Of a stretch of 64,000 bases of DNA, positions 1 through 64,000 are shown in pieces. The position numbers and the translations under genes are program-made. Position 1 is the first letter of the stretch. Every line of letters starts with the position of its first letter. Source of the stretch: Acidimicrobiales bacterium (lineage in GTDB: Bacteria > Actinomycetota > Acidimicrobiia > Acidimicrobiales > Bin134); contig OZ220474.1 of NCBI GenBank assembly GCA_965115985.1, positions 3,172,504 to 3,236,503 of the forward strand, read 5' to 3'. The notes under the pieces were generated by a model. That model was given only the letters and a program-made list of their open reading frames with translations, was not told the DNA's origin and searched no databases.

Positions 1-1
1 C

Positions 2-490
2 GATCGCCACCGGTTGCGGATCCGGTATTTCAGCTATGGCCGGGACCAGGAATCCGATCGCGTCATCCACCCGTTCCGGGTGTTCTCGGAGATGGGCAAC
101 TGGTACGTGCAAGGACATTGCCGACTGGCCGGAGGAACCCGGGTGTTCCGGCTCGACCGGATCAAGTCGCTGGATGTTCTGGACGAACGCTTCGACCCTC
201 CCGAGGACATGAGCACGCCCTCGGTCTTCGAGGCCCGCGACACCGATCCCCGGGTGGTTCTTAGGCTGGCCCCCGAGGCTTCGTGGGTTGTCGAGCAGTA
301 CCCGCTCGACCAGCAGATGCACCTGGACGGTGGGGGGATCGAGGTCACCCTACCGGTGAGCCGAGTCGGCCGGTTGGAACGGCTGCTCCTCCAGCTCGGC
401 CCCCAGGTGGAACTGAGACACGCCGACCCGCCGGTGGCCGCCGACCAGGCTCGGCTGGCCGCCCGACGGGTTCTGACCCGGTACCGGTAG
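2..490 (+). CDS. WYL-domain transcriptional regulator, C-terminal part (PafB/PafC-like); 5' end outside window
   Basis: Frame is open from the window edge. RIRYFSYGRDQESDRVIHPFRVFSEMGNWYVQGHCRLAGGTRVFRLDRI looks like a WYL domain. TAG stop at 488-490. Confidence 0.7.
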   Translation, partial: DRHRLRIRYFSYGRDQESDRVIHPFRVFSEMGNWYVQGHCRLAGGTRVFRLDRIKSLDVLDERFDPPEDMSTPSVFEARDTDPRVVLRLAPEASWVVEQYPLDQQMHLDGGGIEVTLPVSRVGRLERLLLQLGPQVELRHADPPVAADQARLAARRVLTRYR

Positions 491-588
491 GGGTGGGCCC
501 GAACATGGACAACGAGTCGAAGTCCCGACCCCGGGGGGTAGGGGTGGGCCCGAACATGGACAACGAGTCGAAGTCCCGACCCCGGGCG
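487..588. repeat. 2 x 51-bp tandem duplication at the WYL-gene/lepB junction
   Basis: Copies at 487-537 and 538-588 are nearly identical. Copy 1 holds the TAG stop of the upstream gene. The lepB ATG at 589 abuts copy 2. In-frame ATGs at 505 and 556 lie inside the copies. Confidence 0.95.
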
Positions 589-1212
589 ATGGCCGGGACG
601 GTAGGGGTTTCGGGATACCCGGAAGAGGCGGGGGCCGACCCGGAGATCCAGTCGAAGAAGTCGGCGCTGCGGAGCGTTCTGGAGTGGGTGGTGGTGCTGG
701 GCGGGGCCCTGGTGCTGGCGCTGATTCTGCGGACGGTGCTCTTTCAGGCCTACTACATCCGCTTCACTTCGATGGAACCCACCCTGAGCAACGGTGATCG
801 GGTTTTGGTCAACAAGCTGAGCTACGACCTCCACGACGTCAACCGCGGCGATCTGGTGGTGTTCGAGCGGCCCGGAGGAGTCGGCGGCCCCCAGAACGAC
901 GACCTCATCAAACGGGTCATCGCCCTCCCCGGCGAGGTCATCACCTTCGTTGAGGGGGACGTGTACATCGACGATCAGCGGCTTTACGAGCCCTATTTGG
1001 AGTCGTCGGGCATCACCACCGGTGGAACACCGTCCGGCTGCGCGGCGATCAGGAACGGCGGTTGCCTGGTCGGGGCCGGGGACGTATTCGTGATGGGCGA
1101 CAACCGGACCAATTCCACCGACAGCCGGGCGTTCGGCCCCGTCCCCAAACACCTGATCGTGGGCCATGCCTTCCTGCGCATCTGGCCGGTGACCGAATTC
1201 GGCCGCCTCTGA
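589..1212 (+). CDS. lepB: Signal peptidase I
   Basis: SMEPTL Ser box, GDLVVF, KRVIALPGE Lys box, GDNRTNSTDSR and an N-terminal TM helix. The start is ambiguous (589, 556 or 505) because of the junction repeat. Confidence 0.85.
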   Translation: MAGTVGVSGYPEEAGADPEIQSKKSALRSVLEWVVVLGGALVLALILRTVLFQAYYIRFTSMEPTLSNGDRVLVNKLSYDLHDVNRGDLVVFERPGGVGGPQNDDLIKRVIALPGEVITFVEGDVYIDDQRLYEPYLESSGITTGGTPSGCAAIRNGGCLVGAGDVFVMGDNRTNSTDSRAFGPVPKHLIVGHAFLRIWPVTEFGRL

Positions 1213-1286
1213 GGAGCGATCCGTCCAGCCACGACGGAAAGAAACCCGTCCGGCCGAGGGGCGGCCCGGCCAATTACTTAATCTGA

Positions 1287-2213
1287 CTAATTGTGGTGGT
1301 GATCGTGGCCGTGGCCGTGATCGTCGAAGACGTGGATGACCCCATCGGAATGATCGGAGTGCTCGCCGTGGAACAGGCAGTCCTCGGCATCGCCGTGGGC
1401 CATCCTCAGACCGAAGGCCTCCTGCATGTTCTTGTTGCTCAGCACTTCGGAGGGCTTGCCCGCGGCCACCAGGCGGTTGGCCAGCAGCAGGACTTGATCG
1501 CACAGCTCGGCCTCGTCCATGTGGTGGGTGGAGATCACCACCATGCGCCCCCGGCGGCGTTCCTCGTCGATGATGCTCAGGATCGTTTCCTGGCTGGGCA
1601 TGTCCAGCCCGGTGATGGGCTCGTCCATCAGCAGTATCCGGGTGTCCCGGGCCAGAGCCTGAGCCACCAGCACCCGTTGGCGCTGGCCGCCGGACAGCTC
1701 CCCGAATTGACGGTCCTCCAGGTCGGCCACCTCCAAACGCTCGGCCGCCTCCTTGATGGACTCCCGATCCTCTCCCCTCAGCCGTTTCACCAGGCCCCGG
1801 TGGCTGTAGCGGGACATGCGCAACACGTTGGCCACGGTCACCGGCATCCACGTCCGGTTGCCGTGGTACTGGGCCACCAGTGCCACCGAATTCCTTGCCG
1901 GCATCGGGCTGATCGTGCCCGCGGACGGCCGGGTCAAACCGCTCAGCAGCCGGAGCAGGGTGGTCTTGCCCGAGCCGTTGGATCCGATGAGCGCCGTGCA
2001 GGTGCCGTACTCCAAGCAACAGTCCAAACCGGACAGGACAATGTCCCCGGTTCCGTACTTGGCCTCCACGTTCTTGAAAACGATCGTGTCCGAACCATCG
2101 ACTCCACTGCCACTCTCGACTCCGGTGGAGCCACCGCTCGTCCTGGTGGAGCTGCCACTTTCTGCCCCGGTCGAGCTGCTGCTCGTCTCGACTCCGGTGG
2201 AGCTACTGCTCAT
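1287..2213 (-). CDS. ABC transporter ATP-binding protein (metal-uptake type) with His-rich C-terminal tail
   Basis: Walker A GSNGSGKTT, signature LSGGQRQR, Walker B ILLMDEP. Tail is HVFDDHGHGHDHHHN. N-terminus is Ser/Thr/Gly-rich. Confidence 0.8.
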   Translation of the reverse strand: MSSSSTGVETSSSSTGAESGSSTRTSGGSTGVESGSGVDGSDTIVFKNVEAKYGTGDIVLSGLDCCLEYGTCTALIGSNGSGKTTLLRLLSGLTRPSAGTISPMPARNSVALVAQYHGNRTWMPVTVANVLRMSRYSHRGLVKRLRGEDRESIKEAAERLEVADLEDRQFGELSGGQRQRVLVAQALARDTRILLMDEPITGLDMPSQETILSIIDEERRRGRMVVISTHHMDEAELCDQVLLLANRLVAAGKPSEVLSNKNMQEAFGLRMAHGDAEDCLFHGEHSDHSDGVIHVFDDHGHGHDHHHN

Positions 2214-2955
2214 CGGTTAGAGGGTAGCAGTCCCGAAGGGCGTCCCTCATGCGATCCACATGGTCGCTGTAGACCGCGTCGATCCCCATGTCCAAAAGCT
2301 CCTTGAGCACTCGGGGCTGCTGGGCGTCCCAGCCGAAGCACAAAACCCCGAACCGATGGAACAGGGTGATCAGGCCCCCGGTCCAGTCGCTCTGGTGCAG
2401 GTTCACCGCGTCGATCCCGGCCTCGGCCAGCACGGCGGCCCGCCGCTCCGGCCCACCGGTCATGCGGTTCAGCCGAGTGGAGTTGCACAGGCGCACATCG
2501 GACCAGCGATCCCGCCAAGCCACCAGGGCGTCCACGTCCGGGTGGCACAGCCACAGCTTCCGCCGGAGTCGAAGACCGGTACGACGGGCGGCAGCATCCA
2601 CGCCGGCCATCACCGCGACCACGGCCTCGGGATCCTTGAGGTCGAGCGAGAGCTCGAAGTTCGCGCCGCAGGTGTCGAACAGTTCGTCCAACGTGGGGAT
2701 GTGGTCGGGCAGCTCGTCGCGGCGACAGTCGGAGATGGCCCGCCGTCGCCTCAACCGGCCCGAGCGCACCGACCCGTCGTGGTCCAGCACCACCTGCCCG
2801 TCGGCGGTGATCCACGCGTCGCTCTCCAGGCCCGTGGCTCCCATGGCCAACGCCAGGGAGAAGGCCTCCAGCGTGTTCTCCCGTTCCTGGGCTCGGGCTC
2901 CCCGGTGGGCGAACCCGGTCGGGGGTACTTGCAGGGGGGAGATCCTGGGGGGCAT
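2203..2955 (-). CDS. Glycerophosphodiester phosphodiesterase family protein
   Basis: FAHRGA..ENTLEAF..ESDAW..LDHD pattern typical of the GDPD (GlpQ/UgpQ) family. The 3' end overlaps the ABC gene start by 11 bp. Confidence 0.75.
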   Translation of the reverse strand: MPPRISPLQVPPTGFAHRGARAQERENTLEAFSLALAMGATGLESDAWITADGQVVLDHDGSVRSGRLRRRRAISDCRRDELPDHIPTLDELFDTCGANFELSLDLKDPEAVVAVMAGVDAAARRTGLRLRRKLWLCHPDVDALVAWRDRWSDVRLCNSTRLNRMTGGPERRAAVLAEAGIDAVNLHQSDWTGGLITLFHRFGVLCFGWDAQQPRVLKELLDMGIDAVYSDHVDRMRDALRDCYPLTDEQ

Positions 2956-2974
2956 TCGCGGCAGCTCCGGCTAT

Positions 2975-3106
2975 CTCGTCGAGCAGAATCATTGAGCAAA
3001 GCTAGCGGCGGCTGCTCGGTTGGGTGGGTGACACGGTGATGGCAGTCTCCTCGAACATGGCCATTGAGTGAGATCATCGAACAGAACTATCGAACAAAGC
3101 TAGCGG
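2975..3106. promoter_or_regulatory. Two diverged ~34-bp direct repeats sharing the core CAAAGCTAGCGG in the divergent GDPD/tatB promoter region
   Basis: CAAAGCTAGCGG occurs at 2997-3008 and 3095-3106 (period 98) and contains the palindrome GCTAGC. The flanks are partly similar (cgagcagaatcattgag vs cgaacagaactatcgaa). Confidence 0.4.
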
Positions 3107-3118
3107 TAACCTTCGGAT

Positions 3119-3526
3119 GTGGGGAACCTCGGATGGGCGGAGATCGCGGTGATCGCGGTGCTGGCCCTGGTGGTGCTGGGGCCGGACAAGTTGCCCGGAG
3201 CAGCCCGACAGATAGGGCAGGCCGTCCGACTGATGCGCAAGATCAGCACCGGTTTCCAGCAGGAGCTGCAAAACGCCCTGGACGAACCGGTGGAGGCCGA
3301 GGCTCGCCGTCGGGGAGAACTGGCGGTGAAGCAGGAGCAGGAAGAGGCCAAGCCGAAGCCTGAAGAGGCCGAGCGGGAACAGGAAGAGGGCGAGCAAGAG
3401 CAGGCCAAGCCGGAGCCTGAAGAGGCCGAGCGGGAACAGGCCAAGCCGGAGCCTGAAGAGGCCGAGCAGGAACAGGAAGAGGGCGAGAGGGAAGATCAAG
3501 GGGGCGAGCGGGCCCCTGAACGGTGA
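3119..3526 (+). CDS. tatB: Twin-arginine translocase TatA/TatB family protein (TatB-like) with acidic repeat tail
   Basis: The N-terminus MGNLGWAEIAVIAVLALVVLGPDKLPGAARQIGQAVRLMRK resembles the TatB TM plus amphipathic helix. GTG start. The tail has repeated AKPEPEEAEREQ units. The gene lies directly upstream of tatC. Confidence 0.7.
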   Translation: MGNLGWAEIAVIAVLALVVLGPDKLPGAARQIGQAVRLMRKISTGFQQELQNALDEPVEAEARRRGELAVKQEQEEAKPKPEEAEREQEEGEQEQAKPEPEEAEREQAKPEPEEAEQEQEEGEREDQGGERAPER

Positions 3527-4437
3527 GCGACACCAGTACGGGCCGATCCCGTTCCGGCGATGGGGATGGGGGCCGTTCCCGTTCCGGCGACGAGGGCCGA
3601 TCCCGATCCCGATCCTCCAACGGGACCATGCCCCTCATGGAGCATCTGGCCGAGCTGCGGGTGCGGATCATCAAATGCGTTCTGGCCGTGGTGGCCGGGG
3701 CCATCGTGTGCTGGGTGTTCTATCCCCAGATCCTGGATCGATTGGTCCAGCCGTACTGCGACGTGGTGCCCGAGGAGGCGGTCACCGAGGAAGCCGCCCG
3801 TCAGAACCTTTTCGGGGGATGCGAGCTGTTGGTGCTGGATCCCCTGGAACCCTTCTCGGTGCGGCTGACCGTGGCCGGGTACGGGGGGTTGACCCTGGCC
3901 GTGCCGGTGGTTCTGTGGCAGATATGGAGGTTCGTGCAACCCGGCCTCCATCGCCGGGAACGACGCTACGCCGCCGCGTTCACCACGGTCGGGGCCCTGC
4001 TCTTCGCCCTGGGAGCCGGACTGGCCTACTGGAGCATCCCCCGAGCGCTGAACTTTCTGGCCTCCATCGGGGGCGAGGATCTGGTGACCGGCTTCTCGCC
4101 GGCCAAGTACCTGTCGTTCGTGATCAAGATGATGGCCGCGTTCGGCATCGGCTTCGAGTTCCCCATCCTGCTGGTGTTCCTTCAGATCGCCGGGATCATC
4201 CACTACCGCCAACTCGTCCGGGGCCGGCGCTTCGCCATCGTCGGCATCGTGGCCCTGGTGGCGGTTATCACCCCCAGCGGGGATCCGTTCACGCTGATGG
4301 TGCTGTCGGTACCCATGTATCTGTTCTACGAGGCGGCCATCGGCTTCGGATGGCTGCGGGCCCGAAGACAACGCCGCCGAGCCGGTGGGGACCAGGCCCC
4401 GAAGAAGGCCGGCACCGGTACGACTCCGGCTTCCTAG
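3523..4437 (+). CDS. tatC: Twin-arginine translocase subunit TatC
   Basis: MPLMEHLAELRVRIIK is TatC-like and is followed by multiple TM segments. GTG 3523 overlaps the tatB stop (GTGA). ATG 3628 is an alternative start. In-frame GRSRSGD-type repeats (30/24 bp) occupy 3541-3612. Confidence 0.85.
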   Translation: MSDTSTGRSRSGDGDGGRSRSGDEGRSRSRSSNGTMPLMEHLAELRVRIIKCVLAVVAGAIVCWVFYPQILDRLVQPYCDVVPEEAVTEEAARQNLFGGCELLVLDPLEPFSVRLTVAGYGGLTLAVPVVLWQIWRFVQPGLHRRERRYAAAFTTVGALLFALGAGLAYWSIPRALNFLASIGGEDLVTGFSPAKYLSFVIKMMAAFGIGFEFPILLVFLQIAGIIHYRQLVRGRRFAIVGIVALVAVITPSGDPFTLMVLSVPMYLFYEAAIGFGWLRARRQRRRAGGDQAPKKAGTGTTPAS

Positions 4438-4477
4438 ACTGGTCCACCCATGAGGCAACCGACCCCGGAGAAGGCCG

Positions 4478-5089
4478 ATGCCGATTCGACGGGGTGAGGA
4501 TTGGGGTGAGCCCGGAGGTCTGGGACCCGATGGCGTGTTGGTGGGCAGCGATTCCGAGGCCCGAGCCCTTGTCGAGGAGGCCCGGCGGGACAACCGGCCG
4601 GTGCCCGAACTGGGTCTGCTGGGAGGCGATCTGTGCCGCACGTTGGGGGGTCGGGGCAACCCCGATGCCCTACGGTCGCCCGAGGCCTGGAGATTCGCGG
4701 TGGACGTCGGTGCCGTTCTACTGGACGGCAGGCTGTTCTGGTTCTGTGCCCACCTGGTCGCCCGGCGAAGAGGTTGGGGCGGGGAGGTGCTGGTGGCCAT
4801 GAACGCGGCGTGGCGGGGAAGCTGGAATCTGGGGCCTCGGGCTCACCCCGGTGACGGAGTGCTGGACGTCTATCACGGCCGCCTCTCGATCGGGGACCGG
4901 CTGCGAGCCCGACAACGGCTGGGCACCGGGGATCATCTGCCCCATCCCGGTATCCGCCACCATCGCGTCGGTGCCTTCCAAGCAGAGCTGGAGAAGCCGT
5001 TGATGGTGGAGTTGGACGGACGGCCGGTTCGGCGAACCTCGAACCTGTCGATCCGGGTGGAGCCGGCCGCGTTGGTCGTGGTGGTCTGA
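4478..5089 (+). CDS. Hypothetical protein
   Basis: ORF with GC3-rich codon usage consistent with coding. There is only a weak resemblance (AHPGDGVLDV) to lipid-kinase accessory domains. The function is not supported. Confidence 0.4.
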   Translation: MPIRRGEDWGEPGGLGPDGVLVGSDSEARALVEEARRDNRPVPELGLLGGDLCRTLGGRGNPDALRSPEAWRFAVDVGAVLLDGRLFWFCAHLVARRRGWGGEVLVAMNAAWRGSWNLGPRAHPGDGVLDVYHGRLSIGDRLRARQRLGTGDHLPHPGIRHHRVGAFQAELEKPLMVELDGRPVRRTSNLSIRVEPAALVVVV

Positions 5090-5219
5090 AGAGCAGGCCG
5101 TGCTCATCGTGGTGGTCTGAGGAGCTGGCCGCGTTGGTCGTGGTGGTCTGAGGAAGCGGCCGCGTTGGTCGTGGTGGTCTGAGGACGCGGCCGCGCTCAC
5201 CGTGGTGGTGAGAATCAGT
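5065..5219. repeat. 5 x 31-bp tandem repeat spanning the stop of CDS 4478-5089 and the GTG of the next CDS
   Basis: Copies start at 5065, 5096, 5127, 5158 and 5189. Each carries GTGGTGGTCTGA-like ends. The first TGA (5087-5089) terminates the upstream gene. GTG 5218 is at the end of copy 5. Confidence 0.95.
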
Positions 5220-6462
5220 GGTCCGAGCCACTGGATCGGGGCCTAAACCCACATGGGCCAGCCATGCGACAACTAGCATTCGCCCCGTGACCCCCGATGT
5301 GGCCAAGCAACGGATAGCCGCGGAGGTGGATGCCCGGGCCCCGGACCTGATCGAGGTCTCCCACCGAATCCACGAGACCCCCGAACTGTGCTTCGAGGAG
5401 CACACCGCCCACGATTTGTTGTGCTCCGCCCTGGAGGAGGCCGGGCTGGAGGTGCAACGTTCGGCCTTCGGCCTGGAGACCGCGTTCGTGGGGCGCGCCG
5501 GCCGGGGCGGCCCCCATGTGGCGGTGATCTGCGAGTACGACGCGCTGCCGGAGATCGGCCATGCGTGCGGCCACAACGTGATCGCGGCCGCGGGGTTGGG
5601 GGCCGGATTGGCGGCGGCTTCGCTGGCCGACGAACTCGGGGGCCGGGTCAGCGTCATCGGAACCCCGGCCGAGGAGGGTGGGGGAGGCAAGTGCCACATG
5701 CTCGAGCGGGACGCCTTCGCCGGGGTGGACGCGGCCATGATGATCCATCCGGCTAACCACGAACTCACCCGTATGAACGCCATCGCGGTGGAGCAGATAG
5801 AAGCCACCTACACCGGTCGGTCGGCTCATGCCGCCGCCTCTCCCCACCAGGGCCGCAACGCCCTCGACGGCGCGGTCCTCGGATACATGAACGTGGCCGC
5901 GCTCCGCCAGCACATACGACCCGACGAGCGAATCCACGGCATCTTCACCCGCTCGGGGGACAAACCCAACATCGTCCCCCACGACGCGGCCGCGCAATGG
6001 TACGTCCGTTCCCCCAAACTCGACGGCCTGGACGACCTGCGGGAACGGGTGGTGGCCTGCCTCGAGGCCGGGGCCGCCGCGGCCGGGGTCGACGTCGATT
6101 GCCGGCGCATGGCTCCCGTCTACGCCGACATGCTCGACAACCGGGTGATGCTGGGCCTCTACATGGACAACGCCGCGGCAATCGGTCGGATCGTGGACGA
6201 GCCCCGGCGGGCCGCGGTGGTGGGCAGTACCGACATGGGCAACGTCAGCTACGCGGTGCCCTCGATCCACCCCATGATCAAGGTCGCCCCCGAGCATGTG
6301 GCCATCCACTCCCCGGAGTTCGCCGACCATGCACGATCCAGCCGCGGTGATCGGGCGGTGGTGGACGGAGCGAAGCTCATGGCCATGACGGTGATCGATC
6401 TGTGGCTTCACCCCGACTCCCTGGACCGGGCCGCCGACGAGCTGGCCCGGGCCCGGAGCTGA
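5218..6462 (+). CDS. M20-family amidohydrolase/peptidase (AbgB/hippuricase-like)
   Basis: CGHNVIAAAGLGAG and GTPAEEGGGGK motifs. The exact start is uncertain (GTG 5218 or a downstream GTG). Confidence 0.8.
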   Translation: MVRATGSGPKPTWASHATTSIRPVTPDVAKQRIAAEVDARAPDLIEVSHRIHETPELCFEEHTAHDLLCSALEEAGLEVQRSAFGLETAFVGRAGRGGPHVAVICEYDALPEIGHACGHNVIAAAGLGAGLAAASLADELGGRVSVIGTPAEEGGGGKCHMLERDAFAGVDAAMMIHPANHELTRMNAIAVEQIEATYTGRSAHAAASPHQGRNALDGAVLGYMNVAALRQHIRPDERIHGIFTRSGDKPNIVPHDAAAQWYVRSPKLDGLDDLRERVVACLEAGAAAAGVDVDCRRMAPVYADMLDNRVMLGLYMDNAAAIGRIVDEPRRAAVVGSTDMGNVSYAVPSIHPMIKVAPEHVAIHSPEFADHARSSRGDRAVVDGAKLMAMTVIDLWLHPDSLDRAADELARARS

Positions 6463-6517
6463 GCACCGGAGCCGAGAAATTGCTGCCCACCGGTGAGCCG
6501 ACGTCGACCGCGATCTC

Positions 6518-6625
6518 GGGCGGCGATTTCCGATGAGCCAGTACGCATCGAGGGCGGAACGGATGGTTGGTGACAGGCCCACATCGATAGCGACCGTGGG
6601 CGGCGATTTCCGATGAGCCAGTACG
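6518..6625. repeat. Duplicated 28-bp start region (period 80 bp) upstream of the ThyX-like gene
   Basis: gggcggcgatttccgatgagccagtacg occurs at 6518-6545 and 6598-6625. The first copy opens a 27-codon ORF (6533-6616) that stops in ATGA on the real start at 6613. Confidence 0.9.
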
Positions 6626-8229
6626 TCGCCGAGCAGTTCACCACCGAGGAGGAGGACGTACTACGGCGGTACTTCACCAACCTGGATCAGCCGGTCTTCG
6701 CCCTGGTGAACCTGCCGGAGGTGGTCAAGGGGGCCCTCTTCGCCCGCTACAGCCGCTCGCCCAAATCGCTGCGCAGGCTGTTTCTGGACGAGTTCGTCGG
6801 GGAGTTGGACATAAGCGGCGACCAGACCATCGACGCCACCGTGGGCCTGAGGAGAGCCGAGGAGCTCTACGACCGGGTGTTCTTCGAGTACGGGGACGAC
6901 TCGGTGGCCCAACTGGGCGGGGTCCACCTGGCCTGCGAGCAGGCCTCCAACATCTTGACCAAGGTGCTGGAGTGGGGTCGGCTCATGTCGTATCTGGAGC
7001 AGTCCACCCGCTACATCGACTACCTGACCCGGATCGGGGGCCGCTATCGCTACTACCGCGATCCCCAGGTGGGCGAGTCGCCCCTGTCGGGACGCTACGT
7101 GAGCGACATGGACCGGATGTTCGAGGCCTACGGCCTGCTCCTGCCGACCATGACCGAGTTCTACCGCGACAACACCCCCAAGGACTCCGGGTCCTCCGAC
7201 TTCGCCTACCACCGGGCCGTCCGGGCCAAGGCGCTGGATACCGTCCGGGGGGTGCTTCCGGCGGCGACGGTGTCGAACGTGGGCATCTACGGCACCGGCC
7301 AGTCCTACGAGCTGCTGCTTCTGCGCATGCGGTCCCACGGGCTGCCGGAGGTCCGGGCGTACGCCGATCTGATGCTGACCGAGCTCCGCAAGGTGATCCC
7401 CTCCTTTTTGAAGCGGGTGGACCTGGACGACCGGGGAGTGGCCTGGAGCCACTATCTGGGCGACGTCCGGGAAACCATGGAGCTGGTGGCCGACCACCTG
7501 CTGCTCCCCGACCTGCCGGTCGATGACGCCCCGACGGTTCGCCTGGTGGACTTCGACCCGGAGGCCGAGGTCAAGATGGTGGCCTCCATGCTCTATCCCT
7601 ACACCCATTTGCCCGAGGAGCAGTTGGAGCGCGAGGTAAGGGCCATGGGCTCCGAGGACCGGCTGTCGGTGGTACGAGCCTATGTCGGGTCCCGGACCAA
7701 CCGCCGCCACAAGCCGGGTCGGGCCCTGGAGCGGCCCTTCTACCGGTTCGACGTTTTGGCCGACTACGGGGCCTTCCGGGATCTCCAGCGCCATCGCATG
7801 CTCACGCTGGAGTGGCAGAGGCTCACCCCCGGCCATGGGTTCACCCGGCCCGAGGCGGTGGACGCCGCGGGCTGCGGCCCGGTGTTCGACGAGGTCATGG
7901 AGCGGTCGGAGACCCTGTACCACCTGTTGAACCGGGACTTTTCCGAACAGGCCGCCTACGCGGTGTGCCTGGCCTACAAGGTGCGGTTCTCCATGAGCCT
8001 GAACGCCCGATCGGCCATGCATCTCATAGAACTGCGCACCACCCCCCAGGGTCACTCCGCCTACCGCAGGATCGGACAGGAGATGTGGAGGCTCATCCGG
8101 GACGAGGCCGGTCACCCGGCCATCGCGGAGATGATGAAGTTCGTCGATCTCAGCGAGGAGCCTCCCCTGGGCCGGCTGGACACCGAAAACCGCATCGAAC
8201 AAAAACGCCGAGCCGGCCGACCGGCGTGA
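6613..8229 (+). CDS. ThyX-like (thymidylate synthase complementing protein family) large two-domain protein
   Basis: ARYSRS near the N-terminus and a later LQRHRMLT recall ThyX RHR/S motifs. At 538 aa it is about twice a canonical ThyX. This is a family-level call only. Confidence 0.5.
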   Translation: MSQYVAEQFTTEEEDVLRRYFTNLDQPVFALVNLPEVVKGALFARYSRSPKSLRRLFLDEFVGELDISGDQTIDATVGLRRAEELYDRVFFEYGDDSVAQLGGVHLACEQASNILTKVLEWGRLMSYLEQSTRYIDYLTRIGGRYRYYRDPQVGESPLSGRYVSDMDRMFEAYGLLLPTMTEFYRDNTPKDSGSSDFAYHRAVRAKALDTVRGVLPAATVSNVGIYGTGQSYELLLLRMRSHGLPEVRAYADLMLTELRKVIPSFLKRVDLDDRGVAWSHYLGDVRETMELVADHLLLPDLPVDDAPTVRLVDFDPEAEVKMVASMLYPYTHLPEEQLEREVRAMGSEDRLSVVRAYVGSRTNRRHKPGRALERPFYRFDVLADYGAFRDLQRHRMLTLEWQRLTPGHGFTRPEAVDAAGCGPVFDEVMERSETLYHLLNRDFSEQAAYAVCLAYKVRFSMSLNARSAMHLIELRTTPQGHSAYRRIGQEMWRLIRDEAGHPAIAEMMKFVDLSEEPPLGRLDTENRIEQKRRAGRPA

Positions 8230-8296
8230 GTTCTCGAGGGCGTTGATCCATGCCGAGCCGGCCGACCGGCGTGAGTTCTTGAGGGCATTGATTTAT
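8207..8296. repeat. 2 x 45-bp tandem duplication at the 3' end of the ThyX-like gene
   Basis: Copies at 8207-8251 and 8252-8296. The TGA stop (8227-8229) is in copy 1 and is repeated at 8272-8274. Confidence 0.95.
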
Positions 8297-8369
8297 TGGA
8301 GCACACATTTCACCCCCGAGGTGTCTATGATCCGCGCGGGTCGAAACATTGAGGAGGGCCCAGGGGAAA

Positions 8370-8864
8370 ATGACTAACCCTGACGAACACAAGGAAGCCC
8401 CGGTGGAGGATTTCGACGAGGAAGATCTGGACGGTGATCTGGACGACGACCTCGACGGTGATCTGGATGGCGACCTCGACGACGATCTGGACGGTGATCT
8501 GGACGACGACCTCGACGACGACGAGGAGGACGATGACGAGGAAGCCGGCAACGGGTCGAACCGCGGCGGTTCGACCATGTCCGAGGATGATAACGAGGAC
8601 AAGGAGGACATAGACCCCGACAATGTGGAGGACGATCTCGACACCATCCTGAAGGATCGTCTGGCCGCGGGCGACGACGAGGACGAGGACGAGGACACCC
8701 CCGAGCCCCCGCCCGAGGCCGCGGGCCAGGTGGCCCCCAAGCGCGACAACGAATGGACCTGCGAGGGGTGTTTCCTGATCGTCAGCTCCAGCCAGTTCGG
8801 GCCTCGCGACAACCCCCGATGCCCATCGGGGGAGGAGCCCTGCCCATCGCTGGATCGGCTGTGA
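8370..8864 (+). CDS. DUF4193-like acidic protein with C-terminal Cys cluster
   Basis: Asp/Glu-rich body and C-terminal WTCEGCFLIV...RCPSGEEPC. The ATG at 8370 is preceded by gaggagg. A TTG at 8349 would give a longer ORF. Confidence 0.65.
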   Translation: MTNPDEHKEAPVEDFDEEDLDGDLDDDLDGDLDGDLDDDLDGDLDDDLDDDEEDDDEEAGNGSNRGGSTMSEDDNEDKEDIDPDNVEDDLDTILKDRLAAGDDEDEDEDTPEPPPEAAGQVAPKRDNEWTCEGCFLIVSSSQFGPRDNPRCPSGEEPCPSLDRL

Positions 8865-8934
8865 GTTCGACCGGCGACCCCGATTTGGATCGGGATCGGC
8901 TGTGAGTTCGACCGGCGACCCCGATTCGGATCGG
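8853..8934. repeat. 2 x 41-bp tandem duplication of a GTGA stop/start junction
   Basis: Copies start at 8853 and 8894. The TGA of the DUF4193 gene (8862-8864) is in copy 1. GTG 8902 of the next ORF is at the same position in copy 2. Confidence 0.95.
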
Positions 8935-9150
8935 GAGTCGTTGGACAAGCTGTTGGATGCGCTGGTGTTCGCGCCGCTGGGGCTTTTGGCCGGGCCGGCT
9001 CGATCGAACGAGGATCTGGCGGCTCGGGGCCGGCGACACCTGGAAGCCGCCAAGCTGCTGGGGCGCATGGCTCTGGATCACCCCCCGACCTCGCCCACCA
9101 CCGGCTCCAACTCCGAGCACCCACCCGCCCCGGACCCGGGCTCGAGCTGA
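8902..9150 (+). CDS. Small hypothetical protein
   Basis: 82-codon ORF bounded by junction repeats on both sides. No recognisable domain. Confidence 0.3.
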   Translation: MSSTGDPDSDRESLDKLLDALVFAPLGLLAGPARSNEDLAARGRRHLEAAKLLGRMALDHPPTSPTTGSNSEHPPAPDPGSS

Positions 9151-9281
9151 CCGGTGGGTTCGGCATCGACCTTGAGATCGTGTCCGGTAGCCCCCGACCC
9201 GGACCCGGGTTGACCGGTGGCAGTGCTTGTAGACCCTCATGCCCCCGGTAGCCCTCGACCCGGACCCGGGTTGACCGGTGG
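9128..9281. repeat. Three copies of a junction motif (cccggacccggg..TGACCGGTGG; periods 63 and 61 bp)
   Basis: TGACCGGTGG occurs at 9148-9157, 9211-9220 and 9272-9281. The first TGA ends ORF 8902-9150. The GTG in the last copy (9278) starts the GNAT gene. Confidence 0.9.
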
Positions 9282-9778
9282 GTGAGCGGCCGGTCACCGA
9301 AGCGGCCAGAACGGCCCGACCCGATGAGGTGGGTCTGGTGGCCGACTTGGCCCGCGAAGCTCGACACGAGGCTTTGCAGTACCGGGGAGGAGAGCGCTGG
9401 TTGGCCACCGAAGCAGCTCCCGAACCGCTGGAGGATCGTTTCCGAGAGTCGTTGGCCGATCCCGATGCCGTCCTGGTGGTGGGGGTGTGGGAGGAGTCGG
9501 TGGTCGGGTACGGGTGGGCCCGACGGCGGATACGCCTGGATGGATCGCCGGTGGGTCGGATCGAGGAGCTGTTCGTCGCCCCCGATGCCCGGTCGGTGGG
9601 GGTGGGGGAGTCGCTGTTCGAGGCGCTGTTGTCGTGGGCCGGCGACCAGAAACTGGTGGCCATGGACGCATTCGTGCTGCCCGGCCACCGCGCCGCCAAG
9701 AACTTCTTCGAGACCTTCCGCATGACCGCCCACGGGTTGATAATGCACACCCGGTTGGACCAGGACCGGACCGCATGA
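9278..9778 (+). CDS. GNAT family N-acetyltransferase
   Basis: IEELFVAPDARSVGVGESLFEALL is an acetyl-CoA binding-type motif. Typical size of 166 aa. Confidence 0.8.
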   Translation: MGERPVTEAARTARPDEVGLVADLAREARHEALQYRGGERWLATEAAPEPLEDRFRESLADPDAVLVVGVWEESVVGYGWARRRIRLDGSPVGRIEELFVAPDARSVGVGESLFEALLSWAGDQKLVAMDAFVLPGHRAAKNFFETFRMTAHGLIMHTRLDQDRTA

Positions 9779-9842
9779 GCGGACTAACCGGTCGCCGATG
9801 GGGACATACCCGGTTGGACCAGGACCGGACCGCATGAGCGGA
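9749..9842. repeat. Duplicated 35-bp ATGA junction (period 59 bp) between GNAT and NUDIX genes
   Basis: acccggttggaccaggaccggaccgcATGAgcgga occurs at 9749-9783 and 9808-9842. TGA 9776-9778 stops GNAT. ATG 9834 starts NUDIX. Confidence 0.95.
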
Positions 9843-10232
9843 CCGGAGCTGTGCGTGGGGGCGGTGGTGGTGCGGGAGAGTTCCATCCTGCTCATACGCC
9901 GGGGCCATCCGCCGGGGGAGGGGCGGTGGTCGGTGCCCGGCGGCAGGGTGCAACGGGGGGAGAGCCTGACCGATGCCGTCCGCCGGGAGCTACGGGAGGA
10001 AACCGGTTTGGACGGGGAGGTCGGCGAAGCCCTCGGCTGGACCGAGCTCATAGGTCGCCGCCGTCACTTCGTGGTGGTGGACTACCGGGTCACCGTGGCT
10101 CCCGATGCCCGGGCGACGGCTGGATCCGATGCCTCCGGTGCGGCTTGGGTCGCCTTCGACGATCTCGGTAACTGGGACTTGGTGGACGGCCTTCAGCAGT
10201 TCTTGGCCGACCACGAGGTCATTCCCCGGTAG
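9834..10232 (+). CDS. NUDIX hydrolase
   Basis: Nudix box GGRVQRGESLTDAVRRELREETGL. A longer ORF from 9798 exists, but ATG 9834 is the duplicated junction start. Confidence 0.85.
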   Translation: MSGPELCVGAVVVRESSILLIRRGHPPGEGRWSVPGGRVQRGESLTDAVRRELREETGLDGEVGEALGWTELIGRRRHFVVVDYRVTVAPDARATAGSDASGAAWVAFDDLGNWDLVDGLQQFLADHEVIPR

Positions 10233-10284
10233 CCGCCGGATTATTCCCCAGTAGCCACGAGGTCATTCCCCGGTAGCCGCCGGA
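10211..10284. repeat. Duplicated 30-bp convergent stop/stop junction (period 44 bp)
   Basis: ccacgaggtcattccccggtagccgccgga occurs at 10211-10240 and 10255-10284. The NUDIX TAG (10230-10232) is in copy 1. The stop of the minus-strand gene (tca 10263-10265) is in copy 2. Confidence 0.95.
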
Positions 10285-11651
10285 GTTCTGGTGCCCCGGC
10301 GCTTGCGCTTGGGGGCGGGGGAGGGCTCCACCCCGAACAGCGACGCGATATGGGGAACCCGGTTGGCCAGTTTCTTCACCTCGGTCAGCAGTTCCTGGTC
10401 GGGTTTTTCCGGTATGCCCAGGGGCTTCACCGTCCAGCGAACCGGCGAGAACGCCACCGCTCCCAGAACGGTGATCCACCGCTTGGTCGGAGTGTCGCCG
10501 GCCAACTCGGCACTGGCCGCCTCGGTCAACCGGGTGACTATGTCCTGGGGCAGGGGCACCCCCGCTTTTGGGGGCCGGGAGCTGAGCCTCAGGGCCCGGA
10601 CCATGCGACCGTCGGCCAAAGTGGCCGCCACCTCGGCCAGCCATTCGGAATGCTCCCGATCCACCCGCTCGGTGAGCTTGGCTCGCAATTCCTCGGCCAT
10701 GGCCTTGGTCTCGTCGTCGTCGGCCCCGGTTTCGGCCGCCACCACCACCGAGCGAAGGTCGCGCAAGTCGATCTCGCCCGCTCCTGCCAATGCCGCCTCC
10801 GCCCGATCCCGCCACTCCGCGGCCCGCATCCGGGGAAGCAACTTGCGAGCCACCGCCAAGAAATCCGCGGATTTGTCGGGGGTGGGTGGTTCGTCCTTGG
10901 GTGGTTTCTTGTCGGCTTCGGTCGCGGTCTTGTCGGGGGTGGGTGGTTCGTCCTTGGGTGGTTTCTTGTCGGCTTCGGTCGCGGTCTTGTCGGGGGTGGG
11001 TGGTTCGTCCTTGGGTGGTTTCTTGGCTGCCTCGGCCGCGTCGCGGGATTTTTTGCGTTGGTCCCGAAGGGCTTGCTCCACCGAGCCGATGCCGTCCCTG
11101 ACCATCTTCTCGGCGACGGGCTTCTGGTCGTCGGGCAGGCTGTCGATCACCGCTTGACGATGGACCCGGTTGGGGCGCAGGCGTCGGGGTTGGGGACGAT
11201 CATCCTCACGCCGGGGCTTGGATCGCGAGCGATCCTTTCCGTCGCCGCCATCCCTACGGCCCCGATGATCCCGGTTGTCCCGACGGTCGTCGCGGTTGCG
11301 GCGGTCGTTGCGGTCGCGGGTGTCCCTGTCCTTGCGCCCGGACACCAACCGAGTGGTGACCAGCGCCTGCTCCCGGCCCGATCCCAGTATCTCCAACGTC
11401 TCGGGCATGGGGCGCTTCTGCTTGGCTGCGAACACCTCGATGATCTCGATGCCGTCCATGTGGAACTCGGCCTCGACGGTCACCTCGTCGCCCACCTCCA
11501 CCGGGAAGGTGAGCAGGTCGCCCGGGAGGTCGCCCTTGGGTTGGCGAGCCCCGGCGGCCCGCCATGTCCAAGAACCGTCGGAACGCCGGCTGGTCAGCTC
11601 AATCTCAATCCTTCGAGACACCGGCGGCCACGCTACCGCACCGATGCCCAA
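10263..11651 (-). CDS. Hypothetical protein with Arg/Asp-rich segment and 19-aa tandem repeats
   Basis: 462-codon ORF containing an RDRNDRRNRDDRRDNRDHRGRRD stretch and KKPPKDEPPTPDKTATEAD x 2.7. No family was recognised. Confidence 0.5.
   Translation of the reverse strand: MGIGAVAWPPVSRRIEIELTSRRSDGSWTWRAAGARQPKGDLPGDLLTFPVEVGDEVTVEAEFHMDGIEIIEVFAAKQKRPMPETLEILGSGREQALVTTRLVSGRKDRDTRDRNDRRNRDDRRDNRDHRGRRDGGDGKDRSRSKPRREDDRPQPRRLRPNRVHRQAVIDSLPDDQKPVAEKMVRDGIGSVEQALRDQRKKSRDAAEAAKKPPKDEPPTPDKTATEADKKPPKDEPPTPDKTATEADKKPPKDEPPTPDKSADFLAVARKLLPRMRAAEWRDRAEAALAGAGEIDLRDLRSVVVAAETGADDDETKAMAEELRAKLTERVDREHSEWLAEVAATLADGRMVRALRLSSRPPKAGVPLPQDIVTRLTEAASAELAGDTPTKRWITVLGAVAFSPVRWTVKPLGIPEKPDQELLTEVKKLANRVPHIASLFGVEPSPAPKRKRRGTRTPAATGE
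10872..11024. repeat. In-frame 57-bp tandem repeat x 2.7 inside CDS 10263-11651
   Basis: Near-identical DNA units encode KKPPKDEPPTPDKTATEAD. The period is divisible by 3. Confidence 0.95.
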
Positions 11652-11691
11652 TCGTAGAACTGCTGACGAGTTCCGCTGCGGCGCACATCCC

Positions 11692-12063
11692 TCAGCATCG
11701 CTCCAGCACTGCGGCGGCGGGAACGGCGAACCCCCCGAGATCGACGGCGACCGTGGCCGTGGCCGGGGTGAGCCCGATGAGCACCCTGGGGGTCCAGGCG
11801 ACCCGGGCCGTCACCCGTAGAACCGAAGAGCCGGCGTTCCGGCTCACGCATCCGGCCAGAGCGGTGCCGTCGATGCGGGTGGTGTTCACCGTGTCCGAAT
11901 CGCAGCCGCGTCCGCCACAGGTGTCGATGAACCGGGCTGCGGCCCGCTCGGCCCGGACCGCGGCCAGGTTGCGGTTGGTTATCAGTTCGCCATGGTCGGC
12001 CAGCGAGCCGGTGGTCAGCGCAATCCCTATGCCCAGGGCCAACAGGACGATGGCGGTGTACAT
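11692..12063 (-). CDS. TadE-like pilus-assembly/pseudopilin protein (actinobacterial Tad-neighbourhood type)
   Basis: Short protein with the N-terminal hydrophobic helix MYTAIVLLALGIGIAL, located at the distal end of the Tad operon. Confidence 0.5.
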   Translation of the reverse strand: MYTAIVLLALGIGIALTTGSLADHGELITNRNLAAVRAERAAARFIDTCGGRGCDSDTVNTTRIDGTALAGCVSRNAGSSVLRVTARVAWTPRVLIGLTPATATVAVDLGGFAVPAAAVLERC

Positions 12064-12067
12064 CGGC

Positions 12068-12487
12068 CTAGCCGACGGGTTCGACGGCCACGGCGACGAC
12101 CCGGTCGATCACCAGCAGCTTGCCCAGATCGACCGGGCACTCGGCCACCGCGGCCACCGAGGCTCCGGCACCGGGCCGGTGGGAAGACGGAGGTTGGGAC
12201 ACCAGGCTGATGCGGAAGCCGGCATCGGTCTGGTCGCAGACCCCGGCGGTGGCGGCCCGCCCGGACTGCTCCACGGTGGCCACCACCTCGCGCCACCGGG
12301 GCCGGGCCGACGGCTCGGCCCCGGAAGCAGTGGAGTCGGTCAGGGCATCGGCGGCGTAGGCCGCCGCGGTTTCCGCGAACGTCGAGGTCCGGTGGTTGGC
12401 CGCTCCCAACGTTCCCGCGGCGTTGAGCACCACCAAGCCCAGCACCATTACCGGCAGGATGAGCAAGAAGGCGATGGCGTCGCTCAT
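12068..12487 (-). CDS. TadE-like protein
   Basis: N-terminal AIAFLLILPVMVLGLVVL resembles a TadE-domain helix. Operon context. Confidence 0.55.
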   Translation of the reverse strand: MSDAIAFLLILPVMVLGLVVLNAAGTLGAANHRTSTFAETAAAYAADALTDSTASGAEPSARPRWREVVATVEQSGRAATAGVCDQTDAGFRISLVSQPPSSHRPGAGASVAAVAECPVDLGKLLVIDRVVAVAVEPVG

Positions 12488-12495
12488 CGGGGTCT

Positions 12496-12592
12496 CCTCT
12501 GCGTGACCCGGCTCAGCGCAACTCGGCTCAGCACGATCCGGCTCCCCTCTGCGTGACCCGGCTCAGCGCAAATCGGCTCAGCATGATCCGGG
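12496..12592. repeat. 2 x 50-bp tandem duplication at a stop/start junction inside the Tad operon
   Basis: Copies start at 12496 and 12546. The stop of CDS 12578-12979 (tca 12578-12580) is in copy 2 and is repeated at 12528-12530. The next gene starts at 12487. Confidence 0.95.
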
Positions 12593-12979
12593 GACGCTCA
12601 GGGCTACGGTGCCGGCCACCGAGTGGCAGGCGGTGGCGGTGGTGTTGAGCACGGATCCCCGAGTGTCCAGCGGGGCGGTGGTCACCGCGACGATCAGGTT
12701 GCAGGCATCGGCGTGGACCTCGACGGCCACCGGCTGCACCGCCAGATGCTCGATTCGGCTCAGGGCGGCCTGGGAGGCAGCGGCCACTGCCTCGGGCGGG
12801 GGGTCGGACCGGCACTGCCAACCGGCCGCGGAGGCGGCCTGGGCCGCAGCCGCGGCCGCCGACTGGGCCGCGGCCCCGGTGGACAGCTTGGTGACATGGC
12901 TCACGTACAAACCGGTGATCAGAGCCAGAAGGAGCATCAGCAGAACCGAGGTGCGCAACACCACCAGAGAGTCGGCCAT
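12578..12979 (-). CDS. TadE/TadG-like pseudopilin candidate
   Basis: N-terminal hydrophobic helix VLLMLLLALITGLYV. Small secreted-type protein in the Tad operon. Confidence 0.45.
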   Translation of the reverse strand: MADSLVVLRTSVLLMLLLALITGLYVSHVTKLSTGAAAQSAAAAAAQAASAAGWQCRSDPPPEAVAAASQAALSRIEHLAVQPVAVEVHADACNLIVAVTTAPLDTRGSVLNTTATACHSVAGTVALSVPGSC

Positions 12980-12988
12980 GGGTGGTTA

Positions 12989-13213
12989 CTACTTGTCGCC
13001 GCAACTTCCGGAATCGTCGTCGCCCTTCCAAGTGCCTTTCACCGCATCGCACAACACCTTGCTGGTGATCTTGGTCTTGTCGATGTTCTCGGTGCCGTCC
13101 ACTCCGGCCTTGGGAGCGTTGGAGCTGAGTTGGGCGTAGACGATGATGGCCACGATGGCGGCGGCGGCGATGCCGACGACGATCAGGATCATCTGGACGA
13201 TGGCTGACTGCAT
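12989..13213 (-). CDS. Small pilin-like protein in the Flp position, without a leader peptide
   Basis: 74 aa starting MQSAIVQMILIVVGIAAAAIVAIIVYAQL. ggag lies 8 nt upstream of the ATG and an in-frame stop lies 14 codons upstream. It is located between the TadC-like and TadE-like genes. Confidence 0.45.
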   Translation of the reverse strand: MQSAIVQMILIVVGIAAAAIVAIIVYAQLSSNAPKAGVDGTENIDKTKITSKVLCDAVKGTWKGDDDSGSCGDK

Positions 13214-13252
13214 GATTGGGTTCTCCAGTAAAAGCGGGGCTGCCGGTGGGCT

Positions 13253-13981
13253 TCAGATCACGAAGATCACGGCAGCCATGACGGTGAGACCAGCGATGGC
13301 AGACACGAGAGTGACTGTGGTTCCTATGGCCCGGCCGAGCTGGTCGATGGCCAGGCGCTTCTCGGACTCCAGGGTCCGGATGGATCGGGACAGGGACTTG
13401 TCCAGCAGGTCCGAGGAAGCCGCCCCGGCCCGCTCGGCGGCCACCACCGAACTCAGCAATGGCTCGGTGGGTGATCCGGCGATGACCGCGGTTACCGCGG
13501 GCAGCGGGTCCCGGCCCACCTCCAGGGCTCCCCCTATGGCTCCCCGAGCCACGGTGAACGCCCGACCGGTCACCGTCAGGGCGGCGTTGACCGCGGCGGC
13601 GTTGATGGGCTGGCCCGACGCGGTGAGCAACCGCAGCTTGCGCATCCACTCGAGCATCTTGTGATCCCGCTCGCCGCGGTAGGCGGCCGCGGCCATGAAC
13701 CGGATCGCCGCCGGTGCCCCCTGCGGCAGCCAGGTCCCGGCGATCACCGCCACGGCCAGACCCCCGGCCCCACCGAACAGCCCCCAGCCCACCGAACCCC
13801 CGATGACCACGGCGGCGGCCGACAGGCCCCATCCGGCCACAAAAACCCGGTTGGGCGACCATCCCATTGCCGAGGCCTGAACCATGGCTCGACCCCCGGC
13901 CCGAGGAGCGGTCAGCAACAGCAGGGCGATGGCCACAACCCCCGACAGCCCGGCCAGCGCCATCATCGGGCGGCCTGCCAT
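13253..13981 (-). CDS. tadC: Type II secretion system F-family protein (TadC-like)
   Basis: Polytopic membrane protein immediately downstream of the TadB-like gene, with T2SS-F-like loop segments. Confidence 0.6.
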   Translation of the reverse strand: MAGRPMMALAGLSGVVAIALLLLTAPRAGGRAMVQASAMGWSPNRVFVAGWGLSAAAVVIGGSVGWGLFGGAGGLAVAVIAGTWLPQGAPAAIRFMAAAAYRGERDHKMLEWMRKLRLLTASGQPINAAAVNAALTVTGRAFTVARGAIGGALEVGRDPLPAVTAVIAGSPTEPLLSSVVAAERAGAASSDLLDKSLSRSIRTLESEKRLAIDQLGRAIGTTVTLVSAIAGLTVMAAVIFVI

Positions 13982-14244
13982 GCCGGGGCGTGTACCCGGG
14001 TGCAGAGTGCCGCGGTCAACACCGCCAATAGCATCATTGGGCGGCCTGCCATGCCGGGGCGTGTACCCGGGTGCAGAGTGCCGCGGTCAACACCGCCAAT
14101 AGCATCATTGGGCGGCCCGCCATGCCGGGGCGAGCACCCGGGTACAGAGTGCCGCGGTCAACACCGCCAATAGCATCATTGGGCGGCCCGCCATGCCGGG
14201 GCGAGCACCCGGGTACAGAGTGCCGCGGTCAACACCGCCAATAG
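13961..14244. repeat. 4 x 71-bp tandem repeat of the tadB-stop/tadC-start overlap
   Basis: Copies start at 13961, 14032, 14103 and 14174. Each unit holds both a TadC-type ATG (MAGRPMM) and the TadB-type TGA about 16 nt downstream. The real tadC start is in copy 1 (13981). The real tadB stop is in copy 4 (14176-14178). Confidence 0.97.
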
Positions 14245-15000
14245 CAGCAGGAGTTGCTGGCCGGCCGTCGAGGCCAGCCAGGCTCCCACGTCCCGGGCGG
14301 CAAAGCCGGTGATGGCCATCATGGCGACCGCCATCACCACCGTGGCCGCGATCTGGGGCATGAGAGCAGCCACGTGGCGATGGAAGTGGCGAGCGGTTTC
14401 GGCGGCCTCGGCGGCCTCGTCGGCCAGGACGCCGGCCAGGGTCACCCACTGCGAGCCCCCGTGGAAAGCCTCGGCCAGCATCGTGGTCACCATCTCGGCC
14501 AACGGGCGCTTGATGGTGGCCGCGAACCGGCTGGCCGCTTCCACCAGCCCCCCGGTCTCGCACTCCGCGGCCATCCGCCGGGCGGCGACTCCCACCCGAC
14601 CCGAAACCAGCGGCGCGGCATCGATGACCGCCTGAACCACCGTCGGAGCCACCAGAGCCTGGTTGGCCAGCGCGCCGGCGAGCTGGGCCAGCTCGTCGGT
14701 CTCCTTAAGGGCGCGACGTGAACGGGCCTGCACGGCGAACGCCCATGCACACACCCCGGCCAGCACGGCCGCCCCCATCCCCGTGGCCACCCCGACCAGA
14801 ACCAGTCCGGCAACGAACCCGGTGATCACCACCGAGGCGGCAATCACCGGGCCGAACCAGGACGATCCCCCTCGGGGCCGTGAGAGAACCGCCATTCCGC
14901 CGAGCCGGAGCACCGAGCGACCTCCTGTCGGGGTCGGCCACCCGATCACCGCGCACAGCGCGAGCCCGGCCACTGCGACCACCAGGATCCGAGCAGTCAT
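14176..15000 (-). CDS. tadB: Type II secretion system F-family protein (TadB-like)
   Basis: Membrane protein. ATG 15000 overlaps the CpaF stop (ATGA). The longer ORF in the track (to 16005) is an alternative-frame extension through cpaF. Confidence 0.6.
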   Translation of the reverse strand: MTARILVVAVAGLALCAVIGWPTPTGGRSVLRLGGMAVLSRPRGGSSWFGPVIAASVVITGFVAGLVLVGVATGMGAAVLAGVCAWAFAVQARSRRALKETDELAQLAGALANQALVAPTVVQAVIDAAPLVSGRVGVAARRMAAECETGGLVEAASRFAATIKRPLAEMVTTMLAEAFHGGSQWVTLAGVLADEAAEAAETARHFHRHVAALMPQIAATVVMAVAMMAITGFAARDVGAWLASTAGQQLLLLLAVLTAALCTRVLAPAWRAAQ

Positions 15001-16754
15001 GGTTTTCCTGCCGCGGGAACCGTGGCCCGGCCCCTTGAGCCCGTGGGGATCATCGTCTCGTTCGTTCGGGTTCCCGGCCCAGGGATACGTTCCTGTGAGC
15101 CCGTGGGGATCATCGTCTCGTTCGTTCGGGTTCCCGGCCCAGGGATACGTTCCCGTGAGCCCGTGGGGATCATCGACTGTCGGTTGGGGGGTGGTTCCCG
15201 GCCGTCGGCCGACCGGAGCTCGATGCCCACCGACCGGTACAACTGCTCGGCCTGGCCGTGGGGCCAGCCCACCGGGGCGGCCCACCGCCGACCGGGTTGG
15301 CGTGTCCACAGGCATCGGGTGGTGATGGTGTCGTGCTCGTCGTCGTAGCTGACGATCTGGGTGACGTCGGAGATCACCCGCTCCCCCTGCTCGTTGCGAC
15401 CCATCCACACCAAAAGATGAACGGCTATGGCGATCTGCTGGCGGGCGAACCGGGGATCGGCCCCCTCGCTGCACGCGTAGGACACCAGCTTGGCCAGCAC
15501 CCCCGGCCCCGGCTGGCTGTGGAGGGTGACCAGGCAGCCGTTGAGTCCACTGCTCATGGCGTCCAGCAACGCCAGGGTGCCCTCGCCCCGGGTCTCGCCG
15601 ATCACCAGCTTGGACGAGTTGGCCCGCTTGGCGTCCCGGATGTGGTCGCTCATGGTCAGCTTGCCCACCCCGTCGTTGTTGGCGTCCCGGGTGAGCCGCT
15701 CGAAGCTGTTGGGATGTATGCCGTACTGGGCCAGGCGCAGCTCGGGGGTGTCCTCGATGGTGTCGATCCTCTCCGAGCCGTCCACGGTGGCCAGCAGGGC
15801 CTGGCACAACGTGGTTTTCCCACCCCCCATGGCGGCGGCGATCACCACGTTGGCCCTGACCGGGCCGGACACCGCGCCCACCAGGATCCTCCTCAACTGC
15901 GGGCCGGCGACGTCGAGGGCCTCGAGGGAGGCCTTGCCGGCCATGTTCGACCTGAGGACCATCGTGGGGGGATGGCACATGAACGCCTCGGCGTGGAGCC
16001 GCCACCGATCACCGAGGCGGATGTCCAGGCGGCTGTCCAGCACGTCGAACCGCTGGGGGTGCCCGCCGGAAAAGCTGGCCAGTTGCCGAGCCGTCTCTAT
16101 CAGTTCGTCGTCGGAGGCGAACGGCGAGTCCCGGCGCTCCCGCTGCCCCTCGGAGCGGTGGACGATCATGCACTCGCCTCCCCTGATCTGGAACTCCTCG
16201 ACCCCGGGTTCGTCCAGCAGGTCGGACAGCCGACTCTGCGCGGCCTGCGAGGCCGACCAGAGATGGGTCTCGCGGTCGAGAGGATCGAGCCGGCGGGGGG
16301 CGACCGCCGCCCACACCAGCCGCCGTCCGAGGCGGCGAAGCCGGCGAAGGTGCCCCCGGGCCGGTTCCGGGGGCACCCACAGGGTGAAGACCCGCTCTCG
16401 GCGGGCATTGTCCAGTTCGGGTTGTTCATCGGACACCACCACCGACACGATCGGGGTGGACCGACGCGGCCCGCTGTCCAGCCGGAGCTGGGAACGCACG
16501 TCGGTGCTGTCGGCCGAGGTGATCCACAGCACCGCGGCCGCCGAGGCGATGGCCGATTCCAGACGAACCGCCGGCTCGTCGTCGTCCAGCGACAGCACCG
16601 TGGGATGACCGGCCGCCGACGCCCGGTCGATCTCCGCCGAAGAGGCGGCCAGCACCACGTCGGCCGCCGCGGCGGTCATCCCGTCCAGCACCCCATCCAG
16701 CACCCGTTGGGCGGCCTCGACTCCGAGCAGACGATCGCGAACCGCCAGCAGCAT
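14997..16754 (-). CDS. tadA: CpaF/TadA-family secretion ATPase with ~190-aa N-terminal extension and repeated C-terminal tail
   Basis: Walker A AAMGGGKTT, VIGETRGEG box, LTLHSQ-type His box region. 585 aa. Confidence 0.9.
   Translation of the reverse strand: MLLAVRDRLLGVEAAQRVLDGVLDGMTAAAADVVLAASSAEIDRASAAGHPTVLSLDDDEPAVRLESAIASAAAVLWITSADSTDVRSQLRLDSGPRRSTPIVSVVVSDEQPELDNARRERVFTLWVPPEPARGHLRRLRRLGRRLVWAAVAPRRLDPLDRETHLWSASQAAQSRLSDLLDEPGVEEFQIRGGECMIVHRSEGQRERRDSPFASDDELIETARQLASFSGGHPQRFDVLDSRLDIRLGDRWRLHAEAFMCHPPTMVLRSNMAGKASLEALDVAGPQLRRILVGAVSGPVRANVVIAAAMGGGKTTLCQALLATVDGSERIDTIEDTPELRLAQYGIHPNSFERLTRDANNDGVGKLTMSDHIRDAKRANSSKLVIGETRGEGTLALLDAMSSGLNGCLVTLHSQPGPGVLAKLVSYACSEGADPRFARQQIAIAVHLLVWMGRNEQGERVISDVTQIVSYDDEHDTITTRCLWTRQPGRRWAAPVGWPHGQAEQLYRSVGIELRSADGREPPPNRQSMIPTGSRERIPGPGTRTNETMIPTGSQERIPGPGTRTNETMIPTGSRGRATVPAAGKP
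15037..15176. repeat. In-frame 60-bp tandem repeat x 2.3 in the 3' end of tadA
   Basis: Units start at 15037, 15097 and 15157 and encode MIPTGS(R/Q)ERIPGPGTRTNET. The period is divisible by 3. Confidence 0.95.
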
Positions 16755-16871
16755 TAGTTGCCCCCCTCGACTCCGAGCAGACGATCGCGAACCACCGGCA
16801 GCATTAGTTGCCCCCCTCGACTCCGAGCAGACGATCGCGGACCGCCGGCAGCATTAGTTGCCCCCCTCGAC
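16716..16871. repeat. 3 x 50-bp tandem repeat of a TAATG stop/start junction (cpaB-like/tadA)
   Basis: Copies start at 16716, 16766 and 16816, with a partial copy at 16866. The tadA ATG (16754) is in the copy nearest tadA. The upstream gene stop (tta 16854-16856) is in the copy nearest that gene. Confidence 0.97.
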
Positions 16872-17546
16872 CGGGCATCCGATATCGCCGGGTCCACAGA
16901 GCACCAGCGGATCATCCTGGTAGACCTCGAACTCGCACAGGGGCCAACCCGCGGGGGGAGACTCCCATATCCACCACTGCTCGTCGGCCAAAACGGCGGC
17001 CAATTCCGGGTCGGCCTCCACCGTCACCCCGGAATCGCCGGCCTCGGTTCCGGCAGCCACCAGGTTGACCAGGGCGACAGCACAGCCCCCGGGGGTGGCC
17101 GCGAACACTGCCCGGGCCCCCGCGTACGGCCCGTCACCGGACCACATCTCGTGATTGGCCCCGATCCGTATCAACGTCGTGCGGCGGTTGTCCTCATCGG
17201 GTCGGGGGCGCAGCATCGCCGGCGACACCAGGGTGCCCTCGGGCACATCGGTGGTGGCCACGGTACCGTCCAGCTCCGGCTGGGTGATGAAGAGCCCGGC
17301 CAGGTCGGCGGGCACGCTCACGGTGGCGTGCCCCCCGGGGGGATACCCCTCGACCCATCGCTCGACGGTTGCCACCACCGGGACCTCGACTGGACCTTCG
17401 TCGTTGTCGGACAGGGCGAGAATGGTGACCACGGTGATGACCAGCACCGTCCCCGCGGCCATCAGCCGCCACCGGAAACTCACCGGCCAATCCGCCGGCG
17501 ACCATTGGTCCTTTTCCGGGCGGGTCACCATGTGGTCACCTGCCAT
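16854..17546 (-). CDS. CpaB/RcpC-like (SAF-domain) pilus assembly protein candidate
   Basis: N-terminal TM segment LMAAGTVLVITVVTILAL followed by a TDVPEGTLVSPAML SAF-like segment. It lies directly upstream of tadA. The start is 17546 or 17531. Confidence 0.5.
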   Translation of the reverse strand: MAGDHMVTRPEKDQWSPADWPVSFRWRLMAAGTVLVITVVTILALSDNDEGPVEVPVVATVERWVEGYPPGGHATVSVPADLAGLFITQPELDGTVATTDVPEGTLVSPAMLRPRPDEDNRRTTLIRIGANHEMWSGDGPYAGARAVFAATPGGCAVALVNLVAAGTEAGDSGVTVEADPELAAVLADEQWWIWESPPAGWPLCEFEVYQDDPLVLCGPGDIGCPVEGGN

Positions 17547-17613
17547 TGGTCCTTTTCCGGGCGGGTCACCATGTGGTCACCTGCCATTGGTCCTTTTCCG
17601 GGCGGGTCACCAT
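17502..17613. repeat. 2.7 x 41-bp tandem repeat of an ATGGTGA stop/start junction
   Basis: Copies start at 17502, 17543 and 17584. The stop of the 615-aa gene (tca 17607-17609) is in the copy nearest that gene. The cpaB-like starts are in the distal copies. Confidence 0.95.
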
Positions 17614-19454
17614 ATCGTTACCCGTTCGGTCAGATAGTCGTTGGGCTCGCGGAACCAGGACAGATCCTCGGCCAGAACCTCGGTGTGGCGATGGCCCTGT
17701 TCGGAGGTGTATTCGACTTTTAGCTGCCACTCCCAGAAGCCACGCCGAGGAATCACCCACCGACATTTCCCGTAACGTTCCCGCCAATCGGTGGACAGGG
17801 ACAGCACCCCGCCGGTGGGCACGGTCCAGGGGGGCAGTTCCTGGGGCGAGCACCAGACGGTTGCCGGATCGGCCGAGGGGAACGCCGTTCGGAACCATTG
17901 CTTGCGCTGCTGATCCATTCGATCCCATAAATCGGCGGCAGCCCGGGCGGTATCGGCCGCGGCCGTGTTCCCCGGTGATCGCAGTTCGGCCAGCTCGGAA
18001 GCTACGTAGGGGAGCAATTCCCGCAACGACACCCCCACTGCGGTCGCGGTCCACCAGCACCCGTTCACCGGGTTGTCCAGCACATCGAGCGTCGCTCCCG
18101 GTTGCAGGGCCGTCCAGTGACGGACGGGGTTGCCGGGCCCGGAGGCCGCGGTCAAGAACAGTTGCCCACCGGGAACCTCCGGGTGGTGATGGTCGGTGAA
18201 GCCGCCGGCGTAGGGAACAATCGACTCCCACCGCACCCGTTCCCGCAGCGACGTCCGGGTTTGGTCGGTCCACCCCGACGAGCAGACCTTCTCCTCGTCC
18301 TTCTCCGTCGGGGGCGGCGGCAGGTATGGACGAGGAGTGGAAGTCGGGGGCGGAGGGGGCGGCGGCAGATACGGACGAGGAGTGGAAGTGGGTGGCGGAG
18401 GGGGCGGCGGCAGATACGGACGGGGGGTGGAAGTGGGTGGCGGAGGGGGCGGCGGCAGATATGGGCGGGGAGTGGGAGGTGGTGGCGGGGGAGGGGGTGT
18501 CGGAGTTGGGCAGGTCTTGGACATGGTTGCGTGTCTGGGGTGGGGGCCGACCCAGTACAAGGTCCGACCCGCCCTGCCCACGCACGACGGCTCCGATCCT
18601 GATTCCCGCAAGCAGGTGCTGCTGTGGCCGAAGTGCTTGTGGAACCCCGCCGAACAACCAGGATCAGGTGGCGGTGTCGGCGGCGGGGGAGGGGGTGTCG
18701 GAGTTGGGCAGGTCTTGGACATGGTTGCGTGTCTGGGGTGGGGGCCGACCCAGTACAAGGTCCGACCCGCCCTGCCCACGCACGACGGCTCCGACCCCGA
18801 TTCCCGCAAGCAGGTGCTGCTGTGGCCGAAGTGCTTGTGGAACCCCGCCGAACAACCAGGATCAGGTGGTGGTGTCGGCGGCGGAGGTGGTGTGGGGGTC
18901 GGCAGGGCCCGGCAGGTTTTGGACATGGTTGCGTGTCTGGGGTGGGGGCCGACCCAGTACAAGGTCCGACCCGCCCTGCCCACGCACGACGGCTCCGACC
19001 CCGATTCCCGCAAGCAGGTATTGCTATGGCCGAAGTGCTTGTGCAATCCCGCCGAACAACCAGGATCGGGCTTTTGTTGCATGGTGTATCGCCAGAAGTA
19101 CGTCCTCGGTGTCCACCAGTGGCTCCCGGCGGGAAACTCGTACCATGCTCCGGGCGTGTTGGACGCGGGCGGGCTGTGTCCGCACCCCTCGCTGGTACTG
19201 TGAACCACGCAGGTGCTGGAGCGAGCACCCCCGGTGGGCCGTGGGCCATAAGGCGTCCCGGCATACTCGATGAACCGGTTGGTGTGGGTGTACTCGTGGA
19301 TCACTCGCACTCGAGCGGTCCAGCACCACTCACCCACGGATGCGCCGGCGCACGGGGGGAAGTTGAAATTGAACTTCATGTCCGCGGCCACCGGCGCAGC
19401 GACGAATGGCGGGGCCAGCAGGGAGATGACGACGACCGTGACGATCACCCTCAT
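17607..19454 (-). CDS. Secreted Cys/His-rich repeat protein of unknown function
   Basis: Signal peptide MRVIVTVVVISLLAPPFVAAPVAA from ATG 19454. It has three 66-68 aa modules, four 15-aa Pro-rich units and a C-terminal domain of about 230 aa. A longer ORF to 19598 runs through an intergenic repeat. Confidence 0.6.
   Translation of the reverse strand: MRVIVTVVVISLLAPPFVAAPVAADMKFNFNFPPCAGASVGEWCWTARVRVIHEYTHTNRFIEYAGTPYGPRPTGGARSSTCVVHSTSEGCGHSPPASNTPGAWYEFPAGSHWWTPRTYFWRYTMQQKPDPGCSAGLHKHFGHSNTCLRESGSEPSCVGRAGRTLYWVGPHPRHATMSKTCRALPTPTPPPPPTPPPDPGCSAGFHKHFGHSSTCLRESGSEPSCVGRAGRTLYWVGPHPRHATMSKTCPTPTPPPPPPTPPPDPGCSAGFHKHFGHSSTCLRESGSEPSCVGRAGRTLYWVGPHPRHATMSKTCPTPTPPPPPPPPTPRPYLPPPPPPPTSTPRPYLPPPPPPPTSTPRPYLPPPPPPPTSTPRPYLPPPPTEKDEEKVCSSGWTDQTRTSLRERVRWESIVPYAGGFTDHHHPEVPGGQLFLTAASGPGNPVRHWTALQPGATLDVLDNPVNGCWWTATAVGVSLRELLPYVASELAELRSPGNTAAADTARAAADLWDRMDQQRKQWFRTAFPSADPATVWCSPQELPPWTVPTGGVLSLSTDWRERYGKCRWVIPRRGFWEWQLKVEYTSEQGHRHTEVLAEDLSWFREPNDYLTERVTIW
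18309..18473. repeat. In-frame 45-bp repeat x 3.7 (TPRPYLPPPPPPPTS)
   Basis: Coordinates were derived from protein residues 376-430 of ORF 17607-19598. Confidence 0.9.
18474..19067. repeat. In-frame 198/204-bp repeat x 3 (Cys4/His-rich module)
   Basis: The module DPGCSAG(F/L)HKHFGHS(S/N)TCLRESGSEPSCVGRAGRTLYWVGPHPRHATMSKTC plus a Pro/Thr linker is repeated, nearly identical at DNA level. Confidence 0.95.
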
Positions 19455-19466
19455 GACCCGCCTGCC

Positions 19467-19564
19467 TTGGGCATCGCCACCATCGGGGTTGACGCGAGTC
19501 CGAGTCGACCAGGGCGGCGATTCGGCCGTCCTTTGGGCATCGCCACCATCGGGGTTGACGCGAG
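19467..19564. repeat. Duplicated 31-bp segment (period 66 bp) between the lipoprotein gene and the repeat-protein gene
   Basis: ttgggcatcgccaccatcggggttgacgcgag occurs at 19467-19498 and 19533-19564. Confidence 0.9.
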
Positions 19565-19584
19565 CGACGGCCACGTCCGTAGGG

Positions 19585-20568
19585 TCAACACGTCCCATTG
19601 GTGTTCACCCCCACGTGCTGTTGCAATCCGGGCACTGCTCCCGGAGCCTCGGCATTGAGAACCGCGTTCAGGACCCAGTGCTCGGCGCACAACCGGGTCG
19701 TTCCCGGAACCGCCAGATGGGCGGCCAGATCGGCCTCGAACAGCGGACAGGTATCGGTGGCGATGGTCTCCGACGGGGAGTGCCCCTTGAGTTCCAAGCC
19801 CCGGAGCACGACGTCGCGGCACTTCTCGGCGAAGGAACGCCCATCGAGGGGGGTCGGATTCCCGATGGTGGGACACTGGGTCCAGGAGTTGCCCTCCCCA
19901 TCGACCACGTCGTAATCGTCGGAGTACGCCCGCTGTACGCACCCGCGATCGGCACCGTAACGCTGCACAGCGTGCTCCATCAGACCGGCGCTGGTCGTGC
20001 AGCCCAGCACGGCCTGTGACGCCCGTACCTCCTGTGGCCACGACGAGGACAGCGACGGGTCGGCGTGGTGATTGACGCACCGGCTCATCCAGTCCTCGGC
20101 CTCCGGGGGCGGCGGGATCACCCGGAACCCGCCCAGTTCTTCGGCGGTGGCGGGTCGCAGTACCCGGTACTCACCGGGAGAGGTCTCGGTCCACGCGCTT
20201 TCCAGCGACTCGGGGGGCGAGTGGTATTCCCCGCCGGAGCTCCCGCCCTCATCGGTGGCACCGGGAGCGACGTCCTTCCAGTCGGGATCCGACTCCGGCG
20301 GACCGGAGGCGGGGGAGTGGTCGTGGGAGTGGTGGTCGGCCGAGCTCGAAGCGTTGTCGATGCCGGTGTGAGCGTCCGCTCCCGCCCCGTCCAGCAATTC
20401 CTGGTCGGGCGACATCAGCAACACCGCCGCCGTCTCCTGATCCCCGACCGATGAGCTCCCGGACGAGTCTGCACCGGGCCCGCCGCAGCCCGCCAGCACC
20501 AGCACAACCATCACCCAGGCTCGGCAGATGGCACCCATACGTCCGCTCCGTTCGAGATGTTTCGACAA
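19585..20568 (-). CDS. Lipoprotein, Cys-rich, unknown function
   Basis: Lipobox VLVLAGC after a basic N-terminus. It has a His-rich stretch ADHHSHDHS and 12 further Cys residues. An alternative start is Met11 (20538). Confidence 0.6.
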   Translation of the reverse strand: MSKHLERSGRMGAICRAWVMVVLVLAGCGGPGADSSGSSSVGDQETAAVLLMSPDQELLDGAGADAHTGIDNASSSADHHSHDHSPASGPPESDPDWKDVAPGATDEGGSSGGEYHSPPESLESAWTETSPGEYRVLRPATAEELGGFRVIPPPPEAEDWMSRCVNHHADPSLSSSWPQEVRASQAVLGCTTSAGLMEHAVQRYGADRGCVQRAYSDDYDVVDGEGNSWTQCPTIGNPTPLDGRSFAEKCRDVVLRGLELKGHSPSETIATDTCPLFEADLAAHLAVPGTTRLCAEHWVLNAVLNAEAPGAVPGLQQHVGVNTNGTC

Positions 20569-20745
20569 GGGCCGATGGGGCCGATAACTCTGGCGCTAGC
20601 CAGTGGGAGCACCCTAGCTCTCCAACTTTCAGATGTCAACAGCTATTTTCAATAAATTTTTTTATTTCTGAGCAAGGTCTCGGGACGTCGCCCCCAGCAT
20701 CAACGCCGACGGTGCCTTGATCGCACTACGCTCGAACCACCCGGT

Positions 20746-21168
20746 ATGGACAGCACCGTCTCCAAGTTCGACTCGGCCCGCATGGCTCGACAGCGAACTC
20801 GCGACACCGGGCCCGAGATGGTGCTGCGACGAGAGCTTCATCGCCGGGGCCTGCGCTATCGGGTGAGCTACCCGGTTCCGGGGAATCCGAGGAGGTCGAT
20901 CGACATCGCGTTCGTCAAGCCTCGCCTGGCCGTCTTCGTGGACGGCTGCTTCTGGCACGGCTGCCCCACCCACGGAACATGGCCGACCAACAACGCCGAA
21001 TGGTGGAGGAACAAGATCGAGAGGAACCGCAGGCGCGACACCGACACCGATCGCCTCCTTCGAGAGGACGGCTGGGAGCCCCTGCGCTTCTGGGAGCACG
21101 AGGTCGCCGCCGCCGCCGACCGCGTCCAGGCCGCCTATATCCAACGCCTCCGGGCGATCCGCCCATAG
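20746..21168 (+). CDS. vsr: Very short patch repair endonuclease
   Basis: TGPEMVLRRELHRRGLRYRV, IDIAF..AVFVDGCFWHGCP, and the WW-RNKIERNRRRD pattern typical of Vsr. Confidence 0.9.
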   Translation: MDSTVSKFDSARMARQRTRDTGPEMVLRRELHRRGLRYRVSYPVPGNPRRSIDIAFVKPRLAVFVDGCFWHGCPTHGTWPTNNAEWWRNKIERNRRRDTDTDRLLREDGWEPLRFWEHEVAAAADRVQAAYIQRLRAIRP

Positions 21169-21180
21169 GCTCTCGGACGG

Positions 21181-21314
21181 CCATGCCCCGCACCATCCGC
21201 CCATGAGCTCCCGAACAGCCATGCCCCGCACCATCCGCCCATGAGCTCCCGAACAGCCATGCCCCGCACCATCCGCCCATGAGCTCCCGAACAGCCATGC
21301 CCCGCACCATCCGC
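21181..21314. repeat. 3.5 x 38-bp tandem repeat at the vsr/dcm junction
   Basis: Copies start at 21181, 21219 and 21257, with a partial copy at 21295. Each carries atccgcccATGAgc. A more diverged copy at about 21143-21180 supplies the vsr stop (TAG 21166-21168). Confidence 0.95.
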
Positions 21315-22400
21315 TCGATCGACCTGTTCGCCGGAGCGGGTGGCTTGTCGCTGGGGTTCGAACTGGCCAACGAGGAACTGATGGGCATCGGCTTCGAGCC
21401 GGTTTTTGCCGTCGAGCACGATCCCGCGGCCGCCCTGACCTACAAGACCAACTTCGGGGTGGGGGTGTACGACGGTGACATCGAGGGATTGGATCCGATC
21501 ATCTACCCGAACGCGGAGATCGTCATCGGTGGTCCTCCCTGCCAGGGCTTTTCCCCACTCGGTCGCGACCGTGACGACAAGTCCCGTACCCGGTTGAATG
21601 CGCTTTGGGAGCACTATCTAGCTGCGGTGGAGCAAGTGAAGCCGCTGGCTTTCGTGATCGAGAACGTCCCCGAGTTCCAAAAATCCTCCGAGTTCGACGA
21701 ACTGCGCCGGCGGATGGCATCGCACCGCCTGCTTCGGGAGTACGGATACGGGTTCGGGGTGCTGAACGCGGCGGACTACGGGGTGCCCCAAAGCAGGCGT
21801 CGGGGCATCTTCCTCGCGGTAAGAGGCCGAGAGGTTCCCTGGCCTCCACCACCCACCCATGGCCACGGCTCCATCGGACAAGAACCGGTCAGGACGGTGC
21901 GGGATGCCATTGGGGATTTACCACCTGTACCCACCACCGACCGACCAGCCATGAGAGACGGTTTTCAGGATCTGCACATTCGCCGGAACCCTCGCCCGAC
22001 GTCACTGGAGCGGTATCGAGCCATTCCCGAGGGAGGCAACCGGTTCGACCTCCAGCGGAATCGTCCCGACCTGACCCCGGCGTGCTGGGCCAACAAGCCA
22101 ACCGGCACCACCGACGTCATGGGCAGGCTCTGGTGGGACCGGCCGAGCTTCACCATCCGCACCGAGTTCTACAAGCCCGAGAAAGGTCGATATCTGCACC
22201 CCTGCGAAGACCGCCCCATAACTCACCGCGAGGCCGCCCGCCTCCAAACCTTCCCCGACCCGTTCATCTTCGAGGGTACCAAGATCGAGATCGCCCGCCA
22301 GATCGGCAACGCCGTACCCCCTCTACTGGCCAAGGCCATCGCTCTTCACACTGCAAAACTTCTTGTTTCAAAAAGCGACATAAAATTTGTCGCTTTTTGA
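21279..22400 (+). CDS. dcm: DNA (cytosine-5)-methyltransferase
   Basis: Motif I DLFAGAGG, motif IV GGPPCQGFS, motif VI FVIENV, QSRRRGIF, motif X GNAVPPLLA. The start is 21279 or in-frame 21297 (MPRTIRSIDLF). Confidence 0.92.
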   Translation: MSSRTAMPRTIRSIDLFAGAGGLSLGFELANEELMGIGFEPVFAVEHDPAAALTYKTNFGVGVYDGDIEGLDPIIYPNAEIVIGGPPCQGFSPLGRDRDDKSRTRLNALWEHYLAAVEQVKPLAFVIENVPEFQKSSEFDELRRRMASHRLLREYGYGFGVLNAADYGVPQSRRRGIFLAVRGREVPWPPPPTHGHGSIGQEPVRTVRDAIGDLPPVPTTDRPAMRDGFQDLHIRRNPRPTSLERYRAIPEGGNRFDLQRNRPDLTPACWANKPTGTTDVMGRLWWDRPSFTIRTEFYKPEKGRYLHPCEDRPITHREAARLQTFPDPFIFEGTKIEIARQIGNAVPPLLAKAIALHTAKLLVSKSDIKFVAF

Positions 22401-22773
22401 AAGGGTTTTTAGACACATTCGTGATTCTCATCATCCTGTAGTGTTGTATATCAACAACTATAGATTTGGCTGGGATGAGGTCAAACAAATTTTATTGGTT
22501 CCAATAATAGGGTGGTCCCCTCTTTTTATATTTTATCTGTTTGTATTGCGGTCTCGATTAGCTATATTTTTAGGTGGCTGTGTTCTTCTAGTTGGATATC
22601 CGACTACCGTAGAACTGGTCAATTCAAGTATGGATGAAAGTAGCACGGCAGCAATTGGGTTCTTCTCAATTCCGTACTTTATTATATTGCCATCCCTTAT
22701 CTTGGTGGCAATCCTGGATGCTCTTGTGAAGTGGGCTATCTCCAAATGGATGAGTCCACGACACCCTCACTGA
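22387..22773 (+). CDS. Small membrane protein candidate (AT-rich ORF)
   Basis: About 3 predicted TM helices and no ATG start (TTG/GTG only). The 3' end runs into an IS fragment, so it may be a remnant. Confidence 0.3.
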   Translation: MSLFERVFRHIRDSHHPVVLYINNYRFGWDEVKQILLVPIIGWSPLFIFYLFVLRSRLAIFLGGCVLLVGYPTTVELVNSSMDESSTAAIGFFSIPYFIILPSLILVAILDALVKWAISKWMSPRHPH

Positions 22774-22986
22774 CTTCTTTGATCTCCACGCCGATGCTTT
22801 GGAACCACAGGCGGGCTTGCTCGAAGAAGCCGACCAGCGTGTCAGCAGTCTGGTCGTTGAGGGCCTCGACGTAGGCGACGCGGCTGTGGTCGTCCTTCGT
22901 CGGGGTGCGCGTCGGGTACCGCCGGGGCCGCGACGAGCGATCCCACAACACAATGACACCGGAGGCTCACCCAAAAGCCTCAACAA
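22772..22986 (-). pseudogene. IS481-family transposase fragment
   Basis: DDHSRVAYVEALNDQTADTLVGFFEQARLWFQSIGVEIKEV matches the DDE-core region pattern of IS481-type transposases. It is truncated on both sides and frame-broken. Confidence 0.5.
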
Positions 22987-23050
22987 CGTCCATGGACGTT
23001 ACATCAGGCTGCTACGCTGAAGTGGCGATCGTTGAGGAGGGAGGTGTCTG

Positions 23051-24229
23051 ATGAGCGCCGAGACGCTTGTTCCGTCGTATGAGGATGCTGAGCGGGCGGC
23101 ACGCGTTCTGGTCGAGGAGCATGGTGTGGGGTCGGTGGTGCTGTTCGGATCGGTCGCCAACGGCACCGCTAGGGAGGGCAGCGACATAGACATGGTGGCC
23201 GTGTACGACGATCTGGACTACCGGTTCCGCTACGAGCGTTCCAGAGAGTTGGCGGCGGCGGCTCGTGCGCATGCAGGCTGCGAAGTGGATGTGAGGGTGA
23301 CGGACCGCCCGGAGTGGAAGCACCGCACCGAGGTCGTGCGCAATTCGTTCGAGAGCGGAATAGCGGATTCCGCGGTGGTGCTGGTTGACCATCCTCCAGG
23401 TGAAGTCAACTGGGACAAGGAGATAGGCATGCCGGACTCGGAGCAAAGAGAGATCGACCGCCGGTTGAACGACATCCGAAAAGAGCTAGAAGAAATCAAC
23501 AGCCGGTACGTAGCTACGCCTGAGGAGGTTGAGCTTCCATCAACTGACCTGCTTTGGTCTTTGCGGCGACAAGACCGTTTGATAGCTGTTTGTGCTCATG
23601 GAGCTATGGTTGTGGAGCACGGGTTGAAGGCTTTGCTGGCAATGTACAGTGTACCTCCCCCTCGCACTCATTCCGCAACTGAACTGCTGGATATTATTGA
23701 TCAACGACTGGACAACGTTCGCCTTGAAATACCTAGGAGCATGCTGAGGCAAATAGGAACATGGAGACAAGCGGGAACATATGGTGAAACTTTCTACGAA
23801 ATGAATATATCAATAGAAGAATTAAAAGAATTAGCTGCTCAATATTCAGCTATATCAATATCCATTACACGACAAGTAGTAAAGGAATATTCCCAACGCT
23901 ATACTACTCCTGGAAAATATGTTGACCCCCTGATTTACACTTGCGAGAAACTGGAAAAAACAAGAACAGAGCGCGATCTACTCTCAGGTAGCGTTACTGC
24001 AACACGCAAACGGCTTCGTTTGCCTCGAAGGTCCACCAGTTGCATGGCCTTGGCTACCGGTAGAGAGGCCTCCGTCTCTTCGAGCTCGACCTCCACGATC
24101 TTCGGCTCCGATGCCGGCTCGGGCGGTGGGGTGAATTCGGGAGGAGGTAGGGCATCAGGCATGCCTCGACATTACCAAGGCGGCCGGGCCTTGCCTTCTC
24201 TGATAGCGTTGAGAATATATGTTATGTAA
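23051..24229 (+). CDS. Nucleotidyltransferase-domain / HEPN-domain fusion protein
   Basis: The N-terminal segment VVLFGSVANGTAREGSDIDMVAV is a minimal NTase GS..DxD motif. The middle segment AHGAMVVEHGLKALLAMYSVPPPRTHSATELLDII is a HEPN-like helix pair. The last ~80 codons are low-complexity, so the true stop is uncertain. Confidence 0.6.
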   Translation: MSAETLVPSYEDAERAARVLVEEHGVGSVVLFGSVANGTAREGSDIDMVAVYDDLDYRFRYERSRELAAAARAHAGCEVDVRVTDRPEWKHRTEVVRNSFESGIADSAVVLVDHPPGEVNWDKEIGMPDSEQREIDRRLNDIRKELEEINSRYVATPEEVELPSTDLLWSLRRQDRLIAVCAHGAMVVEHGLKALLAMYSVPPPRTHSATELLDIIDQRLDNVRLEIPRSMLRQIGTWRQAGTYGETFYEMNISIEELKELAAQYSAISISITRQVVKEYSQRYTTPGKYVDPLIYTCEKLEKTRTERDLLSGSVTATRKRLRLPRRSTSCMALATGREASVSSSSTSTIFGSDAGSGGGVNSGGGRASGMPRHYQGGRALPSLIALRIYVM

Positions 24230-24360
24230 AGTTAATGCCGACCGGGTTCCGCTCAGGGTTGGTACTCGTGCAGAGCCGGCGGCCATCTGTTGGACCGGAT
24301 CGTGATCATGGAGTTCCCCCGGTTTGGTGGACAGGTTGTTTTGCTGGATTGTAGTGGTGT

Positions 24361-25230
24361 TCATGCGGCTTGGTGGTGGGTGTAGACCTGGGCGGGGGTG
24401 CGGTGGCCCAGTGAGCTGTGGTGGCGTTGGCGGTTGTAGAACACCTCGATGTAGTCGAACAGGATCGTCCGCAGTTGCGCGTGGCAGAGACGCTCCCAGG
24501 GGCCGTGGATGTGGCGGATTTCTTTTTTGAGGGTGGCCCAGAACGATTCCATGGCGGCGTTGTCGTAGCAATCTCCAACGGTTCCCCAGGAGCCGACGAG
24601 GCCGTCCTGGGCGAGGCGGTCGCCGAACGCCATGGAGGTGTATTGGGTTCCGTGGTCGCTGTGGTGCACCAGCCCGGCGCCGGGTCGGCGGCGGGCGATG
24701 GCCATGGCCAAGGCGTCGACGACCAATTCGGTGGTTTGGTGCTCGGCGATGGACCAGCCCACCAGGCTGCGGTCGCAGAGGTCCAGGATTCCCGCCAGGT
24801 GGACTTTGGTGTCGGCGCAACCGAACGAGCCTATGTCGGCCACCCATTTGCGGTCGGGCACCTCGGCGGTGAAGTCCCGGTCCAAAAGATCGGCGGCGGG
24901 CACCGTTTTGGTGCCGGGATCGTGGCGGCGACGGGGGGAACACGCCCCCACCAGCCGGTTCGCTCGCATCAGGCGGGCCACCCGGTTGCGGCCCACGCGG
25001 CGGCCGCGGTGGCGGAGCTGCTCGTGGACCCTCGGGGAGCCGTAGGTGCGTCTCGAGGTCTGGTGGATCTCGCGGATCTCGACCAAAAGCTTGGTGTCGG
25101 AGGTCTCACGCTTGGAGGGGCGTCTTTTGGCCCAGGCGTAGAACCCCGAGCGGCACACCCCGGTGACGCGGCACAAATCGGTGACCCGGTACTCGGCTCG
25201 GTGATCCGGGACGAACCGGTAGCCGATCAC
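24361..25230 (-). CDS. IS3-family transposase OrfB (DDE integrase domain)
   Basis: rve-type pattern: WVADI...H(S)D(H)G.QYTS....NAAMESFWATLKKE. It overlaps orfA as expected for frameshift fusion. Confidence 0.9.
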   Translation of the reverse strand: MIGYRFVPDHRAEYRVTDLCRVTGVCRSGFYAWAKRRPSKRETSDTKLLVEIREIHQTSRRTYGSPRVHEQLRHRGRRVGRNRVARLMRANRLVGACSPRRRHDPGTKTVPAADLLDRDFTAEVPDRKWVADIGSFGCADTKVHLAGILDLCDRSLVGWSIAEHQTTELVVDALAMAIARRRPGAGLVHHSDHGTQYTSMAFGDRLAQDGLVGSWGTVGDCYDNAAMESFWATLKKEIRHIHGPWERLCHAQLRTILFDYIEVFYNRQRHHSSLGHRTPAQVYTHHQAA

Positions 25231-25523
25231 CGGTTCGTCTCCCTCGCGAAATACGCGGCCGCCTTCCCCAGGATCTCCAGATCGATCTCCTGCTGGGCCA
25301 CCCGTCTGCGCAACCTTTTCAACTCCTCGCGCTCGGACACGCTCAACGCCTCGGGATCGGCCGCTCGCTCGCGCTGCTCACGATCGGCGGTGACCCAGTT
25401 CCACAGCGTTGCCTCGCTGATCCCCAACGACCGGGCCACCCCCGCAACAGAGCGACCCGACGACACCGCCAACGCCACAGCCTCACGACGAAACTCAGGC
25501 GGATACTTCGACACACGACCCAT
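25227..25523 (-). CDS. IS3-family transposase OrfA (HTH)
   Basis: MGRVSKYPPEFRREAVALAV...SIS(E)ATLWNWV is a typical IS3 OrfA. The start is placed at Met34 of the ORF so that it lies inside the IR. Confidence 0.85.
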   Translation of the reverse strand: MGRVSKYPPEFRREAVALAVSSGRSVAGVARSLGISEATLWNWVTADREQRERAADPEALSVSEREELKRLRRRVAQQEIDLEILGKAAAYFARETNR

Positions 25524-25747
25524 ACGGGCCTCCTTCCCCAGGGACCGAACCCCCATAATCAGATGTCCACCAAACCGGGGCAACTCCATCACATCGAGAA
25601 CAAACTCCAATCGGGTGTTCATCGCTTTGGTTGGGTTTCGCTAGTTCTTTTGCCCGGACGATGTGTCCGGGGACCGGTGGGTTCCAGTTTTGTGCTGTTC
25701 GGGTGGGGTTGAGAGGTTCTGGTGGGTCGAGGATGTAGGGTGGCGGG

Positions 25748-26140
25748 ATGGGAAGTCGTCGGGTCGTGAAGGTGCTGGAGCTTCCGGAGGATATGGCGCA
25801 CTTCAAGTTCCGGCACGGGTACCATCGTCCGGTGGTCCAGTTCATCATGGACTGGAACGACCAGCCGGAGCGGCGCGTGGAGATGCTCTGCGGAGGGAAG
25901 GAACCCGTAGGTAAGGTTCCCAGTGATCTGGTGCTCATCGCTGCGGTCGTCCACGGCCTGTGCGACCGGGACGGGATTGCGGTGCCCGAGTGGGTGGCGT
26001 CTCATCGTCTTCGACCCCCGATCACGATGTCTCGTCAACCGGCGGACTCGGAGTGGGGTCGGTGGGTCGTGTCTCAGGCACCACCCGTCTGTTTCGAACA
26101 CGGGGTCTTCTTCGAGGCCGAGATGCTGTCGGCCACGTGA
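25748..26140 (+). CDS. Hypothetical protein, upstream partner of an NTase-like gene (possible antitoxin)
   Basis: 130-codon ORF whose TGA overlaps the GTG of the next gene (GTGA at 26137-26140). No domain was recognised. Confidence 0.4.
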   Translation: MGSRRVVKVLELPEDMAHFKFRHGYHRPVVQFIMDWNDQPERRVEMLCGGKEPVGKVPSDLVLIAAVVHGLCDRDGIAVPEWVASHRLRPPITMSRQPADSEWGRWVVSQAPPVCFEHGVFFEAEMLSAT

Positions 26141-26751
26141 GTGGTACGGAGGAGAAGTACTTCGACTCCGACCGGCTGATCGAGCTGCTCGGTAAGGTCG
26201 ATGCCCAACTGGGAGACGGTGAACCGATACGGGTCGTGGCCTGCGGGGGAGCGGTGCTGGCCTTGAGGTACGACTTTCGCATCACCAACGATGTCGACAT
26301 CATTTCGGAGCCATTCCCCGACGAACTTAAACAGGCGGCGAGGGCGGTGGCGGAGCGTCACGGCCTTCAGGATCAATGGGTCAACGATGCCGCCAAGATC
26401 TCGATTCCGAAACTCGCACCTCGGTTCGAGACGATCTACCAGGGTCGAAGACTGGAGGTTCTGAGTCCCGGCCCTCGCTTCTTGTTGGCCATGAAGCTGG
26501 CCGCAGGCAGAGACCGTGACCTGGAAGACGCCATACTGCTGGTGAGAGAAATAGGGTACAGCAGCATCGAGGACGTTCTGAACCTGGTCGAGACGGCCTG
26601 GGGACACACGCATTTCTCAATGTCGGTGGAGTACTTCACCCGGCAGGTCTACGAACTCGCCCAGCAGGAACAGCCCCATCTGCCGTCGGAGGCCCCCCAC
26701 GGATTCACCTCACGCCCGGATCCCGGCACCGGGCTAGACACCGGCCCGTAG
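26137..26751 (+). CDS. AbiEii/DUF6036-like nucleotidyltransferase-fold protein (possible toxin)
   Basis: VVACGGAVLALRYDFRITNDVDII is a GG..x..R.T.DxD pattern like AbiEii-type NTases. About 204 aa from GTG 26137. The track ORF from 25960 overlaps the upstream gene. Confidence 0.5.
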   Translation: MSGTEEKYFDSDRLIELLGKVDAQLGDGEPIRVVACGGAVLALRYDFRITNDVDIISEPFPDELKQAARAVAERHGLQDQWVNDAAKISIPKLAPRFETIYQGRRLEVLSPGPRFLLAMKLAAGRDRDLEDAILLVREIGYSSIEDVLNLVETAWGHTHFSMSVEYFTRQVYELAQQEQPHLPSEAPHGFTSRPDPGTGLDTGP

Positions 26752-26774
26752 ACCATTCGTCATCGCCTGGCCCG

Positions 26775-26791
26775 CCCCCCCCCCCCCCCCC
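26775..26791 (+). repeat. C17 homopolymer tract at the right edge of the accessory island
   Basis: 17 consecutive C residues read directly from the sequence, followed by an AT-rich 60 bp. Confidence 0.9.
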
Positions 26792-26867
26792 GAACCGGTG
26801 GCCATCTGTTTAGGGGAGGGAATAATGTGTCTAATATGCATTGAGAGTTATTAGAGGTTGTCAGCAG

Positions 26868-27581
26868 CTATAGAGCGGCGCGGCCGGTGCTGAGGCCGCC
26901 GTCCACGTAGATGACTTGGCCGGTCACGTAGCGGGCGTCGTTGGAGGCCAGGAATCCCACTACGTCGGCGATGTCGTCGGGGCGGCCGGTTCTGCCCAGT
27001 GGCACGGCCCGGGCCCTTTGTTCGCCCCGTTCGCCCTCGTGGTTCTTCCTGGTGCCCTCGGTGAGAATCGTTCCCGGGCCGACGGCGTTGGCTCGGATGC
27101 CTTTGGGGCCCAATTCGAGTGCGGTCTGGCGGGTGAAGCTCTCCACTCCGGCCTTGGACGCCGGGTAGATGCCCACTCCCGGTGAGTTGGTGTACACCGC
27201 GCTCGACGACAGGTTCACGATGGCGGCCCCCGGTCCCATCAACGGAACCAGCGCCTGAGTGCAATGAAACGTTCCCATCAGGTTCACCTGCAACACCCTC
27301 TGCACATCCTCGGGGGTCATGGAGTCCATGTCGGAAAAGATCCAGATGCCGGCGTTGTTCACCAGCACGTCCACCCGATCCAGGGACTCGGCCAACGTGG
27401 CCACCGAATCGGGGTCGGAAACGTCGCACCGCCGCCACCGGCCACCGAGCATTGCCGCGGTGGCCGCGGCGGTGTCGGGGTTCTGGTCGACCGCGACGAC
27501 CTCGTGGCCATCGGCCGCCAAACGCTGCGAGATCGCCCGCCCGAGTCCCTGACCGGCTCCGGTCACCACTGCTGTTCCCAT
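26868..27581 (-). CDS. SDR-family oxidoreductase
   Basis: MGTAVVTGAGQGLG Rossmann motif and YPASKAGV catalytic motif. The start is placed at Met80 of the track ORF. Confidence 0.85.
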   Translation of the reverse strand: MGTAVVTGAGQGLGRAISQRLAADGHEVVAVDQNPDTAAATAAMLGGRWRRCDVSDPDSVATLAESLDRVDVLVNNAGIWIFSDMDSMTPEDVQRVLQVNLMGTFHCTQALVPLMGPGAAIVNLSSSAVYTNSPGVGIYPASKAGVESFTRQTALELGPKGIRANAVGPGTILTEGTRKNHEGERGEQRARAVPLGRTGRPDDIADVVGFLASNDARYVTGQVIYVDGGLSTGRAAL

Positions 27582-27628
27582 GATCCCAGCATGGCAGATC
27601 GCTCCCGGCGGGTTGCTACAGTCCCGCC

Positions 27629-28837
27629 GTGCATCACCAGCATCATTCCTACCGCTGGGTGATGCTTGGCGCTCTGTGGGCGGTGTACTTCTCCTTCGGC
27701 CTGACGGTTTTCTCCATGGCCCCACTGGTGGAGACCGTCCGCGAAGACCTCCAAATGAGCAAGGGAGCCATGGGAAGCGTGCTGGGGGCCTGGCCGCTGG
27801 TGTACCTGGTGGCGGCACTCCCCTCGGGCACCCTGGTGGACCGGCTGGGACTGCGCCGGTCGCTGGCCATGGCCACGGTGATCATCTCGGCCTCCGCGCT
27901 GTTGCGGTCGATCGCCGGCAGCTTCGTCGGAATGTTCGGGGCGGTGGCGGTGTTCGGGCTCGGTGGCCCGCTGGTGTCGGTGGGAGCCCCCAAGCTGATC
28001 AGCGTGTGGTTCGACGACCGGGAACGGGCCCTGGCCATGGGCATAACCATGACCGCGCCGGCCATCGGCGGAGTACTCCCCCTCACCACCGCCAACAGCG
28101 TGTTGATGCCCGCCTTCGACCAGAGTTGGCGGGCGACACTGATGGTGTACGCCCTGATCACGATCGCGGTGATCGCCATCTGGCTGGCGGCTGCCGTGGC
28201 GGGTGGGCGGATCGCTCCCGGCATCGACGGCAACATCGACCCCGCTCCCGGGTTCTCCGGCGCATGGGACCTGCTGAACCGCCGAGCGGTGAGGATCATG
28301 CTGGTAATGGCCGTGGGGATGTTCTTCTACAACCATTCCCTCAACGGGTGGCTGCCCACGATAATCGAGGATCAGGGATTCTCCAGCTCGGGGGCCGGTT
28401 ATCTGGCCGGCACGGTGACGGCCCTGGGCATCATCGGGGCGCTTGTCGGGCCGCGATCAATACCCGAGAACAGTCGGATCGCGGTTCTGGCCCTGACGTT
28501 CGCGCTGTTCGGCGGGGCCACCATCCTGCTCGAGGCCGGGATCAGGCCGACCACCTTCATCGGACTGACCCTCATAGGCCTGAGCAAGGGGCTGGCGGTG
28601 CCCATCGCCCTGCTGGTGATGATGCAGCTCCCCGGTGTCACCCAACGCAACATGGGAGCAGCCGGAGGGCTGTTCTTCACCGCGGGCGAGGCCGGGGGCG
28701 TGACCGGCCCGATCCTGTTCGGCGTCCTGTCCGATTTCGGAGGCTCCACCGCCGGATTGGTGCTGCTTACCGCGGTGACCGTGGCCACCGCGGTGCTGGC
28801 CCTGGGGCTCCGCTCGGAAATGAGCCGCTCCCCCTAG
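27629..28837 (+). CDS. MFS transporter
   Basis: About 12 hydrophobic segments and an MFS-type loop motif LVDRLGLRRS. GTG start, with an alternative ATG at 27662. Confidence 0.8.
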   Translation: MHHQHHSYRWVMLGALWAVYFSFGLTVFSMAPLVETVREDLQMSKGAMGSVLGAWPLVYLVAALPSGTLVDRLGLRRSLAMATVIISASALLRSIAGSFVGMFGAVAVFGLGGPLVSVGAPKLISVWFDDRERALAMGITMTAPAIGGVLPLTTANSVLMPAFDQSWRATLMVYALITIAVIAIWLAAAVAGGRIAPGIDGNIDPAPGFSGAWDLLNRRAVRIMLVMAVGMFFYNHSLNGWLPTIIEDQGFSSSGAGYLAGTVTALGIIGALVGPRSIPENSRIAVLALTFALFGGATILLEAGIRPTTFIGLTLIGLSKGLAVPIALLVMMQLPGVTQRNMGAAGGLFFTAGEAGGVTGPILFGVLSDFGGSTAGLVLLTAVTVATAVLALGLRSEMSRSP

Positions 28838-28865
28838 TTGGTGGTGCTTCGGGTTCGGGCTGGGA

Positions 28866-31800
28866 CTAGGCGGTTGTGGTTGTGGTTCGGGTTAGGGCGG
28901 TGCAGGCGTCGTTGGCGAGGTCTGCGGGGTTGTCGCCGTGGTTGGCGTTGGCGAGGCGGCGGCATTCCTCGGCGAGTTCACGGTCGAATTGCTGGGGGTG
29001 GGTGGCGGCGAGGGTGTCGCCGGCTTTTTGGCGGGCTATGGCTTCGCGACGGGAGTAGGGCAAAGAGCACGTGTCGGCGACGCCGTCGCCGTCGGAGTCC
29101 AATGGGTAGGTGGTGGGTCCGCCGAGGGATTGGTTGGCGCAGTAGGAGGGGCCGGTGATGGTTCCCGAGTAGTAGGGCCCGCCGTCGTCGATGGGCGGGT
29201 ATCCGGGTGCGGCGAGGGCGTCGCCGCCGCAGGGTTCGTCGCCTTCGAGGGTGGCGCAGGCGGCGTTGACCAGTTTCCGGTATTGGTCGGGGTGGCGGTT
29301 GGCGAGGTTGGTGATCGCGTTCTGGCGGGCGATGGCTTCTCGGCGGGTGTAGGGCAAAGAGCAGGTGTCGGCGGTGCCGTCGCCGTCGGCGTCGAGGGCG
29401 AACAGGCGGGCACCGCCCAGGGATAGGTCGGCGCAGAACCTCGGCCCGGTGACGGTCCCGGAGTAGTAGTCGTCGCCGACCGTCGATGCCTCGGTGGGGG
29501 TCACTTCCTCGGAGACGGTGATCGCACCGTCTCCGACCGTGTTTTGGGCTCTCACCGCAAAAATGTAGGCGACGGTGCCGGTACCGCTGTCGAGGCCGGT
29601 CAAAGTGACGGTCGAAGCGTCGGCGGCCATCGTGGTCCACTCCCCCCAGTCGCCGACGCCGATGCGGGTGCGGTGCTGCCAGGCGTTGATCGCCGAACCC
29701 CCGTCACCCGTGGAGGTCCACGCCAGGGTGATCTGCCCGTCGCCGGCGGTCACGGTGAGTTCCGGGGCGGACGGCACCTTGGCGGGGGTGGCGGACTCGG
29801 CGGCGACCGCGCCGGTGCCGGCGGTGTTGGTGGCTCGAACCTCGAAGGTGTAAGCGACCCCGTTTTCCAGGTTCGGTATTGGCATACCGGTGGCGTCGGC
29901 GGCCATCGTCACCCATTCGCCGCCCGTGGTGCGTACTTGCCAGGCGGTGATCGGCGAACCCCCGTCACCGGTCGAGGCCCATACCAGGGCCACCATCGAA
30001 TCACCGGCCGTCGCGGCCAGTTCCGGGGCGGGTGGTGCTCCTGCCGGGGTGGCTTCGGCGGTGCCGGTCGCGCCGGGTCCGACGTCGTTAACGGCTCGCA
30101 CCTCGAAGGTGTAGGCAACACCGTTGGTCAGGTTGGGTACCGCCATGGTGGTCGTGGTCGGGTCGGCCACGACCACCCATTGGCCGCCGGTGGTGCGGTG
30201 TTGCCAGGCGGTGATCGGCGAGCCCCCGTCGCCGGTGGACGCCCATACCAGGGTCACCATCGCGTCGGCGGCCGTGGCGGTCACCGTCGGTGCCGCCGGC
30301 ACCGTGGCCGGGGTGGCCGACACGCTACCCGCGGGGCCCTCGCCGATGGCGTTGGTGGCTCGCACCTCGAAGGTGTAGGTGACGCCGTTGGTCAGGTTCT
30401 CGACGACGTGGCCGCTGCCGGCCACAGTGGTCCATCTTCCGAACTCGGTGTCGTCGGTTCTGGTTCGGTATTGCCAACCGGTGGTCTCCGACGCCCAGGT
30501 CGCCTCGCCGGGCGCGCCCGGGGTGCCGGGGGTCCACGACAGGGTTACTTCGCCGTCGCCGCGGGTGGCGCCCACCGATTCGGGGGCGGGCGGCACCGCA
30601 GAGGGTGTCACCGATTCGGACGCGAACGCGCCGCCCTTGATCTGCGGGTTGGCGGTGGTGGCGCGAACCTCGAACCGGTAAGCGATCCCGTTCGACAGGT
30701 CGCCCACGGTGTGGGTCGCGGTGGTGACGGTGCTGTCGGCGATGTTGGTCCATGAGCCGTAGCCGCCGTCGCCCTGGCGTTGGCGGTACTCCCAGCCGAC
30801 GATGGTGCTGCCCGCCGAACCAGCAGCGGTCCACGACAACACCACTCGGGCGTCGCCGGCGGTGGCGACCAGGGTGCCCGGAGCCGGCGGGCCGATCGGG
30901 GTCACCGCCGAGGTCTCAAAATGGGGGCCCGGCCCGTAAGCGTTACGGGCCCGGACTTGGAACGTGTAGGTGCGCCCGTTCACCAGGTTGCGCACCACCG
31001 CCCCGGTTTCCGCGGATGGTCTGGTGGCGGTGTCCGCGGTGGGGGCGACGGTGGTGCCCAGGGTCTCCCACGCGTCATAAACCCCGCCGGTGGTCTTTTT
31101 GCGTACTTCGTAGGCGACGACCCGGTTCAGGTTCAGTCCGGGTTGGGCGGGTTTGGCGACCCTGATCGTCGCTTCGCCGTCGCCGGCTTCCACCAGTGCC
31201 CGCACCGGAGCGCTGGGCGGGCGACCCGGGGTGGTTGGTAGTGCTTCGGCGGCGGCACCTGCGCCGATGGCGTTGCGGGCTCTTACTCGGAACGTGTAGG
31301 AGGTGCCGTTGGCCAACGCGGTGTCGTCGGCGGCGCCGGCGACGGCGAATTTCGTCACCGTCGCCGTGGTGGTGGCGGCGTGGCCACCGTCCACTTTTTG
31401 CCAATCGCCGGGGGCGTCGCAACCAGTGGTGGTCTCGCAGTACTCCCAACCGGTGATCGCCGGGCCGCCGTCGCCCGCGGAGACCCACGACAACACCACG
31501 CTGCGGTCGCCGCCTTTTGCGGTCAAATTCAGCGGGGCGGGCGGGGCCACCCCCGGTGTCGCCGGGCGGCGCGACTCGATGATCTGCCCGTACCACGGAC
31601 TCTCGTGGTCGGTGTTGTTGGTCGCCCTGACCCTGAATCGGTAGGCGACGCCGTTGTCCAAGCCGTCGACCACGTAACCATCCGACGCGCCGCCCGCGAA
31701 TTGTTCGCCGACGCCGATCGCCGTCCACGGCTGCCACGCTGCGTCGCCCACCCGATGGGAGTACTCCCACACCGTGTCGGCGTAGGTGCCCTCGTCGTCG

Positions 31801-34800
31801 GTGGTCGCGGCCACGAACGCGCCCCCCGCCGACGGTTTGTACTGAAGCTTCAACGTGGCTCGACTCGTGCCCGGCTCCACGTTCAGATAAGGGGGCTCGT
31901 TGGAACTATCGGGGTTGGCTGCACCGGGGAACGGCGGAGCCCCCCAGACGAACCTCAACTCGCCATGTGTACCTGCGCCGAGCCGGTTGACGTGACGCAA
32001 CCTGATGGTGTACTCGGTGCCGAGTTTTTTGGTTACGTCGTGGAAGGGTTTCCAACCGACGGGATTGTCGTCGCCGTCGAAGCGATGCCAGGTGCTCCAC
32101 GGCCCGTCGCCGGTTCTGAACGAGTACTCGTCCCTCAAGCGATCCGGACTGTCGTCGGCGTTGTCGAGCCTGTCGCGGTAAACGTGAAAAACCGCCTCCG
32201 CCCCCGCCGTTTTGGGGTCGGCGGAGTACCCGGCGTGGATGAAACCATCGGGTGAGCGCGGGACGTGGGCCTCGATGCGGGCATGGGCCACCGCGGAGGG
32301 CAGGCCCCCGGTGTTCGCGTCGTCGTCGGAGCGGTGGAAGGCGTTCAACGCCCGCACCACGATGTAGAAATCTCGGTTGTCCTCGAAGTAAGCGACGCCG
32401 TCGGGCAACCCGTCGGCGTTCGGGGGGCGGGGTATCGTCACCGAAGCAGTCGCCGCGCACTCCGGTGTCGTTGTCGCGTCGCAGATCGTTTTCCAGTCGG
32501 TGGAGCTCGCCAACGCGGTGGTGGTCTTGTCCAGTTTGTACTGCCATTTCGTCACCGGGGAGCCGCCGTCGCCGCCGGCCGCCCACGTGATCGTGATGCG
32601 GCCCTCACCGGATTCCGCGTCGTAGGCCGGGGTCAGCGTCACGTTGGTGGGAGCGGCGGGTCTTTGGCCGGGGTAGTGGTCCTTCGTGGTCTGCGCATAG
32701 GCGCCGCCGCCGGTGGCGTTGGTCGCCCGCACCCGGAACCCGTAAGCGGTGCCCGCGGTCAAGCCCGACACCATATAGGTTTGTTCGTCGGTGGCGGTGA
32801 TGCTCGCGCCACCGGTGCCGTCGCTGGTGGCGGTCACCGGGATCGCCTTCCACTCGCCCCACTGGCCGCCGGCGGCTTTTTGGGAGTATTCGTAGCGAAC
32901 GATGGGGGAGCCGCCGTTGTTCAGTTCCCCGCTCGTGTCGAGGGGGGGAGTCCAGCTCAGCGTCACCGAGTCCTTGCCCGGCGTGCCCGCCAAAGCGGTG
33001 GGCGCGCCGGGAACGTCGCCGGGGTTCACATCCGCGCTGGTGGCCGGGGTGCCCGCACCGTTTTTGTTGGTCGCTCTCACCTGGAAACGGTAAACCCACT
33101 CGTTCGCCAAACCCACCACCACATAACCCCGAGTAGCCGCGCTGCTGGCGGGAACCGCCGTCCACCGATCACCATCGACAAAAGCCGGAATGGTGGAACC
33201 CTCGGCCGCGCCCTTGTAGCGGTATTGCCAGCCGACGATGGGCGAGCCGCCGTCGCCGCCGGGTTGCCACGACAGCTCCACCGACCCGCTCGAGGGCGTC
33301 GCTTCCAATCCTCGGGCCCGGCCGGGCACGCCCGAGGCCACCACCCCGGTCGCTTGCGAGTGGGGGCCCGCACCGTTCGCGTTGACCGCTCGTACCCGGA
33401 ACCCGTAAACCGTGCCGTTGCTCAAACCGGTGACGGTGTGGGAGTCGTAGGCGTTGTACTCGCCGCTGGTGAAATCCAAGAACCCCGAAGCTGCCACCAT
33501 GATCGTCCACCCCGACCAGTCCCCATCACCAGTTTTGCGGGACGACTCGTAACGCAACACCGGCGAAAAACCGTTCGCCTCGACCGCCGCGTCCCTGCCG
33601 TCGGCCACCTTCGACCACGACAACGTGACCTGCGAATCCCCCGCCACCGCCTCGAAATTGGCGGGAGCCGCCGGAACCGACGACACCCGGCCCGCGTCGG
33701 GGAACGCGAGCGCCGCCCCGGCGACGCCGTCGGCGTCCACCGCCCGCACCTCGAACCCGTAGCGTTTGCCGACCGTCAAACCCGTCACCGTGTGGGTCGT
33801 GGTACGACCGTCGCTGCCGGGAACCGGCAACCAGCTCGACACCGTCGCGTCCTTGTCGCCGACCACCCAGAACGAGTACTCGTAGCGCACCACCGGAACA
33901 CCACCGGAACCCGAAGCGGGACCCCACCGCAACGTCACCGAACCATCACCAACGACCACCGCAGGCACCACCGAAACAGGAGCACCCGGCCCACCACCAA
34001 CCACCACAGTCGCAGTCGCAGTAGGCGTAGGCGTAGGCGTAGGCGTGGGGGTGGCAGTCGCAGTCGCAGTCGCAGTGGCAGTGGGAGTGGCAGTGGGCGT
34101 GGCAGTGGGAGTGGCAGTGGGAGTGGCAGTGGGCGTGGCAGTGGGAGTGGCAGTGGGAGTGGCAGTGGGAGTGGCAGTGGGAGTGGCAGTAGTCGTGAAA
34201 TCGGTCCGCACCTCGACGCCGGCAGTGGTCGTGCAGGCAGTGTTGACCCCGACGACACCCACCTTGTAACCCCTGGAAGCGACCAGATTGGAGAAAGTAT
34301 GGGTCTTGGCAGTTACAGGGACATCGTCACCGAATTTAACACCCGCAGAAGTGTAAATGCGAAGTATATAACTCACCGTCGCACAAGAACCAGCAGGCCC
34401 GGCCTGCCAAGTAACAACAGCATCCCAAGTATCATTACCAGAATTATGAGCAGGAGCCACCACAACATTAGTCACCGGACTCGGCCTCGTCTGAGCAGGC
34501 GTAGCAGTCGCAGTAGGCGTAGCAGTAGGCGTAGGTGTAGCAGTAGCAGTAGGCGTAGGTGTAGCAGCAGGATCAGCACTAGTAGTAAAGCTGGAAACCA
34601 CTATTTCTCCATTACTCGGGGAACATGACGGGTTGACCGAACGGACACCAACTCGGTACGAGGTGGAAGCACTCAAGCCGGAATGAGAATGAGACCTAGA
34701 CATCACAGTTCTAAGACTTCCGCTTACTATACTATTACCCGAAGAACCCCTATACACCCAAGCAAGCCAACGACTAGCTTCGCACCCGCTCGCCGACAAA

Positions 34801-34979
34801 TCCCAAGTAAAACTAACGGAATTATGAGTAGTAGTAACCTGAATATTGGTGGGCACCTTCGGAGCACCTTGGGCGGTCGCTTTTCCAGGAGCCAGGCCGA
34901 CGTCCGCGGCCACCAAGCCCGCGGCCACCAAACCGACTACGACCAGCAACCCCCAACCGGAGAACCTACGCCTACCCAC
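28866..34979 (-). CDS. Giant secreted fibronectin type III repeat protein (2037 aa)
   Basis: Signal/TM-like N-terminus followed by about 17 FN3-like units (recurrent LSW....GGSPI..W.Y......W..........V.GL.NG..Y.F.VRA.N..G.G). It has a Pro/Thr linker and two C-terminal DxDGDG modules. GTG start at 34979. Confidence 0.85.
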   Translation of the reverse strand: MGRRRFSGWGLLVVVGLVAAGLVAADVGLAPGKATAQGAPKVPTNIQVTTTHNSVSFTWDLSASGCEASRWLAWVYRGSSGNSIVSGSLRTVMSRSHSHSGLSASTSYRVGVRSVNPSCSPSNGEIVVSSFTTSADPAATPTPTATATPTPTATPTATATPAQTRPSPVTNVVVAPAHNSGNDTWDAVVTWQAGPAGSCATVSYILRIYTSAGVKFGDDVPVTAKTHTFSNLVASRGYKVGVVGVNTACTTTAGVEVRTDFTTTATPTATPTATPTATPTATPTATPTATPTATPTATPTATATATATATPTPTPTPTPTATATVVVGGGPGAPVSVVPAVVVGDGSVTLRWGPASGSGGVPVVRYEYSFWVVGDKDATVSSWLPVPGSDGRTTTHTVTGLTVGKRYGFEVRAVDADGVAGAALAFPDAGRVSSVPAAPANFEAVAGDSQVTLSWSKVADGRDAAVEANGFSPVLRYESSRKTGDGDWSGWTIMVAASGFLDFTSGEYNAYDSHTVTGLSNGTVYGFRVRAVNANGAGPHSQATGVVASGVPGRARGLEATPSSGSVELSWQPGGDGGSPIVGWQYRYKGAAEGSTIPAFVDGDRWTAVPASSAATRGYVVVGLANEWVYRFQVRATNKNGAGTPATSADVNPGDVPGAPTALAGTPGKDSVTLSWTPPLDTSGELNNGGSPIVRYEYSQKAAGGQWGEWKAIPVTATSDGTGGASITATDEQTYMVSGLTAGTAYGFRVRATNATGGGAYAQTTKDHYPGQRPAAPTNVTLTPAYDAESGEGRITITWAAGGDGGSPVTKWQYKLDKTTTALASSTDWKTICDATTTPECAATASVTIPRPPNADGLPDGVAYFEDNRDFYIVVRALNAFHRSDDDANTGGLPSAVAHARIEAHVPRSPDGFIHAGYSADPKTAGAEAVFHVYRDRLDNADDSPDRLRDEYSFRTGDGPWSTWHRFDGDDNPVGWKPFHDVTKKLGTEYTIRLRHVNRLGAGTHGELRFVWGAPPFPGAANPDSSNEPPYLNVEPGTSRATLKLQYKPSAGGAFVAATTDDEGTYADTVWEYSHRVGDAAWQPWTAIGVGEQFAGGASDGYVVDGLDNGVAYRFRVRATNNTDHESPWYGQIIESRRPATPGVAPPAPLNLTAKGGDRSVVLSWVSAGDGGPAITGWEYCETTTGCDAPGDWQKVDGGHAATTTATVTKFAVAGAADDTALANGTSYTFRVRARNAIGAGAAAEALPTTPGRPPSAPVRALVEAGDGEATIRVAKPAQPGLNLNRVVAYEVRKKTTGGVYDAWETLGTTVAPTADTATRPSAETGAVVRNLVNGRTYTFQVRARNAYGPGPHFETSAVTPIGPPAPGTLVATAGDARVVLSWTAAGSAGSTIVGWEYRQRQGDGGYGSWTNIADSTVTTATHTVGDLSNGIAYRFEVRATTANPQIKGGAFASESVTPSAVPPAPESVGATRGDGEVTLSWTPGTPGAPGEATWASETTGWQYRTRTDDTEFGRWTTVAGSGHVVENLTNGVTYTFEVRATNAIGEGPAGSVSATPATVPAAPTVTATAADAMVTLVWASTGDGGSPITAWQHRTTGGQWVVVADPTTTTMAVPNLTNGVAYTFEVRAVNDVGPGATGTAEATPAGAPPAPELAATAGDSMVALVWASTGDGGSPITAWQVRTTGGEWVTMAADATGMPIPNLENGVAYTFEVRATNTAGTGAVAAESATPAKVPSAPELTVTAGDGQITLAWTSTGDGGSAINAWQHRTRIGVGDWGEWTTMAADASTVTLTGLDSGTGTVAYIFAVRAQNTVGDGAITVSEEVTPTEASTVGDDYYSGTVTGPRFCADLSLGGARLFALDADGDGTADTCSLPYTRREAIARQNAITNLANRHPDQYRKLVNAACATLEGDEPCGGDALAAPGYPPIDDGGPYYSGTITGPSYCANQSLGGPTTYPLDSDGDGVADTCSLPYSRREAIARQKAGDTLAATHPQQFDRELAEECRRLANANHGDNPADLANDACTALTRTTTTTA
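34008..34193. repeat. Coding microsatellite (12-bp/6-bp units) encoding a (TPTA)n/(TA)n/(TP)n linker
   Basis: Residues 263-324 of the 2037-aa protein. Highly regular ggcagtgggagt-type units are visible on the plus strand. Confidence 0.9.
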
Positions 34980-34994
34980 ACCAGCAACCCTTTT

Positions 34995-35010
34995 GGGGGG
35001 GGGGGGGGGG
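34995..35010 (-). repeat. G16 on the plus strand (C16 on the coding strand), 15 nt upstream of the GTG start of the 2037-aa gene
   Basis: The run length is confirmed by two plus-strand ORF translations crossing it (five GGG codons plus one g). Confidence 0.95.
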
Positions 35011-35223
35011 CGAAGCGATCATCGCGGCCCTGGACCGCGAACCACTACCATGCATCATCGAGCACCTCTCAAGCACATGGCCCGACCCGCACAAGGATCG
35101 GAACCAACACAACCAGCATCAAGCCCCGAACAGTAACCAACCCCTCAACCCCAAACAAGTATTTCCTCGGGGGTGGTGCCCCTCGGGAGGAGATCCAGGT
35201 GGTCGGCACGAAGCCCCTGGGAA

Positions 35224-37494
35224 CTACGCGCCGCGGCCGGCGATGAGCTGTTGCAGGGCGTCCTCGTCGCCCACCAGCTCCGACACCAATCCCTCGTCCA
35301 CGTCGGCCACGATTATCTCCCCCACCTCGTCGGACACCGATGTGAAAAAGCCCAGCTCCTTCATGCCCGCGGTCTGGCGGTAGTTGTCGTCGGTGGGGGT
35401 CAAATACTGGACCGACACCGCGTTGTAGCGCCGAATCAAGTACAGGTGCATCAGTGCCATCAGCCGCTTGCGGCGTAGAGCCGGGCTGTGGGTGTTCTGG
35501 TCCCGTACCGACAGGATGGCCCTCCCCCGCCGATCGTGCAGCACCCCGAACACCACATTGGCCAAGTCCTTGTCGCCGCTGAGCACCACCAGTTGGAGAA
35601 CCTCGGAACCCGCGGTGTAGGGCCGCAGTCTCACCTTGAGGTCGGCATCAACGTGGTTGTGCAGGGCCCACCGTTGCAACCATGCTTCCAGCTCCCGGGT
35701 GGGCACCTCGGTCTGGACGAGGTGCTGGAACTGGGTGGAGCCCTTGCCCATGGCCCGGGTGGTGGCGGTGCGCCCGGAACTGGCCATGAGCGCGGCGTCC
35801 AGACGGGGGCCGCCCACCAGGGTTTGCGGGGTCCGGTAGGGGGAGTCCACCAGGCGGAACCTCCGCTGGAGCCGGGCCAGGGCCAGCATCCCGTCCTGTT
35901 GGAGGGAGGCGGCGAACTCCTCGCCGGCCATGCCGTCCACCTGGTGGCCGCCGTAGGTGATGAAGTTGAAGACGAACCCCATCCGGCCCAGTTCGGCGGG
36001 GAACTCCCGCATCTCGTCCTCGCTCATCCCGGTGGTGTCCCAGTTGAACGACGGCGACAGGTTGTAGGCCAGCATCTTGTCGGGATGCACCGCGTGGATG
36101 GCCTCGGCGAACTCCCGGGCGTCGTTCAGGTCGGCGGTCTTGGTCTCCATCCACAACAGGTCGCAGAACGGGGCCACCGCCAGCGACTTGGCCACCGCGT
36201 AGGGTATGCCGCCCTGCACCTGGTAGTAGCCCTCGGTGGTCCGGGCCACCTCGGGATCCCAGGTCACGTCGAGGCCGAGCTCGGTGGCTCGGGACCGGGC
36301 GGTGGCGGTGTCGACGCCGGCGGCGAAGCCCAGCCACTCCCCCACTCCCATGTCGAAGGTCTCCCCCTCCGATGATCGCAGCGCCAACTGGTCGGCCACC
36401 GCCTGGGGATAGGTGGCCAGCCCCGCGGCTCGGTGCCAGGCCTCGGCCAGGGCGTCGGAGACCCGGTCCACCGCCTCGTCGGGCCGAGGATCGGGCGACG
36501 CGTGGTAGGCCACCATGGCCTTCTCGATCTCCCGACCGACCCCCGACTGGTCGAGCCAGGCCGAGGCCCGGCCATAGCGGCTCTCGGGCACCGCGTACAG
36601 AAGATGACCGTTGACCCCTTCCACCCCGGCCTCGGCGAGACGGCGCAGCACGGCCAGATAGGCATCCTTGTACGAGGGAACCGACGGCTGGGTGGCCCCC
36701 ATGATGAACGGCTGGTCGCGCTCGTCGGTGCCGCCGTCCAACAGGTTGGCCGCCTCGGCGTCGGTGCGGGCCACGATGATGCCGGCCACCCCCATCACGT
36801 CGAGCTGGAACCGGGCCGCGTTGAGCCGCTTGATCTGCTCGTCGCACGGCACCAGCACCTTGCCGCCCTGGTGGCCGCACTTCTTGAGCCCCGGCTTCTG
36901 GTCCTCGATGTGATAGCCCGGTACCCCGGCCTCCACGAAACGGCGGATCAGATTGCGGACATGAGGATCACCGCCGTGACCGGTATCGGCGTCGGCGATG
37001 ATCGTGGGGGTGAAATCGACGATGGGAGTGGTCTGGCGTTCCGCAGCGCTCATCCGGGAGCGGGCGAACCGCTGGTTCCGGTCGGCGGTCAAAAGGGCCC
37101 GCACCAACCCGGCCGCCTCGTCGGGCACCATGCTCAACGGATAGCTGGCCAGGTCGGGGCCGGGATCCTCGTGCCGGGCCCCCTTGGCCGACGTGGCCCA
37201 TCCCCCCAGGTATATGCCCTCGATCCCCGCCCGCTTCATGGCCACCGCCTGGCCCGGCGAGTACGGACCGAACGTGGAGATGCACCGCCCCTGGTCGAAG
37301 AGCTCCCTCAACCGACTGTGGAAGCGCTCGGCCGCCACCCGGGCCACGGGGTGGTCCTGGGCGATCACCCCCCGCTGCTCCACCACCTGGCGGGCCGAGT
37401 ACAGGCGGGTCACCCCCTCGAAACGGGACGAGGCCATCCACTCCCGGGTGGATTCGACCTCGGCATCGAACGAACCGGCAGCGTTGACGGTCAT
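35224..37494 (-). CDS. aceA: Isocitrate lyase, long (ICL2/AceAb-type, 756 aa)
   Basis: ICL signature KKCGHQGGK. The N-terminal [28 protein letters not shown] is typical of ICL. An extra internal/C-terminal domain gives the ~750 aa length. Confidence 0.9.
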
Positions 37495-37587
37495 GCTGAT
37501 ACCTCATCTGGTGTGAGACGAAAGATTGACCGCCGACACTAGCAACCGCGCCTCTGCCTCGATCCTCATTTATCGATTTATCGGGGG

Positions 37588-37733
37588 TTCCCTCTCGCCT
37601 TCGGCCTCCGCCCTCCCGGCTGTCCGATGATGGGAGCACGAGCTTCCCTCTCGCCTTCGGCCTCCGCCCTCCCGGCTGTCCGATGATGGGAGCACGAGCT
37701 TCCCCCTCGCCTTCGGCCTCCGCCCCGTGGGGT
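37588..37733. repeat. 2.6 x 56-bp tandem repeat in the divergent aceA/glcB intergenic region
   Basis: Copies start at 37588, 37644 and 37700 and are near-identical. Confidence 0.95.
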
Positions 37734-37747
37734 CGTAGCCTGAAGCG

Positions 37748-39997
37748 GTGCCCGAGACCTATCGGACGTTGGGAAGACTCGAAGTGGCCGACCCCCTGGC
37801 GGCCTTCGTCGACGACCGGCTGGCTCCGGGAACCGGGGTGGGTCCCGAGCAGTTCTGGCCGGCTTTCGAGCAGGTGGTGGCCGGCTTCGGGCCGAGAGTG
37901 CGGGCCGCCCTCGACGAGCGAGACCGCTTGCAGGCCCGAATCGATGCCTGGTATCGGAGTCGCGGGCCGCACCCGGAAGAACCGGAGGAGGCGGCCGCCT
38001 TCCTGCGTTCGATCGGCTACCTGGTGGACGATCCCGGGCCGGTGTCGGTCACCACCACGGGGGTCGATCCCGAGATCGCCTCCACGGCCGGGCCGCAACT
38101 GGTGGTACCGGTGGACAACGCCCGCTACGCCCTCAACGCCGCCAACGCCCGCTGGGGCAGCCTGTACGACGCCTTCTACGGCACCGACGCCATCGATGAA
38201 TCGGGGGGCGCGGGCCGGGCCGGGCCGTACAACCCGGTGCGGGGCCGGAGGGTGATCGACCGGGTTCGCGAGCTGCTGGACGCCCACGTTCCCCTGGGGC
38301 GCGGATCCCACTCCGAATCGGTGGCCTATGCGGTTGACGATGGTGGGCTACGGGTGGAGATGGCCGACGGAACCACCACGGGGTTGGCCGATGCCGGGCA
38401 GTTCACCGGCCACACCGGAGAGGCCGACGCTCCCACCACGGTGCTGCTGAAAAAGCACGGGCTCGAATTGGAGCTGGTGATCGACCGCCACCACCGCATC
38501 GGTCGCGACGATCCCGCAGGCATCGCCGACGTGATGATGGAATCGGCCCTAACCACCATCATGGACCTGGAGGACTCGGTGGCCGCGGTGGACGCCGACG
38601 ACAAGACCCGGGCCTACGCCAACTGGCTGGGGCTGATGCAGCGCAACCTCACCGCATCGTTCACCAAGGACGGTCGGTCCCTCACCCGCAGTCTGGCCGC
38701 CGACACCACGGCCACCGATCCGTCGGGCCGGACGAGAACGGTGCGCCGCCGAAGCGTCATGTTGATCCGCAGCGTGGGCCTGCACATGGAAACCGACATG
38801 GTGCGCCTTAACGGCCGGCCCGTTCCCGAGACAATCGTCGATGTGGCCATGGCCGCCTGGTGCGCCCTCCACGACCTGGCGGGGGGCGGCTCGCACCGCA
38901 ACAGCCTCACCGGATCGGCCTACATCGTGATGCCCAAGCTGCACGGCCCCCACGAGACTGCGTTGGTGCGCGACCTGTTCGCCTCGGTCGAGACCGTGGT
39001 GGGGATGGCTCCCAACACTTTGAAGATGGGGATCATGGACGAGGAGCGCCGCACGTCGCTCAACCTGGCCGCCTGCATCGCCGAGGCCTCCGAGCGGGTG
39101 GCGTTCATCAATACCGGGTTCCTCGACCGCACCGGCGACGACATCCACACCACCATGGAGGCCGGTCCGATGATTCCCAAGGCGGACATCAAGTCGTGCC
39201 GGTGGCTGACCGCCTACGAGGAGGCCAACGTGGCTGCCGGGCTGGCCATGGAGCTGCCGGGGCGTGCCCAGATCGGCAAGGGCATGTGGGCCCGACCCGA
39301 CGACATGGCCGCGATGCTGGAGGACAAGGCCGACCATCCACGTTCGGGGGCGTCCACCGCGTGGGTGCCCTCCCCCACCGCGGCCACCCTCCACGCGCTC
39401 CACTATCTGGACAACGATGTGGCCGCCCGCCAAAAGGAGCTGACCCCACCGGCTGCCGACCGGGCCGCCGTCCGGGCTGTCGCCGAGTGCTCCGCCGCCC
39501 CCCCGGCCGCCGCCGATAGGGCCGCCGCCGTCCGGGCCATGCTCACCCCCGCGGTGCCGGCTCCCGACCGCCGCATCTCCCCCGCCGAGATCCAGCGGGA
39601 GCTGGACAACAACGCCCAGAGCATCCTGGGCTACGTGACCCGGTGGGTGGGTCAGGGCGTGGGCTGCTCCAAGGTGCCCGACATCAACGGCGTCGCCCTC
39701 ATGGAGGACCGGGCCACGCTGCGGATTTCCTCGCAGCACATCGCCAACTGGCTCCACCACGGTCTGCTGTCCGAGCACCAGGTGGTCGAGACCATGCGAC
39801 GGATGGCCTCGGTGGTCGACGGCCAGAACTCCGACGACCCCGACTACGAGCCCATGATCAAGAATTTCCCCACCAGTATCCCGTTCAACGCCGCCCTGGC
39901 GTTGGTTCTGGAGGGTCGAGATCAACCCAACGGCTACACCGAAGCAATCCTCACCACCCACCGCCGCCGTCAAAAGGCCTCCCAGCAGGCCAAATGA
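37748..39997 (+). CDS. glcB: Malate synthase G
   Basis: About 750 aa. The N-terminal LEVADPLAAFVDDRLAPGTGVGPEQFW and overall length are typical of GlcB. GTG start. Confidence 0.9.
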   Translation: MPETYRTLGRLEVADPLAAFVDDRLAPGTGVGPEQFWPAFEQVVAGFGPRVRAALDERDRLQARIDAWYRSRGPHPEEPEEAAAFLRSIGYLVDDPGPVSVTTTGVDPEIASTAGPQLVVPVDNARYALNAANARWGSLYDAFYGTDAIDESGGAGRAGPYNPVRGRRVIDRVRELLDAHVPLGRGSHSESVAYAVDDGGLRVEMADGTTTGLADAGQFTGHTGEADAPTTVLLKKHGLELELVIDRHHRIGRDDPAGIADVMMESALTTIMDLEDSVAAVDADDKTRAYANWLGLMQRNLTASFTKDGRSLTRSLAADTTATDPSGRTRTVRRRSVMLIRSVGLHMETDMVRLNGRPVPETIVDVAMAAWCALHDLAGGGSHRNSLTGSAYIVMPKLHGPHETALVRDLFASVETVVGMAPNTLKMGIMDEERRTSLNLAACIAEASERVAFINTGFLDRTGDDIHTTMEAGPMIPKADIKSCRWLTAYEEANVAAGLAMELPGRAQIGKGMWARPDDMAAMLEDKADHPRSGASTAWVPSPTAATLHALHYLDNDVAARQKELTPPAADRAAVRAVAECSAAPPAAADRAAAVRAMLTPAVPAPDRRISPAEIQRELDNNAQSILGYVTRWVGQGVGCSKVPDINGVALMEDRATLRISSQHIANWLHHGLLSEHQVVETMRRMASVVDGQNSDDPDYEPMIKNFPTSIPFNAALALVLEGRDQPNGYTEAILTTHRRRQKASQQAK

Positions 39998-40009
39998 GCT
40001 AGGGCAAGC

Positions 40010-40198
40010 CCCAGGGCGTCCTCGGTCCATTCGATCTCGGGGACATGCTGATCGGCCAGCGTGGCCGCCGCCCGACCCATCAGCCCAGGGCGTCCTCGGT
40101 CCATTCGATCTCGGGGACATGCTGATCGGCCAGCGTGGCCGCCGCCCGACCCATCAGCCCAGGGCGTCCTCGGTCCATTCGATCTCGGGGACATGCTG
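40010..40198. repeat. 2.5 x 74-bp tandem repeat between glcB and the sulfotransferase gene
   Basis: Copies start at 40010, 40084 and 40158. Each contains ggacATGCTG. The last, partial copy provides ATG 40193. Confidence 0.95.
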
Positions 40199-41509
40199 GG
40201 CCATGGCGACATGGTACGGACGACATGGTACGGGGGTAGCCTGCGGGGCGTGAGCAACCGTCCGGCCCCCATTCGCATAGATGACCTGGCAAACCCGGTG
40301 CTTGCCCCGGAGATAGCACGGATGATGGAGCAGACCGCTCCGATGGCCGAAAAGATCGAGTTGAGCCCCGAGGCCGTGCTGGCCGAGGCCACCGCCCGGA
40401 CCGGGCTCGGTGATTTCGGACCCGACGGATTCCGGGCCCCGCTCGAGGTGTTGTGCCGGGCCCTGGACGTCGAGGCCGACCTCTCCCCCATGGGTCGGGT
40501 GAGCAGCTTCAACCAACTGAGCGGTTTCGCGGCCAACCGTTTGCGGATCGAGCAGTACGTCAAGGACCATCCCGACGCTCTCGAGGTGCCCATAAGCCGA
40601 CCCATCGTGATCGCCGGGCTGCCCCGCACCGGCACCACCCATCTGCACAACCTCGTCTCCGCCGACCCCGGGTTGCGCTCGCTGCCCTGGTGGGAGGCCC
40701 TGGAGCCGGTTCCTCCTCCCGAGGAGGCCGGAACCACCGAAGGTCGCATCGAACGGGCCCGGGGCGGGCTGGTGATCCACAACACGGCCCTGCCCCACTA
40801 CGACCGCATGCACGAGATGACCTGGGATCACGTCCACGAGGAGATCCACCTGCTGGGCATCGATTTCTCCACCATGTTGTTCGACTGCACGGCGGTGATG
40901 CCCTCGTGGCGGGCGTACTACCAGCAGCACGACCAGACCCCCCACTACCAGTACCTCAAGCGAATTCTCCAGGTGCTCACCCACCAGCGCCCGCCCCGGG
41001 AGCGCTGGGTGCTCAAGTCCCCCCAGCACCTCGAACAGATAGGGCCGCTGATGAACGTCCTCGGCGACGCCACCGTGGTGTTCACCCACCGCGATCCAGT
41101 GTCGATCACCGCCTCGTTCGCCACCATGATCTGTTACTCGGCCCGCATGAGCGCCACCCATCCGGTGGACGTCCACGGCATCGGCCAATGGTGGGCCCGA
41201 CTGATCGAGGACATGCTCCGGGCCTGCACCGCCGACCGGAACCTGGTGCCCCCGGAACAGTCCATGGACGTGTTGTTCCACGAGTTCATGGCCGACGACG
41301 TGGCCACGGTGGAGCGCATCTACGAGCTGGCCGACCGATCCTTCACCCCCCGGGTGAGGGCGGCCATGGACGGGTACATGGCGGACCATCCCCGGGGCAG
41401 GCACGGCCGGGTGATCTACGACCTGGCCGACTTCGGCATCGATCCCGCCGAACGCCGCCAATCGCTCGGCTTCTACACCGACCGGTTCGCGGTGGAGTTG
41501 GAGTCCTGA
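40193..41509 (+). CDS. Sulfotransferase family protein
   Basis: PAPS-binding 5'-PSB loop IAGLPRTGTTHLHNLV and the TGLGDFG region. The start is uncertain (ATG 40193 in the last repeat copy, or ATG 40322). Confidence 0.75.
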   Translation: MLGHGDMVRTTWYGGSLRGVSNRPAPIRIDDLANPVLAPEIARMMEQTAPMAEKIELSPEAVLAEATARTGLGDFGPDGFRAPLEVLCRALDVEADLSPMGRVSSFNQLSGFAANRLRIEQYVKDHPDALEVPISRPIVIAGLPRTGTTHLHNLVSADPGLRSLPWWEALEPVPPPEEAGTTEGRIERARGGLVIHNTALPHYDRMHEMTWDHVHEEIHLLGIDFSTMLFDCTAVMPSWRAYYQQHDQTPHYQYLKRILQVLTHQRPPRERWVLKSPQHLEQIGPLMNVLGDATVVFTHRDPVSITASFATMICYSARMSATHPVDVHGIGQWWARLIEDMLRACTADRNLVPPEQSMDVLFHEFMADDVATVERIYELADRSFTPRVRAAMDGYMADHPRGRHGRVIYDLADFGIDPAERRQSLGFYTDRFAVELES

Positions 41510-41679
41510 CCGCGCCGAGCAAGCGGTGGAGTTGGAGTCCTGACCGCGCCGGGCAAGCGGTGGAGTTGGAGTCCTGACCGCGCCGGGCAAGCGGTGGAGT
41601 TGGAGTCCTGACCGCGCCGGGCAAGCGGTGGTGCTGGAGTCCTGACCGCGCCGGGCAAGCGGTGGTGCTGGAGTCCTAG
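41491..41679. repeat. 5.5 x 34-bp tandem repeat between convergent genes
   Basis: Copies start at 41491, 41525, 41559, 41593, 41627 and 41661. The sulfotransferase TGA (41507-41509) is in copy 1. The stop of the minus-strand thioesterase gene (41680-41682) abuts the last partial copy. Confidence 0.97.
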
Positions 41680-42348
41680 CTACAAATCGTCGATTAGCTG
41701 GCGGTTGGCCCGCACGAAGATGCCCTCGGCGGTGGCGGTCACTGCTCCGTCGTGAACCATCTCGCCGGATACGTACAATTTCCGCCCCTCGCTGCCGGCG
41801 GGCCAGGCCCGCAGGGCGATGTCGCTCATCAACGGCGTGGGCCGCCGGTAGACCACCTTCAGCGTGCCGGTGTAGCCGCCCCGGTCGTTGACCACGTTGA
41901 CCACTCCCAGCAGCTCGTCGAACACCTTGGCGATGATCCCCCCGTGGACCAGGCCCGGCGGGCCGGCGTAGACCGCGGACAGGTTCATCCGCCCGTGAAC
42001 CTCGGTGCCCTCCACCCAGAACTCCGCCGGGGGCGACACCGGGTTCAACCGCCCGATGATGGGGCTGTAGGGGAAGAACGTCATCGGGTCGTGGGACTCG
42101 AACCCGGCCTCCAGATCGCCCATGACCCCTTGGCGGTGGTGTCCCTCCACCTGCTCGGCCTCCACCAGGGCTGCGGCCTGTTCCAAAAGATCGGTGGCTC
42201 GGGCGACGGCGTCGCCGGTGACCGCAGTGACCCGCACCGCGTTCAACACCCGGCGGGCGGCCCCGGCCAGGGCCAACCGCTCGGCCCCGACCCCGTAGTC
42301 GGGGCCCGAAGCCGCGCTGGGGGCCTCCCAGAGAGGTGGCTCGCTCAA
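41680..42348 (-). CDS. PaaI-type hotdog-fold thioesterase
   Basis: GLVHGGIIAKVFDELLG motif. TTG start inferred from the ORF track. Confidence 0.65.
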   Translation of the reverse strand: MSEPPLWEAPSAASGPDYGVGAERLALAGAARRVLNAVRVTAVTGDAVARATDLLEQAAALVEAEQVEGHHRQGVMGDLEAGFESHDPMTFFPYSPIIGRLNPVSPPAEFWVEGTEVHGRMNLSAVYAGPPGLVHGGIIAKVFDELLGVVNVVNDRGGYTGTLKVVYRRPTPLMSDIALRAWPAGSEGRKLYVSGEMVHDGAVTATAEGIFVRANRQLIDDL

Positions 42349-42402
42349 ACGACTACCAGCACGGGGGACTCAAGGAACCGAGGGGCTCGATGAACCGATA
42401 AA

Positions 42403-42558
42403 GCCGAGGGCTCGGGGACTCGATGAAACTGGGCTCAGGAACCGAGGACTCAAGGAACTGGGGACTCGAGGGGCCGAGGGCTCGGGGACTCGATGAAACT
42501 GGGCTCAGGAACCGAGGACTCAAGGAACTGGGGACTCGAGGGGCCGAGGGCTCGGGGG
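42403..42558. repeat. 2.2 x 70-bp tandem repeat between the SDR stop and the thioesterase start
   Basis: Copies start at 42403, 42473 and 42543, with additional diverged similarity at 42364-42402. Confidence 0.95.
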
Positions 42559-42570
42559 CTGGCAGGGCCG

Positions 42571-43368
42571 TCAATCGGAGTCGTAACCGTAATCGACCAC
42601 GAAGTCGGTGCCCGGCAGCCCCGGCGTGACCATCCCCGCTCGCCAGCCGCCGTCCACGCTCAGCTCGGCCCCGGTCACGTACGACGCCTCGTCGCCGGCC
42701 AGGAACAGGGCGGCGTGGGCGATCTCGACCGGCTCGCCGATGCGGGGGATGGCCTGGAACTGGTACGGCTCCTTCTCGGCCCGGGGATCGTTGGTGGGGT
42801 TGCCCATCGGAGTGTTGACCCCGCCGGGGTGGATGGAGTTGACCCGGATGTCGAACCGCCCCCACTCGATGGCCGCGGTCTTGGTCATGCCCCGAATGGC
42901 CGACTTGGAGGCGGTGTAGCTGATGAGTCCGTTCTTGGACTGGAGGCCGTCGATGGAGCTGATGTTCACGATCGAGCCGCCACCCGCCATCCTCATGGGG
43001 GCCAGCACCGCCTTCATCCCCAGGAACGTACCCACCTGGTTTACATTGATCACCTTCATGTAATCGTCGAGGGTGGTGTCCTCGATGGCCGCGGGCATGA
43101 TGATGGCCGCGTTGTTCACCAGAACCCGGAGCGAGCCCATGGCGGTGGCGGTGGCCACCGCCGCGGCCCAGTCGGCCTCGCGGGACACGTCCAGATGCAC
43201 GTAGCGGGCCCGGTCGCCGATGTCGGCCGCCACTTGCTCGCCCTCCTGGTCGAGGACGTCGCCCAGCACCACCTTGGCCCCCTCGGAGGCGAACAGCCGA
43301 GCCTCGGCCTCGCCCTGCCCCCGGGCTGCTCCGGTGATGATCGCTACCTTGCCGTCCAAACGTCCCAT
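42571..43368 (-). CDS. SDR-family oxidoreductase (hydroxysteroid dehydrogenase-like)
   Basis: ITGAARGQG Rossmann motif and YTASKSAIRG catalytic motif. Confidence 0.85.
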   Translation of the reverse strand: MGRLDGKVAIITGAARGQGEAEARLFASEGAKVVLGDVLDQEGEQVAADIGDRARYVHLDVSREADWAAAVATATAMGSLRVLVNNAAIIMPAAIEDTTLDDYMKVINVNQVGTFLGMKAVLAPMRMAGGGSIVNISSIDGLQSKNGLISYTASKSAIRGMTKTAAIEWGRFDIRVNSIHPGGVNTPMGNPTNDPRAEKEPYQFQAIPRIGEPVEIAHAALFLAGDEASYVTGAELSVDGGWRAGMVTPGLPGTDFVVDYGYDSD

Positions 43369-43485
43369 CGTGACGAGATCTCCTTAGGTATCGAGGTATG
43401 GGCCCACGGCTCCCCGCGGCGGCCGAGCCATCACCCTAGCTGCCCCCATCGAAGCCACCCCAACCTGGGCCGGCCGCAGCCGCGG

Positions 43486-43637
43486 CCCGCAGCCGGCCTA
43501 CGAAGCCACTCGGGGCCTTACCGGCCGGTCGCTCATTCGTACAGTGCCCCGCAACCGGCCTACGAGGCCACTCGGGGCCTTACCGGCCGGTCGCTCATTC
43601 GTACAGTGCCCCGCAGCCGGCCTACGAAGCCACCCCC
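43486..43637. repeat. 2.5 x 62-bp tandem repeat carrying the DUF2236-gene stop
   Basis: Copies start at 43486, 43548 and 43610. The stop (cta 43622-43624) is in the copy nearest the gene and is repeated in the others. Confidence 0.95.
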
Positions 43638-44521
43638 GGTCGTTCGTCGCGAAACAGCCGTGGGTCGTAAGGAGCACCGCACCGATCCAGCGCCGCCTGC
43701 CAGGCCGGACTGTTCTTCATCACCCGGCGCAGTCCCAGTATCAGAGCAGTGCCGGCCACTCGGGCCCCGGGCACCGCCACCACCCCCAGAACCGAGGCGA
43801 GCTCGCGGGGGATGATGGTGACCGCTCCGTTCATCAGCACCTGATAGCCCGCTCGCTGGGCCGGAGGAATCGGGGGTCTCCGCAGAAATCCGATCGCATT
43901 TCGCATCCCCGGACTGGGGGCCAACCCGGGATGTCCGGTTATCCAGGCTCGCAGGTCGGCCGCAGTTGTCGGCAGCGGATCGGCTCCCAGCAACTCCCCC
44001 ACCCTCGTCTGCTCCGTCACGAACCGGTCGGCCTCCCCCACGGTCAGGCGACCTCCGAAACGCTGGTAGGCCTCCAGGAAGGAGTCGGTGAGGGTGTTGT
44101 GAACCCAGGCGGCCAACTCCGGGGTGGACGCACTGTAGGGCCGTCCCCGGTGCGATGTACCGCTCACCCCGCCGTGGGCCGACCTGACCTTGTCGATGGC
44201 CTCCTTCACTTCGGGCATCGCCCCGTAGGTGGCGGTGGTCACGTAGAACGACGTTCGACTGAGTCGGCCGAGCGGGTCGTCCCGGTAGCGGCTGTGATCC
44301 TCGACCCCGGCCACGACCTCGGGGTGGGCGGCCTGGATCAGAAGGGCTCGGATGCCGCCGACGAACACGCTGACGTCGCCGATCACCCGCCAACTGATCG
44401 AATCGGGACCGCACAGCCCTGGATCACCCTCGAACTCGCCGGTGCGCAGCAACGGGATTTCGTCGTGGGCGAACATCCCCCTCACCGAGTCGATGACCCG
44501 AGTTCTGGCCCGATGGAACAT
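43622..44521 (-). CDS. DUF2236 (MpaB/rubber-oxygenase-like) family protein
   Basis: GGIRALLIQAAHPEVVAGVEDHSRYRDDPLGRLSRT pattern typical of the DUF2236 family. Confidence 0.65.
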   Translation of the reverse strand: MFHRARTRVIDSVRGMFAHDEIPLLRTGEFEGDPGLCGPDSISWRVIGDVSVFVGGIRALLIQAAHPEVVAGVEDHSRYRDDPLGRLSRTSFYVTTATYGAMPEVKEAIDKVRSAHGGVSGTSHRGRPYSASTPELAAWVHNTLTDSFLEAYQRFGGRLTVGEADRFVTEQTRVGELLGADPLPTTAADLRAWITGHPGLAPSPGMRNAIGFLRRPPIPPAQRAGYQVLMNGAVTIIPRELASVLGVVAVPGARVAGTALILGLRRVMKNSPAWQAALDRCGAPYDPRLFRDERPGVAS

Positions 44522-44538
44522 GACCGAACCACCCTACC

Positions 44539-44656
44539 GTCACCCTCGAACCCCCCGGAATCGCGAATGAACGCCCCCACCCCCCGGTCGTCCCTGCGGT
44601 CGCCGTCACCCTCGAACCCCCCGGAATCGCGAATGAACGCCCCCACCCCCCGGTCG
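44539..44656. repeat. 1.8 x 66-bp tandem repeat in the divergent DUF2236/SMP-30 intergenic region
   Basis: Copies start at 44539 and 44605. Each contains an ATG (44566 and 44633). ATG 44633 is in frame with the SMP-30 gene. Confidence 0.95.
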
Positions 44657-44671
44657 CTATTGTCCTCCGGC

Positions 44672-45523
44672 ATGGAGATGCTTGCCCGGCCGGAGCCGTT
44701 CCTCGGTGGGATCGATTTCGGCGAAGGCCCCCGATGGCACGACGGTCGCCTTTGGTACTCGGACTTCTACCAGCAGACCGTCAACGCCGTGTCGCTGGAC
44801 GGCACGGTGGAGGTGATCGTCGATGTGCCGGGCCAGCCGTCGGGGTTGGGGTGGATGCCCGACGGTGACCTGCTGGTGGTGTCGATGCTGGATCGGCGAG
44901 TGCTGCGCTACGACGGGATCGTCCTTCGAGAACACGCCGATCTCTCGGCGGTGGCCACCTCCCATTGCAACGACATGACCGTGGACGGCGAGGGGCGGGC
45001 CTACGTGGGCAACTTCGGTTTCGACCTGCACGAGGGCGAGGACGTGGCCCCGGCCACGCTGGGGCTGGTGCAACCCGACGGCACCGTGGAGGTCTCGGTC
45101 GGGGGGTTGCTGTTTCCCAACGGGGCGGTGATCACCCCCGACGGCACCAGGTTCATCGTGGGCGAGAGCTTCGCGAGCCAGTTCACCGTGTTCGACATAG
45201 GAGCCGACGGTCGGCTGGGGAACCGACGGCCATGGGCGGCGGTGCCGGGAACCATCCCCGATGGTTGCTGCTACGACGTCGAGGGAGGCATCTGGTACGC
45301 CGACGCGGTGGGGCGCGCCGCCCAGCGGGTGATCGAGGGAGGGGAGATCACCCATCGGGTGGAGACCGAGCAGAACTGCTTCGCAGTCATGCTGGGGGGC
45401 GACGACCGTCGTACCCTGTTCCTGCTCACCGCACCGGGGTCCCATCCCGACGAGGTGAGGGGCCGGGGCCAGGCCCGGATAGAAACCGTCCCGGTGGATA
45501 TTCCCGGTGCCGGGCTGCCCTAG
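44672..45523 (+). CDS. SMP-30/gluconolactonase/LRE-family protein
   Basis: GEGPRWHDGRLWYSD, beta-propeller-like repeats and PDG(C/T) segments. An alternative start is 44633. Confidence 0.75.
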   Translation: MEMLARPEPFLGGIDFGEGPRWHDGRLWYSDFYQQTVNAVSLDGTVEVIVDVPGQPSGLGWMPDGDLLVVSMLDRRVLRYDGIVLREHADLSAVATSHCNDMTVDGEGRAYVGNFGFDLHEGEDVAPATLGLVQPDGTVEVSVGGLLFPNGAVITPDGTRFIVGESFASQFTVFDIGADGRLGNRRPWAAVPGTIPDGCCYDVEGGIWYADAVGRAAQRVIEGGEITHRVETEQNCFAVMLGGDDRRTLFLLTAPGSHPDEVRGRGQARIETVPVDIPGAGLP

Positions 45524-45600
45524 GAGGGCCGGGCCGCCCCCAGCCGGAGACCCCCGGCAAACAAGGGTGGGCAGAAGTATCGAGCAACGGCAGGAGTCAA

Positions 45601-45701
45601 AGGAGAGGAATATGAGATTCTCGGAAAAGGTGGCCCGCAAGGACGTCCTGGAGAACGGCCAACTCGGGGAGGCATCATGAGATTCTCGGGGAAGGTGGCC
45701 C
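45601..45701. repeat. Duplicated RBS+start region (period 65 bp) of the SDR gene
   Basis: ATGAGATTCTCGG(A/G)(A/G)AAGGTGGCCC occurs at 45612 and 45677, each preceded by a ggag-type RBS. The first copy opens a 22-codon ORF (45612-45680) ending in ATGA on the real start. Confidence 0.9.
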
Positions 45702-46435
45702 TGGTCACCGGGGCCGGGTCGGGAATCGGCCAGGCCACTGCGGCCCGGCTGGTGGGCGAGGGAGCGGTCGTGGTGGGCAGCGACGTCAGTTCGTCCGGCC
45801 TGGAGGAGACCGCGGGGATGATCGATGGGATGGTCGATGGAGCCGGGGGTTTCCATCCGGTGGTGTCCGACGTGCGCTCCCGGGAGGCCTGCCATGAGTT
45901 GGTGGCCTCGACCGTGGCCGAGCACGGGCAACTGGACGTGCTGTGCAACATCGCCGGGTTGGCCCGGAGCCATCGAGTGGGCGATGTGGATCAAGGCACC
46001 TGGGATCTGATCATGGAGGTGAACGTGGGCGGGGTGTTCTGGATGTCGCAGGCCGCGCTCCCCCACCTGGAGGCCTCCGGGGGGTGCATCGTGAACATGG
46101 CCTCCAACGCCGGGCAGATCGGGCAGGCCTACACCGTGCCCTACTGCGCCAGCAAGGGAGCGGTGATCTTGATGACCAAGGCCATGGCCATGGAGACCAT
46201 CCGCACCTCGGTGAGGATCAACGCCGTCGCTCCGGGTGGGGTGGACACCAACCTGGTGACGTCCTTCGGGTTTCCCGACGACCCGGACATGGAGCTGATG
46301 GGGCGATACATGGGCTTTCGAGGAATGGCCCAGGCCGACGACATCGCCTCGGCGGTGGCCTACCTGGCCTCCCCCGAGGCCCACCGCATCCACGGAGCGG
46401 TCCTGAACGTCGATGCCGGCTTGACCGCCGGATGA
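45677..46435 (+). CDS. SDR-family oxidoreductase
   Basis: VTGAGSGIG Rossmann motif and YCASKGAV catalytic motif. Confidence 0.85.
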   Translation: MRFSGKVALVTGAGSGIGQATAARLVGEGAVVVGSDVSSSGLEETAGMIDGMVDGAGGFHPVVSDVRSREACHELVASTVAEHGQLDVLCNIAGLARSHRVGDVDQGTWDLIMEVNVGGVFWMSQAALPHLEASGGCIVNMASNAGQIGQAYTVPYCASKGAVILMTKAMAMETIRTSVRINAVAPGGVDTNLVTSFGFPDDPDMELMGRYMGFRGMAQADDIASAVAYLASPEAHRIHGAVLNVDAGLTAG

Positions 46436-46595
46436 GCTGGGGTCCTGAACGTCGATGCCGGCTTGACCGCCGGATGAGCTGGGGTCCTGAACGTCGATGC
46501 CGGCTTGACCGCCGGATGAGCTGGGATCCTGCCGGTCGCCGGGTGTTGGTCACCGGATGAGCTGGGATCCCGCCGGTCGCCGGGTGCTGGTCACC
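46400..46595. repeat. Nested tandem duplications (3 x 42 bp, then 2 x 41 bp) around an ATGA junction between two SDR genes
   Basis: ggATGAgctggg occurs at 46430, 46472, 46514 and 46555. The first TGA (46433-46435) stops SDR 1. The last ATG (46557) starts SDR 2. Confidence 0.97.
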
Positions 46596-47348
46596 GGGGC
46601 CTCGTCGGGCATCGGGGCCGCCCTGGCGGTGGAGTTGGGCCGGGGCGGAGCCTTCGTGGGCCTGGCCGCCCGCCGGGGCGACCGCCTCCAGCAGGTTCTG
46701 TCCGAGGTACGGGCCGCGGGCGGCGACGGCTGCTGGTGGACGCTCGACCTGGCCGATCTCGACGAGGTGGCCCCCTTCGCGGCGCGGGCCTGGGCGGAGA
46801 TGGGCCCCATCGACGTGCTGGTCAACAACGCGGGTGCTCCTCGACGACGGTCGATGAAGAGGCTCACCCCCGAGGAGCTGGACGAGACGTTGGCAGTGAA
46901 CTTCACCGGCTCGGCCCGGCTCACCCTGGCTCTTTTGCCCCACATGCTGGAGCGGGACTCCGGGGACATCGTGAACGTGTCGTCCATGGGCACCCAGTCG
47001 ATGGCCTTCAGAACCGGGGCCTACGGCGCGGCCAAGGCCGCCATCAACCTGTTCACCGAGGGCCTGTACATGGATCTGGCCGGAACCGGTGTCCGGGCTC
47101 ATCTGTTCGTCCCCGGCAGCACCGCCACCGAGTTCTCCACCCCCAAACCGGGCAACGACCGCCCGTTCCCCCAGCCCGAAGGGGCTTCCATGGACCCGGT
47201 GGACGTGGCCCGAGCCCTGATCGCCAAACTGGGCACCGACGACTTCGAGGGCTTCGCCGCCCCCGATCTCGAAAAAACCGCCCAAGCCAAACGCTCCGAC
47301 CCCAACCACTACCTGACACAAATGCTCAACCACCTCTCCCGACGCTAA
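46557..47348 (+). CDS. SDR-family oxidoreductase
   Basis: VTGASSGIGAA Rossmann motif and YGAAKAAI catalytic motif. Confidence 0.85.
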   Translation: MSWDPAGRRVLVTGASSGIGAALAVELGRGGAFVGLAARRGDRLQQVLSEVRAAGGDGCWWTLDLADLDEVAPFAARAWAEMGPIDVLVNNAGAPRRRSMKRLTPEELDETLAVNFTGSARLTLALLPHMLERDSGDIVNVSSMGTQSMAFRTGAYGAAKAAINLFTEGLYMDLAGTGVRAHLFVPGSTATEFSTPKPGNDRPFPQPEGASMDPVDVARALIAKLGTDDFEGFAAPDLEKTAQAKRSDPNHYLTQMLNHLSRR

Positions 47349-47461
47349 GCCTTCATCATAGAGGTTATGGGGGTTAGGTAATGCGTGATGCCGCTTTTTA
47401 TGGACATACCACTGAGTTAGATTCTTGATATTTTATACATCCGTCACTAGGCAAATAAAAG

Positions 47462-48343
47462 CTAGAATGTGAGCAATAGGCGATCTGATACTTGTTCATC
47501 CTCGAGTGTCTCTCCACCACGCTGAAACCTCCGCAATTGAGAGACTCCACAATTAACAAAAGCCTCGCGTTCGAATAATCCATCCGGAAGCTCAAACTCA
47601 ATAGTTCGTTGTCCAGACTTTTTAGTTCCATCAATACTGAGCAAGACAGCTACACCTCGGTCTTTGCATTCGCTAATTACATGGACCAGACGATCCAGTT
47701 TAAAGGTCTGTGCGCCATATAGTATTGCTTGAGTATCGCTATACGGAGGATCGCAGTATACGACATCTCCAGCCTTAGTTTGGCTCATTGCTTCTTCAAA
47801 ATCACAATTGGTGAAGGTTGTACCAGATACTCGTCTCGTCCAAATATCGACACGATTATCAAAAGAAGCTGGAGTAACCGGATTATGCGGTCCGCACGGT
47901 GTAGACATGTAACCATCCGCTTGCCTGAAACGAACGACCCCTCCGTAGCAGGAACGCGTCAGAAATAAAAAATCAGCAGCGTTTGGCTCTGTGTTGTAAG
48001 AGGTCTTGATGTCCTCATAAACCTCTAGTTTATTTCCTGCTTCCATTCGATTCCAGCGCTCACGATACCAATTCTTCAAAGTCTCTGGGTCTATTCGGAG
48101 TGTCTTCCATATATCAATAAGCGGTTTGAAAGCGTCCGACCCGTAACCAACCTCTGGTGCCAGTGTCCCAAGAACTGCGCCACTGCCCAAGAATGGTTCA
48201 TGATAAGCATTCCTGTCCTCAGGGAAGTAAGAGACGATCTCATGGGCAAAGCGCTGCTTGTTTCCGATCCACTTCAGTAGTTGTGTCTTGAACGGCCGGA
48301 TCGCTGGGCGAACGTCGTCGATGTGGAAAGCGAGTTGATGCAT
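47462..48343 (-). CDS. Dam-like (D12 class) N6-adenine DNA methyltransferase
   Basis: LLKWIGNKQRF, motif I EPFLGSGAVLG, motif IV CDPPY. AT-rich gene. The ATG at 48343 is preferred over the TTG at 48373. Confidence 0.85.
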   Translation of the reverse strand: MHQLAFHIDDVRPAIRPFKTQLLKWIGNKQRFAHEIVSYFPEDRNAYHEPFLGSGAVLGTLAPEVGYGSDAFKPLIDIWKTLRIDPETLKNWYRERWNRMEAGNKLEVYEDIKTSYNTEPNAADFLFLTRSCYGGVVRFRQADGYMSTPCGPHNPVTPASFDNRVDIWTRRVSGTTFTNCDFEEAMSQTKAGDVVYCDPPYSDTQAILYGAQTFKLDRLVHVISECKDRGVAVLLSIDGTKKSGQRTIEFELPDGLFEREAFVNCGVSQLRRFQRGGETLEDEQVSDRLLLTF

Positions 48344-48406
48344 GTTCCCGAACCTAGCCGAGCAGTGCGACAACGATGGTGTCCACTCCGTTTAGAGAGC
48401 GACTCC

Positions 48407-48431
48407 CTGGTCATCGTAGCACGATGACCAG
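48407..48431. promoter_or_regulatory. Perfect 11-bp inverted repeat with 3-nt spacer upstream of the methylase gene
   Basis: ctggtcatcgt-agc-acgatgaccag was read directly from the sequence. It could be an operator or a hairpin. The function is unknown. Confidence 0.4.
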
Positions 48432-48463
48432 GCACGATGGCCGATGCATTGTCAGCGGCGACC

Positions 48464-48600
48464 TGGTGTGGCCCCGGTTTGGTGGGCACCTGATTCAGGG
48501 TGTGGGTGCTGTGACCTGGAGGGAGGATGTCCGTGTGGGTCGTGCGTCCGAGTGCTCGTCGGGGTTCCATCGAGGGACGGCTGGTCAGGCGGCTTCGCTT
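48464..48600 (+). mobile_element. Remnant of an IS3-family element (terminal IR plus 5' orfA region)
   Basis: tggtgtggccccggtttggtgggcacctgatt resembles the IR of the intact IS at 24309-25588. The following sequence resembles its orfA start (GTGGGTCGTGCGTCCGAG vs ATGGGTCGTGTGTCGAAG). No transposase body follows. Confidence 0.5.
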
Positions 48601-48753
48601 GTCAGCACCGGGAGTCTCGTTCGATGCGAGCAAACTGCCTGGTAGAAGCACACGCCCGCCGCTGCTGGTCTCGAAGTGCCAGCAGGGTGGATGGTCCAAT
48701 GAACCAAAGAATCCTGAATTGGGATATCTTAGAATCGGGTCTAGACAAAGGGC

Positions 48754-48993
48754 GTGGAGAAAAGCATCGGAACCGCAGAGCATGCCGCGCTGGCAGCTTT
48801 GCTCCGAAGGCTGCGGGTCGAAGCTGGACTTCGACAATCCGAACTCGCAGAACTTCTTGAGGAACCTCAGTCCTTCGTCAGCAAGTACGAGTCGGGTGAG
48901 CACCGACTTGATCTAGTGGAGTTAAGGACAATTGCGCTTCACTTGGGTCTGGATATCATCGAACTATCACGCAAGTTTGAGAGATCTTTGTGA
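48754..48993 (+). CDS. XRE-family HTH protein, controller (C) protein candidate of the R-M cassette
   Basis: LRRLRVEAGLRQSELAELL..SFVSKYESGEHRLDLVEL is an HTH_3 pattern. 79 aa. Its stop overlaps the GTG of the downstream endonuclease candidate (GTGA). Confidence 0.7.
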   Translation: MEKSIGTAEHAALAALLRRLRVEAGLRQSELAELLEEPQSFVSKYESGEHRLDLVELRTIALHLGLDIIELSRKFERSL

Positions 48994-49811
48994 AACCACA
49001 CGATGAGTTTTTCAACCGAGAGAAGAGTTTCTGGGCGCACGTGCGTGCTATCAGCGAAACAGTTGGCTATACCAAGCGTGGGAGTGGGCTAGTAAAGGCT
49101 CCAACGGAGAATGAAATAAAAAGTGCTCTAGACAAGCGCGGTCTAGATGGGTCACGCACTTTATATAATGGCCTAGCTTTGGATTTGTACGCTTACTTCC
49201 AATATCGATCGAAAGTTCTAAATGAGGAGGTTGAAGGGCTCCTGATGGATGCTGATGAAGCAGAGAAACTGTTTGAAGAGCAGCACAATCTGCTGAGTCC
49301 AACCTGTCCAATCCCGATGAATAAACAAAAGGGCAAGATGAAAAAGCCAGCGTTTCTGACAGGACTTGTCAATATGCTTGTGGAAGCACATATCAATGGA
49401 ATGCCTTGCGACTATGATCCACGCTCCCTAACAACATTTACCAAAGACGGGGCACCACTTAGGACGCTCGCGAGACGTGTCGACGGTGCGTTTCCTTCTA
49501 CAGTTAATCCAAAGGCTATTTGGGAGATCAAAGAGTACTACTACACCACTACGTTCGGGAGCAGAGTTGCAGATGGTGTTTATGAGACTCTACTGGACGG
49601 AATGGAACTCGAAGAACTTCGGATGAACGAGGGCGTTAAGGTTCATCACTACTTGATGGTTGATAGTTACTACACGTGGTGGGAGTGTGGACGATCCTAT
49701 CTTTGCAGAATAATAGATATGCTTAATATGGGTCTTGTAGATGAAGTTCTTTTTGGCCGAGAGGTTGTGTCAGAACTGCCCCGTATCGTCCGTGGGTGGC
49801 TCACGGAATAA
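48990..49811 (+). CDS. Type II restriction endonuclease candidate (PD-(D/E)XK-like)
   Basis: AT-rich 273-codon ORF. VDGAFPS..x10..WEIKEY fits a D...(D/E)xK core. It is translationally coupled to the HTH gene and divergent from the methylase. No specific family was recognised. Confidence 0.5.
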   Translation: MKPHDEFFNREKSFWAHVRAISETVGYTKRGSGLVKAPTENEIKSALDKRGLDGSRTLYNGLALDLYAYFQYRSKVLNEEVEGLLMDADEAEKLFEEQHNLLSPTCPIPMNKQKGKMKKPAFLTGLVNMLVEAHINGMPCDYDPRSLTTFTKDGAPLRTLARRVDGAFPSTVNPKAIWEIKEYYYTTTFGSRVADGVYETLLDGMELEELRMNEGVKVHHYLMVDSYYTWWECGRSYLCRIIDMLNMGLVDEVLFGREVVSELPRIVRGWLTE

Positions 49812-49833
49812 CTGTCCAAATATCCACCTCTTG

Positions 49834-51195
49834 TCACCAGTCGATTCTTGAGAATGTGCGGCCGGGGAACAGGTTCACCACGGGCTTCCAGAGGTGTTCC
49901 AGGCGCCGGGCTCGGCGAGCCAGATAGCGGAGCACTTCGACCTCGTGGTCGGGCCCCCAGGACTTGATGGCTTGGTCCAACTCCATCAATCCATCCTTGA
50001 GGGTGGTGGCCCGTCGGCCGGTCAGGGTGGCGATCTCGTCCAACTCGACCTCGGCCAGCCGGGGGCCGAGTTGGGTTCGGCGGTCGAGGCACTCCACCAA
50101 TAATCCGGCGTGCTCCAGGCGGTGGCGGGGAAAGTCGCCGACCACTGCGGGCAGCACCTCGTCGCGCAGGTTGGCGGCTATCACCCCCTCGAGAGAGGGC
50201 ATCGTCTCGACCTCGGGCAACTCGGGGCGCTCCAGCTCGGTTCCCATGGCGTCGGCGAGCGCCTCGCAGGTGGCCCGTTCGCAGATGTAGCGGTAGGCCC
50301 GGTTCATGCCGTTGGGCATCTGGGGGTCGTTGATCTCGGTGATTCGGGCCAGCGACACGATGGAGCGCACGAACTGCTGCACCCGGTAGTAGCGCACCGA
50401 GTCGAGACGCACCGGGAAACCCGACAGCTCCTCGTAGCGGCGAAACACCGGGCCGAGGCCCTCCTCGGGGGTCGAGGGGCAGTAGAACTCCCGGGCGCAT
50501 ATGTTGCCCAGATCCTCCATCGGATCGCCGAAATGGGCCCACTCCCAGTCCACGATGGCGCTCACTCGGCCCTGGTGGAACATGAAGTTGGCCGGTCCGG
50601 TGTCGCCCTGCAACAGACACACCCGGTCGAGGTGCTCGGGCACGTGGTTCCTCAGCCACTGGAGCGAGAACGTGTACAGCGGATCGACCACCATGTCGTC
50701 GAGGAACCGTTCCACGAACTCGACCTCGCCCAACGCGCACTCCGCCGAAGTGGTGGGAACGGCCATGTGGTCGAGACCCAGCGAGTCGGGGGCCAGCGAG
50801 TGGAGCAGAACCAACTGCTGCACGAAATCCTCCAACACCGTGGCCTGCTCCTCGGGATCGGCGTTGTCCAGGTCGGCCCGGCCCACCATCCGCTCGTGCA
50901 GTGCGGCCTGGAGCTGCTCGTTCCAGGCGCATATGGCGGGCACCTTCAACCCGGACTCGGCCAGTGCCGTCTGCACCTTGGCCTCGTGCTTCACCGAGTG
51001 GGTGCCGCTGCCGTCGCCCTCGCGATCCAGCCGCAGGAAGTACTCGGCCACCGAATCATCGGGACGGGTGACGTCCACCACCCAGGCCTCCCGCCGGGCG
51101 ATGTGGCGCTCCAGCCGGGTGATCCGGCCGCCTCCCGCCTCGGCGATCCAGTCGGTCGTCCCGTCGGGCAGATCGTGATTCAACTCTTCGGCCAT
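49834..51195 (-). CDS. Phosphotransferase (APH/choline-kinase-like) family protein
   Basis: LLQGDTGPANFMF and IVDWEWAHFGDPMEDL motifs (Brenner and DxD-type). Confidence 0.8.
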   Translation of the reverse strand: MAEELNHDLPDGTTDWIAEAGGGRITRLERHIARREAWVVDVTRPDDSVAEYFLRLDREGDGSGTHSVKHEAKVQTALAESGLKVPAICAWNEQLQAALHERMVGRADLDNADPEEQATVLEDFVQQLVLLHSLAPDSLGLDHMAVPTTSAECALGEVEFVERFLDDMVVDPLYTFSLQWLRNHVPEHLDRVCLLQGDTGPANFMFHQGRVSAIVDWEWAHFGDPMEDLGNICAREFYCPSTPEEGLGPVFRRYEELSGFPVRLDSVRYYRVQQFVRSIVSLARITEINDPQMPNGMNRAYRYICERATCEALADAMGTELERPELPEVETMPSLEGVIAANLRDEVLPAVVGDFPRHRLEHAGLLVECLDRRTQLGPRLAEVELDEIATLTGRRATTLKDGLMELDQAIKSWGPDHEVEVLRYLARRARRLEHLWKPVVNLFPGRTFSRIDW

Positions 51196-51224
51196 CCCGA
51201 TGGCTTACCACAGCGATTACCGGG

Positions 51225-52448
51225 TTAGCCGACGGCGAAATCCGGGTTGGGGGTGAACGTGAGCGGCAGCGAGGTCAGGCCCCGGGTGTAGACCCCGGTT
51301 TCGACCTGCTGGTAGCCATCGGCGTAGGCGATGTCGTCCATGGCGTCCAGCAGGGCGTCCATGGCCACGGTGAGCTCGGCCCGGGCCAGCATCGACCCCA
51401 CGCAGAAATGGCGGCCCAGTGCGAACGCGGTGTGGTTGGCCGCGGCGGTGAACGCCTTGTCGAACTCCAGGTCGGAGCGGTGGATGTCGAACCGGTCGGG
51501 TTCGCCGAACACCTCGGGATCCCGGTTGGCCGAACCCAAAAGCAGCTCAAGGGTACGACCCGCCTCCACCGTGCCCCCGGAGAACTCCACGTCCTCCTCG
51601 GTGTGGCGCATGATCATCTGCACCGGCCCGGTGTAGCGCAGCGTCTCGGCGAAGGCCCGGCCGATGAGTTGACGGTCGGCCCGCACCTCGGCCATCTGGT
51701 CGGGGTTGTCCAGCAGGTTCCGCATGGTCAGGGTGATGGCCTTCTCGGTGGTCTCTCCGCCGGCGGTCAGCAAAAGACTGCAAAACCCCCGAATGTCATC
51801 GTCGCTCATCCGGACACCGTCGAACTCCTTGGTCACCATGGCGGTGAGCAGGTCGTCGCCGGGGTTGGCCCGCCGCTCGGCGATCTTGGGCATCAGGTAC
51901 TCCCCCATCTCCTTTCGAGCCGCCATCCCCCGCCGGTTCTTCTCCTCGTCACCGGTGATGTTGGAGACGAAATCCATGATCATCGTGTACCACTGGTGGA
52001 ATTGGGGCACGTCCTCCATGGGCAGGTCGAGGAGCTGCACGATCACCCCGATCGGGTAGTAGGTGCTGAATCGGCGGCACAGATCCACCTCTCCGTCGGC
52101 CAGGAACTCGGCGATCTGGCTGCGGGCCGCCCTGGTGATGGCGGGCACGATGCTCTGCTCCAGGTAGCTGCCCCGAAAGATCGGGTTGACGATGCCCCGG
52201 TAGGAGGAGTGCTCCTTGCCCTCCATCTGGAGGATGGTGCGACCGTGGACCGGCTCGGTCTGCCACTCGTAGTTGCGGCTCGAAACCTTGGGGTTGCGGA
52301 AGGCTCCGGCCACGTCCTCGTAGCGGCTGATCACGTAGGCCTGGGTGCCCTCGTGCCACATCACCGGGTACTCGTTGCGAAGCACCTCGTAGTGCGGATA
52401 GGGGTCGGCATCGTACTGGGGGGACAAGATGTCAGGAGCAGCAGTCAT
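51225..52448 (-). CDS. Cytochrome P450
   Basis: Heme loop FALGRHFCVGSMLA, ETLR K-helix motif, AGGETT I-helix. The start is placed at Met104 of the track ORF (MTAAPDILSPQYDADPYPHY). Confidence 0.9.
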   Translation of the reverse strand: MTAAPDILSPQYDADPYPHYEVLRNEYPVMWHEGTQAYVISRYEDVAGAFRNPKVSSRNYEWQTEPVHGRTILQMEGKEHSSYRGIVNPIFRGSYLEQSIVPAITRAARSQIAEFLADGEVDLCRRFSTYYPIGVIVQLLDLPMEDVPQFHQWYTMIMDFVSNITGDEEKNRRGMAARKEMGEYLMPKIAERRANPGDDLLTAMVTKEFDGVRMSDDDIRGFCSLLLTAGGETTEKAITLTMRNLLDNPDQMAEVRADRQLIGRAFAETLRYTGPVQMIMRHTEEDVEFSGGTVEAGRTLELLLGSANRDPEVFGEPDRFDIHRSDLEFDKAFTAAANHTAFALGRHFCVGSMLARAELTVAMDALLDAMDDIAYADGYQQVETGVYTRGLTSLPLTFTPNPDFAVG

Positions 52449-52569
52449 GATCCATATAATATGACGGTTGATGACACTCCGACCGATCGTGCCGGCCGTG
52501 CAAGCGCGATCCGAAGCAGGCCACTTCATGTCCTCTGCCCAGCCCACCATTCTCTGGAGGCGGCTATGA

Positions 52570-52588
52570 CCCCCCCCCCCCCCCCCCC
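52570..52588 (+). repeat. C19 homopolymer tract upstream of the ~3631-aa gene
   Basis: 19 consecutive C residues, 6 nt before the TTG at 52595 and 39 nt before the ATG at 52628. Confidence 0.9.
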
Positions 52589-52627
52589 AATCAATTGCGG
52601 TTGTCAAGCTCGAGTCCGAGGCGACGA

Positions 52628-55600
52628 ATGGTTCGGAATAACCGAACCATCGCTCGCGAGGCACTGTCGCCTTCGCGGTTCCTGGCGCTTGCCGTTGCCT
52701 TCCTGCTGGTGCTGACGGTGACCCACGCCGTGTATTCGCCCGAACCCGCCACAGCACAAGCCGCGGTGCCGGTACTCACGGGCACCCCGGCCAATGCCCA
52801 GGTGGCCCTGTCCTGGGTCTACCCCACCGACCCCAACATCACCAACTGGCAGTATCAACAGAAGAAAGATGCGGCGGTCTACGGCGATTGGAGCGACATC
52901 GACGGCTCTGACGCCGGCACCCGCGGCCACACGATCACGGGCCTTACCAATGGCGCGGTCTACGGCTTTCGTGTTCGTCCTGTGATCGGAAGCACCCCCG
53001 GCACCGCATCCAGAGAGATCACGGCCACCCCGCGTGGTATCCCCTCTGCTGCGACAGGCCTCACCGCCACGCCCGGTGACGGGCAGATAACTCTGTCGTG
53101 GGACAGGCACCCGGATGCCAGCATCTCAGGCTGGGAGTTTTGGTACAAGCCGACGGATCTCTACCAGGGGGGCAGCTGGGCACCCATAGCTGGTTCTGAT
53201 GCCACCACCACCAGCCACGCGGTCACTGGCTTGACCAACGGAAGGGAATACGTCTTCCAGATTCGTGCCGCCAACCGGATTGGTCGCGGACCCATATCAG
53301 CAGAGGTCAAGGCCACGCCCGTAGCCGCCCGGCCCGCTGCGCCGACCGGTGTCACCGCGACTGCGGGCCATCAGCAGGTGAGCTTGTCGTGGAGCGACCC
53401 TGGCCAACCCAGCATCACCCGCTGGCAATATCAACAAAATGACGGTACCGGCTACGGCTCGTGGACGAACATGGCCGACTCCACTGCGACAACCACCAGC
53501 TATACGGTGACGTCCCTCACCAATGGCACTGCCTACAAGTTCAAGGTCCGTGCGGTGAATGACAGGGGGGCCGGTACCCCATCAGCAGAGGTTACAGCCA
53601 CGCCAACACTCCCTCCGCCTGCCAGACCTACGGGTTTTCGAGCTTTGGGATCGGGTCCTATAACGAATCCTGTCACCGGCTACTATGCGGGTCGGCTGAC
53701 GTTTTATTGGGATAATCCAAATGATCCCACGATCACCAAGCGGCAGTATTACGAGCATGACTTTGGAAGAAGGTGGATAGATCTAGCCAATTCCGGTGCT
53801 GATACCACAAGTGCTTCGATTCGAGTGAGCGCAGGTATTGGATTGCCATACAGTATTCGTGCCTGCAACATGGCAGGATGTGGTGCATCTACTGCTCGAA
53901 CTGGCTTTGTCAGGCCGAATCGACGGGATCCAAGGCCGGCGAAGCCGACCGGCCTTACCGCTACTGAAGTGGGTGATGGATTTGTGACATTGTCTTGGGA
54001 CAACCTGGGGGATTCCGGCATCGGCTATTGGCATGTTCGGTGGTGGGTGGTTGGGAGCAGTCGCCCGAACTGGGATGCAAGCCTTTCCCAGGTAGCCAGG
54101 GTTGATGGCGCAACCAATACCACCTATAAGGTGGAGCGTTTGACGAGTAATGAGGAGTACGAATTTCAGATCAGGGCGTACTATTCCTCGGGAAACAAGG
54201 CGAACATTCAGGACTCGGATACGATACGTGCTACTCCGATATCGGCACCTGGTATACCCGGCGGGTTTCGTGCCATAGGTGGGGATACGCAGGTTACTTT
54301 GTCATGGAACAAACACAGAAGTTCTGGTATCACCCGGTGGGAATATCAGCAAAGGAAAGAACCAAGTGGAACGGGCAAGTTTGGTGACTGGATTCCCATC
54401 CCAGGTTCCGATACTGCTACCACCAGTCACACTGTAACCGGTCTTCAGCAAGGAGGCACATACACCTTCAAAGTTCGTGCTGTGAACCGTATCGGCAATG
54501 GTCTAGCCTCAGCAGAGCGTACCACTGTCGCTGAGACAGATGCAGAGGTGCCTTGCAGGGTAGTCCTTTCGGACGCTTTGGGTAGCAATATTAGGAGCGG
54601 TCAAATACGGGTTAGTTTTGACATACTTGTTCCGGAAAACTGCGGGAAGATCACCTTTTTTGATTATCAAGCCAAGACTCTCAGCCAAGACTGGGACGAT
54701 GTGAACTGGCAGCCTGTGACCAATTTCAATGGAGATGATTTCGAGAATATGCCGACCTTTCAAGTACGTAAAAACGCCGCAGAGTCAGATGTATCAGTAA
54801 CTTCCCCCCAGAATTTGGATGTACGCATTCGGGCAGAAAACTTAGGCGCGCTTGAGGAGGGTCCGCCCTCTGATCCAGTGCGGATTTGGGCTGGGGATGC
54901 TCCGGCTGTTACCGGACTCAGGGCGGCAGGCAACGATAGGTCGGTCACCTTGTTTTGGGACCCCAAGCCTGACCGGGGCGTTATACATTGGGAATACGGA
55001 TACAAGCCTGATGGTGGGAATTGGTCAACTGATGTGCAGCTAGATGCTAAAGCCTCCATGACTCGGGTCTCCGGTCTGGCCAATGGAACCGAATACACGT
55101 TCCGTTTGCGGTCCCAGTCAGGGTATAATGGCGTGAAGAGCGATTGGGTTGAAACCACAGCCATACCAACAGTTACACCGCTCGGTGTTACGGTTTCTGA
55201 GTCTGAGTTGACCGTGGCGGAGGGCAGCAGTGGCACCTACACGGTCAAGTTGAACGCCGCCCCGTCTGACGATGTAACAGTTTCGATAATCGGGTCCTCT
55301 GGCGATGTGACGGTGAGTCCTCCCAGTCTGACGTTTACCACCAACAACTTCAACAGTGTGCAAACGGTGACAGTTTCGGCAGCCAAGGACGATGATGCAA
55401 TCATTGACCCTCCGGTGACTTTGACGCACAGTGCCTCTGGAGGGAGTTATAGCTTTGTGGATATCGGTTCTGTATTGGTGAAGGTCACAGACAGGGACAC
55501 CGCTGGTGTTACGGTTTCCGAGTCTGAGTTGACTGTACGGGAAGGCACCAGTCAGACCTACACCGTGAAACTTGATACACGAGCCCAGGAGAATGTGACG

Positions 55601-58600
55601 GTTTCGATAAGCGGAGCCTCTGGTGATGTGACCGTGTCACCTGAGAAACTGTTCTTTACCACCAGTAACTTCAACACTGCCCAGACGGTGACTGTGGCAG
55701 TTGGAAGTGACTCGGATTCGGTTGACGATCCGCCGGTTACTTTGACACACGCCGCATCCGGAGGAGATTACGGCGGCGTGAGCATTGACTCACTGACGGT
55801 GAATATCACTGACTCCAATCCACCTGCGGCACCAACAGGTCTGACGGCAACGTCAGGTGATACGAGCGTTGATTTGTCGTGGAACGATCCCAGCGACCCA
55901 AAAATCACCAGTTGGCAATTTCAGTACAAACCCGATGGCGGTAGCTACGGTGGATGGGCGGGGATTGCCAACTCTGGTGCCTCCACCACCACTCACACAG
56001 TCACGGGCCTGACCAACTACACGGAATACACCTTCCAGGTTCGCGCCGTCAGTGCCAATGGCGAAAGCGATCCCTCCAACGAAGCTACGGCAACGCCGAA
56101 GGCACCACCACCCGCAGCACCAACCGGCTTGACCGCCACTCCCGGTGACGGAGAGGTTACTTTGGGTTGGACCAACCCCAGCAATGCCAGCATCACCCGC
56201 TACGAGTATCAGCAGAAGATCGGTACCGGTAACTACGGTGCATGGACGGCGATTGCCAGCTCTGGTGCCTCCACCATCAGTCACACGGTTGCATCCTTGA
56301 CGAACGGCACTACTTACGCCTTCAAAATTCGAGCGGTGAACTCCACCGGCAATGGTGCAGCCTCAGCCGAGGCAACCGCCAGGCCGCTACCGCCTCTACC
56401 TGCAGCACCGACCGGCTTTACAGCTAATCCTCGCGATGGATCGGTACTGCTGCTTTGGTCTGATCCAGGTAATGCCAGCATAACGGGTTATGAGTTTCAG
56501 TTGAAGATGGGCAATAACTATGGCCCGGAGTGGGCACCGATTTCAGGCTCTGATGCGCTTACTACCGAACACATAGTCCCAAACTTGAAAAACGGTACTG
56601 CCTATACATTCAGAATCCGAGCGGTGAATCTGGCCGGCAAGGGTGCGCCTTCCGCCGATTCGACCGCGACCCCAATACCTGTGCCCGAAAGTCCTAGGAA
56701 ATTCGAGACTATTGGAAGTGATGAGCGGGTGACCTTGTATTGGGCTAATCCGAAGGATCCCACGATCACGAAGTGGCAGTATCGATACAGACTTTGGACT
56801 CTTCAGATCCCCGGTTTTCAGAGTCCGCCGAACCCTTTTGGCGCATGGACGGATATGAGTGGCTCTGATGCCACCACTACAAGCTTCGCGGTTACGGGAT
56901 TGACTAGCGGTACATTTTATGATTTCCAAATTCGTGCCGTTAACGTCGCCGGTGACGGCTTAGCTTCTAAAGTACTTACGGAAGCGGCAATCGCTAAGCC
57001 GGCTAGGCCGAGCGGCCTTACCGCTACTCCAGGTGATGGACAGGTGACCCTGTCTTGGGACGATCCTAAGGATACCAAGATCAGTCATTACCTTTTAAGG
57101 TACAAGGCCCCCACTGATTTTATTCATCCACCATGGGTTGAGAGCCATGCGCAGGTATTCAAGGTTGACGGCGCAACTGCTGTCACTTATACTGTGACAG
57201 GTTTGAACAATGGTACGACCTATGACTTCCAAATTGTGGCGTACCACATATCAACACCGGGCACTGCGTCGAAGTCGGTGCGTGTTGCTCCCGTGTCACC
57301 GGCACCGGCCAAACCCACTGGTTTGACGGCCACGGCTGGTGTGAGATCAGCGATGTTGTCTTGGACTGATCCCAATGACGATTCGATAACCATCTATGAG
57401 TACCGTCAAAGGAAAGGCAGCGATAGTTGGGGTGGCTGGACTCTGATTCCTGGTTCGGGTGCTGAGACTACGTCTCACACGGTGTCTGGCTTGGATTATA
57501 CCGATGATTACCGGTTCCGGATACGAGCCAAAGGCACCACCGGCAATAGCCCAGCATCAGAGGTAGTAACAGTCGCGCCCGCTTTCGGCACCCTGAGCAT
57601 TGCTGATGTGTCAGCAGATGAAGGCGGCACGTTCACCTTTACCGCGATGGTCAGTGCTGCGCCTCCTGAGAACCTGGATTTCAAGTATACTGTCACGGCA
57701 GAAACTGGTGATACGGCTATACCTGGTACGGACTTCACGGCAGTAACCATTGCAACCGCGGCCCGCATAAATGCCACCGAGACCAGCACCACTATCACAG
57801 TGACAGTTAACGATGACGGCGTGGTTGAACCTGATGAGACGTTCACGGTCACTCTTTCGGACGTGCCGGAAAGCATAATTTTGGCCGATGTAACCGCGCA
57901 GGGCACGATCACCAATGACGACAACACGCCGGTGCTGACTGCGATTGACAACTTCACGATCAAACGTGGTCAAACGGTTGACATAACAGCTTCTGCCACT
58001 GATGTGGATGCCTCTGATGCGATCACTTACTTGTGGGCGCGTAAGGCTGGTGAGACTCCTGCGGCACCTGCTGGGATCACTCTTGGCCAAGCACAGTTGA
58101 CGTTCACGCCGACGGCACTAGGAGCTTACACGTACACGGTTACCGCGTCAGACAACCACGGTAACGAGACTACTGAAGAAGTGATTATTACCGTGGTCGA
58201 GGCTGCCACAGTGTCAAAGTCCAGCATCGAACTCACTGAAGGTGCTAATGGCACGTACACGGTGAAGTTGAACTCCGTGCCGAGCGGTGATGTGACGATC
58301 ACGGTTGGTGGGGCCACTTCTGATGTGACGGTGGACAAGTCCTCGTTGACGTTCACCACATTGAACTGGAGTTCGGCTCAGACGGTCACGGTCACCACAG
58401 AGGCGGATGAGGACACCACCGACGAAACGGTCACGTTGACCCACACCGCTTCGGGTGGTGGCTACGTCTCGGCAACCATCGCATCCGTGAGGGTTTCGGT
58501 GACCGATACGACGCCTACCTTCCAGCTCCTCACTGATCCGGCTGATGTGACCGAGGGAGATAACATCAGCCTCACGGTCACGTCGGACATGTCGCTTACG

Positions 58601-61600
58601 GGAACCAAGCAAGTAACCCTGACACTGGCCGCGAGATCATCGAGCACTTTTGATGCTGATGATATTCCAGGCACTCTAGGCCCCAGATCCTTCTCAGCCA
58701 ACTTTGGGAGCAATCCCAGCAAAACCGGAACCATATCAATTCCTACCAGCAGCGACTCGGACACCGAAGGTACGGAAGCCTACCGAATCACCCTCAATGA
58801 AGGGACCGGTTACGCGGCGGGCACGGATAAAAGAGCAGACGGCAACTTGCTCGACCTGGCTCCTCCTCCGACCATCAATTTGAGTGTTGGTGATGTGTCG
58901 GCTTTGGAGGATGGGACGTTCACGTTCACTGTGACGGCTAATCCGATACCGACTGAGGGGATCAGTTTCAAGTACAAGGTGACCGCCGAGACCACCGATA
59001 CCGCTACCGCTACCGATGACTTCACCGCGGTGACCACTGCTACGGCCAAGACCATCGCAGCCAACACTGCTACTACGACGATTGTTGTCACGGTCGTGGA
59101 CGACGACCTGGACGAAAAAAACGAGACATTCACAGTGACCTTGTCCGACCCGTCCGACGGCGTTACCATCAGTGATGCGACTGCTACGGGTACCATTAAT
59201 GACAACGATAATTCGCCGGTGTTGACCGCGATTGATGATGATACCTTGTACTTGGGTCAGCAAGTCGATATCAGAGCGACGGCCACTGACGCCGATGCCG
59301 ACACGATCACTTACACGTGGGCGCGCAAGGCCGGTGAAACTCCTGCGTTGCCTGGTGGTACTGCTTTGAGTGATAGGCGTTTGCGGTTCACTCCTACCGC
59401 TACGGGCACCTACACGATGACGGTCACCGCATCCGACGGTAACGGCAACTCCGCCACCGAGGAAGTGGTGATAACCGTTATCAACGCGGCCACCGTGTCG
59501 AAGTCCGCGTTGACCGTCGAGGAAGGCAGCACCGGCAGCTACACGGTGAAACTCAACGCCGAACCCACCGGTAATGTGACCGTCACCGTTGGTGGTGTTT
59601 CGGGTGATGTGACGGTGGACAAGTCCTCGTTGACTTTTACCACGACCGATTATGCCACTGCTCAAACGGTGATGGTGACCGCTGCTGGTGATGAGGACAC
59701 CACCACCGATCCGACCGTGACCTTGACCCACACCGCTTCGGGTGGTGGCTATGGTTCCGCGACGATCACGTCGGTAGTGGTAACTGTCACGGAGAACACG
59801 CCGACGCTTACATTGGGAAATAATCCTGCCGCGGTGACCGAGGGCGACAATATTTCTCTGACCGTCACGTCGGACCGATCCCTGACGGGAACTCTCCAAG
59901 TCTCGCTCACGCTGGCCGATCGAGGATCCAGCGGATTCGACGCTGCTGACATCGCCGGCTCCTTGGGTCCACGAAACTTCACCGCCACCTTCGGCAACAC
60001 TGCTTCCACCACCGGGACAATCACCATCGCAACCAACACCGACACCAACGACGAAGGCGCAGAAACCTACACCATCACCCTGAACGACGGCACCGGCTAC
60101 GCCATCGGCACGGACACCACCGCCGAAGGAACCATAAACGACCCCACCCCAACACCCACCCCCACCCCCACCCCAACACCCACTCCTGTTCCTACGGTGT
60201 CGTTGAGCATTGCTGATGTGTCGGCTTCGGAGGATGGGACGTTCACGTTCACTGTGACGGCCAATCCGATACCGACTGAGGGGATCAGTTTCAAGTACAA
60301 GGTGACCGCCGAAACCACCGATACCGCTACCGCTACCGATGACTTCACCGCGGTGACCACTGCTACGGCCAAGACCATCGCAGCTAACACCGCCACCACG
60401 ACAATCACTGTAGTGGTGGTGGACGACGAGCTGGATGAAAAAAACGAGACGTTCACGGTGACTCTGTCGGACCCGTCCGATGGTGTGATTATTGGTGATG
60501 CGACTGCCACGGGTACCATCAACGACAACGATAATTCGCCGGTGTTGACTGCGATTGATGACGACACCTTGTATTTGGGCCAGCAAGTCGATATCAGGGC
60601 GACGGCCACCGATGCGGATGCCGACACGATCACTTACACGTGGACGCGCAAGGCCAGTGAAACTCCTGCGTTGCCTGGTGGCACTACTTTGAGTGATAGG
60701 CGTTTGCGGTTCACTCCTACCGCTACGGGCACATACACGATGACGGTCACCGCATCGGATGGCAGCGGCAACTCCGCCACCGAGGAAGTGGTGATAACCG
60801 TTATAAACGCGGCCACGGTGTCGAAGTCCGCGTTGACCGTCGAGGAAGGCAGCACCGGCAGCTACACGGTGAAACTCAACGCCGAACCCACCGGTAATGT
60901 GACCGTCACCCTTGGTGGTACGACCAGCGATGTGACGGTGGACAAGTCCTCGTTGACGTTTACTACCTCGAATTGGAGTGCGGCTCAGACAATCGTGGTT
61001 ACCGCAGAGGCGGATGAGGACACCACCGACGAAACTGTCACGTTGACCCACACCGCTTCTGGTGGTGGCTACGCCTCGGCGACGATTGCGTCCATAAGCG
61101 TTTCGACGACCGATACTACGCCCACTTTCCAGCTTCTCACCGATCCGGCTGATGTGACCGAGGGTGGCAGCATCAGCCTGACCGTCACGTCGGACATGTC
61201 GCTTACGGGAACCAAACAGGTGAGTTTGACGTTGGCGGCGAGGTCGTCGAGTACTTTCACTGCTGCTGATATCGTAGGGACACTAGGGCCCAGGTCCTTC
61301 TCGGCTGATTTTGGTAGTACTCCCAGCAAAACTGGAACCATCTCGATTGCTACGAGTAGCGATTCGGCCACCGAGGGTACGGAAGCCTACCGGATCACCT
61401 TGAACGATGGTGCGGGTTATGCACTGGGTATGGATAAAAGAGCAGACGGCAATCTGCTCGACCCGACCCCTACTCCGACCATTAATTTGAGCATTGCTGA
61501 TGTGTCGGCTTCGGAGGATGGTACGTTCACGTTCACGGTCACGGCCAGTCCGATACCGACTGAGGGGATCAGTTTCAAGTACAAGGTGACCGCCGAAACC

Positions 61601-63523
61601 ACCGATACCGCTACCGCTACCGATGACTTCACCGCGGTGACCACTGCTACGGCCAAGACCATCGCTGCCAACACCGCCACCACGACGATTGTTGTCACGG
61701 TCGTGGACGACGACCTGGACGAGAAGAACGAGACGTTCACGGTGACCTTGTCCGACCCGTCCGACGGCGTTACCATTAGTGATGCGACTGCTACGGGTAC
61801 CATTAATGACAACGATAATTCGCCGGTGTTGGTTTCCATCGAAGACGACACCTTGTACCTGGGTCAGCAAGTCGATATCAGAGCGACGGCCACCGATGCG
61901 GATGCCGACACGATCACTTACACGTGGGCGCGCAAGGCCGGTGAAACTCCTGCGTTGCCTGGTGGTACTGCTTTGAGTGATAGGCGTTTGCGGTTCACTC
62001 CTACCGCTACGGGCACCTACACGATGACGGTCACCGCATCCGACGGTAACGGCAACTCCGCCACCGAGGAAGTGGTGATAACCGTTATCAACGCGGCCAC
62101 CGTGTCGAAGTCCGCGTTGACCGTCGAGGAAGGCAGCACCGGCAGCTACACGGTGAAACTCAACGCCGAACCCACCGGTAATGTGACCGTCACCGTTGGT
62201 GGTGTTTCGGGTGATGTGACGGTGGACAAGTCCTCGTTGACTTTTACCACGACCGATTATGCCACTGCTCAAACGGTGATGGTGACCGCTGCTGGTGATG
62301 AGGACACCACCACCGATCCGACCGTGACCTTGACCCACACCGCTTCGGGTGGTGGCTATGGTTCCGCGACGATCACGTCGGTAGTGGTAACTGTCACGGA
62401 GAACACGCCGACGCTTACATTGGGAAATAATCCTGCCGCGGTGACCGAGGGCGACAATATTTCTCTGACCGTCACGTCGGACCGATCCCTGACGGGAACT
62501 CTCCAAGTCTCGCTCACGCTGGCCGATCGAGGATCCAGCGGATTCGACGCTGCTGACATCGCCGGCTCCTTGGGTCCACGAAACTTCACCGCCACCTTCG
62601 GCAACACTGCTTCCACCACCGGGACAATCACCATCGCAACCAACACCGACACCAACGACGAAGGCGCAGAAACCTACACCATCACCCTGAACGACGGCAC
62701 CGGCTACGCCATCGGCACGGACACCACCGCCGAAGGAACCATAAACGACCCCACCCCAACACCCACCCCCACCCCCACCCCAACACCCACTCCTTCGCCA
62801 CAAAGTCCACCTGGAACCATGCCCAGCACGCCTACGGGAGTGACCGCCACTGTGGGTGACACCGAGGTCACCATCTCCTGGTCCAGCGGCGGCACCGGCA
62901 ATGGCGGCACCTGCGCCTCCGACAAGTACTACGTCACCGTCTACGACGCCACCCAGCAGCTCTTCCCCGCGGTGGCCGAGTCGCTGCCCATGATCAGCGG
63001 CACGAGTTGGTACATAGACGAACTCACACCCAGCACCCGCTACTACGTCGAAGTGGAAGCCTGGGGCGATGCCTGCGAAGAGTACTCCGAAGAACTCGGC
63101 ACCGCGTTCTTCACCACCAACGCATCCTCCAGCACCGGCGACCCCAGTGCTCCCGTCCCTCGTAAAAAACGCGCCCCCGCCCCCGTCAGAGACCTGGAGG
63201 TGGACACCAGTACCAGCGGGCAGATAACCATCACCTGGAAAAAACCCATCGACATCGGCACCAATCGCAGCAAACGCTGCGCCTACACTGCCGAAGCCTC
63301 CGACCACGCCGACCTTTCCATCGAATACAATTACCTCGTCGAAAACCTCTACTCCGGCACCGACATCACCGACTCATACTTCACATCCAACGCGGCCACC
63401 CTGTCCAAAACCATTACCGGCATACCCACGGGAACCGGCCACCGCCTACGAGTAACGGTAACCGCCTACTCCGAACAATGCGGCTATTGGTCCAACTCCA
63501 GCGACCACACATGGTGGTCTTGA
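52628..63523 (+). CDS. Giant secreted FN3 / Calx-beta / cadherin-like / Ig-like repeat protein (~3631 aa)
   Basis: The signal peptide is MVRNNRTIAREALSPSRFLALAVAFLLVLTVTHA. Many FN3 units follow, up to about 57.5 kb. Then come four ~430-aa super-modules, each with a Calx-beta-like segment (TAETTDTATATDDFTAV...DDDLDEKNETFTVTL), a cadherin-like segment and Ig-like segments. Two Cys-containing FN3-like units close the protein. A TTG at 52595 is an alternative start. Confidence 0.85.
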   Translation: MVRNNRTIAREALSPSRFLALAVAFLLVLTVTHAVYSPEPATAQAAVPVLTGTPANAQVALSWVYPTDPNITNWQYQQKKDAAVYGDWSDIDGSDAGTRGHTITGLTNGAVYGFRVRPVIGSTPGTASREITATPRGIPSAATGLTATPGDGQITLSWDRHPDASISGWEFWYKPTDLYQGGSWAPIAGSDATTTSHAVTGLTNGREYVFQIRAANRIGRGPISAEVKATPVAARPAAPTGVTATAGHQQVSLSWSDPGQPSITRWQYQQNDGTGYGSWTNMADSTATTTSYTVTSLTNGTAYKFKVRAVNDRGAGTPSAEVTATPTLPPPARPTGFRALGSGPITNPVTGYYAGRLTFYWDNPNDPTITKRQYYEHDFGRRWIDLANSGADTTSASIRVSAGIGLPYSIRACNMAGCGASTARTGFVRPNRRDPRPAKPTGLTATEVGDGFVTLSWDNLGDSGIGYWHVRWWVVGSSRPNWDASLSQVARVDGATNTTYKVERLTSNEEYEFQIRAYYSSGNKANIQDSDTIRATPISAPGIPGGFRAIGGDTQVTLSWNKHRSSGITRWEYQQRKEPSGTGKFGDWIPIPGSDTATTSHTVTGLQQGGTYTFKVRAVNRIGNGLASAERTTVAETDAEVPCRVVLSDALGSNIRSGQIRVSFDILVPENCGKITFFDYQAKTLSQDWDDVNWQPVTNFNGDDFENMPTFQVRKNAAESDVSVTSPQNLDVRIRAENLGALEEGPPSDPVRIWAGDAPAVTGLRAAGNDRSVTLFWDPKPDRGVIHWEYGYKPDGGNWSTDVQLDAKASMTRVSGLANGTEYTFRLRSQSGYNGVKSDWVETTAIPTVTPLGVTVSESELTVAEGSSGTYTVKLNAAPSDDVTVSIIGSSGDVTVSPPSLTFTTNNFNSVQTVTVSAAKDDDAIIDPPVTLTHSASGGSYSFVDIGSVLVKVTDRDTAGVTVSESELTVREGTSQTYTVKLDTRAQENVTVSISGASGDVTVSPEKLFFTTSNFNTAQTVTVAVGSDSDSVDDPPVTLTHAASGGDYGGVSIDSLTVNITDSNPPAAPTGLTATSGDTSVDLSWNDPSDPKITSWQFQYKPDGGSYGGWAGIANSGASTTTHTVTGLTNYTEYTFQVRAVSANGESDPSNEATATPKAPPPAAPTGLTATPGDGEVTLGWTNPSNASITRYEYQQKIGTGNYGAWTAIASSGASTISHTVASLTNGTTYAFKIRAVNSTGNGAASAEATARPLPPLPAAPTGFTANPRDGSVLLLWSDPGNASITGYEFQLKMGNNYGPEWAPISGSDALTTEHIVPNLKNGTAYTFRIRAVNLAGKGAPSADSTATPIPVPESPRKFETIGSDERVTLYWANPKDPTITKWQYRYRLWTLQIPGFQSPPNPFGAWTDMSGSDATTTSFAVTGLTSGTFYDFQIRAVNVAGDGLASKVLTEAAIAKPARPSGLTATPGDGQVTLSWDDPKDTKISHYLLRYKAPTDFIHPPWVESHAQVFKVDGATAVTYTVTGLNNGTTYDFQIVAYHISTPGTASKSVRVAPVSPAPAKPTGLTATAGVRSAMLSWTDPNDDSITIYEYRQRKGSDSWGGWTLIPGSGAETTSHTVSGLDYTDDYRFRIRAKGTTGNSPASEVVTVAPAFGTLSIADVSADEGGTFTFTAMVSAAPPENLDFKYTVTAETGDTAIPGTDFTAVTIATAARINATETSTTITVTVNDDGVVEPDETFTVTLSDVPESIILADVTAQGTITNDDNTPVLTAIDNFTIKRGQTVDITASATDVDASDAITYLWARKAGETPAAPAGITLGQAQLTFTPTALGAYTYTVTASDNHGNETTEEVIITVVEAATVSKSSIELTEGANGTYTVKLNSVPSGDVTITVGGATSDVTVDKSSLTFTTLNWSSAQTVTVTTEADEDTTDETVTLTHTASGGGYVSATIASVRVSVTDTTPTFQLLTDPADVTEGDNISLTVTSDMSLTGTKQVTLTLAARSSSTFDADDIPGTLGPRSFSANFGSNPSKTGTISIPTSSDSDTEGTEAYRITLNEGTGYAAGTDKRADGNLLDLAPPPTINLSVGDVSALEDGTFTFTVTANPIPTEGISFKYKVTAETTDTATATDDFTAVTTATAKTIAANTATTTIVVTVVDDDLDEKNETFTVTLSDPSDGVTISDATATGTINDNDNSPVLTAIDDDTLYLGQQVDIRATATDADADTITYTWARKAGETPALPGGTALSDRRLRFTPTATGTYTMTVTASDGNGNSATEEVVITVINAATVSKSALTVEEGSTGSYTVKLNAEPTGNVTVTVGGVSGDVTVDKSSLTFTTTDYATAQTVMVTAAGDEDTTTDPTVTLTHTASGGGYGSATITSVVVTVTENTPTLTLGNNPAAVTEGDNISLTVTSDRSLTGTLQVSLTLADRGSSGFDAADIAGSLGPRNFTATFGNTASTTGTITIATNTDTNDEGAETYTITLNDGTGYAIGTDTTAEGTINDPTPTPTPTPTPTPTPVPTVSLSIADVSASEDGTFTFTVTANPIPTEGISFKYKVTAETTDTATATDDFTAVTTATAKTIAANTATTTITVVVVDDELDEKNETFTVTLSDPSDGVIIGDATATGTINDNDNSPVLTAIDDDTLYLGQQVDIRATATDADADTITYTWTRKASETPALPGGTTLSDRRLRFTPTATGTYTMTVTASDGSGNSATEEVVITVINAATVSKSALTVEEGSTGSYTVKLNAEPTGNVTVTLGGTTSDVTVDKSSLTFTTSNWSAAQTIVVTAEADEDTTDETVTLTHTASGGGYASATIASISVSTTDTTPTFQLLTDPADVTEGGSISLTVTSDMSLTGTKQVSLTLAARSSSTFTAADIVGTLGPRSFSADFGSTPSKTGTISIATSSDSATEGTEAYRITLNDGAGYALGMDKRADGNLLDPTPTPTINLSIADVSASEDGTFTFTVTASPIPTEGISFKYKVTAETTDTATATDDFTAVTTATAKTIAANTATTTIVVTVVDDDLDEKNETFTVTLSDPSDGVTISDATATGTINDNDNSPVLVSIEDDTLYLGQQVDIRATATDADADTITYTWARKAGETPALPGGTALSDRRLRFTPTATGTYTMTVTASDGNGNSATEEVVITVINAATVSKSALTVEEGSTGSYTVKLNAEPTGNVTVTVGGVSGDVTVDKSSLTFTTTDYATAQTVMVTAAGDEDTTTDPTVTLTHTASGGGYGSATITSVVVTVTENTPTLTLGNNPAAVTEGDNISLTVTSDRSLTGTLQVSLTLADRGSSGFDAADIAGSLGPRNFTATFGNTASTTGTITIATNTDTNDEGAETYTITLNDGTGYAIGTDTTAEGTINDPTPTPTPTPTPTPTPSPQSPPGTMPSTPTGVTATVGDTEVTISWSSGGTGNGGTCASDKYYVTVYDATQQLFPAVAESLPMISGTSWYIDELTPSTRYYVEVEAWGDACEEYSEELGTAFFTTNASSSTGDPSAPVPRKKRAPAPVRDLEVDTSTSGQITITWKKPIDIGTNRSKRCAYTAEASDHADLSIEYNYLVENLYSGTDITDSYFTSNAATLSKTITGIPTGTGHRLRVTVTAYSEQCGYWSNSSDHTWWS
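57593..62809. repeat. Four ~1.3-kb coding super-repeats (1287, 1323, 1284, 1323 bp) forming a 2607-bp higher-order repeat
   Basis: Unit starts at 57593, 58880, 60203 and 61487. Antisense ORFs 59749-60048 and 62356-62655 translate identically (offset 2607). Units 2 and 4 are identical over roughly 300 aa. Confidence 0.95.
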
Positions 63524-63569
63524 TAAACCAAACCACGGCTAAACCAAACCAACGACTAAACGGAAACCC

Positions 63570-64000
63570 ATGAGCAAAACCACCCCACCGGAACAGACAA
63601 CCCCACTGTCCAAGACGACCTCGTTGGAACAGGCCGTAGCGTCGATTCCCGACGGGGCCACGGTGGCCATCGGTGGGTTGTCGATGAACAGCGCCCCCAT
63701 GGCTCTGGTGCGTGAGTTGGTGCGCCAGGAGAAGAAGGACTTGAGCTTGGTGGCCATCGTGGCCGGTATGGCGGTGGACTGGCTGGTGGCCGGGGGCTGC
63801 GTGCGCCGAGTGATCTCCGGGCTGGTCAGCTTCGAGGGACTGGGCCTGGCTCCCAATTTCAGGGCCGCGGTGCAGTCGGGCCGGGTGGATATAGAGGAAT
63901 ACAGCGAACACCTGCTGATCTGTCGGCTTCAGGCCCAGAGCTACGACCTGCCGTTCGTGCCCACCAGGGCCGGGCTGGGCACCGACGTCCTCGGCCTGCA
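63570..64000 (+). CDS. CoA-transferase subunit A family protein (3' end outside window)
   Basis: Own translation gives MSKTTPPEQTTPLSKTTSLEQAVASIPDGATVAIGGLSMNSAPMALVRELVRQEKKDLSLVAI..., a typical family I CoA-transferase alpha N-terminus. The frame is open to the window end. Confidence 0.7.
   Translation, partial: MSKTTPPEQTTPLSKTTSLEQAVASIPDGATVAIGGLSMNSAPMALVRELVRQEKKDLSLVAIVAGMAVDWLVAGGCVRRVISGLVSFEGLGLAPNFRAAVQSGRVDIEEYSEHLLICRLQAQSYDLPFVPTRAGLGTDVLGL

Follow-up and report, generated by a model that had tools for sequence, protein, structure and literature searches.

We think it likely that the array of four large tandem units in the giant gene arose, and continues to change, by recombination between the cassettes of a gene that is itself a foreign insert. 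As read from the DNA, the pattern of identity among the units apparently calls for homologous recombination within the gene, and the unequal crossing-over or gene conversion proposed in an earlier note is supported by an abrupt drop in dS between two of the units and by a sharp parental switch in a third. The gene lies on the plus strand at 52628-63523 of the window, by which we mean the whole 64,000-nt stretch of DNA that was analysed. According to the list of ORFs it encodes 3,631 aa from its ATG, and the open frame begins further upstream, at a TTG at 52595.

Units of the array

Four tandem super-modules were mapped at 57587-62803, with lengths of 1287, 1323, 1284 and 1323 nt (429, 441, 428 and 441 aa). 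The earlier note had described four super-modules of about 430 aa at 57593-62809; the number and size are borne out, and the bounds agree to within 6 nt. On the plus strand, U1 (57587-58873) consists of the halves a1 and b1, U2 (58874-60196) and U4 (61481-62803) both consist of a2 and b2 with a long Pro-Thr linker, and U3 (60197-61480) is a mosaic, a2-type to the left and b1-type to the right. The linker at the end of U2 is coded by a CCNACN microsatellite (60142-60183, plus strand), which has a twin at 62749-62790. The proposed period of 2607 nt holds when 58.0-60.2 kb is compared with 60.6-62.8 kb, and the offset from U1 to U3 is 2610.

The units share one order of domains, all of them beta-sandwiches, which in U2 are placed on the plus strand at 58874-59212 (A, Calx-beta), 59213-59485 (B, an Ig domain of the PKD/He_PIG/Big_9 kind), 59486-59797 (C, Ig-like) and 59798-60148 (D, weakly Calx-beta-like). 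Domain A of U2, scored alone, is a member of Calx-beta PF03160, with 30.1 bits against a gathering threshold of 27. Domain B is above threshold for Big_9 (41.5 bits, cut-off 23.6), He_PIG (40.3, cut-off 24) and K319L-like_PKD (39.1, cut-off 27), and matches Big_9, He_PIG and PKD at E-values of 1e-9 to 1e-10. The Calx-beta label given earlier stands, but the label cadherin-like is not established, Cadherin_5 reaching 23.4 bits, under its cut-off of 26.5. Domain C had no Pfam match, and domain D, with a sub-threshold 16.6 bits, is Calx-beta-like rather than a demonstrated member. The AlphaFold (AF2) model of U2 has a pLDDT of 89.4 and four all-beta domains. A Foldseek search returned generic tandem-Ig rods (titin, contactin, PrgB, GhpA) and no specific functional homologue, and a PDB sequence search with the unit profile gave only weak matches to the Calx-beta domains of Na/Ca exchangers.

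The antisense ORFs at 59749 and 62356 translate identically, as had been pointed out, for the trivial reason that the underlying DNA is identical. The antisense ORFs at 58736-61051, 61283-63307, 59749-60066 and 62356-62673 were rejected as genes; the differences between units fall on third codon positions of the sense strand, and every domain match is on a plus frame.

Recombination between the units

U2 and U4 are 97% identical in DNA overall, as compared to 62-77% for the other pairs of units. Their near-identity over about 1 kb, already seen in the earlier reading, proved to be one exact match of 894 nt, at 59294-60187 in U2 and at 61901-62794 in U4, on the plus strand with an offset of 2607. 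The left edge of the tract lies inside domain B and the right edge 9 nt before the end of the unit. The two units differ at 40 sites, all confined to columns 1-420 of the alignment or to the final 9 nt, 33 of them, mostly synonymous, in the 420 nt adjoining the tract, and a gap this long would arise with a probability of about 1e-18 if the 40 differences were spread uniformly. The dS falls from 0.29 over codons 1-140 to 0 over the next ~300 codons. This abrupt change from diverged to identical DNA, including the synonymous sites, is the pattern by which a gene-conversion tract is recognised. Selection was rejected as the cause of the identity, since the synonymous sites are identical too.

The newest event thus looks like gene conversion, which seems a better fit than a fresh unequal crossover because a crossover would leave a full identical block of 2607 nt. 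The same consideration bears on the suggestion that one single recent unequal crossover duplicated the two-unit block of 2607 nt, and that all differences arose later. Such an event would account for the period and for the b1-b2-b1-b2 alternation, but it predicts uniform near-identity over 2607 nt, and the observed identity is about 61-65% at 58.0-58.3 kb, 74-96% elsewhere and up to 100%, with dS from 0 to 0.66 across the segments. Furthermore, the first half of U3 has 60% amino acid identity to U1 as compared to 94% to U2, so later conversion is needed anyway. We regard a single crossover as quite unlikely, but an unequal crossover is likely as an old founding step of the alternation.

The mosaic nature of U3 is seen in a parental switch at 60913-60932 (plus strand), inside domain C, and immediately followed by a block of 31 nt that does not differ between any of the four units. 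To the left of about 60920, U3 goes with U2/U4 at 222 informative sites and with U1 at 16, and to the right it goes with U1 at 133 and with U2/U4 at 28. The claim that the two halves of U3 match different units is therefore correct for the left half, but on the right the match to U1 is relative and not close, about 82% in nucleotides (74-90% per 90-nt window) and 85% in amino acids. At the 33 differences between U2 and U4, U3 agrees alternately with the one and with the other, which implies several short tracts. The a2 copies have 94-97% amino acid identity among themselves and b1/b1' 85%; the a-half of U1 has 60% to U2-U4 and 82% to its counterpart in the Acidimicrobiales MAG L014, which is described below.

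The dN/dS between units is 0.1-0.2 and the dS ranges from 0 to saturated, which implies several recombination events of different ages. The word recent, used in the earlier note, is appropriate only for the U2/U4 tract; the b-halves of U1 and U3 (dS 0.66) had separated before the gene parted from its partial orthologue in L014 (dS 0.40). We suggest that RecA-type homologous recombination between cassettes would build and edit the stalk array. The starting point would be two deeply diverged cassette types, type 1 as in U1 and type 2 as in U2/U4, with synonymous sites saturated between the types. An old two-unit duplication or unequal crossover would have given the b1-b2-b1'-b2 alternation (b1/b1' being the old pair), and the first halves of U2, U3 and U4 would later have been homogenised in patches (dS 0.1-0.45), leaving U3 as an a2/b1 chimera with its switch beside the perfectly conserved block. 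A very recent gene conversion would finally have transferred 894 nt or more from one of the pair U2/U4 to the other, and purifying selection, at the dN/dS given above, would keep each unit folded. The older events are placed in this order by parsimony and not by a dated tree.

It is conceivable that the array was expanded during assembly, or that two similar copies were smoothed to one consensus. Exact repeats of ~0.9 kb are difficult for short-read assemblers, and six near-perfect tandem duplications at gene junctions, at 40.0-46.6 kb of the window, are a possible warning sign. Against this, the malate synthase of the window, protein P0121, is recorded on a contig of 3,371,582 bp, a scale typical of long-read assembly, and both 894-nt copies have different left and right flanks with a unique U3 between them, which means that the path order of the assembly is forced. 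The reading frame is also intact with mainly synonymous differences, and comparable repeats in relatives are found on complete MAG chromosomes. We give such an artefact very little probability; it is unlikely because the source contig, apparently of 3.37 Mb, implies long reads, and the copy number and the exact 894-nt identity rest on the assembly. The mosaic array is real but ordinary for such genes, a textbook case of how the repeats of one giant surface-protein gene evolve in concert. Its practical use is as a warning when genes are annotated or genomes assembled, and as a sign that recombination continues.

The giant protein and similar proteins

The giant protein begins with a signal peptide, which is its sole hydrophobic segment, and continues with seven FN3 domains, two Ig-like domains, six FN3 domains, the four ABCD units and C-terminal FN3-like domains. 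In Pfam, fn3 matched with 360 bits in 12 stretches and Calx-beta with 76.3 bits in 4, which are the domains by which eukaryotic-like proteins are recognised, and He_PIG and PKD also matched. The C-terminal region (62804-63520, plus strand) is unique, with two Cys-containing FN3-like domains, and neither the fetched loci nor the JGI metagenomes gave a relative of it. The protein is probably a Sec-secreted, adhesin-like eukaryotic-like protein with the array as its C-terminal stalk; a role as adhesin or stalk is proposed by analogy, because neither an anchor motif nor a domain for binding a ligand was found. The protein may form an extended, Ca2+-stiffened rod, and the number and composition of its modules may tune the reach of the rod or the recognition of the sponge host.

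Modular eukaryotic-like surface proteins built from FN3, Calx-beta and Ig domains are known from sponge-associated bacteria, and the gene belongs with these. Proteins with fn3, cadherin and Calx-beta domains are enriched in sponge Acidimicrobiia (PMC11706023), and the genes of such proteins are laterally transferred among sponge symbionts (PMC8163846). The Pfam classes are the same here, as is the lineage, the nearest named relatives being Candidatus Poriferisocius, and signs of lateral transfer are present as a low-GC island that is absent from a close relative and as near-identical members across phyla. Those studies give domain counts per genome; the ABCD super-module, the intragenic recombination history and the poly-C leader are not described there (PMC11706023; PMC8163846).

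The array also resembles periscope and fibrillar adhesins (Rib/alpha C, SasG/Aap, Sgo0707), in which a single chain carries independently folding beta-sandwich domains, and where DNA-identical stretches of repeats are attributed to homologous recombination and the array forms a rod-like stalk (PMC8201768, PMC9704523). DNA-identical stretches are found here too, and variability in the length of the stalk is expected. The unit of periscope proteins is, however, one domain of 50-165 aa and not a 430-aa block of four different domains, and the array here comprises just four units, drawn from two old types, with mosaic identity. Nor was a cell-wall anchor motif found, the giant protein having no LPXTG-like motif. 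The very long strings of Ig-like domains, and the acidic motifs of Ca2+-binding type (DDD..E..E) in the Calx-beta domains, are reminiscent of LapA, SiiE and MpIBP, the giant Ca2+-dependent adhesins of Gram-negative bacteria. Unlike these, the giant protein is without RTX repeats or a type I secretion signal, and has an N-terminal Sec-type signal peptide and an actinobacterial host.

Foreign insert, gene family and poly-C leader

The foreign origin of the gene and the poly-C run upstream of it are less expected than the array. A segment of 11,158 nt (52467-63625), in which the giant gene with its leader is the sole content, is absent from a close relative, L052. The flanks align to L052 with 88.5% identity (51238-52467, P450) and 86.2% (63625-64000, CoA-transferase), only 67 nt apart in that genome, which is without the giant gene. 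The GC content of the segment is 56.9% as compared to 64-70% in the flanks, and the GC3 of the gene is 0.63 versus about 0.87 in neighbouring genes. By composition and context, the gene thus appears as a foreign, low-GC insert of ~11 kb in an Acidimicrobiia chromosome. Among the housekeeping genes of the window, malate synthase G is nearest to Candidatus Poriferisocius (80% identity), and outside the giant gene the window DNA resembles none of the family loci that were fetched. The family matches carry MAG names that we take to be sponge-derived, and these names hint at a possible sponge origin of the sample.

Part of the gene (53887-58512, plus strand) is collinear with a giant gene of L014, with 83.3% DNA identity over 4,662 nt and a dN/dS of 0.30. 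The homology stops at 58512, the C/D domain boundary of U1, and beyond it L014 has a completely different array of modules. The protein index gave no homologue longer than ~790 aa, and giant orthologues were located via DNA loci instead. Across the 47 family loci, cassettes A, B, C, D and FN3 recur in reshuffled arrangements, and many relatives, L024, L025, L044 and L020 among them, have tandem units of 1.3-1.9 kb with ~96-98% identity. The different array of L014 and these tandem units give only indirect support to the labile copy number claimed in the earlier note; alignment of the unit to the JGI metagenomes found only three distant loci (29-42% identity) and no strain-level relatives.

Taken as a whole, the family is pieced together from AB, CD, ABC and F cassettes. 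Its genes are common to MAGs assigned to different phyla at 93-98% DNA identity, at least 12 family loci lie in the Acidimicrobiales MAG, and L014 diverges exactly at a domain boundary. All this would agree with an import of cassettes from other family genes, by ectopic conversion or horizontal transfer, as the source of the b-half of U3 or of the a2 halves. But the nearest relative of every segment of U2-U4 is another unit of the same gene, the best external matches being 66-74% in a search that covered one genome per species and the 64-kb window of the host genome. Import is accordingly highly improbable in our view, and recombination between the units of the gene itself is the preferred source. 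The reshuffled order of modules between orthologues and the near-identical relatives across phyla are, together with the foreign insert and the poly-C run before most family genes, of wider interest than the array.

The leader carries a run of 19 C (52570-52588, plus strand), with 39 nt between it and the ATG at 52628. Among 43 family genes, 25 have a similar C run before them on the sense strand, and these genes come from many bacterial lineages; where a promoter can be recognised in the family, the run follows the -10 box and falls early in the 5' UTR. Contingency loci (Bordetella fim, Neisseria opc, Treponema tpr) are known to have homopolymer tracts at the promoter or 5' end of genes for surface proteins. 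Homopolymeric tracts are also found inside coding genes (PMC2831843). The C19 run is a long simple-sequence tract in just such a 5' position, and family runs of C11-C19 directly upstream of surface-protein genes vary among paralogues with similar flanks (C11, C13, C14, C14 and C17). Unlike in contingency loci, the runs with a recognisable promoter are not located between promoter hexamers, and a link between variable length and expression is a candidate only. A sigma-70 and terminator scan around the start of the giant gene found nothing, and no Rfam family matched the 64-kb window at gathering thresholds. An anti-Shine-Dalgarno hairpin is not supported, because the fold of the leader RNA is ordinary (z = -0.95) and the C run is unpaired.

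Expression may be modulated through the C19 run. Rather tentatively, we can imagine a two-layer system of variation in a mobile family common to sponge-microbiome bacteria of many phyla, where recombination would reshuffle Calx-beta, Ig and FN3 modules within and between genes, and the conserved C11-C19 run would be a hypermutable switch or rheostat for expression, by slipped-strand change of its length, an altered frame from an upstream ATG, or effects on Rho or translation. If so, the symbionts could vary or silence large surface proteins that are seen by the sponge host. Should read data show the run to be variable in length, this would be the first tangible lead to the way in which eukaryotic-like surface proteins are regulated or varied by uncultured sponge symbionts, a matter approached until now only by domain counting. 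The ATG directly before the C19 run is out of frame by 2. The run is one of only three homopolymers of at least 9 nt in the window, where a G run lies at 34995-35010, and a C16 run precedes the second FN3 gene of the window.

Domain composition of the giant gene and its repeat units

A single ORF of great length in the window spans 52595-63523 (plus strand), with its likely start at the ATG at 52628, where a signal peptide of typical kind begins (MVRNNRTIAREALSPSRFLALAVAFLLVLTVTHAVYSPEPATAQA|A). Our home-made HMMs for domains A-D and for FN3 (F) gave the domain string F7-C2-F6-(ABCD)x4-F for the giant protein. Threonine makes up 17% of it, and a scan of the whole protein found neither an LPXTG motif nor a second hydrophobic segment. 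The plus frame is coding, differences between the units are overwhelmingly at third codon positions, and dN/dS is 0.1-0.2 in every unit pair. The product is secreted, has about 36 beta-sandwich domains and a recombining C-terminal array, and is under purifying selection.

The repeat in four units reported in the earlier note is real, and lies at 57587-62803. The unit borders, which come from repeat finding and our own alignment, place the units head-to-tail on the plus strand: U1 at 57587-58873 (1287 nt), U2 at 58874-60196 (1323 nt), U3 at 60197-61480 (1284 nt) and U4 at 61481-62803 (1323 nt). In each unit, domain A matches Pfam Calx-beta (30 bits when scanned alone), B the PKD/He_PIG/Big_9 Ig-like group, C nothing in Pfam, and D weakly Calx-beta (16.6 bits). 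The Calx-beta and Ig-like types first proposed were found, Calx-beta in A and weakly in D, but the cadherin-like one is not established, Cadherin_5 being sub-threshold in B. The AlphaFold2 model of U2, made from a 20-sequence alignment, has four beta-sandwiches in succession (mean pLDDT 89.4), and its Foldseek matches are tandem Ig-like rods, for example titin I-band, contactins, PrgB and the GhpA grappling hook. A (Pro-Thr)n linker, coded by a CCNACN microsatellite, closes U2 and U4.

Proteins with fn3, cadherin and Calx-beta domains are enriched in sponge Acidimicrobiia (PMC11706023) and genes of this class have been transferred laterally among sponge symbionts (PMC8163846), so the giant gene belongs to a known class. 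We infer by analogy (fibrillar adhesins, Periscope proteins; PMC9704523) that the domains would make a stretched-out stalk, which Ca2+ would stiffen at the acidic motifs of Calx-beta. Its length and surface would depend on how many ABCD units there are and of which type, and recombination between units would supply the variants. Compared to the Periscope class, the giant protein is without an anchor motif and its identity is mosaic, and we do not claim membership.

Mosaic structure and history of the array

U2 and U4 are 97% identical and share an exact 894-nt match (59294-60187 and 61901-62794, offset 2607), in agreement with the claim that they are essentially the same over about 1 kb. The antisense ORFs at 59749 and 62356 do translate identically, as had been remarked, but this merely restates the DNA identity. 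All 40 of the 40 differences between the two units are within the first 420 columns or the last 9 nt, and if differences were evenly spread, the probability of so long a difference-free gap would be about 1e-18. The left edge of the tract is within domain B, and its right edge is the end of homology, where the unique C-terminal region adjoins.

U3 had been described as a mosaic, and it does switch from U2/U4-like to U1-like. Left of about 60920 it shares 222 informative sites with U2/U4 and 16 with U1, and to the right 133 with U1 and 28 with U2/U4. The match to U1 is looser than described, only about 82% in DNA and 85% in protein, and the second half of U3 is better called closest to U1 than the same as U1. 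The switch, at 60913-60932, is within domain C, and directly downstream is a 31-nt block identical in all four units, which would be well suited to a crossover or to the end of a heteroduplex. Where U2 and U4 differ (33 sites), U3 takes after the one and the other by turns over short stretches, the trace of several short conversion tracts. The breakpoints disregard the domain borders, which implies that the events were DNA-level homologous recombination, and rules out selected domain swaps as the cause of the mosaic.

The dS values are graded in the same array. They are saturated (>1.5) between type 1 (U1) and type 2 (U2/U4) halves, 0.66 between the right halves (b) of U1 and U3, 0.29-0.45 among the first 140 codons of U2, U3 and U4, 0.10 for codons 141-239 of U3 against U2/U4, and 0 between U2 and U4 from codon 141 to the linker. 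As a calibration, the orthologous N-terminal part of the giant gene has a dS of 0.40 against L014, a partial orthologue. A lone fresh duplication of 2607 nt fails to account for the array, since identity at this offset is graded. The most economical reading is that an old two-unit duplication would have given the b1-b2-b1-b2 alternation, that the left halves (a) of U2-U4 would then have been patchily homogenised, and that gene conversion between U2 and U4 would be very recent. The repeat is of an ordinary kind, and its attribution to recent unequal crossing-over or gene conversion was correct.

It is quite improbable that an assembly artefact lies behind the array. The two identical tracts have differing flanks and enclose the unique U3, and therefore the unit order is forced. 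Furthermore, the malate synthase G of the window is recorded on a 3.37-Mb contig, which implies reads long enough for spanning 5.2 kb. Only the count of (U3+U4)-type cycles could be wrong.

Relatives and insertion of the gene

The modest interest of the repeat is raised somewhat by the insertion of the gene, its spread across MAGs of different phyla and its poly-C leader. A scan of one genome per species gave 47 related loci, nearly all of which lie in complete MAG chromosomes from Acidimicrobiales, Thermoanaerobaculia, Vicinamibacteria, Binatia, Thermodesulfobacteriota, Dehalococcoidia and several Gammaproteobacteria. The locus L014, in an Acidimicrobiales MAG, runs collinear with the window from 53887 to 58512 (83% DNA identity), and the match breaks off precisely at the border between C and D in U1; its array is ABC-ABC-F-BDC-F... 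as compared to (ABCD)x4. For every segment of U2-U4 the nearest sequence is another unit of the giant gene, with none external closer, which implies an expansion of the array in this lineage. In several relatives there are tandem units of 1.3-1.9 kb with about 96-98% identity, e.g. at loci L024, L025, L044 and L020, which supports a general lability of such arrays.

Giant family genes 93-98% identical in DNA over 7-16 kb (L002/L003, L004 vs L007/L010/L019, L027/L002) span the phyla of Thermoanaerobaculia, Pseudohongiella, Pseudomonadales, Binatia and Thermodesulfobacteriota, in complete MAG chromosomes and with differing upstream flanks. L002 and L003, from MAGs of different phyla, are 98.4% identical over 15.8 kb. 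Either the genes moved between phyla very recently or the assemblies are chimeric.

In L052, a close relative without the giant gene (P450 92% identical in protein, 88.5% in DNA), the distance from P450 to CoA-transferase is 67 nt (9914-9982), as compared to 11,158 nt in the window (52467-63625). The gap is exactly the giant gene and its leader, an 11.2-kb low-GC insertion. The gene has 57% GC and a GC3 of 0.56-0.77, the adjacent housekeeping genes a GC3 of about 0.87. Neither a target-site duplication nor an integrase or transposase was seen at the insertion borders (52467-63625). Judged from these comparisons, the giant gene is in all likelihood a foreign gene out of a shuffled, mobile family.

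Between its stop codon and the CoA-transferase start, a 16-nt tandem repeat (TAAACCAAACCAACGAC, 2.3 copies, 63524-63561) fills the 47-nt gap and replaces the spacer of L052. The nearest named relatives of the window malate synthase G are Candidatus Poriferisocius (Acidimicrobiales), at 80% identity. The best protein match to a unit (P0001, 68% identity) is at locus L001, 7826-12049, on a 2-Mb cyanobacterial contig with PsaA/PsaB nearby. The family gene there is split into several consecutive ORFs, with a DDE transposase fragment adjoining, and is possibly a pseudogene or a copy with frameshifts.

Poly-C leaders and other features of the window

A C19 run (52570-52588, plus strand) lies 39 nt upstream of the giant-gene ATG, and a C16 run (34995-35010, minus-strand sense) about 15 nt upstream of the GTG of the second FN3 gene. 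The third run of the window, C17 at 26775-26791, is in a convergent intergenic gap where a family gene is absent. Sense-strand runs of C11-C19 precede the start codons of FN3/Calx-beta/Ig genes by 15-45 nt in many bacterial lineages (loci L002, L003, L006, L011, L012, L017, L029-L033, L035-L039, L042 and L043). Of the 38 sense-strand C runs of at least 10 nt in the 48 fetched loci and the window, 25 were inside stretches of 450 nt around the 5' ends of the 43 family ORFs, which make up 0.9% of the searched space. The expectation is 0.35 runs (binomial P ~5e-42); the paralogues are not independent of one another, but flanks do differ from lineage to lineage. Run length varies among paralogues with similar flanks (C11, C13, C14, C14, C17). 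L042 has a recognisable promoter, TTGTTA-N17-TATAAT, and its C run begins about 17 nt past the -10 box, in the early 5' UTR. An ATG sits directly before the window C19 run, in a frame shifted by two; its counterparts in L030 and L042 are in frame. Among the papers searched, none links poly-C tracts with sponge symbionts. The poly-C leader looks like a candidate contingency-locus-type element.

The second FN3 gene (28866-34979, minus strand; 2037 aa, at least nine fn3 stretches) is the only other FN3-array gene of the window. Its GC is near that of the host, 67%, with a GC3 of 0.78, and its leader and signal-peptide sequence resembles that of the small F-A-B genes of the Acidimicrobiales MAG. 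Two low-GC islands (52-53% GC) carry genes of defence type, one a C5 DNA methylase with a nucleotidyltransferase-HEPN protein (21279-24229), the other a D12 adenine methylase with a DUF7690/DUF7687 protein (47462-49811). Six near-perfect tandem duplications of 2-5.6 copies are found at consecutive gene junctions of a metabolic gene cluster, at 40010-40198, 41489-41677, 42403-42557, 43486-43633, 46399-46531 and 46512-46597, with periods of 74, 34, 70, 62, 42 and 41 nt. By inspection, at least two duplicate the last codons and stop codon of the gene upstream, and one duplicates the opening codons of the gene that follows.
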